Assembly (NCBI GenBank): GCA_964187785.1
Contig: OZ076411.1
Span: forward strand, 34,720,001 to 34,784,000
Direction of reading: 5' to 3'
DNA: 64,000 nucleotides
Source: Amphiscolops sp. MND2022
Lineage: Eukaryota
The notes below the pieces were generated by a model. The model worked only from the letters and a program-made list of their open reading frames with translations. It made no database searches and was not told the origin of the DNA. The position numbers and the translations under genes are program-made. Shown here piece by piece: positions 1-64,000 of this stretch (within the stretch, counting starts at the first letter, position 1; each line of letters begins with the position of its first letter).

Positions 1-3000
1 AAGATAAAACGGTTAAAATATCTCTAGATTCGCGGAAACTAAAACTTCCGTGAAGCAAAAAGCACAAATGCCAAACATCGAGGAGTTAATACCACGGATA
101 TCAAGACAAATTACAAACGGAGCAACCGACCAAATCTGGATATCCAAATTCGATCTGGATTATGCGCATAGCCAACAAAAGTTATCGAAGCACGCAATGG
201 ATTCAGGCATTTTCGCAATAACCGCAACTTCACCGGATATTACAGATTCCTAAAGGGGTTCTATGGCTTGGCTGACATGCCGACCATATTTCAAGAACAG
301 ATTGACCAAACTCTGGAGAACAAAATCCGGCGTTGTTAGATGACATATTGGTAGTCACAAAAGGAACAAGAGAACAATATAAACGTGAGTTTATCGAAGT
401 AATAACAAAATTGGAAAATGCAGGGTACAGACTGCGTGAAACCAAAACGGAATACTTCAGAACCGAAATAGAGTTGGTAGGTCCAAAAACTGACCGAACC
501 GGTATCAGACCGTTACAAGACAAACTGAAAGCAATCAAGAACTAAGAGGACCAAAATACGAGAAAGAATTAAAATCTTTTCTGGGGACAATTCAGTATTT
601 GTCAAAATACATCAAAAATTTGTCGGCACAGACAGACTTATTGAGACTTATATTAAAAACGAAAAATAACTGGAATTGGACAACGGAACATTCCGAAGCA
701 TATAACCAATTAAAACGCAAAATCACGGAAATACCGTGTTGGGCACACTATAGCTCCGTTCGACCGAACACAATTACAACCGACGCCAGTACAAAAAGGT
801 TAGTTGCAACTCTTTGGCGAGAACAAGATGAAAAGAGATTTGAAACCGATAGCTTTCGCAAGCAGGTTTCTATCGGATACAGAAAAAAAAGCAATAAATG
901 AGCTGGAATTACTATCGGTAGTCTGGTGGTTAGAACACTTCCGTCTGTACATATAAAGAAAACCCGTTAAATTTTTGACAGATCACCAGGCCTTAGAACC
1001 ACTACTAATGCGCAATCGATCAAATAAAACGTACAGAGCACGCCTAACATGCATGTCTCGACTGATTAGCACATTTCACGATAAACGTAAACTACATTGC
1101 CGGAAAACACTTAGTGCTTACGGATTACTTGAGTAGAAATCCTATCGCACCGGCGCAAAGGGATGATGCATACGAAGAAGAGTATGTTATTAACAGCATA
1201 GCACCGCGCTACGGATTTGTTTCAAAATTCGTTTGCCTTAGCAACCATTTTAACTAATCACAATCCGAGAACAGATCAACCAAAATGGCAAAAGCAAACA
1301 AAGAATGGTCAACGGACAACACGCGTGAAGAAAACGCCATTAGTAGCCTTGATTGCACCGCAAACAGTGACGTTGAATTCAAATAGAAAACTAACCTGAT
1401 AACAATGGACGCTAAAACCATTGACAGCCTCGGAAAAATCAACTCTTCCAAAGAAACATCCGATTCAATTGAAAGATGGCAAAACATTGTAAAGCCTGTG
1501 GTTTACCGACTATCAAATGGCAAGTGGAAAAAATACAACGAACCAAAATTCCTTCGCGGCGAAAGAAGACCAATTGAAGAAAGACTTTCGGAAATAATCC
1601 GAAGACTAAAAACCCGGATATAGAAATAAGAAACCGGCCAAATCAGAACCAGCAACAGACTGATTACTTCCCAGACTGGCAATTTACAGAAGCACGGAAC
1701 TTTGAAGAGGGATTCATCCCCCAAGAGGATAACCGACCAAGCAATTCCCAATGTCCGACTACATCTCACTCACCGGACGAAACACCAATGGAGGAGGGAG
1801 AAATCTCGATTTACTCAGAACTGGCACCGTCGGCACTGGAAGTTCCAACCATTAACTGGGCCAATTATTTTGGAGTAAAGAGCGTGCAATTTATCGAAAT
1901 ATGTCACGCACCAAGAATACAGGCAAAGGAGCCAAATAACTGAGACCACGAAAACCCCGTCAGAGAAACTGACAAAGTATTTGCAACGAATTACTAATGA
2001 CGGAAACAATTAACGATCCGAAACTACTGAAGACCCTCGTTTGCTTGGAGAGAAAGCAATACGACAACATCCCCGAAGAGTACAACCAGTACAAACTAAA
2101 ATTGTCAACGAGAGACGGACTAGTTTTCTTCAAAGAATAAATTATTCTCCCTGCCAACCTACGGACCACCGTTATCACACTCTTGTGCACAAAAGACATC
2201 CCGCCATAAACAAGATGACGATGGCGGCAAAACACTTCTGGTGGCCGAAGATCACAGAAGCGATCCGAAGAAAGTGCGGTTGCTGTATACCGTGAAATTT
2301 CTCTGATAAGAATCTTGAACCAAACATACCTAAGACGGAATAAAATCGTCTAACAACAATAAACTCGCCAAATGAAGAAATCCAATTGGATTTCATCGGA
2401 CCAATCACTGAAGACAACCGTAGATTTTTTAAATTTACTTTCCATGGACTGATACAGTAAATGACCGGCCGCCTGTCTATGTAAATCAACAGACGGAAAA
2501 ACGGCTGTAAATTTCCTTCAGCAATACATTCAGCTGAACGGTATACGAAAAACAATAAGAACCGACAAATCGTCGGCGTTCACAGGCCACTACTTCCGAT
2601 CATTTTGCAAAACGAAATTTGATAATATACGTAACACCGTAATCATACCCCGACAGGCTTAGTAGAACGTGGGGTGAGAACATTAGAGGAAAACCTAATA
2701 CATAACATAAAAGCAGGAGAATCTTTGAAAAAAGCGCTCGACCTAGCATTATGAGTAATGCGAACCACCCCACACACTAGACTGAAGAAATCGGCCTTTG
2801 AATTGCATTTCGGTAGAGAACCGAACACGGAATTGAGCAACAAGTTAAAATTAAACGAAATCAATAAAAACTAACAAATAATTATTCCTTTTCATCAAAA
2901 CCAGCAACCTTAGAGGTTCACACATTCAGTGGAGAAGGCGGTAGCTCCGACAATCTGCCAATGAAACAAATAAGAAAATCGACAAAGACTGTTAGTGAAT

Positions 3001-3955
3001 ATCGGTTTCAATTCTTCGAACGAAAAACAAAAGAACTAAATTCGAAAGCCCATATGCAGACCAACTACAAACAGCCGTAAAGGGAACGAATCACACCGTA
3101 ACTACAGCTGAAAATAAAATAATTCTCCATAAACTAATCAGTAAACCAATTACACCACTTGAACAGGAACCCTCCAACAGATGTACCGGACCAAGGGTAC
3201 CCGACGGAAGATTTGCCCGGAAAGAAGACGAGACTCTGGCCACTCCTATTGATTCCCATTACAAGACTATCCAATGGACACCAGCCCAGAATCACCTGGC
3301 ACCCAAAAGTCTGGGACATTCGGTAGACGAAGGCCCAAACTCATCCGAAACCGGGGAGAATCAACCTCACCAGAAAAGGCCGGAAAATGGTAAAAGCAAA
3401 CAACTGGGTCCCCTAACAATCAATGCCGATCAAATGTCGGATTCCGACATCGAGCAAAGAATCAGCGACACACAGCAATCAGGACAAGACCTTCACATTA
3501 AAGACACCAACTGTAAGGTAACCTACAATACTTTTGAAAAGAGAGTTGAGTCAGACTTAGAACTAGTCAGCTATCTTAGCTCTAGCACCGAGATTGCAAA
3601 AAAATAGAAAACATAGAAGAAACTAACCTACGCCGGTCAAAACGCCCAACGAAAACGAACCGAATTGTTAGACTAAATAATCCTTTTAACCAAACTGATA
3701 ACAGGAAACACCGCAAAACAGCTGAATCTGTCACCACGGCTGGAGCCAACAGAAGAAACGCTGGAGCGGAAAAGCGAAGAAAACCAGTAAACAGATCACA
3801 CTACAAGACGGACCAATCCATGGAAGCTCGCCATGCTGATCATGGAAACCCGGATACACCAATAACAAGACGCGGACGGCATACCGACCACAACTGCAAT
3901 CTGGACGACAACGGAACCCCATTGGATTCTTCTTGTCCAATTGTAGAGGGGGAAA
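1..3955 (+). mobile_element. Degenerate Ty3/Gypsy LTR retrotransposon internal region (compact family X): RT, RNase H and integrase fragments; left end runs off the window
   Basis: Fragmented ORFs in RT-RH-IN order: RT (KFDLDYA..., LDDILVV), RNase H (ITTDAST), integrase zinc finger (HKRHPAINKM...KHFWWPK...KCGCCIP) and core motifs (IQLDFIGP, GLVERGVRTL). Many stops and frameshifts. Purine tract AGAGGGGGAAA at 3945-3955. Confidence 0.9.
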
Positions 3956-4138
3956 TGAAGAGCAACAGACATCATTAAAACTGTTGATAAACAATCCATT
4001 GTTACTTTTAGTTCCTGTTAAATTACCAAATATTTAGGTACATAGAAATAGCTCACTATCATTACGATACGTTTCGAGTTAGAGAAAACATTGGTTTTTT
4101 TAATATCGTTTTCATATCAGCTATTCAAGCAGATTACA
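3956..4138 (+). repeat. Putative short LTR (~183 bp) of family X
   Basis: Starts TG directly after the purine tract, ends ...TTACA, and is followed 3 nt later by PBS-like TGGCGCAGTC. No second copy in the window for confirmation. Confidence 0.55.
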
Positions 4139-4141
4139 ATA

Positions 4142-4443
4142 TGGCGCAGTCAACAATTTGAATTTCCAGAGAAAGCTTGTGACAATGGAAGATGATTAAA
4201 ACAACTCCATGGTAAAAACGGGCCACCTCTCACTCCCAAACATTACAACTGCGAGATCGGTTGAACGGACAACAACACAAAAATTGCCCATTCCGATCTT
4301 AGAAAAGAACGATCACACCAGTGCCAAACTCTGGTGGAGAAAGTTCACCCAGTACATCAAAATGACCAGCCAAATAGATCGATCGAAGATAACAAACTCC
4401 AAAGAAGTGCTCCCACAATACAGAGACCAATTGGAAGAGGAAA
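4142..4443 (+). mobile_element. PBS plus truncated gag start of a second family-X unit
   Basis: TGGCGCAGTC at 4142, then ORF 4209+ (AKLWWRKFTQYIKMTSQID...QYRDQLEEEI) homologous to the gag at ~12990-13100 (KIWWIRFTQYIKMIQNID...NYRDDLEHRI). Homology is lost after ~4443. Confidence 0.7.
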
Positions 4444-4986
4444 TAATCTCGCCATACCATTTACAATACGACATTCACAATTTTCTGTTTCTAATTGAGT
4501 CTCAACAAACATATTCTCGAAGCGTTTTATGAAACGTTGACAAAAACAACAAATGAACAAAATAAGCAGAGTGTCAACGTTCACTCTTATTGAAGTGAAA
4601 AAAAATGTTACTGTTACTTCCTTCCATTTTGTCAAAACAATAAAATTCTTCTTTGTATGCATCGATGGCCCCTCAACCGTTGTTTTCCAATAACACGAAA
4701 ATTTTTCAAAACGTAAGCTTGCAACGATAGCTCAACTTCATAAAAACAAGCATCATTGAACATGTTTATGTTAGTGTTTTTGTGGTCAAAACTTGGATGT
4801 TACACTTCCTCTGACTTTAGAAGTCAAAAGATTTAACATTATCGTAAGTTTAACAAGAAAATTATACATATAATAATACCGAAAATTATAATATATGCCA
4901 TGGTTACATAAACATTGCAATAACAGCATGGAACAAAGTACATTGCCGTTCAATAGCGAGGCACAAAAGATTCAAAATCCCAGATT

Positions 4987-6237
4987 TCAAGTCCCAAAAA
5001 TATATGATAAAACAGCATCCACCGGATGATCAGTTGTGGGGGTTTCTCTGTGATTGAATAGTTTATGAATCTCATAGAAATGTTGGCTTTGTGTTAACTC
5101 TGAAACGAACACTGGTTTAGTTTCCATTTGAACCCATTGTTGTGTTAACTTCTCTAGCCCTTTCCAGCTTGTCAGTTTCATGTATGGTCTTGACTCAACA
5201 TTAATGTCTTTCTGCGTGAAACCTATACACGAGCCGATGAAAGCGTCTTCAAACTTCCAAAAACATGGTCTCTCTCTAGTCTCTGCGTAACGATGGGGGT
5301 CCAAACCTGTGCACAAGTACGGGCAATCGAGAGCAGCCTCGTGAATTAGTGACATTGAAAAAACCAAGAGTGCTCCAATAAAGTAATCAGGGTACGTTTT
5401 TTCAGCGTATTCATTCCACCAAACCACCCATTTGCTTTTATTTGGATGTCTCAGTACCTTTTTAGGTGCATCACGACCTAAAAATATAGGCCGATGTTTC
5501 TGTAGTTTGATCTGTGCAATATTTCTATCTACATCAGCCGATACTTGGATTTTTGAAATTTCTCGATCAAGAGCTTCCATTTTGATGTAATTGTCATCAT
5601 CGGATTTTATGAAATATTCCGCGTTAGTGCAAAAACAAGAAACAAATTTGTAAGCAATCAACATTTTCAGGGTCAAATTGTAGTAATCTTCGGTAATATT
5701 AACAACTACAATATCTCCATACTTCTGATTCTCCAATTCCAAAATTTTGCTTTCACTCTCATTTCGTGGAGCTCCGACTAGAAACATTTTTGTCCATTTC
5801 GTTGGCAGGTGTTTGATGGCACTGAAGTTGGCGAAAGTCTCTCTGATTGCCATTCTGGTGTCTGGCTTCCAGGGCACGTTAACGATGACCAGAACTCGCA
5901 AGCGCTCTACTGAAGGGTCACAAATAGACGTAGTCGCTGAGATCGGCAACAAACTTTTGTCATAAGGAGGCAATGACTTTATTGGGGCGTTTGAGTACGA
6001 TAATTTACTGTAAGGAGATCTATCATTCAACATGCAGTTCCACATTTCAGCTTGCCTGTAGAATTTCTGATGCTGCGAATCGTTGATATTGCTTGAAGAC
6101 ATGAGTCGAAACTCACTCGATGAGTTGATCAACTCCAAGGATCTATCGATTGTAGAAAAATGGAGCGAGTTGAAAATAGACAAAACGCAAGTAGTCACAA
6201 TGAGAGAAACTAGCAGTTTTCTGAAGATGGGTTTCAT
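4987..6237 (-). CDS. Glycosyltransferase family 31 (beta-1,3-galactosyl/GlcNAc-transferase-like) type II membrane protein, ~416 aa, single coding exon
   Basis: Uninterrupted ORF. ATG 6237 (MKPIFRK) is followed by a hydrophobic anchor (LLVSLIVTTCVLSIF). GT31 motifs: RMAIRETF, KMFLVG, ENQKYGDIV, YYNLTLKML, YFIKSDDDNYI (DxD), YPDYFIGALLVFS, FEDAFIG. The ORF track's upstream GTG start at 6348 is probably not used. Confidence 0.9.
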   Translation of the reverse strand: MKPIFRKLLVSLIVTTCVLSIFNSLHFSTIDRSLELINSSSEFRLMSSSNINDSQHQKFYRQAEMWNCMLNDRSPYSKLSYSNAPIKSLPPYDKSLLPISATTSICDPSVERLRVLVIVNVPWKPDTRMAIRETFANFSAIKHLPTKWTKMFLVGAPRNESESKILELENQKYGDIVVVNITEDYYNLTLKMLIAYKFVSCFCTNAEYFIKSDDDNYIKMEALDREISKIQVSADVDRNIAQIKLQKHRPIFLGRDAPKKVLRHPNKSKWVVWWNEYAEKTYPDYFIGALLVFSMSLIHEAALDCPYLCTGLDPHRYAETRERPCFWKFEDAFIGSCIGFTQKDINVESRPYMKLTSWKGLEKLTQQWVQMETKPVFVSELTQSQHFYEIHKLFNHRETPTTDHPVDAVLSYIFGT

Positions 6238-7300
6238 GGTTACCTTTAAAAGTTGCAACTTTGGCTCCTGTGTTTCGTTATTATAACACTCATGATTTTT
6301 AAACAAATGCTTTTCAAAAAAGATGAAACTAGTATCATTTTTCGGCACAATGAACAGTCTGTCAATGATATTTAACTTACCTACAAGTGCCCTTGATTTT
6401 CACGGCACGCTGAAGATGAAGCGTTCTGTACATTTAATTACACTTATAATGTGTTTGCTAATGCGTATTTAAACATTTTAATCCGCAGTTAACTGACGAC
6501 AAAAAGTTTGACGTCATCTTAGAAAATTTTCAACCTGCGTGATAAAAGTCGAATACACAGGGAAATTTAACGCATGAGAAAATTAATGCCAAAATTGACC
6601 GTAAGAGTTTTGGAAAAGCATGATAAGGACATTGGCAACCTTAAATATTATGTTCGAAGTCGATCGAACAATTTCAACAAGGGCGGAATTTGATTTTCAT
6701 CTACCAATTGTCATTTCCAACTTGGTCTCTAACAAATGGTTTTTCAGTTACCTTTTTTGCAGTTTATCAACGCTGGGAAAAATTGTCAGCCAGTTAATGT
6801 AATTGTTATTGCCTTTTGTTTTGTTGGTTTTATGTTTTCAGCAACTTATCATTCAAGTTCGAAAAGGAATTCAATGTCTACACTATCAATTTTCATTAGT
6901 TTCGATGGATAAAAAAGCTGATTTTCAAACAAAAGTTTTGAGGGAGACTTCAGAGGTTTACTTTTTGGTAAAGATAAAATTGTAAAAAGATCATTTTAAT
7001 AAACTCAAAAGTGTCAATTCTACACATCAAGTTCACATTTTTAAAGAACTTCCAAAAATATCAAGTATTCGGAGCTAGAAAGTCTTCTCTAGCACATAAG
7101 TCAGTTTCGAGCTTTCTAATCGATTTTTTTTTAAAAATACCACCTAGAATTTGCATCAAGGATTTCAACAAAAAGGTTTCCCACTGAACAAAACAATAGT
7201 ATACATTTCCTCCAGAATTTTAAACGTAACTTTTACTGTGTTTGTAAAAGTTGGTATTTCAAGTTGCAGTTTTCAAAATCACGACTACGGTGGCATCGAA

Positions 7301-7363
7301 ATGAATAATAGAATTGTAATGAATAATGGAATCGGAATGAATAATGGAACTGGGATGAACAAT
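7301..7363. repeat. 18-bp tandem repeat, 3.5 copies
   Basis: atgaataatagaattgta / atgaataatggaatcgga / atgaataatggaactggg / atgaacaat. Confidence 0.8.
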
Positions 7364-7924
7364 ATCATTAAAATCAGTTGAGAGCTTCCAACTTCCTTGA
7401 TGTGGCCATCTTTGTGTTCATATTTTGAATTTGAAGAGAAAGCAGCAAAACAGTTCAGTAATGAAGTTAGTCAAAATGCGTGCAGTGGAGAGGTCGGTGG
7501 GTGGCTTTTTTTTCACACAGCACTTTTTTCACGTGTAGCTGGACAAAACAGCGGTTTTGAAGCGAGACAAAACAGTCGATTTTGAAAAAGAGACAAAAAC
7601 CATTTGTAATGGTGGATTGTTATTTTCCGCCCATATTTCATATGGGAAAGGAAAATATTTATATCAAACGGTTTTTTCTTACAAAATTTGCCAAGCACCA
7701 AATTTATATTTAACTTTGAGGGTGTTATCCATAGAATTCAACTCACATATATTTAGCTTCGTGCGATATGTAATTTTGGAGATCTCTGGATTTTTTCATT
7801 AGACCCCAAGGACCCCAAAATTACCCAAAAATGACCCCAAAAATGAACAAAAAAACTCGCAGAAATTTTCAATTTTTGAGGTTTCAATGCAATTTTTTTT
7901 CTATGTCATTTTTTCGATAGATAT

Positions 7925-8790
7925 CGTGGATTAAAATGTTGAAAACGTTCAACCAGGCACAAAATCGGTGGCCAGTAGGCTTCTATGAAGAGAAAAATGT
8001 GGTTTTCTAAAAGAAAAAGATTCATAACTAAGACCGAAAATGACAAAGAGCTGCTAAAACAAATTATCTTTTCGTTTTTATGCACTTTCAATGAAATTTT
8101 CGTTGGACTTCGTGGATGAGAATGTCGAAAATGCTCAACATGGCACAAATTCGTTGTCCAGTAGACTTTTGTGAAGTCTACATAAAATGACCGAAAATTT
8201 CCAGATTTTAATTGTTTTTATGCAATTTTTGTCAAATTTTCAATGGATTTCGTAGCCATGTTGAAAATGCTCAACATGGCACAAATTCGTTGTCCAGTAG
8301 GCTTGTATGAAGAAATAAATGCTGTTTTCCAAATGAAAAATATACAAAATTAATACCGAAATTGACAAAAAACCCCAAAATTTTTCCAATTTCAAAGTTT
8401 TTTTGCATTTTTTGTTAAATTCTTGACACACTTCGTGGGTTGAAATGTGTGAAAGAGTCAACAGGGAAAAATTGGTAGTCCAGTAGTCTTTTGTGAAAGA
8501 TAGTTCCAGTTTTCTACTAGAAAAAATGTCTCAAATTGACACGTCAAACGTAAATTTTTATAATTTTCAAAGGCCAGTTTTCAGGCATTTTTCCTACTTT
8601 TCGACAGACTTCGTAGATTGGAATGTTGAAAAGGGCCAACAAGAAAAGAATGTGTTGTCCAGTATTCCTAGTTGTCTGCAAATGACATCGAAAAAAATCA
8701 AAAATTTTCCGATTTGCACCATTTCTCTTCAATTTTTCTCAAACTATCAATAGACTTCGTTAACGACAATGTTAAAACCCCTAAACAATG
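7925..8790. repeat. Divergent tandem array, ~6 units of 136-187 bp
   Basis: Core motif (c)ttcgt..aatgttgaaaa..caac....acaaa..g.tgtccagtag recurs with ATGT at 7936, 8122, 8258, 8445, 8623 and 8769. Confidence 0.6.
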
Positions 8791-10239
8791 AGAAAAATTG
8801 TTATTTCGTTGAGCTTTTCTCAAGAGATAAGTTCAAAGTATGAAAAAAAATGCCTCAAATTGACTCTGAAATTTTCGAAAAAGTTTGCAAAGCTACTTTT
8901 TCCAAGTCGAAATCAGCTATTAAAGCAAGGGTACCCTTCGCTTCGACCAAATAAAACTTTCGGAGAGACGCACAGAGCTGCAAAAAAACTGAAATGAGGT
9001 ATTTTCCACAATCAAAAAGAAAACTCAGTAGTTCCTTTCGATCAAAAGTAACAAAGAGGTTACCCTCAAGACTTGGGAAATTTATTTCCTTTACCGAAAT
9101 CCTAAAAATAAAAAATGCAAAAAAAGATTTTCAAAAATTGAATTCGAAAAGGATCTGAAAATTGTTCTTTACCCGGTAAGTTGCATAGTGCCAAAAACGA
9201 AAATGGCCTGCTATCGCAGAAATAATAAATTAGGTGTTTCCTTTAAAAAATGGTCCGAGATGAATTGAAGCTCTTTTCTACGAATTTCTTTGCGTTTTCA
9301 TAGTGCAATTGCTCTTCGTGAGCCTCAAATTTATGTAGCTCTAGAACAGGTTGGGTAGGAAAATATCTCGTTGCTCAGCGTGCGTCTTGTTTCTATACAC
9401 ATCAAGTGCGGGCAGTGCTAACTGGAACAAGAGAAACTACTAATCATGGAAGTACCGGAGGAATATGTTGAAAGTGCCACATTGATTAATTTATAGTGGC
9501 GGCAGAGCAGTTGACTGACCGTTCAATTGGCCGACTATGTAGTTAGCCGACCCGATTGAATATGATTGGATGTCAGAAAAAATATTCTCAGTTTGGTTAT
9601 ACAATCAATCGGAAAGTAGATGTGTATCAAAAAAAATTTGTGAACAAAACTCGACCTGTTTACTATTTGTGTTAAACGTTTCCCATTTGGAAGGATATGA
9701 AAAGTGAAATGATTTCGAATCAAAGTCTAACAGCAGAAAATAGTCAAACTTCCTGATGGCCTATGAGTTTCGAAACGGATTTATAAGTTCAAAAGGATTT
9801 ATCTAGAAGGGTCACAATAATCTCCAAAAATGCAATGTTCATATTATTACCGTTTCGACCGAAACCATCAAAACAACAATAAGTGTTCATTTTACAATTG
9901 CAGTTGATCTAAGTGTCAATGCACTCTCTTTGTATTAACAAGTTTGTTTTATAATTTCGAAATTTGACCAACCTAAAAATGAAATGCAACAAATTTTATT
10001 TTTCTCTTGAATCACGTATTGGGTAAAAAATGAGTCTGCGCCAGTTGATAGCAAAGTTGAATATCTTGATAAAACAATCATCAGATGTGTCCAAAAACAT
10101 GCACCAAAGTGAAAGCTGAATCCATTCTCTTCCAAGTAATCATGGATAACGAACGCAATATAAAATTCTCATCACAAAACGAAACCCACTATCCGGAATA
10201 AGACACTTTGTTCAACCGATGAAATTCTAATTGCCTACA

Positions 10240-11075
10240 CAAGTATTCGTAACAAAGTTATCAACCTGGTAAGAGCAGAAAAAAGACATGTTAGTTTTGA
10301 CGCACTCGGTCGGATCCCTACTCCGGAGTAAATATATGCGACGCTCAAATCTAAAACGCGACAATGTGGGTCGAGTCTTTATGCACTGGAGGCTGATACA
10401 AATAATCAAAGCTTGGCCACTGTTGGATCTGTTCTCGTTGAGCGCATCAACTTTTTTGATAGCAATACTAAAATAATCACAGTCAAAGAAACGAGTTGCT
10501 CACGACAGAGCGTCAAATGAAATATTTAAGTATTGTCGCCAGTAGTAGATCCCTTTCTTCCAAGAATTTCAAGGAAATGACAGAATCCTTGAGATATCCA
10601 GATTGAATGAAATTAATCCCATCAAAAACAAAAAGATGACCTGGTTTCCATCCAATAAACTGACAGTTCATTCTGGAAAACGTGAAGCAGTGTGTTTTGG
10701 TTTTGGTAGGCCAGAAACTTTTAATAGAGGGGACACTGAATTGAATTACAAAATATCCTGTAGGTATGTGGGATTTTTTGAATTGCTTTTCCGTGACCAC
10801 ATCGACTATGTAGTAAGAAAAACAAAAAAAACAAAGTTGCCTCGTTTATAGCAAATAGTTTCAAGATGAAAAAGTTTTCACTGGTTATTATAGTAGCGGA
10901 CTATATATAAAAATGTAAATGCATTCTAATCGCTCATAACTAGGAGGAATTTAAACGGACTCGTGGATGTTCCATTTTGCCGAACAATGATAAAAACGGA
11001 AGTCGTTTTCGAATAACAAGAATACAGCGTGTAATTTTGCTGCTGGACGTTGATTTGTTTCCTGAGTTTTCAGGA
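10240..11075 (+). mobile_element. Decayed, internally deleted CR1/L2-type LINE ORF2 fragments
   Basis: NKVINLVRAEKR and TWFPSNKLTVHSGKREAVCFGFGRPE...FRDHIDYVVRK align with the LINE ORF2 at 36304-38286 (TNWFVSNKLTVNVDKCEAISFGCGKPD...FREHFDYVTKK). Confidence 0.7.
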
Positions 11076-12832
11076 GGCTCAAGCAAAATTCAAATTATTA
11101 TGTATACAAGGACACTCTGTCAGTCCATATCTTGAACAATAAAGATTTGATGGCGATCTTTTTTACAAGTGCTAAATTCTGTGTTCTGGTGTGATTGATG
11201 ACACTCATTTTTCTGCCACTCTTGAAGATTCGTAGGCCGAACGTGTGTCAGAAACAACTTTAAAAAACGCATCTAGATCGAAAAAAAAACCATATCGCAA
11301 ACGTTGGGAAACGCGATGTTTAGGAATTTCAGTTTGAACATTGATTGTTTTGTACAACTCAGTAATTGATTATTCTTCTTAGTAAGACTCCTTATTCAAA
11401 TTTGCAGAACCCTATGAGAAGGGACTGAAAGGTGCTAATTTTTAATTTGCATTGAAGTGGAAAATCCATGTTTATGAGTACTGCAGCACAATTGGTATGA
11501 TGATTGGTATGGTACCAACTATCATGAAACTCATTTCTTAATTTCATAAATTGTTTATGGACACGGAAAGATTTTCTGATAAGCCAAGAAATTGAAAATG
11601 ACTCAAATCGAGACGTTAGGATCAAGAAATGTGCTTTAGATGCTATTGTGTGACGATAAGCTGTTTCCTGTATTTAGTCGGTGCTATTAGATTAAAGGAC
11701 CCTGACTATTACAGCCACTGATTGTATTGTTTTTCTTTCACACAGACGCGAATCCGACAAAATTTTTGTTCTGTTTGTTCAAATACACGAACACCTCGGA
11801 AACGCATCTACGTTAGTGCATCTCTTCATTTTTTGAAGTGTCCTCTCTTTCAATTTTGTGTGACACTTATTTCGAATTTTTTCATTTCTCCAAAATGGTC
11901 TAGCTTCAAAGGGGTCTTCCAAATAGGAAATACTACGTATGGGTGCGCGATTTTTGCGCGTAAAATATATGCCATGCACTGAATTGTCACAACGGTTTTC
12001 TGGCTTTGAGAGCCATCTTTGGGAACGCCCAAAAACTAGCCAAAGATAGAGTGAAACACAGAACCGGAAATAGATCCGTGGAACAGCATCGGACGCCATC
12101 GGATACGAATAAAGCACTGCCATCAGTGCGTCCCTGCTTGATTATCATTTCGACTGTGACATGATACGGAGCCAAGGCTGCAGCGTATTTCGATGGTACT
12201 TGTGACCCATACGACACTCTCGAGGAGCTGGCAATCCATGCACCCGAAATGGGGCAGAATTGTAAACCCTACGTACATGGCCAGCCGAGAAAGAAAGAAC
12301 AATTAGGATCCTGCTTTGTATTCGTGACTGTCTGATTAAGGACGAGCGAAACAGTCCTTGGTTCTACAACAAATGAAAGCATGTCTTGACAGACATTTGG
12401 GTTCGACAAAAAGTTTTGGGAAGCAGTCTTTTAGCTCACATCGACACATCAAAATCAACCATCAACATTGGGAACTTGCTTTATATTTCTTCAGTCTTTG
12501 TAAGTTCATTATCGTATCAGTAGTTTTTGTGAAAAGAAGATAAAATTGCACAAAAGTTATCAATGAGTTTTTTACGAAACTCTCCAAGTTCGTTTCTGCT
12601 AGATTGCTAGATCAATATATACGTTGACAGACATACATGTCAATTGTCAATCATCCCCATCACAACCTTCATGTTGACCTTTGTCATTTGGCATTATAGT
12701 ACCTGTCTGATATGTATACCATGCTAGAACATACGAATCTATTCACTTACACTTGCATACACGATAGTGAACGGAATAGACTATTAACACAGCGTTTCTT
12801 ATTGCTTTATCTTGTATTCGAAGTATACAACA

Positions 12833-15800
12833 TGGCGCAGTAAGCAAGATGGAGAACCAGAAATCATCTGAAAGTACAGGCTCTTCAACCGGAGAAATCT
12901 CCGAAAGAGCAAACACCAAAACCGAAAAAAAACTCACCAAAAAATCACACTACTAACATTTGAAAAACGCGGAATACAGAAGGCGAAAATATGGTGGATA
13001 CGATTTACACAGTACATCAAAATGATTCAGAATATCGATCTCAACGTAATAACAACAGACCGCGAAATACTACAAAACTACAGGGACGATCTAGAACACC
13101 GGATCAAAGACTTGTTCATTTGGGCACTGGAAGAGTCAGCGATAACGGAGATGACGAGAACCGTTAGAGATAATGACCCAAATAGAATGGACATCAATCA
13201 ACTATATTCGCTGTTCCGGTTACATTTCATACCGGAACCAACAAATTCCACAGTAGAGCGGATTTATTCGGAATAACGGGAGAGAAAAATGAAACAGCAG
13301 AAGGTGTATGGACGAGAATCCTACAAGTGGAAAAGTGAATTCAACTGTGAATTCGAAAACGTTACACCAGCAGAACTAATAGCATCGAAATTTGTGTCGG
13401 TAATTGGCGTATCGACAGGTGATTACGAATTGAAGAGGAAATTCGGAAAAGCGACATGACCTTGAAAACAAGAACAGCCCTTATACACGAAAACATGTAC
13501 GACCGGTTGAACAACTCAAACAATTCAAATGATGGAAAAGAAATTGAACACGTACGAGAACGACCGTACAAGCGGAAATGGACCGACAAATCCAATGCAG
13601 ACAGAACAAAGAAAAGACCGGAATAACAAAAGCAAAAGCCAAGAGATAATCGATACGGACAGTGTGGGGCACCGAACTGGTCGAGACAACACATATGCCC
13701 AGCAAAAATGGCAGAATGTAGAAACTGCAAAAGAAGAGGCAAAACGAAAAGATGTGCAGATCGACAAAACGAATACGATACGTGGAAAGAACGACATCAT
13801 CTGCACAAGAAGACAACTGGGATTACAATAGAATTCAGAAAAAAAACAAATGAAAACAAAAGAAAGGTTTCTATAACGCCACACTACTGGCTAATAACCT
13901 ACCAATCTAGTTCATCATCGACAGCAGCTCACCAGTTACATCAATCCCGAAATGCTTGTTCAATAAAACAACGCCACTTGAACCACTCAAGACCACTTAT
14001 AAAGATGTAAACAATCGGAAGATCGATTTCGTAGGCCAGAAGAAAATTACGGTCAAAACAAACAAGGAAACAATTGAGTTACCACTATTGATTACAAAAG
14101 CACAAACAGCATCGTTAGTGGGCTTGGATTGGATGCAACAGCCTAAAATAAACCTGAGTGCAATGAACGACGCAATCCAATTACACAACATAAAATTGGA
14201 TAACACGGAAAGAGGAATCAAAGAACTTCAAAACGATTTCAAAGATTTTTCTACAACAACAAAAAAATAAAAAAAGACTCTCGGTAAAAATAAATATGAA
14301 ACCGGGAGCTCAAATAAAACAGCAAGAAGCATGACCAATCCCGATACACCTTCAGGATCAAGTGGCACAAGAACTCAAACGATTAACAAAACACGTTTAT
14401 CTGGAAAGAGCAACAGACATTACCGAAGACTATTTTGTAAGCCCTGCAGTAACAACGGTGAAAAAAGACAAACCAGTAAAAAATGCTCTTCACTCCAGAA
14501 AACTAAACGAGGTGACTGTAAAAAGAAAAGTACAAATGCCGAACATGGAAGAATTGGTATCACGAAGATCAAGAGAAATATCGGGGACAGACGGAGAAGT
14601 TTCAGCAACAACACTTGATTTCGATTACGCATACGGGCAAATCAAACTCGATGAAGATACAAAAACCTGTGTTTATTTACCTTTACCTAAAAACGATCAC
14701 AGCGGTAACAACCTATGGCTAAATATTATTGAAAACACTGGTTTGCCTGGAACGAAATACACGAGAACAGATACCCGAAGAATACAAATAGTTCCAAAAG
14801 CACCTCTCAACTAAATTTGAAGTGGTTTTCTACAACGATCGCATTGTCATAACAAAAGCATTGCGACGGACGATCATAATGTTGCTGCAGAAGGGACATG
14901 CGGCAAAAAAAAACAAAACAACATCAGCAGCAAAACCATTCTGGTGGCCCAAATTACAACAAGACATTCAACAGAAATGTGATGATTGTTTTGCCTGCAA
15001 AATGACAGGTAAGAGTACAAACACTCAAATACCGATGACGCAAGTTAATTATTCACCACCGGCCGAAAAACCAAACCAAGAAATCCACCAAGAAACCCAA
15101 ACCAACTTTCTATATATTAATTTCTAAAGACCGGTACAGCAGGTGGCCGGCCGCGTGTGTATGCGAAACACCAAATAGAAAAACAGCAAAAGATTTCTTA
15201 GAACAATACATTACACTAAACGGACAACCTATACAATTGGAACGGATAAATGCACGGCCTTTACCGGCAAAAAAATTAGTGATCTTTGCAAATCACTAAA
15301 CATCAAGTTAATATACGGAATACCGTATATAAACACACCGCCTTGTTTGATCGAAAGAGGAATAAAAGCTTTTAAAGACTTCTCACGAGCGAACCTCGAA
15401 GAACGGAAAAACATAAACGAAACATTGAGCCGTTCATTAAATATAATGAAGACAACGGTCCATTCGATTTTAAATGAGTCTCCGTTTGAACGCCATTACG
15501 GTAGAGAACCGAGAACGGAGATACATAACTTTTTAAACATATCTCGGAACAAATAAAAGTTTGTTCCAGCAAAATCGGAGACCATACAAGTATCCACCTT
15601 TTCCAACGGGAGTGGAAAACCGATCAACTGGTGATGAGAGCCCCGAGAAATTTGAAAGAGTACGTTAGTAACAATTTTCCATACCAATTCTTAGAAAACA
15701 CAACAAAACAGAAACAAATTTGGAAGTTTGTACAATCAAAAACCACAAACAGCAACAGCAATGGTACCAAACAGCCATGGTACCAAACATACCATTACTA

Positions 15801-16120
15801 CGAGCAAAAACAAAATGAGACATCGAAAAAGAGCTAGCGAACCACTGAAAATGAATTTTCAGAACCCGAGGAGGGGGGAAATGCCAAAGGACCAGACGGC
15901 AGATCTACGACAAGAGAAGAAATCATCACCGCTGAACACATCGAGCGAAGCAGCACTCCGATATCAGAGGAAGACAACCTGACACCGGACGAAACAACCC
16001 CGACATTAGAAGAAACCGTATTTGATACAACATTTGACATGGAAACAAATACAGCGAGTCCCGTCATCGGAGGAGGAAACAAGACGAGAACGTCTAAAGT
16101 CGGCGCTATATCTTAGGCTC
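12833..16120 (+). mobile_element. Degenerate Ty3/Gypsy element of family X with an internal deletion of most of RT and RNase H
   Basis: PBS TGGCGCAGT at 12833; gag; Cys-rich knuckle remnant (PAKMAECRNCKRRG); protease-region and RT N-terminal fragments (KRKVQMPNMEELV...LDFDYAYGQI) joined at ~14700 to pre-integrase and integrase fragments (KPFWWPKLQQDIQQKCDDCFAC, IGTDKCTAFTG, IERGIKAFK). Confidence 0.85.
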
Positions 16121-16555
16121 AAAAAGCGCAAAACATTTTTGTCGAAAAAATCATGAAATTTTCGAAAAAAACTTGAAATTTTCGAAAAAAAAAAATTTTG
16201 AGGAAAATGTCGAACAGTGCAGAAAAAAATCAAAAGGGGGGACCCTTCAGCCTCGGACGGTTTTGTAGATTACGTTAAAAAAGTACAAAATGAAAGGGGG
16301 GACCTTTGGAGACAAAAAAAATTTCGAAAAAAAGTCGCACAGTGCCGAAAAAAAATCAAAAAAATGAAAGGGGGGACTCTGTATTCCCGTCCGGTTTTGT
16401 AGGTTACCTTGAAAAAGGTTTGCACTAAATTTGCCTTGGCCTCTTTGCCGGACTGGGCGCCTTGGGTGGTTTCAGGATTGTTTCTAAGAAGTGGACCGAT
16501 CAGTGTGAGGCTGAAGAAAAAAAAGTTACTGCTATAGTCGGGCATTTTTCCTTAA
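16120..16555. repeat. A-rich low-complexity insert with three AAAGGGGGGAC motifs, possibly a non-autonomous element
   Basis: aaaggggggac near 16233, 16294 and 16368, among TTTCGAAAAAA repeats; interrupts family-X-like 3' sequence. No TIR or TSD identified. Confidence 0.3.
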
Positions 16556-16738
16556 AAGGAAAACGCGCCGACTAAAAACGAAATTGATACGAGACAAGAC
16601 AGGCCAGAGCCCGGGAAGCAACAACTTCAAGTTCAATGTGGAGAACCTGACACCAAAACAACTGGAGGAATCGAGACACACAATTGAGGAAAACCCGAAC
16701 ATAATTACAGTCGTCGACAGAAATGGTAACACCGGTTC

Positions 16739-16938
16739 NNNNNNNNNNNNNNNNNNNNNNNNNNNNNNNNNNNNNNNNNNNNNNNNNNNNNNNNNNNNNN
16801 NNNNNNNNNNNNNNNNNNNNNNNNNNNNNNNNNNNNNNNNNNNNNNNNNNNNNNNNNNNNNNNNNNNNNNNNNNNNNNNNNNNNNNNNNNNNNNNNNNNN
16901 NNNNNNNNNNNNNNNNNNNNNNNNNNNNNNNNNNNNNN
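16739..16938. other. Assembly gap (200 N)
   Basis: Run of exactly 200 N; contiguity across it is not guaranteed. Confidence 0.99.
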
Positions 16939-17744
16939 TATGAATCAACTTCAACACTACGTCGCAATTTAACTAACCAACCCAAATTTTGAATCTACGT
17001 CAGTATTGCGTCGACTAAGATTCAATTCGCACGGAATATGGTATTTAAGCCAGGATTTTTCAGATTTCCTTGAAGTAACAGTGTTTTAACACGATTTTGA
17101 TTAAAAAGTCACAGTTAATTTTCAATTTGTGTTAATAAAGTGAAGTCCAAGCTGGATTTTAAATGTACGTTTTGACTACCTAATTTCATAAGTTCATATG
17201 CTTTTTGACGATGTCACGTCGTCTTTTATTGTTGCTCAAAGGTGTTGCTCCTAATTTTAATGAGATAAATAATTATCAATGGTTGAAAGATTTAATTGTT
17301 TAGCCTCGTGTAAAACAGTCACTCTCTTAGCATCACCAAATTGTCTAAATCAAGAGAAATAGTCAGAATTTTTTTCAAGTGAAAATTCAAAATCAGGTAT
17401 TAGTTGTTCACGTCAGCGTCATCTCCGCGTCGGTTTCCTACGAACCAAAGCAGAAAAACGGGGAAGTATTTCCGGTTTGACAGACTGAAGTAATATCTAC
17501 TTCCTGCTTGGGAGGAAACAAAAGGACGCCGGAATGAAATGATATGATCATGGTTGATGACTAATACTAGATTAGAATTGCTGTGTCTTAAAAATTGACG
17601 AAATGCTGACGAAGATCAAAATTTTGCCGCAAAGTTACAGGAAGTGACTAATATCTCGATGGAAATTAAAGTACGCGAGTATGAACAGATGATGCTAGGA
17701 GGGTATATATAGCTTGTACCTGTAAACTTATTCATTCAATTTCT

Positions 17745-19464
17745 GATTCAATATGCTGTCTTGTATCAAATTCTACTTTGTTTTGTTAAAACAATTACTC
17801 TGCAAACTTCAATTCAAAATGGATAAATCCGAAAATCGTTTCATCAATAGAAGCTAGAAAAGAAGAATGTCCTTCAAAAAAGCAACAAAAATAATCAGAA
17901 ATGTACAGAACAACGACCCTAACAGAAGTCGCAACACCTATACAACTGCAATCGTTGATAAATTTGAAAACATTACCTATTTTTAATATTTGCAACACGT
18001 GTAAAACAATTTATGTACTTGTATTTGTAGTGCGGTTTATATTTCACAGCAAGCTATACTGACAGGCAGAAAGGAAACGAGCTCAAATGATTGCCTGTTC
18101 AGTATAGCTAGCATAGCCGCATACGGCGAATAAGCCAATCAGAGCTTTTAGCTACACATATAGTTGCTGTAATACATTCATTTACTAATCGGAAGGGACC
18201 GTCACGACCACTCAACCTAAGCGGTCTAATTACATTTCGTTGATATACTGTGCTCTTATTGAATGAACAGAACAAAGCAAGTACGGCCTTAATGACTAAA
18301 TAGCCTTACTCGTCCAAACGTTACTATTGCTATTATAGAGAAATAAGGCCCGATACGGCCAGCAGACTAAATGAAATCGACGCTACCTTTGATGAAGTGA
18401 TGATGAAATATATGTTATGAATTGCAGAGTATTCAATCTCATGTAAATATTAATATGTAGTGTTGCTTAAATAGTTAAATAGTCCCTTGCGGTCACAACC
18501 CGTACAGGGTCGCATGAATTGTTACGCAAGTAAAACTGTTTCATACATGAATTTAAGCTTGTAAACTATTTGACCTATACGCTGTGTGTCCTTGTCGGAC
18601 GCTTCCATCTATTCTTCAATGACGTCATGTTGCTATTTATAGTCACGATTGTATCTATTTTTACATATGTGCTATTGTGTGCACAGCTTATGTGCTATTT
18701 TTAGTAGCATGACTGCCAAAATCAAAGATGTCATGCTAACTTGGGTATAAATATGCCCAAGTTGGGCCTCAAAAATATTTATGCTAGTGATACGGTTATT
18801 GTTCAGTTGCTCTTATACAAGTTGTACAAGATTTGCTGTGAAACCTAGTTCATATGGTCTCCGGGAACAATTTAAATATTTTCTCCTGGTTAAATATTTT
18901 CAATGCCCTCCACAATGAGACAAAAGGCCAAGACCAGGAAGTCAAGAGAATTAGATATGCTTTCTGATTACGGTAAAATGGACGTAATGTTAGGTGGAGG
19001 AAATTCCAATTTTGTAGAAAAAGAATTGGATAGTCTTATTTAAGTCCCTGAAAGGCAACAGGACTTTCAGTCCTTTCCAAACAGAGAAAACTCATCTGAA
19101 GAGAATCAGATTAGGGATATCGATAGTAGAAATGAACCTGTCAGAGAAGGTAGACTAATGGAGTCGATCAACATGTTATCTAGAGAAATGAATGCCAGAA
19201 TGTTTCGTGAGATCGAAACGATGATAGACTTAATGCATACTCAAATTAGCAGAGCCATTAGCTCTGTCATGAGTGAGAGAATCATTCCAGAGATACAAAA
19301 CATGGTGGAAAGTTTGCCTTTGAACCAGCATGGCGTTGAGCCGTATACGTCCACAAATGAGGATGGAATTAGAAATGTGTGAAAGAACGCAAATACAAAG
19401 TTACCAAAAGAGGACTCAAGGTCCGCTTGTGATCTGAGGGATCACACGGACAATGTTCCTTACA
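17745..19464 (+). repeat. E1 5' LTR (at least 1720 bp), encoding the first 187 codons of gag
   Basis: Ends ...CCTTACA directly before the PBS; copy C ends identically at 34700. TATAAAT at 18746; gag ATG at 18903. Confidence 0.8.
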
Positions 19465-20576
19465 TGGTGACAGGAGCTAACGAACTCCAACAGCAGATTC
19501 CTGAATTCCTCACAGGACGAATTCACTCTCAGCCAGACCTTCAGAGACAAGAATCCGCGCATGATACAACCCTGGATACAACTCTACCAGTGGCGGAGCC
19601 CGTTATAGCCGAACAGCCACAAGACCCTATCAACCGACTGGCAGATGTCTTAGTGAATCTCCAAAACAAACCACAATCAATGACAATTCGACCGGTCACG
19701 ACGAACCCCATGACTTTCAATTGCAAAACAGAGAAATTCGAACTGTTTGAAGATCTATTTCATACGATGATGAAAATGCAGCCCGCCATGACTGAACAGA
19801 TGAAAATTATTCACTTTCATTCATTACTCAGAAAGGGGGCTCTACAAACATTTCGTAATATAAACTCAGTAACCGTCAAACACTCGAGGACGTATTAGTC
19901 ATCTTTCGCAGAAAATACGTCAAACCTGAGTCTCAAGCCACAGCTAAACAAAAGTGGCATCGGCTTGTTTTTGATCCCAACACGATGAAGAATTCAACCA
20001 AGGTGCCGAGAAAGCCTTTGGAGAGAATGCTAAAAGCATGATCGACAAACTGCTATATTCCAAACTACCGCCCAAACTCAAACGATCGGTCAACATGGCC
20101 AGGCTAGAAAATGGGATATATGAGGAAATCCTGGCTCATCTCGAAAGAGAACTCGAACTAAACGCCTTAGAAGAATGTAATGACTTACCCATTGCCACAA
20201 TGGCTTCATTGTCAGGCAAAGCGCGAAACTTACTATCCAAAGGCATTGACACCAACAAGAATAACCAATGCTCATACTGCAAAGCTGAAGACCATTTCTG
20301 GAAATATTGCCCAAAACTCAAAAAGAAAAAAGATCTGGAGTTCAAAAATAGCAAGAATCCACAACGCCCAACTTATCCAGAATGTCCCACCTGCAGCAAA
20401 GCTAACCACTAGAGAAATGTTGGCGTGGTGCCGGAGCTCACCTTCGTCCCAAACGGAATTGACATGACTCCAAAGATACAGAGCCCTCTGAAGACGAAGA
20501 CACCCGCACCAAAAACGAAAAACCTGCAACATCTACATCAGGCCAGTCCAATTTAAAGAAGCCTCATTCAAAAAAC
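18903..20576 (+). pseudogene. gag: E1 gag (disrupted)
   Basis: MPSTMRQKAK... start; capsid-like TFNCKTEKFELFEDLF...HFHSLLRKGALQTF; knuckle CSYCKAEDHFWKYC and a second CPTC...NH remnant; several stops and frameshifts. Confidence 0.85.
19465..19476 (+). promoter_or_regulatory. E1 primer-binding site TGGTGACAGGAG (tRNA-Leu-like)
   Basis: Abuts the LTR-terminal CA and is identical to the E2 PBS over 12 nt; one mismatch from the Leu-type PBS TGGTGTCAGGAG. tRNA identity is inferred. Confidence 0.75.
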
Positions 20577-23500
20577 TTACTTTGCCACGACTCCAAATAT
20601 GTGACCGAATGTCGATACGACAATATGTCATATCCGACCCCTCCAACGTAACATACAAACAATATCACTGTGACATCACTAGAACACCATCAGTTGTCTG
20701 GCAGCAACAGATAGAAAAAGTTCAAATTAAAAGGTACAAAATGGTCCATAACGACCGCCCAGACCAATACTACGACATGGACTACACTGCAGCTTTTGAA
20801 ACACGATTCAGACCACTTCAACAAATCGAAGGGTATGACCCTCACTATATTGATCCTAAATATGGAGTAGACCAATACTTGGACAATTCCCTCCATGACC
20901 AACAGAAATTGCAATTTAAATGTGACGATTATCCACCAACAGATGATGAGGATGACCCCGAAATACCAGATAACAATATATCAAGGGCGCTCATCGAATT
21001 GTGGCAGCCTAATTCTGAAATCACCAATGAGCAGGAGATAGAGGAACCAATTATCGAAAATGGACCACAGTCCGAACTAGGTCCATTGGACGAATTAGCC
21101 TTCCTTCATGTCCTAGTAACTAAAGAAGGGGAACCAGTATATATACCCTTATCCACAAACCTTGAACTCAAATACAAAAAACTGATGCTAAATTTCCCGG
21201 TGGACTTTGGGGAACTAACCATAGACGGCCTTATAGACACTGGAGCCTTATCTAGTGCAATTCCAGAAGCAGACCTCAGGAAAGTACGCCTATTGGCGCC
21301 CCAATCCCTAGTCAAAGAGTGACCTGCTCCAACATTCCAAATTATGGTCGCAAATGGGCAATTGGAAACCCCAAAGAGCACTGTTGAACTCAATTTCGAG
21401 GTTGGAGACATCGAATTCCATGAAATATTTATAGTAATGGAAAAACTGACTGGCCCCATCATAGGACTAATGTTCCTCCAAAGAAATCATAAAGTCCTGG
21501 ACATGCGACAAGGTATCCTCAACTTCCCATACTTCTCCATGCAACCTAAAACGGCTGACCATAAATTCTTTAACGTCTTGAAACCTATACTCAACCCAGA
21601 CGATGTCACAATACCACCCAATGACCGTATCCTAGTAGAGATCAAATCCCAGATCTACAATGAAAACACGGTCACAGTGGTGTTACAACCCAATCATCTC
21701 CTCCACAAGGACGGCAATATCACATTTTGCGCCGCAATAGTCACGTTAACCAATGGAACCGTCAATATCCATATCAATAACTTCACAGATCAGCCTTAAA
21801 AACTCAAAGAAGGACTTTACATAACAAACTTCTCAGTATTAACACCGGAAATAATGAAACACGTTAAACCAATCGACCCGGTGTCCACTTGGCATAACCT
21901 CAATGAAAATACTATGTCAGTAGTCTACTCAAGGCCAACCGAAACAACGAACAATACGAACAATTCCGGTTCCCAACGCCAGAAAACCCAGGGGACGAAG
22001 ATTCCCACACCCATATACAACAACGAACTCTACAAGAATTACGAAATCTCCAAGAAGCAGAACAACTAAACCCTCAGAATGATGAGGAATCACGCCGTAA
22101 ATTTTGGCACCTTCTATTGGAAAGACTCGATGCTGCAACAACATGAAATTAAAAAGATCGAATCACTCCTAGTTGAATACCACGATATGTTTGCAAGACA
22201 CCGATTTGATATCGGGAGGAATGAAGAAACTCACCCCTAAGGACAATTCGCCTGCCTATAGCCAAAGTCTTCCAACTCCAGTCAACCTAAAGGAAGACAT
22301 ACTTGTCGAGCTGGCCCTCCTCAACAAATATGGCATAGGAATCAACTCCCGTTTTCCAAATATGCCAGCCCCATGTTTCCACAGAAAAAACCGAACGGGA
22401 AGCTAAGACTACTAGTCGATCTGAGGAAAATTAACAACCTCATCTCAGATGATTATATAAACAACAATCATCCAGCTGGCACCCTAACGGACGCTGCGCA
22501 ACATATGGCAGGCAAGAAACTGTCCTGTAAACTTGACTGTTCACAGGCATAACACTGTCTTCCAATGGCGCACCAAAGGTCCATTGAGATGCTTGCATTC
22601 AATTTCGCAAGCCGTACCTTTGCCTACAGAAGACTCGCCCAGGGCCTTAGCAGAGCATTATCGGCGTTTTCAAGCTTTATGCGAGAATACCTCGATAAAG
22701 GTACTAAACCGACCAATGTGCCCATAATGTGGACGATATAGGCATAGCCGCTAACGACGCCAATCATCCTATTACAAACCTGAAGGCGACATTTGAATGC
22801 ATCAGAAAAGCGGGATTCAAGCTAACAATGCATAAATGCCACTTCGGGGCGACGGAAATCGATTTTCTAGGGAAAACAATTACTCCTGAGGGCGTCAAAC
22901 TACAAAAGTAGAGAATAACAACTCTCCTAGAACAAAAAAAATTTCCCAAAATCAAAAAAAGCACCACAGCGATACCTCGGATTCCTGAACTACTACAGGA
23001 ACTACATTCCAAGGCTGTCTGAAAAACTAGCCCTTTTTTCCAACTCCTTAAAAAAGACGAAAAAGTCCTAGTGACCACAGAGCTAGTACAACAATTTAAC
23101 AAAATTAATCGAGACCTTGACAAATGTAGTCAACTGGCCCTTAAGCAACCACTACCAAACAAGCAACTAGTTCTCATGACAGATGCTAGCTTTACAGCGG
23201 ACGGATACGCCATACTCACTGAAGACGACCCAAAGAAAAAACGTTCATCTATCAAAAAATCATACGCTCCTATTGCATATGGCTCAAAGACCTTTACGCC
23301 ATCGCGACTCAAATTTTCAATATACGCCAAGGAACTCTTAGCTATCTATTACGCATTCAAAGAATTTGGACATATTTTCTGGGGAGCGCCCAAACCGATC
23401 ACTATCCTTACGAACAACAAATCGGTTACAAGATTCTTCCAGACCATAATAATTCCTCCAGCATTCTGGAACGCCTGTGACTATGTAATACAATTCAACT

Positions 23501-25804
23501 TTGTCATAGCACATATCCCAGGGAAAACAATAGAGCAGCTGACTACCTATCTCGCATGGAAATGGACTCAAAGAGAAACTAGTCCTAAAAATCCGCGAAG
23601 ATATAGAGACAAAAGCCATTGAGGTAAACGTCCAAACGGCAAGAGTAGCAGATGAGGATAAGGTCTTCTTCACAGAACATGATGACGAGACAGAAGCACA
23701 AATGTGGGAACGTAAAAACAAAGCCGTAACCACCTGATCAACCAAGAATTCAAATTCGTAACTCAAATTGACGCAATATCTGAAAACATAGTAGATGAAA
23801 TCATAAACTCTACCCAAAAATTGCAAAGAACAAATCAAATTTTGCTCGAACAATCTAAAGACCCTCTTCTGCGTCTACTCAACGCCAAAATTCAGAACGA
23901 AGATCATTCTGAAGAAATACTCCAACAAGATATTCGCACTACCTTAACAATTTGGACCAAATAGTCCTTAAAGACAAAGTAGTCACACGACAGTACTATG
24001 ACGGAACTGGTCAAGTCAAATATCACCAGATACTCCCACCAAAACATCTTCTAAAAGAGCTTTTCTATGCATTACATGGAACCGCGCACAAACATCCGGG
24101 CATATCTAAAATGCTACAGGAAATTCGCCAGAAATATTACTACCCCGGAATAGCAAAAAATAATTAAAAAATGGGTCGAAATATGCAAAACTTGTGCAAA
24201 AGTCAAGCGTGTCCCAAACAACTCAAAAACCCCTGAATTTCTCAACTTGCCCCAATGGGACCTTGGACCAGAGGACGTAATGCAAATTGACTTATTACCA
24301 AATCTACCGATAAGTGGAGGCTACCAAACCGTGATGACGGCGATAGATGTTTTCTCTAGATACCTGTTAGCCTACCCGTTAGTGGAAGCTACCGCTTCGA
24401 ACACGGCAAAGGTCTTGATCGACATCATGACAAAACACACATATCTGGCAACTATACTCATGACTGACAAAGGAACTGTTTTCACGTCAACACTCATTGC
24501 AGAAATAACGGAAATCCTTGGAATTACACTGAAATGTGCAACTACTAAACACCCGCAAACGATTGGCAAACTTGAAAGAACTCATGCCTCACTCAAACCA
24601 AATTTGAAAATGGCCTCAGGGGAATATCGCCGACAATGGCATAAATACTTACCACTGGCTGTACTCAACTAGAATACTACTTACCACTCCAGTATTGGTT
24701 GTGAGCCAAGTAAGGTTTTCCATGGACGGATTCCCTACAATGTCCTGGATCTTAAACTCGGAAATAATCCCAATAAATTTTTCTTGCCTACGACGGAACT
24801 CGCGGAAGAATTACAACAGAGAACGCAAACTCTCATTGACAAAACGAAGCACAATATTATGCAGTCATACCTGAAATACAAGGAGTATTACGACCGGAAA
24901 GCCAAGGCAGCTGCTCCGAGTGAACAAGATTTTGCAGCCTAAAGCAGATAATCAAGGATAGAAGATACCGTTCAGGGAGTACCGCCGGATCGATCCTTAT
25001 CGAATTGAAAAGGTATTAGCTAATGACAATTATATTGTTCGCCGGTAAAATACGAATAAAACGCAGATATTACAACGAATCCGTCTGAAAAAATTTGTTC
25101 CAAATACACCTTCAGAGGACAAATATTCCAAAGAGAAATTGCAACCTGATGATGAAATAATCATTCCGCAAGATGATTTATATGTCATCTCATGGGAGGC
25201 AGAATTTGATTACCAAGTCTTCGAGCCGAGACGAGACGATAACACGAATGAGGAATCAAAAACACCAGACAGCGATGCTAGTGGTACAACTAGTGATTAT
25301 GTCATTTATGACAACGCTGATGACGACGCGATAAGGCCGGGAACGGCTACCAGCCGAGACGGCATAGTCTCGCGAGACGCAAATGACGTCACCGAAACGA
25401 ATGAACGAACCAATACGAATGAAAATGAAACAAGACAGCGTACGGCCACTAGCCGAGACGCGCCTTTATTGTGTGACGAAGATGACGTCAACGACAACAC
25501 TGCAAAGAATAAACAAAGCAGCGAAATCAAAAGGCCGAATACGGCCACTAGCCAAGATAACCAAAATTCTGGCGACACGCATACTGAATTGCCCAATGAA
25601 TTTGATGATAGTACAAAATATTCTCCTAAAAGGGGGGAGGATAATCCCGTGCCCGGAATATCGGATGATGCAATGAATGAGAAAATACAGGAAAACTCTA
25701 GCTCTAGAGGAGGGAAATTTAACCTTCGACCTAACCCAACCCCAACTACACTGATGAATACAGATACTAGTCAGAAGTGTAAATTACAGTCCCTCTTTCG
25801 TTAG
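20576..25804 (+). pseudogene. pol: E1 pol: unassigned N-terminal domain, aspartic protease, RT, RNase H, integrase (disrupted)
   Basis: Begins at slippery A AAA AAC (20570-20576). Protease LIDTGALSS; RT LVDLRKINN and VDDIG; RNase H LMTDASF and YAKELLAI; integrase HGTAHKHPG, MQIDLLP, IDVFSRY, MTDKGTVF, KLERTHASLK. Confidence 0.9.
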
Positions 25805-25937
25805 TTACAGGAAACGGCATGTATCTTAATGGGACTACTCTGACGACTATAATGACAGAATAAACACGTGACAACAAAACAAAAAAGGTATACAGATAGA
25901 TTCACAACTAAAAAACAGAATGTACAATAATATACAT

Positions 25938-28900
25938 TTAGTCTTTAGAGCTGCCTTCCTTTAACTCTTCAACGGCTTTTGAAATCTCAGAGGAAGATAA
26001 ATTGCCGAAGAAAGCCAGTTTCTGAGCTTTTCCAGACCCATTAAGGACACTGCAGCCTACAGTTGACGAGACTGACGAACACTGTGAAGGTATAGTGACG
26101 GCTTTGACAGGAGTAGGCTTGAGGCCTTTTTTTGTGGGTGGGAATCCCACACTACCCTAACAGATGCCGAAAAGGATACTGAGGGTGCTTTTCCGGCAAT
26201 TACTTCGCAGATTGTTTGAGGCCTCTACGAGAGGGGTAACTCTTCATGGAAACATGCGGTATAATTTTTTCTCCCGATCGTGCTCGAAAAAAAATCATTA
26301 GACCCTTCTGGAAAGTGGAACATCCAAAAGAATCAACGTGCGTCCAAGGATCACCAGCAAACTGACCGGAATTAAATTGTCCATTCAAGTCACGAATGTT
26401 ACTGATGGAAGTCTCGGAAGTACAATAGGCGACAGACTGCGAACAGTTTGTTAAAATAGATTCGGCAGGCAGGAGCATATCTTCAAGGCAACACTTGGGC
26501 TTGGAAGTATCTACTTCGTGGAACTTGATAGCTGGAAGATCAACCCCTCTCTCCGTCAAGCAAAAACAGCTAAGTCGGATTAAGTAAAATAAATTCTTAC
26601 GACTACGTAAGGCGGGGAGAACAATAAGGAAATTGACCACATCCTTCAGCTGCCCAAGCTGGTCCTTAAGTTGAGGGAAATTGAAACGGAAGTAATCAAC
26701 AAATTCCATGTACTCGTCGCGGTAATCAGACTCTGAGGAACGTTGCACCCATCCTCGCAAGCAAAAGGATTAAAATAAAGCCCCAAAGCAGAAAGTAACT
26801 TGTTTTATGGCCAAAGAAGCCAACACATGGGGGTCAAAACAAGCAAGCCCATGGACAATGTTAGCGGTAAGGTGGACATCCCGTAAAACCGTCTCAAGCA
26901 GAAAGACAAAGTAACCTCTGGCTTTTGCCGCGAGATTGTCTCTTTCAGTGGCCTGTAATGAATCAAATTCATCAGCGCTGATATTTGGGTCGCTGTGAGA
27001 CTAGCGAACTCTGACCTTACAAGCAACATCCACGTCAGTTGTCAGCTTCAATCAGTTTAGGAAATCCCGGCCGGAGAGCAGTCTCAGATCATCAGGACTC
27101 AAATATAATAGTCCAGTCCAGTTAGTGTCATCGGGGATGCATTTGGGGAGACCTGCGCGAGAACAGAGCTTCCGCAAGAATCGACCAAATTGTCCGAAAG
27201 TGAAAAAGGAAGCATCGAGCTGCCCAGACAGACTACGTTCAAAGCACTTGTTATCTAAACAACGCACTTATGAGGGAATATACTATGACATTAAGAATGA
27301 TCAGAAGGGCCATACTCACAATCGCGGATGATGAGGCCAAAGATCTCTAATTTGACAGGGAAGTATTCGTCCATCAGGACCATCCACTCCAGACTCTGTG
27401 GCTATAAAGAAAACCAAGACTGAGTCTCCGGATTTTGAACCCAATCGGAACTTAGGGAACTACAGTGTCCTTGCTCATAAACAATATGTCAACTCCAACT
27501 TAGACCTTAAAACTGTGGCCTTAGTGTCCGATTTTAGTTGAGAGAGGGGCAACAAGTAAATAGCCAATAACTTACTCTGTTACGGACTACCTGTCCAGCT
27601 TGGGAAGGCGCCTCGCGCGTCATGAAATTGCGAATATTTGCCCATTGCGCGACCATCTCTTCACAAAGACCAGGATTACTGTGTAAATCCAGGTCACACT
27701 CAGTGATGGCCTAGAAAACCCATAGTTTTTGCCAATACGTAGCTCTGAAAGGCCCCTCACCCACCTACCCTATCAAAAACTCAATCAAATTACTATCAAG
27801 AGAATGGAAAGGAAAGGATATTAACTTTTGACAGGTTGGGGCAGTTCAACATCCAAGTTTCGGTCAAGACTGCTGCTAAGGAACAGAGTTGGATACTTCA
27901 GCTGGGAAAAGAAGTCGAACTTTCCAAAAAAGCTGTCAAATTTCTGATGCATGAGACGTGGCAACGATAGGACCTCAAATCTGAAGGGGTATTGGATGGA
28001 ATGTTTAAATAAGTTACTCTGGTCAAGAGTCTGTAATACGGCCGAGGAACAACCGGACACGCTCACAAGGTTAAGCCCTGCGGGGATGAAAAACAATAGA
28101 CGGGAAATTGAACCAAAGACGTTCCCAGGATACGCTGAAGCAAAAGGATATCTTCATAACTCGACTCGTTGAATGACGTCTTCTCCCCAGAACCGGACGG
28201 CCATGTAGCAAAACTCTTTCCGACTAGTGAACTCCAGTGAGTAACTTCCTTCAGTGGTGATTAGCCCAGCGAGATCTTCAGTACAACGAAGGAAGATGTG
28301 GTGGAAGATTTTCTAAAACGAGACTTATTTTGAGAAAACTATTTAGTCAAGGAGCCCTACCCGACCAAGTAGGTAAAGCTATACTTACAGTGAGGTTATC
28401 GGATCTCCAATCGAAAACAGAAAAGAATCCCTGATGGCTAGAAAAGTCGCCAAATCGAGTCCATAAATTCCTGAGTAGGGATAAGTCTCCTCCATGCGGG
28501 ACGAAGGTACCGATCAAAGAAATTTGGGTGGTCATGTGCATTCGTCTGGATGCCACCAACGTGGCCACATAGTCGTCGTAGAAAGGGAATTTTCCCCAAT
28601 GTCCACGAGTGGAGCATCCATGAACAAAAGTTTCTCTTTCTCTAGCTGTAAAGGTGTCAGGACGTACCCATCCTTGCCACAGACTTGGTGGGTCACTTTG
28701 CCCGTAGTGGAACCCACTTCACTGAGATGTTCGTGTACCTCCACCTTTGATCTCGCCGCAAATGTCCCTGAGTTTTATAGTGCCGCAGTATTTCGCGGGC
28801 CCCTTTGGAGTAGATAGATATGTTTGTCTTACATATCTGACAGTAAAATGTGTAGCGGTTAAGCAGAGGATCGAGTGGTCCGGAGACGAAAGTTCTTGTC

Positions 28901-30068
28901 CATTGGAAGCCCTTAAAGTAAGAATCTTTCATAACCTTACCGGGTTTACAGAGCATTTTCCTTCGTTTGCAAGGAGGACTTGATTCAGCTGTGACTGGAG
29001 TCTGCGCCTGAGTGAGGGAAGCCAACGGACGGTAGTCTCCACTGCTGTAGATACTGCCGGAAATTGGAGTTAAGGCCCTAGTTGGGCTCCTATCACTTGG
29101 GACCATGTTCCATGTCTTGGAGGTAGAAACATTGGGTAAGAAACCTTCAGAGCCAGTTTCGATGTTACATATATCTTCATCAGTGTCGATGGCACCTTTG
29201 TGTAACCATCACTGTTGGTCCCCGAACATTCTCCTCCAGAGCTGGATTCATATCTTGGGCCGGGCGTAGCAGATCTCCGTGGAATGTTGCGAAATGGGCG
29301 TTTATTCAATGGAATTCCTTCAGTTACTTTTACCAGCAATGACTTCAACATGTGGAATGATGACAGTACCGAATCATCAGCTATGGTCCTCAAGATTGCA
29401 TGGACCTGACTTTCACTGAAGGCAACAGTTGCGTGACAACCAGGCAGATCGACTTGAACGTTCGTTGTGAAAAATTTGCGAATTACGTCTCTCCCAGTAG
29501 GCGAAAGTTGTCTCCCAGTAGAAAATACCTTGGTTCGGTAGAAGGCCTGCTCTGCGTCACTGTTCCCAGAAGAACGTTGGAGTTCTTCGTCAAAACCCGG
29601 AAATATGTCAGGGTCAAGGGTGAAGGTGCCTGGTTTGGCGGTGGGCGAATCAACTTCAGAACTATCGTACAGCTCGCCGGGGTCGCTAGTATCAGAGTAT
29701 AATGCTCACTGATCGGGGATCTCTGAATGGGTTTCTTCAGCACCCGGATCGGTCGTGGTCTGCGGAGGCACCACAGTAACCATTAAGGGATCCGACTCAG
29801 AACTCTTGACAGTTTCATGAAGACTTTCCAATGGTACCGGATCGAGTAGGGTAGCTTGGGAGGACGGGAACTGGGAGACTGTCCGCTCAATAAAAGTGAT
29901 GACGCTCTCATCAGTGGAACAGCCGAAATTGGACGCCTGAGATTCTGGCCGGACTTCCTTATCCAACTCAATTACTTCTTGAAGCACATCTCGGGGTTCT
30001 TCTTGTGTCTCATTATCTGGGACGATCACTGAATTGGTGGATTCTGGCAAATTCTCCTCGTTGGACAT
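25938..30068 (-). pseudogene. E1 antisense accessory gene: acidic N-terminus + CCHH zinc finger + hAT-transposase-like body (disrupted; coding region apparently intronless)
   Basis: MSNEENLPES... continues in frame past a lone TGA (29706-29708). Then FYCQICKTNISIYSKGAREILRHYKTQGH, GGDLSLLRNLWTRF, YMAVRFWGED, VSVSGCSS, GLACFDP and DPWTHV, all collinear with the E2 antisense protein. Confidence 0.8.
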
Positions 30069-31266
30069 ATCTAAACGGAAGGAGAAAAATTTTACCGGGT
30101 GACTTCCTGAGTATAAATCCACGAGACCTCTTTACAAATAATCTAGAAGTGAAACATAAACATACGGCAAAAGCCAACGCTACTTTGAAAATGGACAGGA
30201 AGCAATTGGACAGGAAGCAACAAAGAAGCCCGAGTTGAGTATTATCCAGAAGGAGTAGTTGATGTGAAGACTAATGGCTTTAGTCACTGTACAATGCTGG
30301 TTCAGGGAAGAAGTGAGCGAAGTCGCTGAAAAAATTTCCAGCTGGATAGGGGAAAGCAGTCCTCTGTCCTTGTATGACCAAGAGTTGCGGGTGATAAAAT
30401 GCTGGAAATTTGGCAGTAAGGAAAGTAAAACGCAAAGAAGACTAGAACGACTATACGACTAACTAGAGACTAGAAAGTACAAAATGATGAAAGAACTGAT
30501 TAATGTAACGATTGATGATTTGGAGAATTGAAAAACGATTATGAAAGCAGAGTTGGAGATCGTGGCAAACTGGATTTGATGTCAAATATTAACACAATTA
30601 TGGGTATTATTTTGAGGATGGAATCTGCCAGGGAAATCCACAGAGATATCTTTCGAAAGTCTTGTTTTATAATGGACTTATTAATTTTTACAATTATCAA
30701 ATTATCCCATTTATTCCCTTATTTGGATTATTGTTATTTCTTCCGCCATTTTGAAATGCGGACAGCGAAGACGATTCCTATTGGCTATCGCGGCGATGAG
30801 CCGTGCGTGGCCTTAAATCCTGACTAAGACCTCTTGAAAAATTCAAGTGGATATCAAGAGCTGATAAACACTTAAAGGTATCATTGATGGCTCCTAGCCG
30901 CATTAGGTAAACGATTGAAGTGATGGCGTAAACAGAGCGGCTCATTGGAATCATCAAATGATGTTTGGAAGAATTTATCAATACGAATGATTACCGGGAA
31001 AAGCAAGACCCCGGGAAAGGAATCACGAGTCTTGAAGTAAATCTCAAATGAAATCAGGTAAAGAAGTTATCATTCTCTCTCTTAAAGCCTACAAGTACAG
31101 TTGGTCTTACAACTAAAATTCATAAAGTTGATTTCAATCTGATACAAAATTGCAAACAAACTAATAAAAACGCGATAAATGGCTGATAGATACCCGCAAG
31201 ATTTTTTTGGCGCTGCCCCCTTGAAGAATAGAGCTGGTCTAATTATCCAGCAATGAAGAGGAGGAA

Positions 31267-32017
31267 ATGGACGCACTTAGTACAACGTCCGTGATGGACC
31301 TCCAACTATCGTCAGAAGATGAAGAATACGACGACGAACTCATGATGATAACTCAGTGCGTCAAAATGCAATTATCGGCGCCTATACCAATCCCCGGGCC
31401 TTCTACACCAAAAACGGACTGTTCTTACGTATTGGACAAGCCGTCAAAATACAGAAAGCCTAACTTGGCACACAGCCCGAGTCCCGTCCCAGATCAGTCT
31501 TTCTTCTCTTTGGGAAGGGGAAAAGGACCGATAAGGCGCGATGACCGCGTACGAAATAACCATTCGATAAAATTATGCAATGGATTAACCCCATTGGTAG
31601 ATAGAGACTCCAATGTCGCCTCCTCTAGAAGAAAGAGGACCTAGCAGCTTTTTCTTCCCTAACCATGCCGAACATCTGGAGACACAACAATCCTTGGACG
31701 GGATTACAAATCACTTCCAAGGAATGGGGCTCAGCGGATCGGGGCCATTAGTGATTTGCTTGGTTTGTGTGATATGCAGGAAGTCGACGATGCAAATACA
31801 GCAAGAAGCAGTGTCCGATTACCTGAATAAGACTGCTATTCACGGGGAAACGGCCCTAAAAGTCGAAGCGCGTAAGAGAGCTTTCATAGAAGGGATGCAT
31901 GTTGGCACAATTTTGCTCCTCCCAGGGGGAGTGTCGCAGGTGGCCGCCTGCGATTTTAACTTCTACACTTTCGACCACAGCTTACCTACTGCCCTACCCG
32001 AAACATTGCCTATATGA
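31267..32017 (+). pseudogene. E1 sense accessory ORF3 (frameshifted near 31630, 3' end cut by a deletion)
   Basis: ORFs 31267-31644 and 31613-32017. N-terminal MDLQLSSED...PSTPK resembles E2 ORF3 (LDLNLSSD...QSTPK) and sits in the same position. Confidence 0.55.
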
Positions 32018-33075
32018 CTGCAATCGTTGATAAATTTGAAAACATTACCTGTTTTTAATATTTGCAACACATGTAAAACATTTTATGTATTTGTATTTGT
32101 AGTGCGGTTAATATTTCGCAGCAAGCTATACTGACAGGCAGAAAGGAAACGAGTTCAAATGCTTGCCTGTTCAGTATAGCTAGCATAGCTGCATACGGCG
32201 AATTAGCCAATCAGAGCTTTTAGCCACACTTATAGTTGCTGTAATACCTTCATTTACTAATCAGTAGGGACCATCACGACCACTCAACCTAAGCGGTCTA
32301 ATTACATTTCGTTGATATGCTGTGCTATTTTTGAATGAACAGAACAAAGCGAGTACGGCCTTAATGACTAAATAGCCTTACTCGTCCAAACGTTACTAGT
32401 GCTATTATAGAGAAATAAGGCCCAATACGGCCAGCAGACTAAATGAGTACTCCCATTCATCAGAACCAATATGAAATCGGCGCTACCTTTGATGATGTGA
32501 TGATGAAATATATGTTATGAACTGCAGAGTATTCAATCTCATGTAAATATTAATATGTAGTGTTGCTTAAATAGTTAAATAGTCCCTTGCGGCCACAACC
32601 CGTACAGGGTCTGCATGAATTGTTACGCAAGTAAAACTGTTTCATACATGAATTTATGCTTGTAAACTATTTGACCTATACGCTGTGTGTCTTGTCGGAC
32701 GCTTTCATCTAGCCGCCCGAACAAGTCTACAATGACGTCATGTTGCTATTTATAGTCACGATTGTATCTATTTTTATCTTTTGTGCTATTTTTAGTAGCA
32801 TGACTGCCAAAATCATAGATGTCATGCTAACTTGGGTATAAATATGCCCAAGTTGGGCCTCAAAAATATTTATACTAGTGATACGGTTATTGTTCAGTTG
32901 CTCTTATACAAGTTGTACAAGATTTGCTGTGAAACCTAGTTCATATGGTCTCCGGGAACAATTTAATTATTTTCTCCTGGGTAAATATTTTCAATGCCCT
33001 CCACAATGAGACAAAAGGCCAAGGCCAGGAAGTCAAGAGAATTAGATATGCTTTCTGATTACGGTAAAATGGACG
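32009..33075 (+). repeat. E1 3' LTR copy B (truncated at both ends)
   Basis: Joins ORF3 at a CCTATA microhomology (equivalent to LTR position ~17936) and stops in the gag start (...AAAATGGACG). Confidence 0.85.
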
Positions 33076-34700
33076 GATTCAATATGCTGTCTTGTATCAA
33101 ATTCTACTTTGTTTTGTTAAAACAATTACTCTGCAAACTTCAATTCAAAATGGATAAATCCAAAAATCTTTTCATCAAGAGAAGCTAGAAAAGAAGAATG
33201 TCCTTCAAAAAAGCAACAAAAATAATCAGAAATGTACAGAACAACGACCCTAACAGAAGTCGTAACACCTATACAACTGCAATCGTTGATAAATTTGAAA
33301 ACATTACCTATTTTCAATATTTGCAACACGTGTAAAACAATTTCTGTACTTGTATTTGTAGTGCGGTTTATATTTCACAGCAAGCTATACTGACAGGCAG
33401 AAAGGAAACGAGCTCAAATGATTGCCTGTTCAGTATAGCTAGCATAGCCGCATACGGCGAATAAGCCAATCAGAGCTTTTAGCTACACTTATAGTTGCTG
33501 TAATACATTCATTTACTAATCGGAAGAGACCGCCACGACCACTCGACATAAGCGGTCTAATTACGTTTCGTTGATATACTGTGCTATTATTGAATGACCA
33601 GAACAAAGCGAATACGGCCTTAATGACTAAATACTTGTCCAAACGTTACTATTGCTATTATAGAGACCGATACGGCCAGCAGACTAAATGAGTACTCCCA
33701 TTCATCAGAACCAATATGAAATCGATGCTACCTTTGATGATATGATAACGAAATATATGTTATGAATTGCAGAGTATTCAATCTCATGTAAATATTAATA
33801 TGTAGTGTTGCTTAAATAGTTAAATAGTCCCTTGCGGTCACAACCCGTACAGGGTCGCATGAATTGTTACGCAAGTAAAACTGTTTCATACATGAATTTA
33901 AGCTTGTAAACTATTTGACCTATACGCGGTGGGTCCTTGTCGGGCGCTTTGATCTAGCCGCCCGCACAAGTCTACAATGGGTATAAATATGCCCAAGTTG
34001 GCCCTCAAAATTAATTACCCTAGTGATACGGTTTTTGTTCAATTGCTCTTATACAAGTTGTACAAGACTTGCTGTGAAACCTAGTTCATATGGTCTCCGG
34101 GAACAATTTAATTATTTTCTCCTGGTTAAGTATTTTCAATGCCCTCCACAATGAGACAAAAGGCTAAGGCCAGGAAGTCAAGATAATTAGATATGCTTTC
34201 TGATTACGGTAAAATGGACGTAATGTTAGGTGGAGGAAATTCCAGCTTTGTAGAAAGAGAATTGGATAGTCTTATTAAAGTCCCTGAAAGGCAACAGGAC
34301 TTTCAGTCCTTTCCAAACAGAGAAAACTCATCTGAAGAGAATGAGATTAGGGATATCGATAGTAGAAATGAACCTGTCAGAGAAGGTAGACTAATGGAGT
34401 CGATCAACATGTTATCTAAAGAAATGAATGCCAGAATGTTTCGTGAGATCGAAATGATGATAGACTTAATGCATACTCAAATTAGCAGAGCCATTGGCTC
34501 TGCCATGAGTGAGAGAATCATTCCAGAGATACAAAACATGGTGGAAAGCTTGCCTTTGAACCAGCATGGCGTTGAGCCGTATACGTCCAAAAATGAGGAT
34601 GGAACTAGAAATGTATGGAAGAACGCAAATACAAAATTAACAAAAAAGGACTCAAGGTCCGCTTGTGATCTAAGGGACCACACGGACAATGTTCCTTACA
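33076..34700 (+). repeat. E1 3' LTR copy C, ending ...CCTTACA
   Basis: Restarts at GATTCAATATGC (equivalent to 17745), carries an internal deletion of roughly 140 bp relative to B, and ends at the same CA as the 5' LTR. Confidence 0.85.
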
Positions 34701-34762
34701 GTTGGGTTTGCACGTCAGACATTGTTCCTGATTCCGTCACTGTACAACTCTGTTTCTTAAAC

Positions 34763-35211
34763 GGTATGCGGAAAACTCGTCGAAAACAACTTGTCGAAAT
34801 TAAAGGGCGGAAAACTGGTCGAAAATTAACTCGTCGAACAATAATTGAGTGCAAATTCGACGAAAAATTACAGATTACCCACCAGGATTATCCAGTGCTA
34901 ATTAGGGATTAATTTTTGTTAATTGATGCGTGAAATTTTCAGTTTCACGCATAAGATAGCTTTTTTAGTTATATAATTGCTTGAAATGTTTCACTTTTAC
35001 AGTTTACAGTGCAGTACATCATAATAATTTAGAACTTCATAACACGGTATGATCACAAAGTTAGCACTATATTTGCCTGAGATTATTTTCTGTTGTTGCA
35101 CGAGTTTTTCACCGGAGAGTTTTCGGCGAGTTGCTTTTCGACTAGTTTTCCGCCTAGTATTTTCGACCACTTGTTTCCGGCGAGTTGTTTTTGACGAGTT
35201 TTCCTAGATTC
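34763..35211. mobile_element. Foldback/Mutator-like MITE with long, internally repetitive TIRs
   Basis: Left arm GGAAAACTCGTCGAAAACAACT... is mirrored by right arm ...GAGTTGTTTTTGACGAGTTTTCC; 9-bp direct repeat TTCTTAAAC at 34754-34762 and 35212-35220. Confidence 0.6.
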
Positions 35212-35749
35212 TTCTTAAACTTTTTTTGAGGCTCATTCAAAATTTTTCCTGATTGATGCTTTAGCTGAGATAATAATTCATGCAACATATTTGATTCAAA
35301 AATGAAGAATATCTTCATTTTCTAATTGATACTTTTCCTCTACTTTAACTGAATGAAAGTGACATTAGATGTTGACGTCTTGTTCTCCTTTTTTGCTGTT
35401 TCCTAAAATTTTCTCAAACTGTTCTTCCGATCAACAAAATGAAGTTTCGAAAAGACGAGACTAAAAACTCTTCGACATATAAACATCAAATCCGTAAAAC
35501 TGTTCGAAAATGTTCTTTTCTCCTTGAACCCAATACAGGACTGTCTACCAATAACGTGCACGATTCAACCAATGGGTCATTTCGCCGATTTTAAAACGAT
35601 AATTCTCGCTTCTGTCAGATTGATAAAGTAACTTTAGAAAACCATGTGCTAGCTGGAGCGCTACTTCGAAAATCAGGCGCTTTTTGCGAAGCTGCGAAAA
35701 CTTTCTTGCGCTTTTGACATCCAACCTTCTTGCGCTTTTTCGGGAAAGC

Positions 35750-36106
35750 ACCCATGTCGTATCTCTGATGCGAGTCTACAGAGCTTTATCTCTGAAGTTT
35801 ACTAGAGATACGTTGAACAAAATTTGCTTTGGTACGTTTCTGACGTTCCCCAATTCAAGTTTGGGTTTCCTCTCTAGTCCCGGTGACAATAGGTTCACTT
35901 TTATGCCTAAACCACATTCCAGTCCTTCTATGCTCATTTGAAGTTGAGGGATCACTTTTTTGCTAATTGCAACGTCAATTGCTTGCAGATCGAACAATTT
36001 TGAGTTAGACTTCATTTCGTCGAATTTCTTGGTCATCTGACTTTTAGGTTCTTCATTCAAAGTGCCAGCATTTTCTAAAGTTCTCTCACTTTCAACTGCA
36101 CTGTTA
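35750..36106 (-). mobile_element. Distal part of an old LTR of the E1/E2 lineage, with a gag N-terminal remnant
   Basis: LQAIDVAISKKVIPQLQMSIEGL matches LTR-encoded E1 Gag (QISRAIGSAMSERIIPEIQNMVESL); reads as the continuation of the MPSTTKQ remnant ending at 55509. Confidence 0.5.
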
Positions 36107-39100
36107 GAAAAGAAGAAAGAAAAGAAAAGTTAATTTTTCCAGCTGTTCTGAATAGTTTGATTTATAATAAACACAAGGCAAAACATGAACATCCGAAACG
36201 GACGAGGAATGAGCGTAATCGCTCTTCAAGTCCTCGCCCTCAAGAACCAATTTTTAACACTTTTATTCATTAAATTTTTGAAGTACGAATACACAATTCT
36301 CTTTTAGAACAGAATAGAATGTAATTCCTTGTTATCTATGATATACAAATAACCTAATTTAGTAAGGTAGGCCCGAATTTTGTGTGAATTCAATTTGTTT
36401 ATGTCATTAGGTATCAAGTCCATCCACTTCAACCAATTGTACGTTTTGCGTAAAGTATTTTCGAGTGATTTCCGTTTCGTGACAGTTCTGCTATAAGTAG
36501 TGCTAAAGAGCCCTTTTGCCAGCCAACGTGTTGTCATAATTGCATCTGTAACATTTGGTATTTCTAGATACTGAACTGGTGACTCATTACGTAGTTGTTT
36601 AAAAAGTTCTTTAACTATTTCAAGAGTATAAAGTTCGTAGACAGTGAAAATTTTGTTATCTAACAATATATCTCTCAAGGAGTCAAATTTCTTTTTGAAA
36701 AACACTGCTCTCAAAATGCGTCTCTGAGCGTTCTCAATTTTCTTCAGATTGGTTTTAGCAGCTGATCCATACATACTTAGTCCATAGCAAATAATTGATT
36801 TGGCAAAAGAATTATAAAAATTAGTAGACATTTACGTGGATACATATGCCTTACTCTGTATATTAAACCACAGAATTTTTTAAGTTTTTTTGTGACATAA
36901 TCGAAATGTTCTCTAAATTTGAGGCTGCCGTCTAAATGTAATCCTAAGTATTTACATGCCTTTTGATAAGGTAACTCATTTCTCAAAATAGTAACTTTGT
37001 CTGGTTTGCCGCATCCAAAGGAGATTGCTTCACATTTATCTACGTTAACTGTTAGTTTATTTGAAACGAACCAATTTGTCATGTTTTTCAAGTCTTGTGT
37101 GATGAGAGGACTTGTTTTATCACCAGCGTTTAAAACTGTTGTATCATCAGCAAATGACTTTAATGACTTGGTGTAGATCGTTGATATATAAAAGGAAGAG
37201 ACGAGAACCTAAAACGGAACCCTGAGGTACACCTGTACAAATTCTTCGCTTAGATGATATAGAACAATCAGATGCCACAACCTGCCAACGATTATCGAGA
37301 TAACTTTTCACAATGTGATAGATAGGTCCTCTGAAACCGTACTTTTCAATTTTATTCAACAAAATATTATGATCCAGCGTGTCGAAAGCTTTCTGTAAGT
37401 CAATGAAACAAATTTGTCCAATACTTTTTCTATCAATTTCAGTTCCAATATACTCCGTTACAGTACTAATTGCATCGACACAAGACCTTTTTGATCTAAA
37501 ACCGAATTGAGTTGATGTCAAAATCTTTTCCTTTACACAGAATTTGACCATCCGTTTATGCAATAGCTTTTCAAACAATTTCCCCAGAGAACTAAGAAGG
37601 CTGATTGGTCTATAATTGGCTGGGTCCGATTTATCACCTTTTTTATGTAACGGTATGACTTTCGCCACTTTCAAACACGTAGGATAGGTTTTCTCCAAGA
37701 TGCATTTATTAAAGGCTATTGCTATATATTCATCCACAATGGGAGAACAGCACTTCAATATATCGTTACTGATACCATCCTCACCACAACTTTTCTTATT
37801 TTTCATCTTTTTAATTATTGATGTAACTTCAGACGCATTTGTGGGGTACACTACCATTGTGTTTTCAACTTGCTGTATTGTGTCACTATTGGTAACTTTA
37901 GGAAGATTTGAGGACAGTATTGAACCGATAGATGCGAAATACTTGTTCAAATCTTCTAAATCAGGTAATGATGAATGGGGTTGCTGCTGTTTCTTTACAG
38001 TCATAAGTGTCTTGTATATGGTTTTAGCAGTAGGATTATTTCCCAATTTGCGAAAATTTTCTTCTCGTTTTGATTCTCTGATGACTTGGGTAACGTAATT
38101 ACGGAATTGCCGGTATCTCTCCCTGTTCTCAGTACTCGAATTATCTAGCCATATCTGATACAATCGATCTCTTTTCTTTATCGCTTTCTTGATTTTGTTT
38201 GTAATCCATTGGTTTTCATTTTTAATAGATGGAACATTTTTCTCAGGAGCAACTTTGTCGACGCAATATGTGATTGTTTCTATCATCTGCGAGACAAATT
38301 CATCTACCGGAAGTGTTTGAGGTATCGATTAAAGTTTTTGATCGAGAAGGAACAGAAAATTCAAAGACCTGTCACCTTTCAGATTGTTTAAGTTACGGGT
38401 AATATCAGATTTTTCACATATCTTAGAATCATTTACTGGCACAGGTATTTTTACCAATACTGTATAATGATCGCTAATAGTCGTAAAAAGGGTTTGGGTT
38501 ACTATTTCGTTCTGCGTTATCAAATGGTCAATACAACTTTTCGACTTCGTTGTCACGCGAGTTGGTTCAAAATTACGAAGTTCGAAGGCATATGCTGCTA
38601 ATAGTGTTTCATAATTTTTTCTATCTGTGTCATCTTTCAGTGTATCGATGTTAAAGTCGCCAAAAATTACCGTTTCATTGCTTCGTGAATTCAAAAAATG
38701 TAGAAGTTTTTCTAGTTTTAGGAAAAACTGATTTAGCCGCAATGTTTCGGGCCTGTATATAACACAGATTGTTGTGGAATAGGTATCTGTAAACTGTACT
38801 TCAGTTATATTACACTCAATGTCAGAGGTGAACTCAATTGGCTTGTATTTAATGGGATTTTTCATAAAAGGCCACCCCACCAGACCTTTTCTTGAAGTTT
38901 TTACGAGGTACAGATTCAATTGGTTGGTAGTCTGTGAGAGTATATTTTTCAGCACTGTCTTCCTCTGCAATCCAGGTTTCAGTTGGTGCTAAAATATCTG
39001 GCTTGTGATCTATTGTTTCAAGTAATACTGTTCGCTCATCTTTGTGTTATCTAAGGCACTGTATATTCAGTCCAAGTATGATTCGATATGGTTGTGCTAA

Positions 39101-39676
39101 ATCTTGGTTCTTGTTATCAAACATAAAAATTGGGTTTTGCAATTGCGGTTGAAATTAGTGTTGGAAAGGAAAGATGATTTGTGTGACAACAACCAAAAAG
39201 AGCCAGCAAATGCTAAAGAAAATGCTGAAGTTGAATTTTCTTGAAATGATTCAATTTTTTTGTCTTGCCAACACTCAACGTTGAACATCATTACAGGGAC
39301 TCGTAGCACTATTAACACGTTTCAAATTAGGACTATTTATTTCAGAAAGAGCTTGATCCCGGTTTACCCGGTTTAGACGATTTGATAGTAGTGCAAGTCT
39401 ACTGCAAATTTCGTTTTTATCGTGGAAATACAAAAACTTTACGATAACCGTTTTCTTTTTTGATGTTTTGAAGTTGCCCAGAGGGTGGCATGCCTTGAAG
39501 AGGTCCGGGGTACACTCATAGTCCATATAACTGCTGAAGAAAGCTGCCATCTCCACCAAGAGGTTGCCTTCGTTTGTAACAGGGGGGTTATAAACAATTA
39601 AACAATCTTTGGAGCTGTATCTTTCTTGTTCTGACATCCGTATCTCCAGGTCAGTAACTTTGTTCTCGAGGGTAAC
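36107..39676 (-). mobile_element. CR1/L2-type LINE, 3' part (rest of ORF1; ORF2 endonuclease + RT; frameshifted)
   Basis: ORF1 (EQERYSSKDCLIV...ACHPLG...VIVKF); APE endonuclease (FGDFNID, CIDHLI, ISDHY); RT (NYRPISLL, DLQKAFD, QGSVLG, FADD); short hairpin in the 3' UTR and a (TTTTC)-like tail at 36107-36129. Confidence 0.9.
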
Positions 39677-41563
39677 TGTCGCGACCCCAGGGGTGCCACG
39701 GAAATCATATAACGAGAGGGACGCCTGAAGAAGGAAGTGAGGAAACCGACCAGGTCAGGTCAGAATCACCATGAACAAATCTAAAATAGAAGACCAATAA
39801 ACAAACCATTTGATACTATTTATATAACACGCAAAAGTACATTTTCTTCTTCTGTGCCGTACCTAAAATAATAGATATGTTAATAATTATATATTAATAG
39901 TGAATCAAGTATTTGTTTAGCCAACGCACCGACAGAAATTAATTCGGTCAACGCGTCGACTGGAGACTCGCCTCAGCGGCAGCAGTAAATTTCATTAATC
40001 AACCTGTATCAGCCAATCAGATTTGAGCGCAGTTAATACAAATTGAAGAACTGAGGCAACGTCCCAGGCAGCTTACCAGTCCGCTGAAGCTGGGACGCTC
40101 GCTCAGTCACTCTGTCTGATCAATCAATTACAAATAATCGATGCTAATTTTAGATAAATGTTTCGCAGCTTAAAATAAGCTAAATACCAAAAGAACTTCC
40201 AATGAGTAATAATCGACGATGCTTGTAGTATTTTTAACGTGTTCGGTCCACTTTGTATTTGAGCCAACTTCCCAGGCAAAGCGCTAACTTTCTTTATTAA
40301 AACAAGAGCCTGGACAGATGACCGAACGTATTTAATTAATACATATCTTATAGCTAACCGAATAACAATGTTGCCCCTGTTAGACGTGATACTTGATAAT
40401 GACATAGTAAAACAACCCCCAGTGCTATTATTCAACCCCCACATGCAGTGTTTTGTTAATGTATAGTTGAGTCAACCGCCCGGTCAACCGGCCAGGCCAC
40501 TCTAAATGAAATTCGTTAACTGGCGTTCACCCAGGATTTTATCGTTAGCTTCAATTTAAAGTGCTAATTAACGGCCATAATCATCTGATTTAGAAGAAAT
40601 CAGTGCGTTAATTTATTTATTTGATGTTTCCCTTAAATTACTAGCAGTAAAATTTGGGATTGTTCGATGATAATTTCACTTTCCTTTCCCGCTTCAGTAG
40701 CTAGGTTCATGAATTTTCAGTGCCAACTTCGGTTCGGCGTCCTGAATTGGCGGGGAATGAAGAAGAATTAACGCGGAATTGGGACTCGGCAGGAAGTTAT
40801 TCCCACTTTTCCTTTGAAGTGAAATGAAACTGAAAGCCGAGTCCCGAGGAAGCGGACCTAATTTGGACTTCATTGCCTCGGATGGACGCCGAGCTGAACA
40901 AGGTGTGAATTCACGCGCGGGATTTATCCCGCGTGTTCAGCGAAAAGTATTTATACCTGAAGCGGGTTAAGGAAAGACTCAGAATATATTTTGATTTTTG
41001 CAGAACGCTCACCTTCAAAGTTGAATATTTTTCGTAACTTTCGCTTATTTTGATAATTGTTGCCTTCGAAATTGTTTGTTATTCTCCTTTCCAGTTCCAT
41101 AGTCAAGATTTTGATATTGTTTTATTGACTAACTGATATCGTTTGGGAATAGTTTGAGGCTTATAACTGCCAATAATACTTAATTCAGCTGTTTCCTAAC
41201 CCTTACATTTTCTCGGAGAAATGCCTGAAAAAACCCAGAAAAGAAAGCTACGGAGTGACCAGAGCACTAGTCAGATAGATGAAGAAATAGCTAGTTCAAC
41301 TAACGACGAAAACGTCTTGTTATCGGATAGAGATTTTGAAGATATCTCTAGTAAAGTTGAAAATAGGCTTTCTAAGCGACTTAGGGATACCGAAGTGAAT
41401 CAACGTGAAATATTAAAGCTGATCGAAAACTTGTCATCCAAAGTCGACAACTTAACCAATGTAAATCCGGGACAGAGTTCCTTAACTTTCGAGACTGGAA
41501 TTAGTGAAATCCCTAACGACGAATTAGAAGGAGTAGAACCAGCAAGGAGCGTTAACTCCAACA
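39677..41563 (+). repeat. E2 5' LTR (1887 bp), encoding the first 114 codons of gag
   Basis: Matches 53261-55148 with roughly 35 differences by eye (~98%); gag ATG at 41221. Confidence 0.97.
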
Positions 41564-41576
41564 TGGTGACAGGAGT
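41564..41576 (+). promoter_or_regulatory. E2 primer-binding site TGGTGACAGGAGT (tRNA-Leu-like), inside the gag frame
   Basis: Directly follows the LTR-terminal CA; 12/13 match to the Leu-type PBS TGGTGTCAGGAGT. tRNA identity is inferred. Confidence 0.8.
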
Positions 41577-42610
41577 CGTTAACGAACCAATGACCAGCAA
41601 CAACACCCACGCCCGATCTTCAAGCCTGCCACCTCCAAACCAGAGGCACTCAGACGAGATTATCGACAAACTACTAGAATCTCTATACGCAACGCATAAA
41701 CAAACACCAAATCTTCCTCGCTTACCAAAAACCCTAGCAACAACAATGCCAACGTTTGACGGTAAGACAGAAAAATTCGAGCTATTTGAAGACTTGTTTC
41801 AAACTAGCCTGAAAGTCCACCCACAAATAACAGAACAAGAGAAAATACACTATTTTCACTCACTACTGCGAGGAGACGCCTTGCAAACTTTTCGGAATAT
41901 GACCGAAACAACCAAAACCAACATAAACGACATCATAGCTGGTTTCAGACGAAGATACGTCAAAACACAATCAGTCGCCACCGCTAGATGCAAGTGGGAG
42001 AACCTCACATTCGACCCGGCAAACCAAACCTTTCAAGATTTCTTAGAAACCTACCAGAAACTAGCCCAAGAAGCATACGCGGACGACGCACCTAGATTTA
42101 TAGAGACCTCGTTCTACGCAAAAATGCCCACACAACTTAAAAGGGTATTGAACTTGAAACAGCTCGCCTTGAAACAGCATCATACGAAACAATGGTGCAA
42201 CATCTGGAACGAGAAATGGAGCTCAACGGATTAGCCAACCCAGAATCCGCGACATTCACAGGCATACACAACGTGGAACCAACTAATAACCTCAACCAGG
42301 AAAGACCCCCAAAAACCGCGAGTAGCTGCTTCGGTGGTGGACATCAGGGCCACCTCCTCCGCAACTGTAGGAAGACGAACAGAGATTAACGATTCCAAAA
42401 AACCCTCAACACAACCAACACCAACCCCTGCGAAACTTGTGGTAAACTAAGCCACGAAACCAAGGATTGCTACTCGGGTGCAAACTGGGCAAACCGCCCC
42501 ACATGGTGGAAGACACCTAAACCAATATGCTCGAACAGCATACCTCTACCCCAATCAACCACACCCGAGGTTAGGCAACAACCCCAAGCAAACCAACAAC
42601 CTACCCAGCC

Positions 42611-42617
42611 AAAAAAC
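42611..42617 (+). promoter_or_regulatory. Putative -1 ribosomal frameshift heptamer A AAA AAC (gag-pol)
   Basis: Correctly phased in the gag frame one sense codon before the gag stop; the -1 frame is open into pol; E1 has the same heptamer at 20570-20576. Confidence 0.75.
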
Positions 42618-45600
42618 TACTAAAGCCACGTCTTCGCTTCGGGGACTACACTGATTTCAGATACTATACCATCTCTGAACCCCCGAAGGACTTTGATAAA
42701 GAATTGTATATGGAATGCTCTGGAGAACCATCAATCGACTGGCAGCGACGATGGCTCATCCGACGTCTCATTAAATTTAATAAGAACACCCTCGACAAAC
42801 TCCCCTACCCCGACTGGTACACCCAAAACCCTACCCACTACAACTCCACCCGAAGACCACTACTCCCCAGCTCCACACCCGAAACCTACATCTACGACCC
42901 AGACTTTCAATGTGACCCGTGCTACAACGAAACTCTATACCACACCGAAAAACTCGTTTTCAGACAATCCATCAACGTACCGTTTCACGAATTCATAGCC
43001 AGAACCAACATGGATATCTCGACAACCCCAAAGAGGAAAGACGACACAAGTCATACTCCCAAACCACAGGCTGAAGAAGAACACGACAAAGAAATCGCAG
43101 TGATCGTAACGCCACCAATGACTTCCCTTAAGTCGATACTCAAAAACTAGAACCAAACTCCACCGGTTGACTATGAGTCACCCAAGAAACTCCCAGCCAC
43201 CTCCAACGAAATACGGGCAGCTATGACGTCGTCTCCCTCTAGCCCAGAGAGCCCTGAACTCCGATACTCCACGCCCGAACCCCCGGGAAATAAAAAGAAA
43301 GCCGGGGACCTTACACAGGCAAACGAACCTGTAATAAACCCCCGGACCCGCCGTGTTAAACGAAAACTAACCAGTGAGTTTAATCCAACAAAGAACGACA
43401 ATCCTAAAACACACAACTCACCAAGAGAAGTCCAAACCCCCAGCAACGAGACACACAAGCCAGACCAAGATGAGGATTGGATTCATACCAACAAGCAACT
43501 AAACGAAATCGCAATCACAGATCCAGAAACGAGCAAAAAATGCATACCAATCTTCTCAGCCATTCACCTAAAAAAGAAACGGAAGATGCTCTTCGCCCCA
43601 ATGGATTTCAACAACCTATCAGTAGACGCACTTGTTGATTCAGGGGCGCTTGTCAACTGTCTACCAGAAAGCGAACTCCAGAAGATTAAATCAGTCAGCC
43701 CAGACAACATACTCAAAGAAATGGACCCACCCGCCTTCAAGCTGCAGGTCGCAAACAGCGACATAGAAACACCAACGAAAACCGTCCAACTCCAATTCGA
43801 ATTAGGAGATTGGACGTTTAAAGAGACGTTCATTGTAGCTACAAAGATGACAGGTCCTATCCTCGGACTAACATTCCTGAAAAACAACAGCGCCATTCTA
43901 GACGTGAGCCAGGCCCTGCTGCATTTCCCACACCTGACCTACGCAATCACTGCAGAGGACAACGAAACAGTTTCAAGACACCACAAAGTGACCATCAAAA
44001 ACCAACTCACCATCATGCCCGACCAATGCATAACAATTGAAGCTGGCATTAACCTGCGTACCATAACAAACACCACAGGAACTATCCACCCCACCGAACA
44101 ATACTCAGGAGAACACCAACTAGTAGTCGCCAGCTCTCTATCCACGGCCACAAACTCAAAAATTGAAACACGGGTCACCAACACATCACCGAACCCTTTC
44201 ACTCTCAAAAAGAACGCAAACGTCGCAGAATTCACCATACTGTCACCCCAAGAGGCTAAACAGCTCCATCCACTCAATTCGGCAGCCCTCAAGGTCTTAG
44301 CAGAAGACAATACGGAACAGGCTCTCGAATATGTCAATGAACTTCTGAAATCGTCGGAAAAACCCCAAACAACTCAGAACTTCTGGTTTCCCACGCCAGA
44401 CAACCCTGGAGATCCAGCTTCACACACCCCTATCCAAAGCAGAATCCTCAGAGAGATAGAAGAACTTTAAAACATCCAGAAACTCAACCCACACAACAGC
44501 CCCGAAGATAGAGCAGCCTTCTTAGCCAACTTCAAGTGGACCAATTCTCAACTCAGCGACGCAGACAAGAAAGACATAGAAGAGATCCTCGTCGAATACA
44601 ACGACGTCTTTGCAAGGCACCGTCTCGGCATTGGAATCAACAATGACTTCAAAATAAAACTCTCACCTAAATCAGAACAACTGCGTACACACAAAGTTTA
44701 CCATGCCCAGTCAATCTGAAGGAGGATTTGACAGTTGAGCTGGCACTGATGCACTACTACGGCATCATTACAACACTCCCCTTCAGCAAGTACGCAAGCC
44801 CAATTATTGCGCAAAGAAAACCTAACGGACGTCTTCGCCTCCTTGTTGACCTGAGGAAGATCAACAACCTAATCTCCGACGACTATATAAACAACAACCA
44901 CCCAGTGAGCACCCTCTCCGACGCCGCGCAACACCTAGCCGGAAAGAAACTGTTCTGCAAGCTTGACTGCTCTCAAGCCTACCATGTCCTGCAAATGGCA
45001 GACCAGAAATCAGTGGAACTCCTGGCGTTCAACTTTGCCAGTCGGACATTCGCCTACCTGCGACTCGCACAAGGGCTCAGCAGATCCCTCTCTTCCTTCT
45101 CGAGCTTTATGCGGGAGTACCTCAATCGAGTCATAAAAGCTGACAAAAGTGCCCAGTACGTTGACGACATCGGGATAGCAACCCATACCGCCGAGGAGCT
45201 GAAGAACAACCTGCGTGAGGTCTTCCAGTGCATTAGGGAAGCAGGTCTGCGTTTGACAATGGCTAAATGTCAGTTCGGTGCCAAGGAAGTCGAATTCCTT
45301 GGACGAACAGTCTCACCCGAAGGCATCGCCCCACAACCTCACAAGATCAAAAACTACCTACAAAAACTGTCGTTACCGAAAACCAAAAGGGCCTACAGAG
45401 ATACATCGGCTTCGTTAACTATCATCGAAACTACATACCTCGCCTTTCTGAAAAATCGCACCATTCCACGAGCTAGTCAAGGCAGACAAGCCAATCAAGA
45501 TCACAAACGAGATCATGCAGACATTCGAAAACATCAACAAAGCCCTAGACAATGCCTGCGGACTATGGCTGAAACAACCATTACCCAACAAACAATATGT

Positions 45601-47983
45601 CCTCATGACCGACGCGAACTTCAAGAATGCCGGCTAGGCCCTCATGATTGAAGAAAACGCAGATGAAAAACTGACCTCGGTCAAAAAGACATACGCCCCA
45701 GTCGCGTTTGGATCCAAAACATTATCGCCGTCACAAATCAAAATGTCAATATATGCCAAAGAATTTCTGGCTATATATTTTGCCTTCATGGAATACAGCC
45801 ACATTTTGTGGGGATCGACCAAACCAGTCATCGTTCTAACAGACAACAAATCTGTTACACGTTTCTTCCAAACCAAAATAATACCACCAGCGTTGTGGAA
45901 TGCCTGCGATTTCGTCCTACAGTTTAATTTCACAATCGCCCACGTTCCAGGAAGGATGAACACTGCCGCAGACTTCCTCTCACGACTCGACCTGGATCCA
46001 AAAGAGAAAGTCCAACTACTCATAAGAGACGACATTCAAACTACCCCAATAGAGGTACACATTCAGGCCTCCAACGTAGCCGAAGAAGAACAATTCTACT
46101 TCCTCCCCGAAGACGACATCGAAACAGAAGAGCAAATTTGGGAGAGGAAGCAGAGAGCCCGCAAAAAGATACAGGAGAACGACACCCCACAAACGCCAGG
46201 AGAAGAAACAAACAACAACACAACCCACGCTGAAGAAACCACTGTCGTATTTCGAACGGAAATCACCAGACGCACACAAAACTCTGAAGTGAACGAAAAA
46301 CCCCTCCCCCGTGACATGAGACACCAACAGGACCGAGACAAAGTCCTCCGAAATTATAAATTACGCCTACTCAAAGAACCATACGATAAACACCTAATAG
46401 CTACAGACCACACAGCACTCCAATACACGGCCCAAGAATCCCGGATCATACTCAAAGACGGACTGCTATACCGGCAGTATTTCGGGGAGACCGGGGCAGT
46501 CAAATACTTGCAGGTCTTACTACCAGAACAACTAGTCGACTCATTTATAGAGGCCCACCACGGATCGCACGACAAACATCCTGGGATAACAAAGGTGATA
46601 CAACAGTGTAGAGAAAAATACTAATACCCAGGTCTTGCAGCAAAAATAGCCAAACACATCAATCAATGCATGAAATGCATGCAAACAAAACGGACGGACA
46701 ACCGTCTCCTCACCCCACCAATGATTGATACCTCCAAACTAGCATTGGGACCAGAAGACGCCCCAGAAATGGACATCGTCCCGTTCGATGAACCATCGAA
46801 TGGATTCACAGCGATAGTCACAGCCATGGACATTTTCTCACGCTACCTGTTCACATACTGCGTCAACAGGATAGACGCAAAGACAATCGCAAGAGTACTA
46901 GTAGACATTATGACACGACATGCCTACCTGCCTACAACAATAATAACCGATAAATGAACCCAATTCATGTCAGAAGTAGTAGCAGACACAACACGCGTAC
47001 TGGGCATTCAACTACGCCACGCCACAACAAAACACGCCCAAACGATAGACATCCTGGAACGCTGTCACGCATCCCTTAAAGAAGCTCTGAAAATCTCAAC
47101 AGGGGAAAGACGAACGATGTGGCACCAGTTCGTACCAACAGCCACACTAAACTATAACACAACCTATCATTCGGAACTCGGGTGCGAACCCAGTCGGGTG
47201 TTTCATGGTAGAATACCATACAATGTTCTCGACCTCAAATTTGGCCTTAAACAGAACCGACAACCAAATCCAACAACAGACATAGGCGAAGAAGTCGTCC
47301 AAAAAACCCGAATGATACACGAATCAGTGAGCAAACACCTCCTACACTCATACATACGGTACAAACAGTACTATGACAAAACAGCAGCAGCTCACCCATT
47401 AGCAGCAAACGACTACTGCTATGCACTACACCCCCAGGCAAACAACCAGGGATCGAAATTACCTTTTCGGGAGTTCTTATGGACAGGACCATTCGTAATA
47501 GTCAAAACTCTCCCCAACAATAACTACCTAATTCGCAAATTACAAACAAACAAAACACAAATCCTACACAGGATCCGACTGAAACCATGCCCTATCAAAG
47601 GCCGCCTGCCACACATCCAGGTTCAAACAAAGGATTTCCAACCAGATAACGAAGTCGAAATCTTACACGATGATTTATACGCCCTAGCATGGCAGTCTGG
47701 TTTTGAACACTTCGTGATGACACCCGAACACAATACGCATAGCGAACCTACTATCATATCTACAGACACCGAAGACAACCTACAAAATGGTACCCAGGAC
47801 GCTGACCCAGACGCCCTTCCAGAAAACCATCCCGATCAACCGGAAACCCAACCCGAACCCGGCCCTAACCCAGAACCTAGTTCCCCCCGGAAAGGAAAAT
47901 ACCACCTTCGTAGCAACCCCCCTTCAAATTGGAAAAGAGATTACGCTTACTACGACCCAGTGGTAATTAGCTCAAACGAATAA
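42617..47983 (+). pseudogene. pol: E2 pol: unassigned N-terminal domain, protease, dUTPase-like spacer, RT, RNase H, integrase with GPF tail (several lesions)
   Basis: LVDSGALVN; LVDLRKINN and YVDDIGIA; LMTDA and YAKEFLAI; HHGSHDKHPG...CMKC, MDIFSRY, IITDK, LERCHASLK, WTGPFVI. Confidence 0.95.
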
Positions 47984-48402
47984 ACTCTCAAAACGAATTC
48001 ATGAAATATTTGTACGGTACATACTCTACTTACGCAACTGATAGCCCACGACTGACTCAAATCACTACTAACTCAACTACGAACTCAAAAGAAAAACGAT
48101 ACAAAGGAGAAAAGAGTGTATTGAGGATGCCCCAGTTTAATTTTCTCGTTTTATATACATAGAACTGCCAACACCCCCAGAGGAGGTTTTTTTTATTCTC
48201 GAGAATTCAACTGCATTTTTGCCTGGCTGAAGTTTACCATAAATATCAACAAACCCAGTGGGATCAAGAATACAAATAATACATCAAGTCGTATAATAAA
48301 AACCAATACAAAGTTTACAATTCATGCACAACAACGACAAAGACTATACTAAAGTTTGCAAATAACTACAGCAAATGAAGTTCATCATCGGACCCTGGAC
48401 CA

Positions 48403-51400
48403 TTACTCGCCAGACGCGCCTTTGCCCGACTTTCCAGAACTCGCCCGGCTTGAGCTACGCGAATGAGATGCACCTTGCTGTTTCCTTTTCTTCTCTTTCA
48501 ACCTCTGAGCCACATCACTAGATCCACTAACAGACGCAACAGCCTTAGCAAGTTGACCGGCTCCACCCGAAACTGGGGCAGAAGCAGAAGCACCCTGGTG
48601 GACAGAAGACACAACACCAGACCCGGATTCGACGTCTCGGGCAGACGGCAGTTTACTAGTAGGAGAAGTAACAGAGAAAGCACATAGCCCTGCCCGTCGA
48701 CGCCACTCGGCAACTTGCCCCATGTAGTAACCATTGAAACTGTCACGAAGGTCGCGATACATATCCTGCCGAGCAAGCACATACAGAGAACGCCAAGGAG
48801 CAAAGGTAACATCGGACATGAAAACATGTCCGGATGGTAAATTAGCCTTCAATTCGTCAAGGCAGTCCTTTGTCAGCAGTTCCCCAGAGACGAAACCACT
48901 GTCGGAAATATACGATTGTACTGCCCGGACCGAAGACAACAGGACCTTCTCAGGAATTGCAGCCCCACTGAGCGAAATCTCCACATCTGGATACTGAACT
49001 ACCCGTGGCACAACCCCAACTGACACTATGCCGACCACCTTCGACAAATGCAGACGACACTCCAACAGTCCACTCTGCCACAGAAAACAAAAACTGTCCT
49101 TGATGGTCGAGATCACTTGCCGGTTACGTCGTCGCAAATCAACCAACAACGATTTGAACTCGTTAGCAGAACCCTCGGCCTCCACAGAAGACAACCGCCC
49201 ACAAGTCTGCAGACAAGATACCAAGTCACGAAACAGCGAAACGGTATATGCCTCTTCCCCCATAAGAAGCATGTCCGGGGAAAAACAACTGAGGCTGGAA
49301 CACAATCGAGAAGTTGCGTAGGCAGACGTATTCAGAACTTTCAAAAATTTCATCAAAAACCATGGCATTCCCGCAGAAAACCCCGCTTGACAGCATCACT
49401 GCAACCATCCAATGCCTTGATAACGATAGGCTCACTTCGCAAACAATCGATGTAGGACACATTAGCCCATGTTGACAATGGCCGCCCAACATACTCACTC
49501 CACTCTTCAATAGCAGGCAACTCAGACAACTTCTTCACCTTCCCCAGAAGACTCCAGTAGAAGAAACAGAACTCGGCATAATTCCGACAACTATAGTCGG
49601 TGACCGATTTGTCAGATTGTGTCTCAAAGTTTGACTGAAAACATGACACCAACACATGCAACAAGCTCAGACGGGGCAAAATGTAGGTATCTGACACAAT
49701 CACTTGACCCAAGTCGACAGGAGTCCTTCCACGGAGAGTAAGTGTACTATCACTTTCCTTGAAGAACAGTTTAACATCCTCCCAATGGGCTACAAGCTCT
49801 TCCAGCACGACACCAAAAGAAGCAAAAGGAGTATCCCGGCGTCGGACACACTGGCGAAACTCTACAAGCCCTAATAACCAGGGCTGATGAACGGCTTTAT
49901 CCAAGCGCAATAGCAAGAATTCCAGAACTGCAAAGGGATCCAAACAGTGGGCACCGACCATACCCGCGTCCCGAACATGATCCTTGAAGACTGACGACGA
50001 ATACTCCAGCAAAGAGAGAGGCGACGACCGACCATGTGACCGACACCACTCACTGAACACGTTGAACAAAGTCGAAGAGCAGCCGAGCAAGGCAACAGGG
50101 GCCTGCCCCTCAGCCAGGATAGATAAAACCCGCGACAAGCAACGGATTTCCGCATCACAAATGCCAGTACTGTAAGGCTCCCACAAGAGGCACACCTCTC
50201 GAACACGCCCATCAACTTGACACCGAACAATACAATTGACTCCATTGAACTCCTCGCGAAACAACACACTGAATACAGAATCCTTACACCAAGACTGCAC
50301 TCCGCGAAGAATACGAGGATATAACGTCTGACTGACAATGACAAGGCACTCAGTTTTACTCCACGTGGCCTGCGCATAGGTCTACTCGACTGGGATGGTA
50401 GCACGGAATTGGTTCCAAAGACGCCGCAGGAAACTATGGGAACCACCACTACGGAGAAGCTCAAATAGCCCCGCCACCAACGTTGCAGACTGCACATTCG
50501 ACACAACACCGACCAGAGCATCCACTTCGTCTTCTCTGAAAGGATTTTTCTTCCCCAAAGTGACAGGAGGAGTTTCTTCAATCTCGGCACGCAATTCCGC
50601 TGAAATAGTAGCCACTTCCACAGCATCAAACTGAGGCGTGTAAAACACATCCTCATGATCTAGTCGATAACGACGATCTTTTAAGTAATGGCTCTTACGG
50701 CTGAAATGACGCCAGATCTCAGGAGCACCACGACTCAGGAATTTGATGTCCTTTTGACAAATGGCACAATTGAAGCCATTCGGGCTCTTATCAGTCCTCT
50801 GACTCACAAATAATTGAGGGATAGCATGCACAGCCATTTCCTTGCGCAACACGTGCCGCTCCGTCTGCCTCCTTTTCCTGCGTTCATACTTGACAAACAG
50901 TTTACGTTTTGTCTTTTCTTCCTCATCCAACTGACTTCCTCGTCCGGGTAACTGAATGCCTTTTGACTTCAACAGCCGAACAACTTCGTCCATACCTAAA
51001 CCACACAAACAAATGACAACCCAAGTCTTACGCAGGTGATTAACGACACCAAATAAAACACACGACCGCCCACCAAAATCACCAAACTAAACTAAACATA
51101 ATTCGACCGACCACAAAAGAAGAGGAAACTTCACTTACGACGCGACAGAGATTTTTCTTCCAACAGTGACTGAGATCGTTCCAGTCGCACTGCCGCTTGA
51201 CCATAAGCCAGAATTTGACTCGACGACAGACACACTGCACCGGTAGGCACCTCCTTTAAGCCAGCTAAACAACACAGAACAGTGAAAATAACTAGCCACA
51301 GCAAACCCTACTGTACATGAAGCTTATGGACAAACGACGACAACAATGCAATCCAAAAAAGCACAACTTTACCTTTAGCCCATTCATTATGAAGAACAGG

Positions 51401-52435
51401 CTTCTCCAATCCTTCAGCAGGACGACAATGCTGCGTGCGCTCATGCCGCAAATGTGAACCACTAGGTGCCATACTAGCAAGTTGAAACGGGGAAACATCA
51501 GACGACCCGCCGGGCAAACCACCCACATCAGTGAAAACGTCTCCCTCCTGAGGTAAAGGAGTCTGTGCTGAAAACAACACGCAGTAAACTACCAAGTTCT
51601 GGAACACAACAATGAAACCAAGAACCGAACTACCTACCTTCATCGTCTCCACAAAGGACGCCAGAGAAACCAAGTCCAGGACTGTCATCAGAGCTCAACA
51701 CATTAGTGCGCACCCGCTTTGTTGAGCCACCCAGAATAGCTGAGAGCAGACGTTTACTGCGACGTGAACCGACATCGCCAGCAGCAGAAGAAAGGGTGAA
51801 ATCCTCATCACTCGGATCATCTGAGAGCCCTACGGAAACAGAGGTAGATGAAATGACGCGTCTGCATACTAGCATCAAAACTGTTAACTGGCCATTAACA
51901 AATAGCTAAGCAACCCACCTGATTGTTCCATTAGGTAATCCAGTCCATTGCGAGCATTACTGCCAGAAGAATGGACAGACCCAGCATCGTCGTCACCACG
52001 AGCAGAACTGTCTTCAGGAGGAACATCACCGGAATTCCGATCAATCTCGTCACCAGAACTGTCGTCTGTATCAACCTCGCCAAAACCGGCAACTCTCCGA
52101 GACACACGAACCTCAGCCTCTGACGGGACATTTGAATCAAAAGGGACCACATCGTTCAGGTCATCTTCCAACTGAACTTCTCTTCCCTCTTCCACAACGA
52201 CCAACCGACCGTCAGGAGGCGACTCCACAACAGCACATATTTCATCGACTGCTTTACTCACAGCACTCTGTTCCGCTGCCCCAGGGACACCAACAATTTG
52301 ACGCGCATCAGTTCCAACACTCGCATCTCCTGTATCGACTCGCGCCCCACCCAGAGACTCACCTTCACTCTCCAAAATTCCAATCTGCTGCGACTGAGCA
52401 AAACGGACAGCATCCTCATCAGTAGAATCTGCCAT
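48403..52435 (-). pseudogene. E2 antisense five-exon accessory gene (~1220 aa): acidic N-terminus + CCHH zinc finger + hAT-transposase-like body; one nonsense codon and one frameshift
   Basis: Predicted exons (minus strand) 52435-51919, 51868-51638, 51567-51373, 51264-51139 and 50995-48403. All four introns are GT-AG and phase 1, and they join the exons in frame. TAG at 50384-50382; 1-nt loss in a T-run near 49355; minus-strand AATAAA at 48197-48192. Confidence 0.8.
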
Positions 52436-52719
52436 TTTGTCTGTTCAAAGCAATCTAAAAAATTAAAACACCAAGATAAACCAATAGAAGACGTGGCGTA
52501 AAACCAACGCTAATATTATTATCATAATCTACTAATATGACGTAGTGGAAGTCATTCAGTCTGCCAGCTGAAAACTTCCTCAATCACGCAAGCGGCGTGA
52601 ACAATTACAAAGAACAGAATTATCATTCAATTTTTCAGCTATTCCCAAGACGGTCGCTCAGCATTCATCGGCAATCTACAACCGTATTACTTTTACCGAT
52701 TACTTTCATCAGTAATACA

Positions 52720-53358
52720 ATGGCATCTCTTGATCTCAACTTATCAAGCGATAGTTTCATTCTGGAACGCGACCAAGCTGCTTATTTGAACAACCCTGCG
52801 GCGCAATCAACACCTAAGACACGACCTAACCCCCATTCGGCAGAACAATCACCTATTATTCAGGATGTGTACGAAATTATAAATACAGGGGGAAAACACA
52901 TCGTGCTTTACCACGAAACAGCCCCAGCTTCAAAACTAGCAACGGCACAAGAGGATACACTCCCGATCAGAAGGTTTACCAAAGTCAACCCGATTATACC
53001 AGATGACATATTTATGAGCCCACCGAGAAATTATGACAACATGAATAGCTGGCTATACAGTCCCAACGACGGCACAATGAGCCCAATATCTGAAACCAGC
53101 TCAATTGGCTATTTCTCGGGAAGTGACTGGACAACTGACTCGTCCTGATTCTCCTATGATTCATTTATACAATCTGTGTTCCAACAACCAATCTCGTCGC
53201 CGTTTAGACCAGTTTCCCCACTCCCTCCTATACCGGACGCCCCTCAAGAAAGCCGGGGACTGTCGCGACCCCAGGGGTGCCACGGAAATCATATAACGAG
53301 AGGGACGCCTGAAGAAGGAAGTGAGGAAACCGACCAGGTCAGGTCAGAATCACCATGA
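52720..53358 (+). pseudogene. E2 sense accessory ORF3 (S/P/T-rich, ~212 codons), crossing the PPT into the 3' LTR; one in-frame TGA
   Basis: ORF 52720-53148 and ORF 53176-53358 share one frame, separated only by TGA 53146-53148; the last ~32 codons lie inside the LTR. Confidence 0.55.
53246..53260 (+). promoter_or_regulatory. E2 polypurine tract (imperfect)
   Basis: AAGAAAGCCGGGGAC directly before the 3' LTR TGT. Confidence 0.7.
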
Positions 53359-55148
53359 ACAAATCTAAAATAGAAGACCAATAAACAAACCATTTGATAC
53401 TATATAAATAACACGCAAAAGTACATTTTCTTCTTCTGTGCCGTACCTAAAATAATAGATATGTAAATAGGTATATATTAATAGTGAATGCAGTATTTGT
53501 TTAGCCAACGCACCGACAGAAATTAATTCGGTCAACGCGTCGACTGGAGACTCGCCTCAGCGGCAGCAGTAAATTTCATTAATCAACCTGTACCAGCCAA
53601 TCAGATTTGAGCGCAGTTAATACAAATTGAAGAACTGAGGCAACGTCCCAGGCAGCTTACCAGTCCGCTGAAGCTGGGACGCTCGCTCAGTCACTCTATC
53701 TGATCAATCAATTACAAATAATCGATGCTAATTTTAGATAAATGTTTCGCAGCTTAAAAGAAGCTAAATACCAAAAGAACTTCCAATGAGTAATAATCGA
53801 CGATGCTTGTAGTATTTTTAACGTGTTCGATCCGCCTTGTATTTGAGTCAACTTCCCAGGCAAAGCGCTAACTTTCTTTAATAAAACAAGAGCCTGGACA
53901 GATGACCGAACGTATTTAATTAATACATATCTTATAGCTAACCGAATAACAATGTTGCCCCTGTTAGACGTGATACTTGATAATGACATAGTAAAACAAC
54001 CCCCAGTGCTATTATTCAACCCCCACATGCAGTGTTTTGTTAATGTATAGTTGAGTCAACCGCCCGGTCAACCGGCCAGGCCACTCTGAATGAAATTCGT
54101 TACCTGGCGTTCACCCAGGATTTTATCGTTAGCTTCAATTTAAAGTGCTAATTAACGGCCATAATCATCTGATTTAGAAGAAATCAGTGCTGTTAATTTA
54201 TTTATTTGATGTTTCCCTTAAATTACTAGCAGTAAAATTTGGGATTGTTCGATGATAATTTCACTTTCCTTTCCCGCTTCAGTAGCTAGGTTCATGAATT
54301 TTCAGTGCCAACTTCGGTTCGGCGTCCTGAATTGGCGGGGAATGAAGAAGAAGTAACGCGGAATTGGGACTCGGCAGGAAGTGATTCCCACTTTTCCTTT
54401 GAAGTTAGTTGAAACTGAAAGCCGAGTCCCGAGGAAGCGGACCTAATTTGGACTTCCTTGCCTCGGATGGACGCCGAGCTGAACAAGGTGTGAATTCACG
54501 CGCGGGATTTATCCCGCGTGTCTAACGAAAAGTATTTATACCTGAAGCGGGTTAAGGAAAGACTCAGAATATTTTTTGATTTTTGCAGAACGCTAACCTT
54601 CAAGGTTGAATATTTTTCGTAACTTTCGCTTATTTTGATAATTGTTGCCTTCGAAATTGTTTGTTATTCTCCATCCCAGTTCCATAGTCAAGATTTGGAT
54701 ATTGTTTTATTGACTAACTGATATCGTTTGGGAATAGTTTGAGGCTTATAACTGCCAATAATACTTAATTCAGCGGTTTCCTAACCCTTACATTTTCTCG
54801 GAGAAATGCCTGAAAAAACACAGAAAAGAAAGCTACGGAGTGACCAGAGCACTAGTCAGATAGATGAAGAAATAGCTAGTTCAACTAACGACGAAAACGT
54901 CTTGTTATCGGATAGAGATTTTGAAGATATCTCTAGTAAAGTTGAAAATAGGCTTTCTAAGCGACTTAGGGATACCGAAGTGAATCAACGTGAAATATTA
55001 AAGCTGATCGAAAATTTGTCATCCAAAGTCGACAACTTAACCAATGTAAATCCGGGACAGAGTTCCTTAACTTTCGAGACTGGAATTAGTGAAATCCCTA
55101 ACGACGAATTAGAAGGAGTAGAACCAGCAAGGAGCGTTAACTCCAACA
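53261..55148 (+). repeat. E2 3' LTR (1888 bp)
   Basis: TGTCGCGACC...CTCCAACA followed by TSD GTAAC. Confidence 0.97.
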
Positions 55149-55290
55149 GTAACAATCCGTTCGTCTTTCTCTTTTAGCAATTTTGCGAGATTTTGTAAAA
55201 TAATCTTCAATTTTGGGTCATCTAGTTGATCGATTTGTTGTAAAAGTTCTTCAGCCATGTTTAAAATCAAAGTTAGCTTGCTCGAGTTTG
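55149..55290 (-). mobile_element. 5' end of the interrupted CR1/L2-type LINE (ORF1 start)
   Basis: ATG 55258: MAEELLQQIDQLDDPKLKIILQNLAKLLKEKDERIVT joins in frame across the TSD to LENKVTDLEIRMSEQERY at 39671 and below. Confidence 0.85.
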
Positions 55291-55509
55291 CGTTGTTGAC
55301 AAACTTCAGACACGACCGTTCAATATCTCAACAGCTTTTTGTTTTGAACAGCTTTTTGTTTTGCTCTCTGACTACGTAGTTACTGCGTTCTCTTCTAACT
55401 GATTTCTGCGATAGTTTCCTAAAACGATATTCATGTCTTCTAAATCTGGCATCACGTCTTAGTGAAGAGACCTCTTTCCTGTAGCTTTTTGCTTCGTCGT
55501 GGAAGGCAT
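55291..55509 (-). mobile_element. Old LTR remnant of the E1/E2 lineage with a decayed gag start
   Basis: MPSTTKQKATGKRSLH*DVMPDLEDMNIVLGNY resembles E1 MPSTMRQKAKARKSRELDMLSDYGKMDVMLGG. The LTR probably extends further right. Confidence 0.6.
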
Positions 55510-56029
55510 ATATATTAGGAGGCGGAAGGCATAAATATTATCGATGTAATACTTAAATTGAAGTATATCTATTAAACAAACAGAAAACAAGTATAGAAGC
55601 AGTGTAATGGCGTCAGCAAAAAAACACTTGTGTGATTATGAGAAACGACTATGTTTTCATCATTAGTTCCATTGGACGTCTTTACAGACGTTCGGGGCCC
55701 TAATTCATATTTGGAGGAAGTGGCGTACTAAATATGGCGTGCCATGTTTCTAAAAAACACTACGGTTACTTCACCGTTGCCTTGTGACGTAAAAGATTCA
55801 TGTATCAGCTGGGGGTTTTGATACAGGCAAGTAAACTTAATTTACAAGTTTCGATTAGCATGAACTTTTAGCAGTCCAATAGGGAAGCATTCATTCAGAT
55901 TAGTAACATAGTAAAGACACAAATAAATGAAGCGAAATGACTAGCTTGGATCCGTCAATGAGTTGGTGGACAACTCGTCAACTAGACTTAAGCACTGAGT
56001 CAATGAATACGTTTCTGAATATCTAGTGC

Positions 56030-57264
56030 TGTCATAATCTTCAGCACTACTATGAGGCTCAAATGAGTTCTCCTTATTGTGACGATTCTGATTATTAGCA
56101 TCTCTATTCACTTTGGGTAGGTTTCCCCAAATTCTTCTTGTATAATTTTCTTCGGGGCTCCTATGTCACTCACTAGACGATAAGTCCTTGTTGGTTCTTG
56201 CACCGCTTCTAACTTTACCAAACGTTTCTCTGATAGTTGATAGTACCTGTTCTGAGAGAACCTGTTCATTTGTCTCTCTAATGTGCGAGTTTAAACGCAC
56301 TTTAATCTCATTCATTCTGCTGGAAACTTGACTGGTACTTTCACTATTTATCCTCCTAATCGTTTCTAAATTTCACTGCTTCCTGCACTGTTTGTATTAC
56401 GTAAAGATTTAAAGTCATCTCCGCTTGGGTTAGAGTGGATTAGAGGATTAGACTGTCGCTTATTAGACCTTCTGTCGGTGTGTTCCTCATTTTCATTCAG
56501 TTGGCTCTCAGCCTCATTTCTAGAGTAACTTCCAATAAAAGCACCTAAGTTCTCCATGTCAGACATCACGTCTGAATGTCTAGATTGCTTTTCTGGCGTT
56601 TGCTTCCGAGTGGAAGGCATTCAAAGTTTTGTTTGATGAACAATGTATTGTGGTACTAATAGTTCAAACGAGACAAAATTAAACAAATGTCAGTATGATA
56701 TCAAAACAAGATTAAAACAATTCGGTTTGTTGTGCGAAATACAGTTTGGATGTATTGGAAAGAATGACCCCACTGAAGGTGGGTCGGCTTTATATAGTAT
56801 CATTAACATGACTTTCACAAATTTGCGGGTCATGGTACTATAAATAGTAGCACCCTAGAGTGACGTTATTATTCTATTTATAGCAACAGGTGACTTGGAG
56901 AAAAGTGACGTCATGCTACGTAACTAGATCAATGGTAATGTTGGGGGGTTGGATTTACATGTGGTTCATGTCTTTCAAAGTTCGACTTTTAGTCCAATCA
57001 ATACAGCGACTTTCATTTGTGAGGTCATTAGTAAATCAAAAACGTAATGGACGTAGAGTCCGATTAGCTATAGCACATGTAAGTGTATTCAATTCTGATT
57101 TGTTAATGCAATTTTGGACAACGCGTCTACCTGGCCTTAGCGCGGTAACATTTGAACGCGTTTCCTATTCAACTGCATATTATTACAAATTCATTATACT
57201 AGTCAATCATCAAATTTACAAGCTATTCGGATTGTATCATTACATATTCGCACATTTAAGCACA
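56030..57264 (-). mobile_element. Solo LTR (1235 bp) of a third family of the same lineage, containing a gag N-terminal ORF
   Basis: TG...CA termini; near-TSD AGTGC (56025-56029) / AGTGA (57265-57269); ORF MPSTRKQTPEKQSRHSDVMSDMENL... from 56620; ends ...GATTATGACA, analogous to the E1/E2 LTR ends. Confidence 0.6.
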
Positions 57265-59092
57265 AGTGAATAAGCGCAGAAAACATTTAACAGTTAAAAA
57301 ATAATATCCGATATTATGTACTAAATTATAGTTCAAGTAACTTGCTGTGGCCGGGTAGACGTTCGGTCCATATCTTTATATTGGCAGCACTCCCGGCGGT
57401 GGATTCGTGCATTCGCCGTCAGCTGTAGTAGTTACCATCGCAGACGGCAGCCTGCGACAAATGCATTTGCATTTAAACCGCTATTGCTAATTAACTTTTC
57501 AAAGATTACAAATTGCGCCAAAGACAGTTTAATGTTATTAAATTTACAAATGTACAAATGGAAAAAACATTTATGACAGTGGTGCAGCTGAGCTGATTTT
57601 GAGTCAAGTTTTATAAGGGCAGGACTCCCCTGCGGGTGGTATGGGGGCACCGTCATCTTAAGATCGTGATAATTTCTATCGCCTGTGACACTTCCCTTGT
57701 GATGAGATTTCTCCCGTGCTCCATTCCCGTCTGGAACGCTTCTCGGCTTCTAGCATGCTGGAATAGTCTGATATGCTAAGTCCAGTGTAGTCAGAGCTCC
57801 CGTAGGTCAGCCCTTGCTCATGTAGGGGAGGAGACCGAGGCTATTCTAGTTGGGGGTTTGTCGTGGCGCCATTACGATTGGTACAGTTGTTCATTTTTTC
57901 TCTGGACCCAGGACCAGCCCCCATCATCGTCCAGTTGTAGTAGCTTTCGAATTGCGGTTGGGGCAAGTTGCTACAGTTGTCGTTTTGAAAGCAATGTTAG
58001 GGATCATAGGCCTTTCCGGTGATAGTGTTTAGGGGGAGACAGGATCTTCTCCATAGCAGGCTATAACCTGTGTGTCGCTACCTGAATGCCCTCATCGAGA
58101 GATGCAAACAGATGAAGCAGAATTTACCTCCAAACTTCCTCGCAAGAAAGATAGCTAGCACTCATCAACGGTTGGATCAGATCCTCCAGGTTTAATTGTG
58201 AACAGTCAATTTGGTGTCGCTGAGAAAAGATTTTCTTAGCAATATTGGGTGAGTTTTCGAAGGCCTTATTTGTAGATTCAGAGTTGAAATAATAAAGTTT
58301 TCGAAAAGACCGAAAAAAACGGTTGCATTTTTTGAAGGTTCATTGGAGATTTAATTCAAAAAAGTTAAAAATTTTCAGAGCTTTGAAATCAAATTTTACA
58401 ATTTCGAAAGGTGAAACTTTTGAATATCCCCTGTTCTTGGTTCGCTTAGTGAGCATCGGTCCTTAAGAGCGTTTTTTTAAAACGTGGTTATAAAGTTTTT
58501 CTTGCTTAAAGGTGATAGTGTTTTCAAAGTATTGTCTTCCAGCTGCAAATTACTCACCATTGTACGCTCACACAGTTCTATCTTTTTCACAAAATTATTA
58601 TTAGAGATGTAACCGGATTGAATTTTACCGGATTTCCGGATCCGGATTTTTACCTGATTTTAAAGTGCCGGATTCAGGATTCCGGATTCCGGAACCGGAT
58701 TCCCGATTTTTGGGAGTAGGAAAAATTTTCGACTGCTTATGCAATCGTGTCGTTTTTTGTTTTTTTCTCCCGACCTTTCATGAAAATTTCAAATTTCTCA
58801 AAAACTGTCCCTTCGAACAAAATTTTCTACAGTCATTTTCTACACCATAATATGGTCGTATGTGTGAAATTCCAATAAATTCGTATGACTGGGATTGCAG
58901 CGAGTCATAGATAGAAAAAGACCTAAGCCGACTACTTAATCGCATATACGGCTCTGGTTTAAACTATTTTCTCTGTCAAGTAAAGACTGCAATAATTAAG
59001 GCGCCTATTTCAATACATGTACATGTAATATATGAGTAGTCCTTAGCTAACAAAACCATTTAATATAAATTCCTACGCTTGATATTAATAAA

Positions 59093-60955
59093 ACGCTTGA
59101 TATAGGGGAAGTGCCTGATGACTGGGCTACTTCGATATACCAACCGATTTTCAAGAAAGGGGAAAAAACGAATCCTAACAATTACAGGGGTATATCTCTT
59201 GCTAGCTGTCTCTGGAAACTCTTCACCTCAGTACTTACTGAAAGAATACGCGTAGATATGGAAAAACGGGATGTGTTAGGAATTGAACAAGCTGGCTTTA
59301 GGAACAAAATGGGGTGTGCTGATCATGTTTTTGTCTTATCGTCACTCATGAGTTTGTACCTTGCGCGAAAGAAAAAACTGTTTGTGACATTCATCAACTA
59401 TGAAAAAGCTTCTGATAAAGTGGATCATGGACTTCTCTGGCAAAAACTTGGACAAGCACAGGTAACAGGAAAAGTTTTGAGAATCATCCAAAATCTTTAT
59501 CAGAAAACTAAAGCGTGTGTTAGGGTAAATGGTGAAATTTCTGATATTTTCGATTGTAATATAGGGGTCCGTCAAGGGGACAACTTATCTCCGCTTCTAT
59601 TCATAATCTTTTTGAACGACTTCAACACTTTCATGCAGAGCGGGTTCGAGGGTATACGCCTGACACCGGACCAAAATAGTAATTTGAGAACCCTTCTGAA
59701 GTTGTACTCTCTTTTATATGCAGATGATACGATACTGCTAAGTCAAACGGAAAAAGACATGCAACGAGCTCTTGATGCAACCACAAAATACTGCAATGAG
59801 AACAAAATGACGATAAATGCGTCTAAAACAAAGTATATGGTATGCTCACGGGGAAAAATTAGGAAAAAAATAAATCTTTTTGTGAATAACACTGCAATAG
59901 AAAGTGTCGATACATTTTGCTACCTAGGAGTTGTGTTCAAGTATAAGAACACCTTTCAAGCTGCAATCAAAAACAACGTTGACAAAGCTGAAAAAGCTCT
60001 TTTCAAATTAGAAGAGCTCTTTAGTAAAATCGATTTTGGAATTGACACTAAGTTACATCTCTTTGATGCGGTGATAGAGCCTATATTACTTTATGGTTGT
60101 GAAGTATGGGGTTATGAGAGTATGGAACAGATTGAAATTTTTCATCGCTATTTTCTGAGACACCTTCTTCGAGTACGAAAAAATGCACCGAAAGCTATGT
60201 TATGTGGGGAGTTGGGGAAAAAGAATTGAAGTATACAGTTTGGAAAAGAATGGCATCTTTCTGGAAAAAACTTATCAACGAAGGAAACAACCTCGCCGGT
60301 TTGATATATCAGATGATAAATATTAACGATCATGAACATAAATGGATGTTGGGTGTTAAACATATTATAGTGAATTGTGGAATACCTATGGTAAATACTT
60401 ACATTAATTTTGTAAGTTCTTTCTTTTTCGAGTTCAAGAAATATATTGAGCGGAAGTGTGAAGATCTTGCAACTCAGTCTTGGTACTCAATGCTGAACAC
60501 TAATTCACTATGTGATTGCTATAGGGAATTTAAACATGGACTCTTTCAGGAGCCTTATTTACGCAAACTGAAGGCAAAGTATAGGATACAACTTAGTCGC
60601 TTCCGCTGCGCTCCATACATGTCATCAGGAGTAAAAGGGAGAATAACGGGCAACCACAGTCAACATTGTTCGTTCTGCCATAAAGAATGCAAAGCAGATG
60701 ATTATCACTGGGTTATGGTCTGCGAGAACTTTAGAGACATAAGGGAGGAACTTATCCCGAAATTTTTTCAATCGTTTCCAAATATAACGAAATTTGACCA
60801 GCTGATGAATTCCATGAACATTGAACTTCTTGAAAATCTTTCTGTTCTGTGCGGTGCTATATGTAATGCTGGAACGTCTGGTACCAGCTAATCAACCTGT
60901 CTTGTAATTTATACGCCCTTTGGGCAACAAATTAATAATTAAAATTTCATTTCAT
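59093..60955 (+). mobile_element. 5'-truncated non-LTR retrotransposon (RT + C-terminal Cys/His region), degenerate
   Basis: NYRGISL, EQAGFR, FINYEKASD (degenerate), GVRQGDNLSPLLF, LLYADDT; frameshift near 60225; CSFC...DDYHWVMVC; 3' tail TTTCATTTCATT. Clade not determined (RTE-X-like by inference). Confidence 0.85.
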
Positions 60956-62737
60956 TAAAAAATTCAATTCTACGATTATGTAGCAAATTGCCTTCGTTCA
61001 GATTGCCAACTTCTATCCATTGTTGATGACGTAGGATTTCGTAGATTATTGAACTATCTAACTATGGAGTTCATCAACTATGAAAAAGCTTCTGATAAAG
61101 TGGATCATGGACTTCTCTGGCAAAAACTTGGACAAGCACAGGTAACAGGAAAAGTTTTGAGAATCATCCAAAATCTTTATCAGAAAACTAAAGCGTGTGT
61201 TAGGGTAAATGGTGAAATTTCTGATATTTTCGATTGTAATATAGGGGTCCGTCAAGGGGACAACTTATCTCCGCTTCTATTCATAATCTTTTTGAACGAC
61301 TTCAACACTTTCATGCAGAGCGGGTTCGAGGGTATACGCCTGACACCGGACCAAAATAGTAATTTGAGAACCCTTCTGAAGTTGTACTCTCTTTTATATG
61401 CAGATGATACGATACTGCTAAGTCAAACGGAAAAAGACATGCAACGAGCTCTTGATGCAACCACAAAATACTGCAATGAGAACAAAATGACGATAAATGC
61501 GTCTAAAACAAAGTATATGGTATGCTCACGGGGAAAAATTAGGAAAAAAATAAATCTTTTTGTGAATAACACTGCAATAGAAAGTGTCGATACATTTTGC
61601 TACCTAGGAGTTGTGTTCAAGTATAAGAACACCTTTCAAGCTGCAATCAAAAACAACGTTGACAAAGCTGAAAAAGCTCTTTTCAAATTAGAAGAGCTCT
61701 TTAGTAAAATCGATTTTGGAATTGACACTAAGTTACATCTCTTTGATGCGGTGATAGAGCCTATATTACTTTATGGTTGTGAAGTATGGGGTTATGAGAG
61801 TATGGAACAGATTGAAATTTTTCATCGCTATTTTCTGAGACACCTTCTTCGAGTACGAAAAAATGCACCGAAAGCTATGTTATGTGGGGAGTTGGGGAAA
61901 AAGAATTGAAGTATACAGTTTGGAAAAGAATGGCATCTTTCTGGAAAAAACTTATCAACGAAGGAAACAACCTCGCCGGTTTGATATATCAGATGATAAA
62001 TATTAACGATCATGAACATAAATGGATGTTGGGTGTTAAACATATTATAGTGAATTGTGGAATACCTATGGTAAATACTTACATTAATTTTGTAAGTTCT
62101 TTCTTTTTCGAGTTCAAGAAATATATTGAGCGGAAGTGTGAAGATCTTGCAACTCAGTCTTGGTACTCAATGCTGAACACTAATTCACTATGTGATTGCT
62201 ATAGGGAATTTAAACATGGACTCTTTCAGGAGCCTTATTTACGCAAACTGAAGGCAAAGTATAGGATACAACTTAGTCGCTTCCGCTGCGCTCCATACAT
62301 GTCATCAGGAGTAAAAGGGAGAATAACGGGCAACCACAGTCAACATTGTTCGTTCTGCCATAAAGAATGCAAAGCAGATGATTATCACTGGGTTATGGTC
62401 TGCGAGAACTTTAGAGACATAAGGGAGGAACTTATCCCGAAATTTTTTCAATCGTTTCCAAATATAACGAAATTTGACCAGCTGATGAATTCCATGAACA
62501 TTGAACTTCTTGAAAATCTTTCTGTTCTGTGCGGTGCTATATGTAATGCTGGAACGTCTGGTACCAGCTAATCAACCTGTCTTGTAATTTATACGCCCTT
62601 TGGGCAACAAATTAATAATTAAAATTTCATTTCATTAAAAAATTCAATTCTACGATTATGTAGCAAATTGCCTTCGTTCAGATTGCCAACTTCTATCCAT
62701 TGTTGATGACGTAGGATTTCGTAGATTATTGAACTAT
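59390..62737 (+). repeat. Tandem duplication of 1668 bp (59390-61057 and 61070-62737) with a 12-bp junction filler
   Basis: Period 1680 bp; no differences seen by eye; filler CTAACTATGGAG at 61058-61069. Confidence 0.95.
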
Positions 62738-63772
62738 TGTGAGCCACGATAATAATGAAATTTAAAGTTAAAATTTTCCTCTTGAAAACATTTTTTCAAA
62801 GTTAAAAGTCCGGTAAATCCGGCAAAATTTTTCCGGATTCCGGATTTGAAAATTGGCCGGATTACCGGATTCCGGAACCGGATTCCGGAATCCGGTACAT
62901 CTCTAATTATTATATATAGTTTTTTCAATCTTTTTCAGGACAACCAAACAAATCTTCCAGCTAAGTTTTTTACGCAACAAGCACAAATTGGACGGATTTT
63001 TGGCTTGTTTCAAAAAAATTCACTTATTTGTTTGACTTTTGCCGTATCTCTAATCCTGGACCATTTGAAATAACAATCAATTTACATTCATATATTGTTC
63101 ATTATGAGCATACCTGATAAACAATGCATAAATTTATCAAGCAATATCGAAAACGACAGTTCGCAGCGAAAAGTGCCAGATATAAACTGTACTGTTTATT
63201 TAGTTCTCGTAACTTTGGCTAGAATCATTCCTTAAAAAAATGAGATAAAATTTCAAATCAGCATTGATTTCAAAACGTAAAGAGGCGTAGTAATTCTTAT
63301 CAAAATTAGGGAAACTTTTGTTCTAGAGACTTTCCGTCAAATGCATGTCCTAAGGAAAAAATGAGCCTTTTGTGTTTTTGTCTGTGATTTTAGATGCCTT
63401 TAGATTATTGGGACTATACTGCATTCGATAAATACAGCGGAACCTAATGAGATGTCCCAAATTTTCATACAATTTGACGCAAAGAAGCTGATGATTTATT
63501 CGATCTTCGTAGATAAATTTCGATAGAATTTTCAATTTTGTAGCTTTTCTGTAAAAAAACCATTCATTCTTAATTGAAGAAAAATCTTTACTCTGAAAAA
63601 TACAGAAAGTGTATTTTGTGCATGGTTTCGATGCTAAAAAATTTCCTGGTTGAGTGTGCAGAAGGTGTACGAAGTGCAACGCGATTGATTGCCAACCCGG
63701 GTAATTTATCCCCTGCCAAGAATGGCAGAAAATCACACGGGGGTTTTCAAGCATTTTAAGGGAGTATTTCAC

Positions 63773-63875
63773 GAATGAAAAAGTCCCATTGAACTCTGAA
63801 ACTCACGGTAGCTATCAACAAGCCGAGAATGAAAAAGTCCCATTCAACTGTGAAACTCAATATCAACAAGTTGAG
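63773..63875. repeat. Two-copy ~54-bp imperfect tandem repeat
   Basis: GAATGAAAAAGTCCCATT...GAAACTCA...ATCAACAAG at 63773 and 63827. Confidence 0.6.
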
Positions 63876-64000
63876 AACGGCCCAAGTCGGCGCCCAGCTC
63901 ATAGTTCAACAAAGCAAAGTGTTTGAAAAATTCTGGGGCCAACTAATGACACATTTCGATGATCATACAGTGCCAACAAATACCCGAAGAGAGAGAATAC

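Follow-up and report, generated by a model that had tools for sequence, protein, structure and literature searches.

A multi-intron antisense gene for a predicted hAT-like protein in an LTR retrotransposon, with a candidate genomic-RNA signal in its first intron

Our analysis of a 64,000-nt stretch of Amphiscolops sp. DNA (the window) suggests that four introns of the LTR retrotransposon E2 split an antisense accessory gene that encodes a hAT-like protein, and that intron 1 bears a signal of the element's genomic RNA; as a whole, we consider this reading likely. Introns in the sense of the packaged RNA are lost on retrotransposition, whereas antisense introns are kept. The features of E2 outside the antisense gene are as follows:

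39677–55148, plus strand: E2, a Ty3/gypsy LTR retrotransposon with LTRs, TSD, PBS and PPT
39677–41563 and 53261–55148: the LTRs of E2, with TG..CA ends, 98.1% identical
From 41564: PBS; the PPT precedes 53261 and the TSD is GTAAC (5 bp)
41200–47983, plus strand: gag and pol, with stops and frame breaks in the window copy
52720–53148, plus strand: small ORF3, 5' of the 3' LTR, truncated in the window copy

The assignment of E2 to Ty3/gypsy follows the Pfam domain order (gag, then PR-RT-RH-IN) and not an RT tree. The family has hundreds of copies in many subfamilies; in the three copies examined, all had 5-bp TSDs and the LTR identities were 98.1, 99.4 and 99.0%. In most relatives ORF3 is 200–217 aa long, and its single weak Pfam match fell under the cut-off. 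The antisense gene sits between pol and the 3' LTR, starts with an ATG at 52435 and spans ~1,200 codons, thereby having the character of an antisense accessory ORF of the aORF-3R type. The integrase was on the strand opposite to the antisense gene in all ten clade H loci, and the gene cassette was found swapped between elements whose integrases are near-identical. Among repeats of at least 40 nt, no pair of hAT-type terminal inverted repeats surrounded the gene. Its exons and introns are:

51919–52435, minus strand: coding exon 1, ATG at 52435–52433, 517 nt, acidic and of low complexity
51830–51918, minus strand: intron 1 as corrected, 89 nt, phase 1
51638–51829, minus strand: exon 2, 192 nt
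51568–51637, minus strand: intron 2, 70 nt, phase 1
51373–51567, minus strand: exon 3, 195 nt
51265–51372, minus strand: intron 3, 108 nt, phase 1
51139–51264, minus strand: exon 4, 126 nt
50996–51138, minus strand: intron 4, 143 nt, phase 1, at a position common to clade H
48403–50995, minus strand: exon 5, intronless, with a C2H2 finger (which we take to be BED-like) and a hAT-like body

Four phase-1 introns that join in frame were proposed originally, and for introns 2, 3 and 4 the boundaries stand, with GT..AG and phase 1 at each. The frame stays open until a premature stop of the window copy at 50384–50382 in exon 5, which also has a frame break near 49360. The proposed 126-nt exon is borne out by 12 of 12 subfamily representatives, in which exon 4 measures 126 or 129 nt. 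Conservation of the splice dinucleotides was found across copies, with GT/AG in 26/25 (intron 2), 26/27 (intron 3) and 25/24 (intron 4) of 28 aligned rows, these being the window plus 27 loci; three of 30 loci were left out because they were the window or a further piece of a copy already included. Intron 1 needed revision. Its donor at 51918 was right (GT in 25/28 rows) and a GT..AG pair is indeed present at 51918–51869, but the acceptor is not at 51869 and the intron is 89 nt rather than 50 nt long. We place its end at 51830 because the AG there and its pyrimidine tract are conserved. The AG at 51869 sits where the 3' arm of a conserved hairpin ends; use of this AG would give an in-frame, stop-free reading in 12 of 35 modelled copies (38 models minus three with a mis-called intron 1) and a frameshift or stop in 22, and it is missing in one. 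The stretch 51868–51830 is 41 nt, not 39, in 10/10 copies of a young subfamily, all ten of which have a 192-nt exon 2. A coding role for intron 1 was rejected, given 1-nt indels within subfamily B and differing read-through in clades D and G. Upstream of the antisense ATG lies a conserved acceptor-like TTTTAG at 52455, for which a donor partner was looked for and not found.

Several observations indicate that the introns and the gene are real. In subfamily B, exons 2, 3 and 4 are 192, 195 and 126 nt long in 10, 9 and 10 of 10 copies, the same as in the window, while introns 1–4 measure 90–91, 67–68, 93–95 and 128 nt as compared to 89, 70, 108 and 143 nt; intron 4 ranges from 128 to 164 nt across the 12 representatives. 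In these representatives, keeping an intron puts a stop in frame in 44 of 48 cases. The dN/dS was 0.13–0.32 for exons 2–4 in all nine pairs and 0.04–0.15 for exon 5 in the three of nine pairs with unsaturated dS. The T fraction of the introns was 0.44–0.48 vs. 0.25–0.28, and the same four positions are used in clades at about 50% identity. With conserved GT/AG, frame-preserving exons and free intron length, these have the properties of spliceosomal GT-AG introns, and we infer from the aligned copies that all four are spliced from an antisense transcript. Automatic gene models gave an ORF of at least 1,094 aa in 34 of 38 cases, a result that is partly by construction, since the models picked stop-free GT/AG pairs on loci chosen for open last exons; some of their intron 2 and 3 boundaries are provisional. 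A search of 187 stored proteins for the spliced product returned a single match to exon 4, and this protein reads through the following intron; exons 4 and 5 are not joined in any database protein. Donor motifs are scarcer on the genomic strand (8 vs. 27), but this was dropped from consideration, as base composition explains much of it by a rough hand estimate.

The predicted structure of the encoded protein points to the hAT transposases. Its top Foldseek matches were Hermes (E 1.1e-5, probability 1.00), VIA gave Hermes Z 13.6 with rmsd 5.4 over 397 aligned residues (best non-Hermes Z 6.2), and the Atlas neighbours were hAT/FAM200/ZBED5 clusters at 0.90–0.92. Comparison of the predicted fold showed an RNase-H core with a helical insertion domain, and the protein is thus predicted to share the hAT transposase (Hermes) fold. 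Like hAT proteins it has an N-terminal finger, with the zinc ligands C-x2-C..H-x4-H in 24 of 28 rows; Pfam zf-BED did not match. A Pfam search of the protein gave no match, hAT domains included; this holds for the C-terminal dimerisation domain PF05699, and the structural alignment extends to Hermes residue 609. Transposase_28 (PF04195) matched 0/33 members at E≤1, the PDB searched by sequence held nothing under E=0.23, and a DUF4371 search of the genome found no match, and neither did its control. In metagenome contigs, 0 of 368 pattern matches were confirmed. Catalytic positions were placed by secondary structure and by eye, because a profile comparison with local hATs gave no usable alignment (hhalign against nine hAT transposases of the same genome, probability 0.12). 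So placed, an Asp occurs at the end of strand 1 in 0/30 rows and after strand 4 in 4/33 rows, while the likely third site is acidic in 28/29 rows, and the positions do not make up the DDE triad of a hAT transposase. The first and second catalytic aspartates are probably missing, and the protein is likely catalytically dead.

The first 50 nt of intron 1 are 92–94% identical to those of a subfamily whose exons are 50–75% identical, and by this comparison the constraint on intron 1 exceeds that on the exons. The conserved features in and near it are:

51870–51908, within intron 1: hairpin HP-B, outer stem TAGC/GCTA, inner stem TGTTAA/TTAACA
51894–51888: loop of HP-B, TGGCCAG on the antisense strand, CUGGCCA on the genomic RNA
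51855–51862: palindrome GACGCGTC, which is GAACGCGTTC in clade D and GACGCGTC in clade H
52545–52580, between the antisense ATG and ORF3: hairpin HP-A, loop at 52567–52560 being CTGGCAGA on the antisense strand

HP-B with its GGCC apex and the ACGCGT palindrome can be traced to relatives at 30% protein identity; the motif pair is absent from E1. Pairing in HP-B is kept by swaps on both sides (A-U/G-C and U-A/C-G), giving a covariation score reached by 1 of 500 shuffles; in clade H covariation is modest, with 79 of 500 shuffles equalling the score. The clade H consensus folds at -9.6 on the genomic RNA vs. -4.0 on the antisense strand, with 10 vs. 0 G-U cells. One stem pair in clade D is A-T in 22 loci and G-C in 16 (18 rows, two fetched twice), and the intermediates are G-U on the genomic RNA in five cases and on the antisense strand in none. 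Single-sequence folding z-scores were weak (+1.1 to -2.6, and positive in one other run). The loop palindrome is UGGCCA in E2 and AGGCCU in clade H, and the clade D loop CGGCCA, an imperfect palindrome, nevertheless makes GGCCGGCC together with the stem. Across 18 related copies, palindromes of at least 6 nt numbered 63 in 1,550 nt of intron 1 vs. 54 in 6,609 nt of introns 2–4. The computed homodimer gain was -12.7 to -17.1 kcal/mol for six sequences, matched by 0–3 of 40 base shuffles. Rfam gave two chance-level matches, none within the introns, and matches to a 94-nt block among 40 scored candidates were the element's own copies, five new places all being relatives. Taken together, the hairpin and palindrome likely act on the element's genomic RNA, and we lean moderately towards this RNA as the strand on which the intron 1 signal works. 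Tentatively, and at somewhat less than even odds, we suggest from the motifs that the signal is self-complementary, of a dimerisation or packaging type. HP-B lies ~1.4 kb upstream of the 3' LTR, not in the 5' leader where a dimer initiation site would be sought.

The strand on which HP-B works bears on an alternative that we find unlikely, in which the introns are real and the hairpin acts in the antisense pre-mRNA, masking the AG at 51869 and tuning retention, so that a transcript with intron 1 retained would either encode a short acidic protein or be degraded. Of 18 E2-clade copies, 17 give a better hairpin fold on the antisense strand (consensus -7.6 vs. -4.7), invariant U-G pairs close the loop and end the outer stem, this cryptic AG sits at the stem end, and retention of intron 1 brings in a stop in 12/12 representatives. 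The HP-A and HP-B loops are moreover complementary over 5 nt, which clade D keeps on the antisense strand only. However, the G-U counts of clade H (10 vs. 0) and of the clade D intermediates (5 vs. 0) favour the genomic strand, and the palindrome-keeping changes TGGCCA/AGGCCT and GACGCGTC/AACGCGTT are left unexplained. The conserved block might instead consist of DNA dyad sites that bind a dimeric factor, either one of the host or the element's own hAT-like protein, and that serve the antisense gene or the sense ORF3 as an enhancer or promoter within the intron; this too we regard as improbable. ACGCGT with its symmetric flanks is fixed in place from E2 to clade H (9/10 loci), the interval separating the two ATGs is also conserved and has TGACGTCA-like motifs, and the protein retains its zinc finger. 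Nonetheless, an RNA fits better than a protein-DNA site, because the stem arms are replaced wholesale (GTTAA/TTAAC to GGG/CCC) with pairing intact and the G-U intermediates are strand-biased; a DNA site may hold for the ACGCGT palindrome alone. More doubtful still is that HP-B is a Smaug/SAMD4- or ZCCHC14-type element that affects translation or stability of the genomic RNA. The Smaug recognition loop, as outlined in PMC4053848, is CNGGN0-3 on a stem, and the genomic loop CUGGCCA/CCGGCCA fits it in 98 of 105 rows (locus repeats included), the common loop variant hitting the free position of the consensus; yet the clade H loop is without CNGG on either strand, chance matches are common (27 in E2 over two strands) and the invariant CCA is not demanded by the consensus. 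That the splice sites are chance GT/AG and the long last ORF alone is translated has very little going for it beyond the low-complexity N-terminal region, against fixed exon lengths despite frame-breaking intron drift, the dN/dS of exons 2–4 and the shared four positions at about 50% identity.

The homologous gene of E1 was described originally as reading without introns through the equivalent N-terminal region, with only a candidate 5' UTR intron. The contrast drawn with E2 proved wrong, as the E1 gene has four coding introns, situated further downstream:

28388–28313, 27825–27711, 27575–27402 and 27319–27255, minus strand: coding introns of the E1 antisense gene

GT is present in 10/10 rows and AG in 9–10/10 for each. 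The N-terminal regions of E1 and E2 cannot be aligned (best piece E=0.036). The antisense gene of clade H contains six or seven short introns. Three of its body introns also occur in E1, in the same phases, and it has intron 4 in common with E2, while E2 is colinear across the sites of the three. Since clade H combines introns of both, the E2 clade likely lost three adjacent body introns precisely, a direction read from three lineages without an outgroup. For E2 introns 1–4, the 40 scored candidates included no copy with precise loss, and four split matches were imprecise deletions. The four introns are present in copies with TSDs and LTRs 98.1–99.4% identical, so survival of antisense introns through retrotransposition holds for young copies; it does not extend to the three introns of E1 and clade H that E2 lacks.

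The genomic-RNA reading can be put as follows. Transcription of the antisense gene would start at an antisense promoter, either internal or in the 3' LTR, and the transcript would be spliced; the introns would survive because the packaged sense RNA shows no matching splice signals. The protein could be a DNA-binding helper acting through its zinc finger, a weakly supported role to which we give an even chance. Loss of the three adjacent introns would likely reflect reverse transcription of spliced antisense mRNA and recombination of the cDNA with the element. Intron 1 would provide non-coding room inside the coding antisense gene for the self-complementary signal, which likely explains its extra constraint. 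Possibly, though with more doubt than belief on our part, intron 1 houses a dimerisation or packaging signal and cannot be lost, its neighbours were deleted in a block through antisense-mRNA reverse transcription, and the cassette moves protein and cis signal together.

Antisense accessory ORFs are described for Ty3/gypsy elements of plants and fungi (Grande gene23, RIRE2, Retand TRP28/PF04195 and Boty; main texts of PMC7264820 and PMC11963269). The E2 gene resembles them, as these texts present them, in position, orientation, presence in most copies, a probable promoter of its own and a proposed nuclear regulatory role; the word 'intron' appears in neither main text. The E2 gene differs from these ORFs in having no TRP28 match, a predicted hAT fold and a multi-intron gene with intron turnover. 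The spliced antisense transcript predicted for E2 has a counterpart in another LTR element that replicates by reverse transcription, the deltaretrovirus HTLV-1, whose HBZ gene gives two forms by alternative splicing, with starts in the 3' LTR (PMC1459196 and PMC8622228); that an antisense intron is carried through replication is, on these accounts, already known. In E2, unlike HBZ, the coding region of a transposase-derived gene of 1,100–1,200 codons is itself split by four short introns. With Hermes and FAM200/ZBED5/EPM2AIP1 the protein shares the C2H2 finger and the RNase-H-like core with helical insertion; it departs from hAT proteins in its ~12% identity, lack of a hAT Pfam match and long acidic N-terminus, and in being carried by a retrotransposon rather than a DNA transposon or the host. 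A 6-nt loop palindrome with a second palindrome recalls the HIV-1 DIS, MoMuLV PAL1/PAL2 and Ty1 PAL1–3 dimer signals, as summarised in parts of PMC7357161 and PMC3592414, but those lie near the 5' end, whereas the E2 candidate is near the 3' end, in an intron of the opposite strand. We found no multi-intron or hAT-derived antisense gene of an LTR retrotransposon in the literature, in a search that mostly covered material other than subscription papers and supplements, so a prior description is possible.

One expects LTR elements to lose their introns, and the genes they capture to be in processed form. That a multi-intron gene persists under selection on the opposite strand illustrates how cargo can stay intact in a retroelement. 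The hundreds of copies form an unusually dense record of intron gain and loss in an element that supplies its own reverse transcriptase, and the model of mRNA-mediated loss can therefore be tested directly. The signals by which LTR retrotransposons dimerise and package their RNA are ill-defined, as PMC3592414 states for Ty1, and a short candidate for such a signal, with covariation, is found in intron 1.

E2 is a Ty3/gypsy element that carries a minus-strand hAT-like gene (the antisense gene), arranged as follows.

39677-55148, plus strand: E2, Ty3/gypsy element, TG..CA LTRs 98.1% identical, 5-bp TSD
Plus strand: gag, PR, RT, RH and IN of E2
ATG 52435 to stop 48405-48403, minus strand: antisense gene, between IN and the 3' LTR
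52720-53148 (start 52720), plus strand: small sense ORF3

The host genome is eukaryotic (1.07 Gb), and in the window copy gag-pol is broken and the antisense gene likewise. ORF3 encodes about 200-217 aa in relatives, is Ser/Pro-rich, crosses the PPT into the 3' LTR and has been swapped independently of the integrase and of the antisense gene. The E2 gag (41200-42234, plus strand) matches DUF1759 above the cut-off, though the pol order is gypsy-type; DUF1759 is known mainly from BEL/Pao elements.

The four introns originally predicted in the antisense gene, all phase 1 with GT..AG ends, are present in the window sequence, and for introns 2-4 the splice dinucleotides are retained in 24-27 rows each of 28 aligned. 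A stronger test than dinucleotide conservation came from subfamily B, a young group (8 compared copies 97.6-99.3% alike) with about 70% identity to the window, since its exon lengths match while its introns have drifted. Exons 2, 3 and 4 measure 192, 195 and 126 nt (10/10, 9/10 and 10/10 copies), as in the window; the introns share only 43-55% identity, and their length differences are not divisible by three. Over exons 2-4, 9 pairs gave a dN/dS ratio of 0.13-0.32; exon 5 gave 0.04-0.15 in the three pairs that were not saturated. A script that favours open frames placed introns at all four positions in 38 of the 40 sequences given to it, the most divergent at about 50% protein identity, with some intron 2/3 boundaries unverified. 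The four introns are very probably real.

For intron 1 the predicted donor and phase stand, but the acceptor had been placed at 51869 and the conserved one lies at 51830. The 39 nt between them become 41 nt in 10/10 subfamily B copies, and among 35 models the upstream AG could serve as an acceptor in 12, whereas in 22 it shifted the frame or led into a stop, and one lacked it; it may act as a minor site in subfamily A. Shortly before the antisense ATG there is another conserved acceptor, at 52455 (minus strand) in E2 and 30071 (minus strand) in the second element of the window, E1, which has a homologous antisense gene. A search for a donor partner of the E2 site found none, and in E1 a candidate donor, GTATG, occurs in 7/10 rows; an LTR donor or trans-splicing may provide the partner.

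It is well established that introns on the strand opposite the packaged RNA go unseen when genomic RNA is spliced. That they survive copying was borne out by two further intron-containing copies, with LTRs 99.4% and 99.0% identical and their own 5-bp TSDs. Plant gypsy elements have antisense accessory ORFs (PMC7264820, PMC11963269), and the E2 antisense gene works alike; with HTLV-1 HBZ, a known spliced antisense gene (PMC1459196), it shares splicing, as predicted here. The accessible portions of PMC5408684, PMC12477816 and PMC13547354 describe no such gene, and none was found in a literature search of open-access main texts.

Between subfamilies A and B, identity over the first 50 nt of intron 1 is 92-94%, compared with 50-75% for exons. 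This block folds into a two-part hairpin (HP-B, 51870-51908) with the loop TGGCCAG in 90 of 105 rows and TGGCCGG in 8 (rows include repeats), followed by a palindrome, GACGCGTC or GAACGCGTTC. The stems covary in the A/B/F/G group (4 cells with changes on both sides, 1/500 shuffles), a significance inflated by the relatedness of these sequences, and in clade D they are exchanged wholesale. Clade H, a third lineage of the gene, has the same layout with a longer stem, mostly an AGGCCT apex, and GACGCGTC in 9/10 loci. No Rfam family matched the element. A Smaug-type loop (PMC4053848, PMC2275152) matches what is seen in the E2 clade but not in clade H. Dimer-linkage signals (PMC7357161, PMC3592414) resemble the element in self-complementarity but differ in location, and self-complementarity is the property that persists. 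The evidence on the strand is split: folding energy favours the antisense strand in the E2 clade (17/18) and the genomic RNA in clade H (7/8), where G-U cells number 10 for the genomic RNA and 0 for the alternative; a stem intermediate in clade D also points to genomic RNA (5 loci against 0). We lean towards action on the genomic-RNA strand, because substitution patterns outweigh energy differences that stem from two terminal U-G pairs. Another hairpin, HP-A (52545-52580), has a loop near-invariant from E2 to clade D and complementary to that of HP-B over 5 nt, and a loop-loop contact across exon 1 is possible.

The antisense protein matched nothing in Pfam or among PDB sequences. The structure predicted for an open last exon has a mean pLDDT of 70 and matches Hermes by Foldseek and also by VIA (Z 13.6, rmsd 5.4, 397 residues); its Atlas neighbours are hAT-derived clusters (0.90-0.92), with shared features below the guide value of 170. 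The C2H2 finger is retained in 24/28 rows. At catalytic sites placed by eye, Asp occurs in 0/30 rows at the first and 4/33 at the second, and D/E in 28/29 at the likely third. The protein is read as a dead transposase, which we consider probable. TRP28 membership and active hAT identity were both rejected. Since integrases 99-100% identical are paired with last exons only 62-66% identical, sequence comparison indicates that the antisense gene moves as a cassette.

Elsewhere in the window, at 59390-62737 in an RT region of non-LTR type, there is a tandem duplication of 1,668 nt whose copies are 100% identical; it is either recent or an assembly artefact. A broken LINE-like endonuclease-RT element (36304-38988, minus strand) lies just upstream of E2, and a 470-codon open frame (4987-6399, minus strand) with a Galactosyl_T domain (E 1e-23) is probably a host gene. 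The self-alignment is interrupted for 200 nt at 16739-16938, probably an assembly gap. A partial extra LTR copy of E1 adjoins its 3' LTR (17745-19464, 32009-33075, 33076-34700), and at G000:C13, near 32.45 Mb, the E1 antisense region is found again in the form of tandem repeats. Upstream of the E1 antisense ATG a conserved non-coding block (30075-30150, minus strand) with an inverted repeat AGCGG/CCGCT is possibly E1's own cis element; in clade H, repeated TGACGTCA-like motifs lie upstream of the gene (L180:2200-2620, L181:2150-2480). P0015, P0021 and P0022 are homologues at 46-47% identity. P0015 has an intron-like stretch ahead of the exon 5 start, and the family is likely present in another organism, as the best match of P0015 in G000 is only about 50%.

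E1 had been taken to lack introns in the equivalent N-terminal region, so that the two families differed in intron content; this contrast is wrong, because the E1 homologue carries four coding introns in its hAT-like body. In clade H the integrase is on the strand opposite the antisense gene in 10/10 loci. Its intron map, resting on two copies modelled by hand, comprises N-terminal introns, the last matching E2 intron 4, and three body introns whose positions and phases equal those of E1 introns 1, 3 and 4, with a single match off by one column from gap placement. Body protein identity is 29-30% for E2-H, 23% for E1-H and 20-21% for E1-E2. Taking E1 as the most distant lineage in an unrooted comparison of the three, we infer that E2 precisely lost three adjacent introns. 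When introns are lost through cDNA, neighbouring ones are expected to go together. Antisense RNAs of Ty1 associate with particles (PMC3592414), and the three E2 body introns would have been removed through cDNA of the antisense mRNA.

Follow-up and report, generated by a model that had tools for sequence, protein, structure and literature searches.

An antisense hAT transposase-like gene with a predicted dead active site in Gypsy-type LTR retrotransposons of Amphiscolops sp. MND2022

The window analysed here, a 64,000-nucleotide stretch of the Amphiscolops sp. MND2022 assembly GCA_964187785.1 (contig OZ076411.1, positions 34,720,001 to 34,784,000), contains two Gypsy-type LTR retrotransposons, E1 and E2, and each of them carries an antisense gene (Table 1; all positions are those of the window). 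E2 shows the features of a Ty3/Gypsy carrier, including LTRs (39677-41563 and 53261-55148, 98.1% identical, with TG...CA ends), a TGG primer site, a purine tract, a 5-bp target duplication (GTAAC), and the gene order gag-PR-RT-RH-IN, in which Pfam recognized Retrotrans_gag, gag-asp_proteas, RVT_1, RT_RNaseH, and Integrase_p58_C. The gag frame of E2 starts within the 5' LTR (41200-41563). E1 is decayed, with a truncated 5' LTR (17745-19464) and an antisense gene interrupted at several points; its 3' LTR (31932-34700) contains an internal tandem duplication of ~1.26 kb.

In both elements the antisense gene lies between pol and the 3' LTR on the minus strand, and that of E2 is convergent to the integrase gene. 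For E2, four upstream phase-1 GT-AG introns were predicted, delimiting exons 1-4 at 52435-51919, 51868-51638, 51567-51373, and 51264-51139, and the ATG and splice sites are conserved in 7-10 of 10 related copies. The encoded N-terminus is acidic and of low complexity (exon 1 has 40 acidic residues of 172), while exon 5 encodes a BED-like zinc finger, dimerisation-like helices, an RNase H-like core, a helical insertion domain, and a basic tail. In E2 a single stop (50382-50384) and a single frameshift near 49,360 interrupt this last exon. The antisense regions of E1 and E2 are homologous, as the E1 pieces match a profile of the E2 family, with a core identity of about 19%. The interval separating the 3' LTR of E2 from antisense exon 1 also holds a small sense-strand ORF (52546-53148), which shows protein-level conservation among copies of the group named E2A below. 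The E1-type counterpart (L031:214-1107 and like loci) is about 298 aa long and has a hydrophobic-acidic motif resembling a SUMO-interaction motif, and Pfam assigned no family to this small ORF.

Table 1 Features of the two elements and placement of the catalytic positions in the window
Feature	Positions	Strand	Basis or remark
Element E2, full-length Gypsy-type LTR retrotransposon	39677..55148	+	LTRs, target duplication, primer site
E2 gag-protease-RT-RNase H-integrase, split over several frames	41200..47983	+	Pfam
E2 antisense gene, predicted exons 1-4	51139..52435	-	no stops in the four exons
E2 antisense gene, predicted exon 5	48403..50995	-	frames, folded homologue, structure searches
Zinc finger C-x2-C-x16-H-x5-H	50688..50768	-	family alignment
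Arg at first catalytic Asp position, end of strand 1	50256..50258	-	register uncertain by ~2 residues
Gly at second catalytic Asp position, after strand 4	50082..50084	-	topology placement
Tyr-x-x-Ser at CxxH position	49992..50003	-	topology placement and alignment
Pro-Phe at RW position	49824..49829	-	topology placement and alignment
PDVEISLSG, region of catalytic Glu, predicted extended, not helical	48964..48990	-	model and alignment
Element E1, decayed Gypsy-type	about 17745..34700	+	LTR comparison, Pfam
E1 antisense gene, hAT-homologous part, broken and intron-separated pieces	26203..29208	-	
E1 Thr at first-Asp position	28226..28228	-	
E1 Gly at second-Asp position	28052..28054	-	

When the E2 piece was searched against the 1.07-Gb genome from which the window comes, 119 matches were obtained from the 118 scored of 3,806 candidates, many of them open frames near 870 aa. 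With an E1 piece, 150 of 4,912 candidates were scored; neither candidate total is a copy number. Additional genome searches recovered further sub-lineages. From the top matches, 56 loci of 9.9 kb were selected and fetched, a sample biased to open frames, and in 55 of them a Gypsy integrase lies convergently on the opposite strand. These loci fall into four groups, namely E1 type, E2A, E2B, and a third type, of which only E1 type and E2B form supported clades in the tree of the antisense (hereafter accessory) gene. A GT-AG intron after the dimerisation-like region is common to E1-type and third-type copies and is lacking in the E2 types. Of the database relatives, at least one, P0188, lacks a near counterpart in this genome (best 29%).

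A natural open copy, P0002 (863 aa, 98% identical to the E2 piece), was folded together with 35 relatives, giving a model with a pLDDT of 75.7 in which an RNase H-like core is split by an all-helical insertion domain. Foldseek returned nine matches at E<=0.001, all of them Hermes (best E 5e-5), and VIA-align placed residues 204-702 of the model on Hermes 135-609 (Z 13.3, rmsd 5.6, 400 aligned). In a wide structure search of 48,161 chains, Hermes was the sole chain with Z>=8 (Z 12.6; next 6.3). hAT-family clusters were among the nearest named Atlas neighbours of the homologue P0006, for example a 62-member cluster with PF05699 on 76% (score 0.93). Sequence methods gave no match. Pfam found no hAT, BED, or TRP28 family in the window frames, the 35 relatives, and 12 further pieces, with both the C-terminal signature PF05699 and PF04195 (Transposase_28) absent from the antisense proteins; PDB sequence searches with single sequences and a profile found nothing, and hhalign of the accessory family against 13 host hAT frames was not significant (probability 0.1). 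The hAT assignment thus rests on predicted structure. The zinc finger has no zf-BED match in Pfam and lies outside the structurally aligned range. On the strength of the model and the three structure searches, the antisense gene is predicted to fold like a hAT transposase, RNase H-like core included.

Secondary-structure topology and the end points of alignments, rather than coordinates, were used to locate the catalytic positions. As a reference we used L077, an intact hAT transposase of the same genome, whose motifs were anchored by alignment on Hermes (catalytic triad D180, D248, and E572) and which was then folded. The numbering of Hermes H268 and W319, as well as the roles of the hAT CxxH and RW hairpin motifs, follow the available sections of PMC4763223. 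In the L077 model, strand 1 carries the first Asp as its sixth residue, and the second Asp follows strand 4 three residues ahead of a helix; CxxH stands at the start of the insertion, RW lies just ahead of two paired helices, and the Glu belongs to a helix flanked by two others. Every secondary-structure element of P0002 could be mapped one to one on L077, and by topology the corresponding residues are R246, G304, Y331/S334, and P389/F390; the Glu helix is not formed, and an extended segment (661-681), ~8 residues shorter, is predicted instead (pLDDT about 85). In the structural alignment rows the five-stranded core ends at 326-330 and the insertion starts at 328. Two other registers were considered. 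When the profiles were aligned by force with secondary structure included (probability 0.00-0.07), both Asp positions changed register, with the first at 248 and the GC falling on CxxH; this solution agrees on F390, but it was discarded, since it leaves out strand 4 together with its helix, contrary to the structural rows. A register with the Asp one residue ahead of the Gly was set aside on account of the helix start and a conserved Leu at +5.

The earlier note had read FSVLFREE (E2) and YSLEFTSR (E1) at the first Asp, and VALLGCSS (E2) and VSVSGCSS (E1) at the second; all four peptides were located on the minus strand, at 50250-50273, 28220-28243, 50073-50096, and 28043-28066, respectively. 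From them it had argued that the catalytic residues were lost in the same way in both elements. This applies to the second Asp, where both have Gly; the first was replaced by Arg in E2 and Thr in E1, which is not one shared substitution. Likewise, the GC of the shared GCSS is widely common, but GCPS is found in the E1 relatives L031, L034, and L035, and the match over all four letters is thus in part fortuitous. A pattern scan agreed that no ERxFS-type motif is present near either C-terminus, but a VEISLS look-alike occurs in E2.

Residues were then counted over 57 genome rows, window copies included. Asp occurs at the first position in none of them; the E2 types have Arg or Gln, the E1 type has Thr (14 rows) or Glu (2), and the third type has Glu in 7 of 10. 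At the second position, 50 rows carry Gly, 4 Asp, and 3 Asn. Cys and His are each found in 0/57 rows at the CxxH position, where the E1-type alignment is gappy, and R and W in 0/44 genome rows at the RW position. Database proteins gave similar figures (first Asp 0/56, second Asp 4/57). Nearest to the hAT pattern among the 57 rows is one third-type copy, L130:5934-6644, whose first position is Glu and whose second is Asp. A tree of the core exon was built from 55 rows, omitting those without an unbroken core piece and keeping the trait columns; with the root unknown, it gives four changes at the second position, three between Asp and non-Asp, and eight at the first position. Given that Gly occurs at the second position in each of the four sub-lineages, and that the rare Asp codons are one transition away from Gly, the Asp looks secondary. 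The simplest reading of these alignments is that catalysis was probably lost before E1 and E2 split, which is consistent with the order of events proposed earlier.

An intact triad at other positions, which would have contradicted that proposal, was also sought. Position 672, in the PDVEISLSG region, is acidic in 40 of 41 non-E1 rows and thus in three of the four groups, but is Lys or Arg in 17 of 17 E1-type rows. Position 247, adjoining the first Asp, is acidic in 19/21 E2A and 10/10 third-type rows, that is, in two groups only. Since no acidic column of the RNase H-like core is common to all four groups, no displaced triad was found. It is therefore very unlikely that the protein is still a nuclease acting through rearranged acidic residues: such an enzyme could draw on the acidic residue at 672, the Glu that two of the four groups carry close to the end of strand 1, and the second Asp of 4/57 rows, but these same four rows lack the first Asp, CxxH and RW are gone, and the model does not form the Glu helix. 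The active site is predicted to be dead, with DDE, CxxH, and RW all lost.

Compared with Hermes (PDB 4d1q, 8edg, 8sjd), the accessory protein has an N-terminal CCHH finger too, putatively of the BED type, and, in the prediction, a similar dimerisation-like region, RNase H-like core, helical insertion, and last helix. It differs in its low identity (about 10%) and in lacking DDE, CxxH, and RW, and its gene lies inside an LTR retrotransposon without terminal inverted repeats. Judged against active hATs in general, it falls short in DDE, CxxH/RW, ERxFS/PF05699, and terminal inverted repeats alike.

To describe selection on the family, dN/dS was estimated for 19 pairs of copies. Across the 18 pairs that gave an estimate for the dead core, values ranged from 0.03 to 0.20; for the zinc finger, 10 pairs could be estimated, at 0.00-0.07. 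No domain pair exceeded 0.24, and all values are rough because many synonymous distances are saturated. The four zinc ligands are conserved in 58, 56, 58, and 58 of 58 rows. These results bear on the possibility that a hAT transposon inserted in the element and is decaying neutrally. Its antisense orientation and introns would suit an inserted Pol II gene, and both window copies are broken; however, dN/dS values well below 1 refute neutral decay as the present state, many copies keep open frames near 870 aa, the gene holds the same position in 55/56 loci, and around it we found only short imperfect inverted pairs, none suggesting transposon ends. We consider this reading to have next to no chance of being correct, and an inserted hAT transposon may be the origin of the gene but is not its present state. 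By comparison, we are highly confident that a dead hAT-derived accessory gene is maintained under purifying selection, and on this point the earlier suggestion of a dead transposase accessory factor is supported.

Comparison of the loci further showed that the antisense gene reassorts independently of both pol and LTR type. Four loci (L097, L098, L101, and L104) have near-identical RT/integrase (pS 0.00-0.06) and saturated accessory genes (pS 0.63-0.84). L099 and L108 share 91-98% identity with E2 across pol, falling to about 60% within the antisense gene; the breakpoints lie near 48,000 and 52,500. Among 16 LTR loci compared, all E2A, three (L097, L106, L114) combine E2's gene with a different LTR U3 (45-63%), and two (L101, L110) combine E2's LTR (84-98% over most bins) with a different gene version. 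Each mosaic recurs in independent copies, so assembly error is unlikely. At the deep level, RT and accessory groups are broadly concordant, and the third type is closer to E1 by RT and closer to E2 by accessory identity.

A private integrase or U3 partner is improbable in view of such reassortment, which also bears directly on whether the accessory protein tethers the element integrase to preferred chromatin sites. The two genes are neighbours in 55 of 56 loci, a hAT body with a zinc finger is built to hold DNA, and the deep accessory groups broadly track those of RT; nevertheless, the same integrase is paired with accessory proteins only about 56-76% identical, similar accessory proteins occur with integrases at pN 0.16 (L101/L102), and the gene is predicted to lie on a separate antisense transcript outside Gag-Pol. 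Tethering is accordingly rated as quite improbable.

The exchange of many deeply diverged versions among near-identical pol backbones could also mean that the protein counteracts or decoys a host silencing factor through protein-protein contact, with DNA binding being secondary and cassette diversity reflecting an arms race. The accessory core diverges much more rapidly than RT (E1 and E2 types are 19% identical in the former and 80% in the latter), and plant accessory TE proteins have many predicted host contacts (PMC13547354, in its accessible text). Against this stand the zinc finger, which is the most constrained part of the protein, and the absence of any domain pair with dN/dS >0.24. We regard such an antagonist as unlikely.

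Transposases act as multimers, and the genome does contain hAT transposases with intact motifs (L077, L078, L079, L080, and L081; frames of 597-697 aa). On these general grounds a dead relative might serve as a dominant-negative poison of host hAT transposons. In sequence, however, the accessory proteins could not be matched to the host hAT frames that were sampled (best E 0.04), which makes mixed oligomers or shared end-binding unlikely, and a clear benefit to the retroelement is lacking. There is little to recommend this reading, and we give it a very low probability.

Of the three roles raised in the earlier note, chromatin or DNA binding fits best, and integrase tethering and hAT poisoning are disfavoured. 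We moderately favour a trans-acting DNA- or chromatin-binding regulator that keeps the element family transcribed. A hAT transposase gene may have been captured once and inactivated before the sub-lineages diverged. Its product would be expressed from its own spliced antisense mRNA, and its introns could persist through retrotransposition, being located on the strand opposite to the genomic RNA. In the nucleus, the protein would bind DNA via the zinc finger at a site shared across LTR types, while the acidic N-terminus and the pseudo-catalytic body might recruit host factors. A candidate target is a 300-base LTR block (54250-54560 and its 5' LTR equivalent), conserved across 10 aligned LTRs; sites inside the cassette are also possible. 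The block recurs in LTR types that are otherwise unrelated, and it contains a GC-rich inverted repeat that immediately precedes a TATA-like motif. Transposases are described as activating transcription of cognate copies, with dead derivatives becoming factors, in the available part of bioRxiv 10.64898/2026.08.24.746577, and the BED finger of Kat1 is required for specific DNA binding (PMC4763223, sections available). The uncoupling of the gene from its LTR type counts against this regulator, since it is unlike a strictly cognate activator. Regarding the source of the gene, no catalytically intact donor hAT was found, and a genome search for a Buster/Tip-type donor with PF14291 and PF25431 gave no match, which does not prove absence. 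Only tentatively, and at somewhat less than even chance, do we propose the fuller account in which an entire DNA-transposon enzyme was domesticated by a retrotransposon lineage to serve as its trans-activator or anti-silencing factor, with old interchangeable alleles traded as an env-like cassette.

Several known systems resemble parts of this arrangement. ZBED proteins are derived from transposases and have lost the catalytic residues while retaining DNA binding. The same combination is reported for Spm TnpA, FAR1/FHY3, and MUSTANG in the accessible part of bioRxiv 10.64898/2026.08.24.746577, a text in which the whole words LTR, Gypsy, and retrotransposon do not occur. All of these serve the host or the same DNA transposon, whereas here the owner is a retrotransposon. 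In plant Retand (Tat) elements, antisense TRP28/Transposase_28 ORFs also lie between pol and the 3' LTR and are retained across a Gypsy lineage; in the available sections of PMC11963269, the ORF is proposed to be a DNA-binding regulator, and TRP28 is a short plant domain whose origin is left open. In contrast, the cargo of E1 and E2 is predicted to be a whole hAT fold and to be spliced, and it reassorts.

VANC of the VANDAL transposons is likewise an element-encoded accessory protein likely promoting its own family, and is sequence-specific for cognate elements and aimed at DNA methylation (PMC5735166 and PMC10398659, as far as their accessible text goes). It differs in fold and origin, being MAIN-like (available part of PMC13547354). 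The present gene, by comparison, is uncoupled from the LTR U3 type. It lies in a region without CpG depletion (CpG o/e 0.84-1.12), which makes a VANC-like effect on DNA methylation improbable. Retroelements that share modular extra genes are also known among bdelloid rotifer LTR elements with captured ORF3s, but according to the accessible sections of PMC5408684 these encode esterase, exonuclease, or env-like cargo with intact catalytic residues, and the word transposase does not occur in that text. Our literature search found no description of the arrangement reported here; most subscription papers, Repbase reports, and supplements fell outside its scope.

Dead transposases as host transcription factors or helpers of their own DNA transposons were already known, and plant Gypsy elements were known to carry additional antisense ORFs of obscure origin. 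The present family combines the two in an extra ORF with a recognisable source, a predicted full hAT fold, strong selection, and thousands of candidate copies. This analysis adds the residue-by-residue family counts, the correction of the supposed identical loss in E1 and E2, and the uncoupling from both pol and LTR. With a defined putative DNA-binding finger, a candidate LTR block, and natural swaps against pol and LTR, the function of antisense ORFs becomes directly testable, and the family offers a natural series for a transposase losing its chemistry while the scaffold is kept. If the domestication account is true, a class I element would be running on a class II pseudo-transposase.

Beyond E1 and E2, the window contains another RT-coding element (59069-62737) with a perfect 1,668-bp tandem duplication that either arose recently or stems from the assembly, frames for a LINE-type endonuclease and RT (37147-38988, minus strand), and a single-frame galactosyltransferase-family ORF of 470 aa (4987-6399, minus strand), probably a host gene.

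Follow-up and report, generated by a model that had tools for sequence, protein, structure and literature searches.

Most known antisense accessory genes of LTR elements come from plants or from complex retroviruses, and what these genes do is obscure. The Tat/Retand, Grande and RIRE2 gypsy elements of plants contain additional open reading frames (ORFs) in antisense orientation between pol and the 3′ LTR (PMC11963269, PMC7264820), and these carry Transposase_28 (PF04195), a domain of unknown function (PMC11963269). The complex retrovirus HTLV-1 has an antisense gene, HBZ (background in PMC11963269). Extra ORFs have also been captured by LTR retrotransposons of bdelloid rotifers, including env-like, DEDDy and GDSL sequences (PMC5408684). 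The words transposase, hAT and opposite are absent from the text of that paper, and antisense is used there only for small RNAs (PMC5408684).

Domestication of transposases is so far known as an activity of the host. For hAT transposases, the examples include the hAT domain fused in GTF2IRD2 (PMC10641963) and the SLEEPER genes (PMC3499209), as well as the ZBED family and DAYSLEEPER. None of the open-access papers searched reports an LTR retrotransposon with a hAT-like gene.

Described here is an LTR retrotransposon, E2, which has a large minus-strand gene between the integrase and the 3′ LTR. It is situated in a 64,000-nucleotide stretch of DNA, all of which was analysed and is termed the window. 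As a whole explanation, we consider it fairly probable that E2 belongs to a gypsy clade with a standing antisense, intron-bearing accessory gene of hAT fold.

The E2 element and its antisense gene

E2 is a structurally complete LTR element with the following parts. Related loci are designated L001–L007.

39677–55148: the E2 element
39672–39676 (left) and 55149–55153 (right), no strand: target-site duplication GTAAC, 5 bp, read from the sequence
39677–41563, plus: 5′ LTR, TG...CA, ends read from the sequence
41564–41581, plus: PBS-like TGGTGACAGGAG..., which starts with TGG, next to the 5′ LTR
41221–47983, plus: gag and pol (PR, RT, RNase H, IN), decayed; from Pfam and tblastn
52720–53148, plus: sense ORF3; from tblastx/tblastn against L007, L001 and L002
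53246–53260, plus: PPT-like AAGAAAGCCGGGGAC, next to the 3′ LTR
53261–55148, plus: 3′ LTR

The LTRs are 1.9 kb each and 98% identical, and the gag ATG at 41221 is within the 5′ LTR. A gag fragment at 54806–55177, past the 3′ LTR, was considered as part of a tandem second element; this reading was dropped because the LTR ends and the GTAAC duplication place the gag start inside the LTR. Pfam domains follow the order Retrotrans_gag/DUF1759, gag-asp_proteas, RVT_1, RT_RNaseH, rve and Integrase_p58_C. The frame of gag is broken once, and that of pol is spread over four segments; the amino acid identity to the gag and pol of L007, which has an intact pol of 1758 aa, is 78–95% (tblastn). The carrier is a Ty3/gypsy-type LTR retrotransposon, classed at the level of type; this is based on the order of gag, PR, RT, RNase H and IN, together with the LTRs, target duplication, PBS and PPT. 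A tRNA scan for the partner of the E2 PBS yielded nothing.

ORF3 encodes 216 aa in intact relatives, where it extends into the 3′ LTR, and is truncated in E2 by a stop. The E2 sequence has 52–61% amino acid identity with ORF3 of L007, L001 and L002 (tblastx/tblastn), and Pfam shows no known domain in it. An Rfam scan of the whole window found nothing. The host appears not to be a flowering plant, and is probably an animal: its DNA contains LINEs whose endonuclease is of the APE type, a gene resembling B3GALT5 and a gag with DUF1759.

The minus-strand gene between the integrase and the 3′ LTR of E2 is confirmed, and its features are as follows.

52436–52719, no strand: spacer, 284 nt, from the antisense ATG to the sense ORF3 ATG, conserved
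51919–52435, minus: exon 1, ATG at 52435, acidic low-complexity N-terminus
51830–51918, minus: intron 1, 89 nt, GTGGGT...CCGTAG
51638–51829, minus: exon 2, Ser/Asp-rich with basic patches
51568–51637, minus: intron 2, 70 nt, GTAGGT...TTTCAG
51373–51567, minus: exon 3
51265–51372, minus: intron 3, 108 nt, GTAAAG...TTTAG
51139–51264, minus: exon 4, later half of the conserved motif ...EW.KAGL..VP.GAVCLSSSQ.LA.G.AAVRLER
50996–51138, minus: intron 4, 143 nt, GTAAGT...TTTAG, also present in L003
48403–50995, minus: exon 5, stop TAA at 48405–48403, acceptor TTTAG kept in relatives
50382–50384, minus: lesion 1, an in-frame TAG that replaces exactly one codon
49356–49362, minus: lesion 2, a 1-nt loss (frameshift) in a T-run, from comparison with L007
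48192–48197, minus: AATAAA, a candidate poly(A) signal some 205 nt past the stop codon of the antisense gene

The stop-free minus-strand segments of E2 are at 52444–51887, 51905–51633, 51694–51311, 51307–51134, 51086–50385, 50381–49356 and 49395–48406. An earlier note, made from the sequence, had joined such pieces into one protein of about 1220 aa, and a frame of five exons and four short GT-AG introns (89, 70, 108 and 143 nt) has now been reconstructed for it. The joining of the pieces stands, but in the N-terminal part they are connected by introns and not by extra frameshifts, which were tried and rejected; likewise the protein is large, but the spliced frame has about 1207 codons. With the four introns excised, the frame is open from the ATG at 52435 up to the TAG lesion. 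The start of the protein, M-x-x-S-T-D-E-D, is conserved among relatives.

The GT-AG splice sites are conserved in E2, L004, L001, L002 and L007. Splicing of L004 and L007 at the same sites produces open frames of 1176 aa and 1180 aa, and a shift of 1 or 2 nt at the last junction leads in this test to stops at codons 311–340. The L003 lineage has no intron 3, and the loss is exactly at the predicted junction. So precise a loss is characteristic of introns removed by way of a spliced transcript, and it implies that the gene is spliced in vivo. Intron 1 is unusually conserved, with a mean identity of 81% compared with 46–48% in adjoining exons. Its RNA is predicted to fold at −17.6 and −12.6 kcal/mol on the two strands, which is not unusually stable as judged by a crude shuffle control.

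That the two lesions are the only ones, as the earlier note had proposed (TAG at 50384–50382 and a T-run frameshift near 49355), is borne out by comparison with the intact family member P0158 and with L007. The TAG is at the position of residue 190 of P0158 and is a Ser codon in L007; the frameshift falls inside the conserved stretch ...RECHGF/LMKFLKVL. The three pieces of E2 exon 5 are 62–88% identical to P0158 at the amino acid level. Because of the one stop and the one frameshift, the E2 copy cannot make the antisense protein, and its gag and pol are broken too.

The spacer contains invariant blocks, including the CRE-like TGACGTAA, and is a candidate internal, possibly bidirectional, promoter that lies about 0.8 kb inwards of the 3′ LTR. 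Splicing, this promoter and the poly(A) site are all put forward from sequence and comparison.

Protein architecture and the hAT-like fold

The intact antisense protein is about 1180 aa. From the N-terminus it has an acidic Ser/Asp-rich region that is probably disordered, a short conserved motif, a basic NLS-like helix, a CCHH finger and a core of about 550 aa. Exon 5 encodes the basic NLS-like stretch, the zinc finger, the hAT-like core and a Ser/Lys-rich tail. The positions in E2 are given below.

50688–50768, minus: CCHH zinc finger, C-x2-C-x16-H-x5-H, CAICQKDIKFLSRGAPEIWRHFSRKSH, BED-like pattern
48696–50357, minus: hAT-like folded core as a whole, from AlphaFold and Foldseek
50016–50273, minus: predicted RNase H-like beta1-beta2-beta3-alpha-beta4-alpha-beta5, mapped through P0158

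The CCHH finger reported earlier is thus found at 50768–50688; its Cys and His are nearly invariant in the family alignment (A1), and a beta-beta-alpha structure is predicted. Pfam shows no zf-BED match to it.

AlphaFold predicts a core in which an RNase H-like sheet is broken by a large all-alpha insertion and followed by C-terminal helices. The models of two family members have pLDDT values of 69 and 73 and pTM values of 0.61 and 0.65, with a pLDDT of 80–95 in the core. Hermes accounts for each of the top 12 matches in both Foldseek runs against the PDB (E 3e-6 to 6e-4, probability 1.00), and the next-best match has E of at least 0.02 and a probability of 0.12 or less. The Hermes alignments cover about 600 columns with a TM, normalised to target, of 0.46–0.57; identity is just 10–13% and the RMSD is 9–12 Å. 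The top match in BFVD, a library of viral structures, is a Pandoravirus protein with a hAT dimerisation domain (E 1.6e-4, probability 1.00). These models support a hAT transposase fold with a moderate TM of about 0.5, and the length of the structural alignment suggests that the C-terminal dimerisation region is present in the fold.

The derivation from hAT transposases proposed in the earlier note therefore gains from structure, where Hermes is the sole significant PDB match for both models, but not from sequence profiles. Pfam shows no hAT, BED or other domain in six E2 pieces, P0035, 16 members of A1 or segments of P0158, and the hAT dimerisation domain PF05699 does not appear at E ≤ 5–10 in P0035, the 16 members or the P0158 segments. 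A HMMER search of PDB sequences gave noise only, whether the query was one sequence or a profile. The family is thus without a Pfam domain, and the literature searched gives it no name.

Column counts in 28 sequences show no conserved acidic residue in beta1 (F-S-[LVI]-[SA]-[LF]-[QR]-[SE]) or after beta4 (G-C-[SP]-P); the candidate C-terminal helix has an invariant Q-S. The divergent L005 and L006 have the same pattern, with no conserved acidic residues at the expected catalytic positions. Invariant acidic residues do occur nearby, namely D224, E252, E258 and E268 in P0158 numbering. It should be pointed out that the register is taken from predicted secondary structure and not from residue-level superposition on Hermes, and a non-canonical active site is therefore conceivable. 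From the models, the catalytic DDE appears to be lost, which would make the protein a transposase derivative and not a transposase. Catalytic residues are often lost in domesticated hAT transposases. A search for terminal inverted repeats (TIRs) flanking the gene found only short AT-rich pairs of 81–92% complementarity, which is at chance level.

Copies, genomic context and selection

Exhaustive searching found 104 homologues of the antisense gene. Intact ORFs of 730–890 aa form more than 20 clusters, each with 18–104 near-identical members, and intact ORFs of 800–890 aa number in the dozens; about half of the cluster members listed are full length. The lesion-free copies that the earlier note had called for are thus plentiful, and dN/dS among copies is far below 1. 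Chance is ruled out by the 104 homologues, the dozens of intact ORFs and a dN/dS near 0.1.

The gene is antisense and just 3′ of the integrase in eight of the eight loci examined (E1, E2 and L001–L007 are those named), which were drawn from three different ENA assemblies. This context is constant over pol identities from 98% down to about 35–45%, and the antisense protein itself diverges to about 26% identity. No stand-alone copy outside gypsy elements was present among the 104 homologues or the loci fetched. A word-based search with the family profile found close relatives only, all in ENA, and a scan of JGI metagenomes with the family alignment gave 319 pattern matches, none of which was confirmed.

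Values of dN/dS are about 0.05 for the hAT-like core, about 0.055 for the zinc-finger region and about 0.2 for the acidic N-terminus; pol of the same element pair has 0.04–0.085. The core is therefore under purifying selection, and the constraint is as strong as that on pol. For the gene, the range of 0.05–0.12 is cited with dS saturated. The earlier note had made its proposal depend on similarity to hAT transposases and on intact copies with dN/dS below neutrality; structural similarity exists, and so do intact copies with low dN/dS.

The gene cassette has been exchanged between element lineages: the identity of L004 to L007 is 97% in gag-pol, against 66% in exon 5. A second homologue is found in the window, within E1, a different gypsy family with a pol that is 39–52% identical to E2-type pol.

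26203–30122, minus: homologue inside E1, more divergent and more decayed

The E1 finger (28848–28708) is 38% identical to that of E2, and the family HMM matches E1 collinearly at 29208–28696 (E 4e-11) and 26769–26203 (E 0.003).

A proposed accessory role, the alternatives and known systems

In the explanation favoured here, E2 would be a decayed, structurally complete member of a Ty3/gypsy clade that carries the gene between integrase and 3′ LTR. The antisense protein would no longer cut DNA; it may be a nuclear, sequence-specific and oligomerising DNA-binding accessory factor of the element, acting perhaps as a transactivator or regulator of the LTR or internal promoter, or as a tether for the integration complex; an anti-silencing factor is a further candidate. 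Transcription would begin at an internal promoter, within the conserved spacer beside the 3′ LTR. The introns would outlast retrotransposition because the genomic RNA is the other strand, where these sequences do not act as introns, and E2-type elements would be a natural case of introns preserved by antisense placement. The large number of intact relatives and the purifying selection on them suggest that one mobile element has domesticated the enzyme of another. A bolder version is offered tentatively and may well be wrong: an old, diversified gypsy clade, probably animal, keeps a catalytically dead, spliced antisense hAT protein for regulation or targeting, which binds the invariant intron 1 and spacer blocks in an autoregulatory circuit, the cassette being swapped by recombination.

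One can ask whether the protein is instead an active hAT-type transposase that gives the element a second, DNA-level mobility or cleaves DNA in its life cycle. The entire hAT architecture is kept, core selection is as strong as on pol, and several invariant acidic residues are in or near the RNase H-like sheet. However, no conserved D or E is present in beta1 or after beta4 in any lineage examined, L005 and L006 included, the gene has no TIRs, and the element ends are those of an LTR (TG...CA) with a duplication of 5 bp and not the 8 bp typical of hAT; continued activity is therefore judged unlikely. It is very unlikely that the hAT resemblance is something other than homology, i.e. that the protein is another RNase H-like protein, such as a diverged duplicate of the integrase or RNase H that the element itself encodes, or comes from another transposase superfamily. 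This would accord with the identity of 10–13%, the RMSD of 9–12 Å, the TM of about 0.5, the absence of the Pfam hAT domain and the fact that Hermes is the sole hAT transposase matched. Yet the approximately 600 aligned columns take in the all-alpha insertion by which hAT is distinguished, E 0.02 is not bettered by any other DDE transposase or integrase of the PDB, the top match in an independent library is also a hAT protein, and the N-terminal CCHH finger and domain order are as in hAT.

The gene might also be a passenger, either a nested hAT transposon or a transduced fragment of a host gene, with no role for the element. LTR elements do acquire foreign sequence, the E2 copy is broken, and the history of the cassette is partly separate from that of gag-pol (97% identity against 66% in exon 5 for L004 and L007). 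This reading is nevertheless largely refuted and highly improbable, given the same position and orientation in eight of eight loci from three assemblies over pol identities of 98% to about 35–45%, the many copies with a full-length ORF, a dN/dS of 0.05–0.12 with saturated dS, and the lack of a stand-alone copy among the 104 homologues or loci fetched. Equally little credence can be given to the antisense RNA as the main selected product, for example as a regulator of the sense genomic RNA, with the long ORF secondary. Antisense transcription of retroelements is often regulatory, and intron 1 and the spacer are conserved above nearby coding exons, but an open frame of about 1180 codons over five exons in two independent copies, and a core dN/dS of 0.05 with saturated synonymous sites, would be left unexplained.

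The favoured explanation, that of an accessory gene, can be set against known systems. Bdelloid rotifer elements are animal LTR elements that likewise acquired and kept foreign ORFs, but those ORFs are not reported as hAT-like or antisense (PMC5408684). E2 resembles the plant Tat/Retand elements in where its extra gene lies and which way it is read, in the long region from pol to the 3′ LTR and in a suspected nuclear or DNA-binding role; it differs in that Pfam finds no PF04195 in the antisense protein, which has instead a predicted hAT fold. The likeness to HTLV-1 HBZ would be in a spliced antisense transcript from the 3′ part of an integrated retroelement and in a nuclear regulatory protein. 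However, HBZ is a small bZIP protein driven by the 3′ LTR, whereas the protein described here is about 1180 aa, transposase-derived and associated with a candidate internal promoter.

Hermes and other hAT transposases share with the modelled protein the N-terminal CCHH finger, the RNase H-like sheet, the all-alpha insertion and the C-terminal helices. In contrast to them, the antisense protein is matched by no hAT sequence profile, lacks a conserved DDE where one would be expected and carries about 330 additional N-terminal residues, the first of them acidic; its gene has four introns, no TIRs and no 8-bp duplication, and is inside an LTR retrotransposon. Closest in kind are domesticated proteins of the ZBED/DAYSLEEPER type, which have a BED-type finger (BED-like in pattern here) and a hAT core under purifying selection, and with which a DNA-binding or oligomerising role would be shared. 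Those are single- or low-copy host genes, whereas the antisense gene is multi-copy, always antisense in a retrotransposon, and co-diverges with the element with some recombination, so that the ‘domesticator’ would be another transposon. E2-type elements unite two themes, transposase domestication and antisense accessory genes, in a retrotransposon lineage that has long kept a spliced, constrained hAT-derived protein, and they offer a tractable system in which to ask how a retroelement makes use of a transposase fold that is non-catalytic.

The carrier element and its surroundings

E2, the Ty3/gypsy-type element that bears the antisense gene, has direct repeats at 39675-41563 and 53259-55148 that are 98% identical. 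The LTR ends and the target duplication listed below, together with a primer-binding-like TGG... that adjoins the 5′ LTR on its inner side and a purine tract immediately before the 3′ LTR, mark E2 as a single complete insertion of 15.5 kb.

Features of the window and their counterparts in related loci
4987-6348 (-): ORF of 453 aa without introns, bearing a Galactosyl_T domain; nearest solved relative beta-1,3-galactosyltransferase 5
26203-30122 (-): distant homologue of the antisense gene within E1, a second gypsy element (~17745-34300); more decayed than the E2 gene
28848-28708 and 26769-26203: zinc finger and C-terminal match of the E1 homologue
37147-38970 (-) and 59111-62571 (+): LINE-type elements (APE endonuclease and RT)
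39672-39676 and 55149-55153: 5-bp target duplication GTAAC of E2, read from the sequence
39677-41563: 5′ LTR of E2 (TG...CA), ends read from the sequence
51830-51918 (-): intron 1 of the antisense gene, GTGGGT...CCGTAG, 89 nt; L004 9040-9129, L007 9064-9154
intron 2: GTAGGT...TTTCAG, 70 nt
intron 3: GTAAAG...TTTAG, 108 nt
intron 4: GTAAGT...TTTAG, 143 nt
52720-53148 (+): ORF3; L007 7698-8348 (-), L004 7674-8324 (-)
53261-55148: 3′ LTR of E2 (TG...CA), ends read from the sequence

The plus strand of E2 encodes, in order, the Pfam domains Retrotrans_gag/DUF1759, aspartyl protease, RVT_1, RT_RNaseH, rve and Integrase_p58_C, and the integrase ends at 47983. The gag ATG (41221) is within the 5′ LTR, and the frame runs for 343 nt inside it (41221-41563) before passing through the primer-binding site. 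Thus the first 114 gag codons are present a second time in the 3′ LTR, at 54806-55148. This explains a ‘second gag’ at 54806-55177, which was rejected as a tandem second element. ORF3 is a fourth conserved ORF, on the sense strand; it has 216 aa and extends into the 3′ LTR in intact copies, is ended early in E2 by a stop at 53146-53148, and has no Pfam domain.

The host, a eukaryote and probably an animal, has LINEs with APE endonuclease and a B3GALT5-like gene, the Galactosyl_T ORF being probably a host gene. The LINE region at 59111-62571 has a 1680-nt tandem duplication, with 300-nt copies (59390-59689 and 61070-61369) that are 100% identical. The 3′ LTR region of E1 (32009-34277) is internally duplicated, giving three LTR-segment copies at ~1.2 kb spacing.

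Reading frame and introns of the antisense gene

From the integrase end to the 3′ LTR, the minus strand of E2 shows long stop-free segments. The last three, of 234, 342 and 330 codons, align end to end with P0158, an intact member of the antisense-protein family, at 88%, 78% and 62% identity; the comparison proteins are uninterrupted, ~850 aa in length and from public assemblies. A TAG at 50384-50382 is the sole codon between the 234- and 342-codon segments, and a one-base loss in a T-run (~49356-49362) divides the 342- and 330-codon segments. Both lesions agree with the earlier note, and the CCHH motif quoted there is present at 50768-50688.

Upstream of 51086 the frame shifts four times, each time at a consensus donor, pyrimidine-rich tract and acceptor. 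When the four introns are excised, the frame is open from an ATG at 52435 down to the TAG. The minus-strand fragments had been proposed to form one protein; a single gene is confirmed, but its N-terminal pieces are exons.

The same splice sites are found in the homologous loci L004, L001, L002 and L007. Two findings back this gene model. Spliced at these sites, the intact copies L004 and L007 have uninterrupted frames of 1176 and 1180 aa; moving the last junction by 1 or 2 bases brings in stops at codons 311-340. L003, from a different assembly, has intron 4 and is without intron 3 (at L003 ~330-345). Its read-through, ...EWQK|AGLG..., matches the predicted E2 junction, ...EWAK|AGLK.... Loss via a spliced transcript would produce such an exact absence. 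In L007 the intron-4 acceptor (9946-9958) reads TAA|AG instead of TAG; L007 is otherwise intact, and this acceptor may be a damaged splice site or a non-canonical one.

Introns on the antisense strand can survive in a retroelement, since reverse transcription copies the RNA of the other strand; this logic is established and is also the basis of retrotransposition reporter cassettes.

Relative to an intact relative, E2 gag has one frame break and pol lies in four frame segments. Decay affects the entire copy, gag and pol as well as the antisense gene, and E2 is a dead copy in a family with many intact members.

Predicted fold, selection and history

Pfam finds no domain in any of the E2 pieces, nor in intact members or P0158 segments, and HMMER finds no match among PDB sequences. 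Among 1.8 billion representatives, searched exhaustively, there were 104 relatives, every one in the antisense-protein family; word-based searches gave over 20 clusters with ORFs of 730-890 aa, found in ENA only and with no names or domains.

AlphaFold models were obtained for two members, P0035 (16 sequences; pLDDT 69, pTM 0.61) and P0158 (28 sequences; pLDDT 73, pTM 0.65, all five models at 70-73). In both, the core has pLDDT 80-95 and begins beta-beta-beta-alpha-beta-alpha-beta, followed by a large all-alpha region. With either model the top 12 Foldseek matches in the PDB are all Hermes hAT transposase (E 3e-6 to 6e-4, probability 1.00, TM normalised to Hermes 0.46-0.57, ~600 aligned columns). 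The best non-Hermes match has E ≥ 0.02 and probability ≤ 0.12, and no other transposase or integrase stands above that line. In a viral structure library the best match is a Pandoravirus protein annotated with a hAT dimerisation domain. These matches support the hAT-like nature proposed from the sequence, at the level of fold.

The 28-sequence alignment shows F-S-[LVI]-[SA]-[LF]-[QR]-[SE] at predicted beta1 and G-C-[SP]-P after predicted beta4, with no conserved acidic residue in either place; the deeply divergent L005 and L006 have the same pattern at the presumed catalytic positions. A C-terminal helix has an invariant Q-S, preceded by S-G-x-x-[LV]-P. In hAT proteins the catalytic Glu lies in an S-E-R-x-F-S-like block; comparison with the Q-S helix is a lead only, as is an invariant Trp ~68 residues past the beta4 position, which could match the conserved hAT Trp. 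There are no convincing inverted repeats around the gene. The models and alignment suggest a non-catalytic transposase derivative that has seemingly lost catalysis. Derivation from a hAT DNA transposase, as first proposed, is supported by the fold, but the protein seems not to be a working transposase.

Between element lineages dS in the antisense gene is saturated (>2.5) and dN is 0.16-0.35. The dN/dS ratios are not near 1 but well below it: ~0.05 in the core, ~0.055 in the zinc-finger region, ~0.2 in the acidic N-terminus and 0.4-0.47 in the C-terminal tail. For pol of the E2/L007 pair the ratio is 0.04-0.085. Of the members listed for two clusters at 90% identity, about half have the full length.

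The gene is antisense and directly 3′ of integrase in all contexts examined: E2, E1 and L001 to L007, including L005 after tblastn located its decayed pol. The loci are from three ENA assemblies; pol identities descend from 98% to ~35-45%, and E1 pol is 39-52% identical to E2-type pol. The family HMM is matched over almost all of its own length by L005 and L006, and by E1 in two places, the zinc finger (E 4e-11) and a part close to the C-terminus (E 0.003). Shared position and orientation, pol divergence and HMM matches together indicate that the association of gene and element is old. A chance nested insertion was rejected, as the position is kept across such divergent loci.

The association has not been strictly clonal. 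Nucleotide identity between L004 and L007 is 97% for gag-pol, 91% for the LTR/ORF3 region and 66% for antisense exon 5, and E2 and L007 differ by a dS of ~0.6-1.1 in pol vs >3 in the core. L004 and L007 are mosaic elements, and the antisense cassette has been swapped between lineages by recombination.

Possible roles and known systems

The N-terminus of the protein is acidic; further along come a bipartite, basic NLS-like stretch (KTKRK-x10-RRKRR), the CCHH finger and the inactive-looking hAT core. It is probably a nuclear, sequence-specific, oligomerising DNA-binding factor in the service of the element. One candidate role is that of a transactivator or regulator, because an acidic region joined to a DNA-binding domain is a layout common to many host-domesticated hAT proteins. 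Another would be a tether for the integration complex.

A 284-nt spacer (52436-52719) separates the antisense ATG from the divergent ORF3 ATG (52720). It contains the invariant blocks GTTCACGCCGCTTGC, GCTGGCAGACTGA, a CRE-like TGACGTAA and CGTTGGTTTTACGCCACGTCTTC, and is a candidate bidirectional internal promoter. An AATAAA is found ~205 nt past the antisense stop codon. Within the 5′ half of the gene, conservation is highest in intron 1, with 81% mean identity vs 46-48% in neighbouring exons and ~40% in the other introns. Two palindromes, GACGCGTC and TGGCCA, occur in intron 1. Rfam gives no match for it, and the folds predicted for either strand are of modest stability only, with no clear RNA structure. 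Intron 1 may serve to bind a protein.

HTLV-1 has HBZ, a retroviral gene that is antisense and spliced. In plants, antisense ORFs at the same location as the E2 gene are known from Retand/Tat, Grande and RIRE2 elements, but they bear the Transposase_28 domain, a domain of unknown function (PMC11963269, PMC7264820). LTR elements of bdelloids are known to have taken up other ORFs (PMC5408684). The nearest functional analogues of the protein are the host-domesticated hAT proteins ZBED and SLEEPER (PMC3499209, PMC10641963). Searches of open-access full texts turned up no account of an LTR retrotransposon with a hAT-like gene, an absence that is not proof. The E2 gene joins two known kinds, the antisense accessory genes of retroelements and the domesticated transposases.
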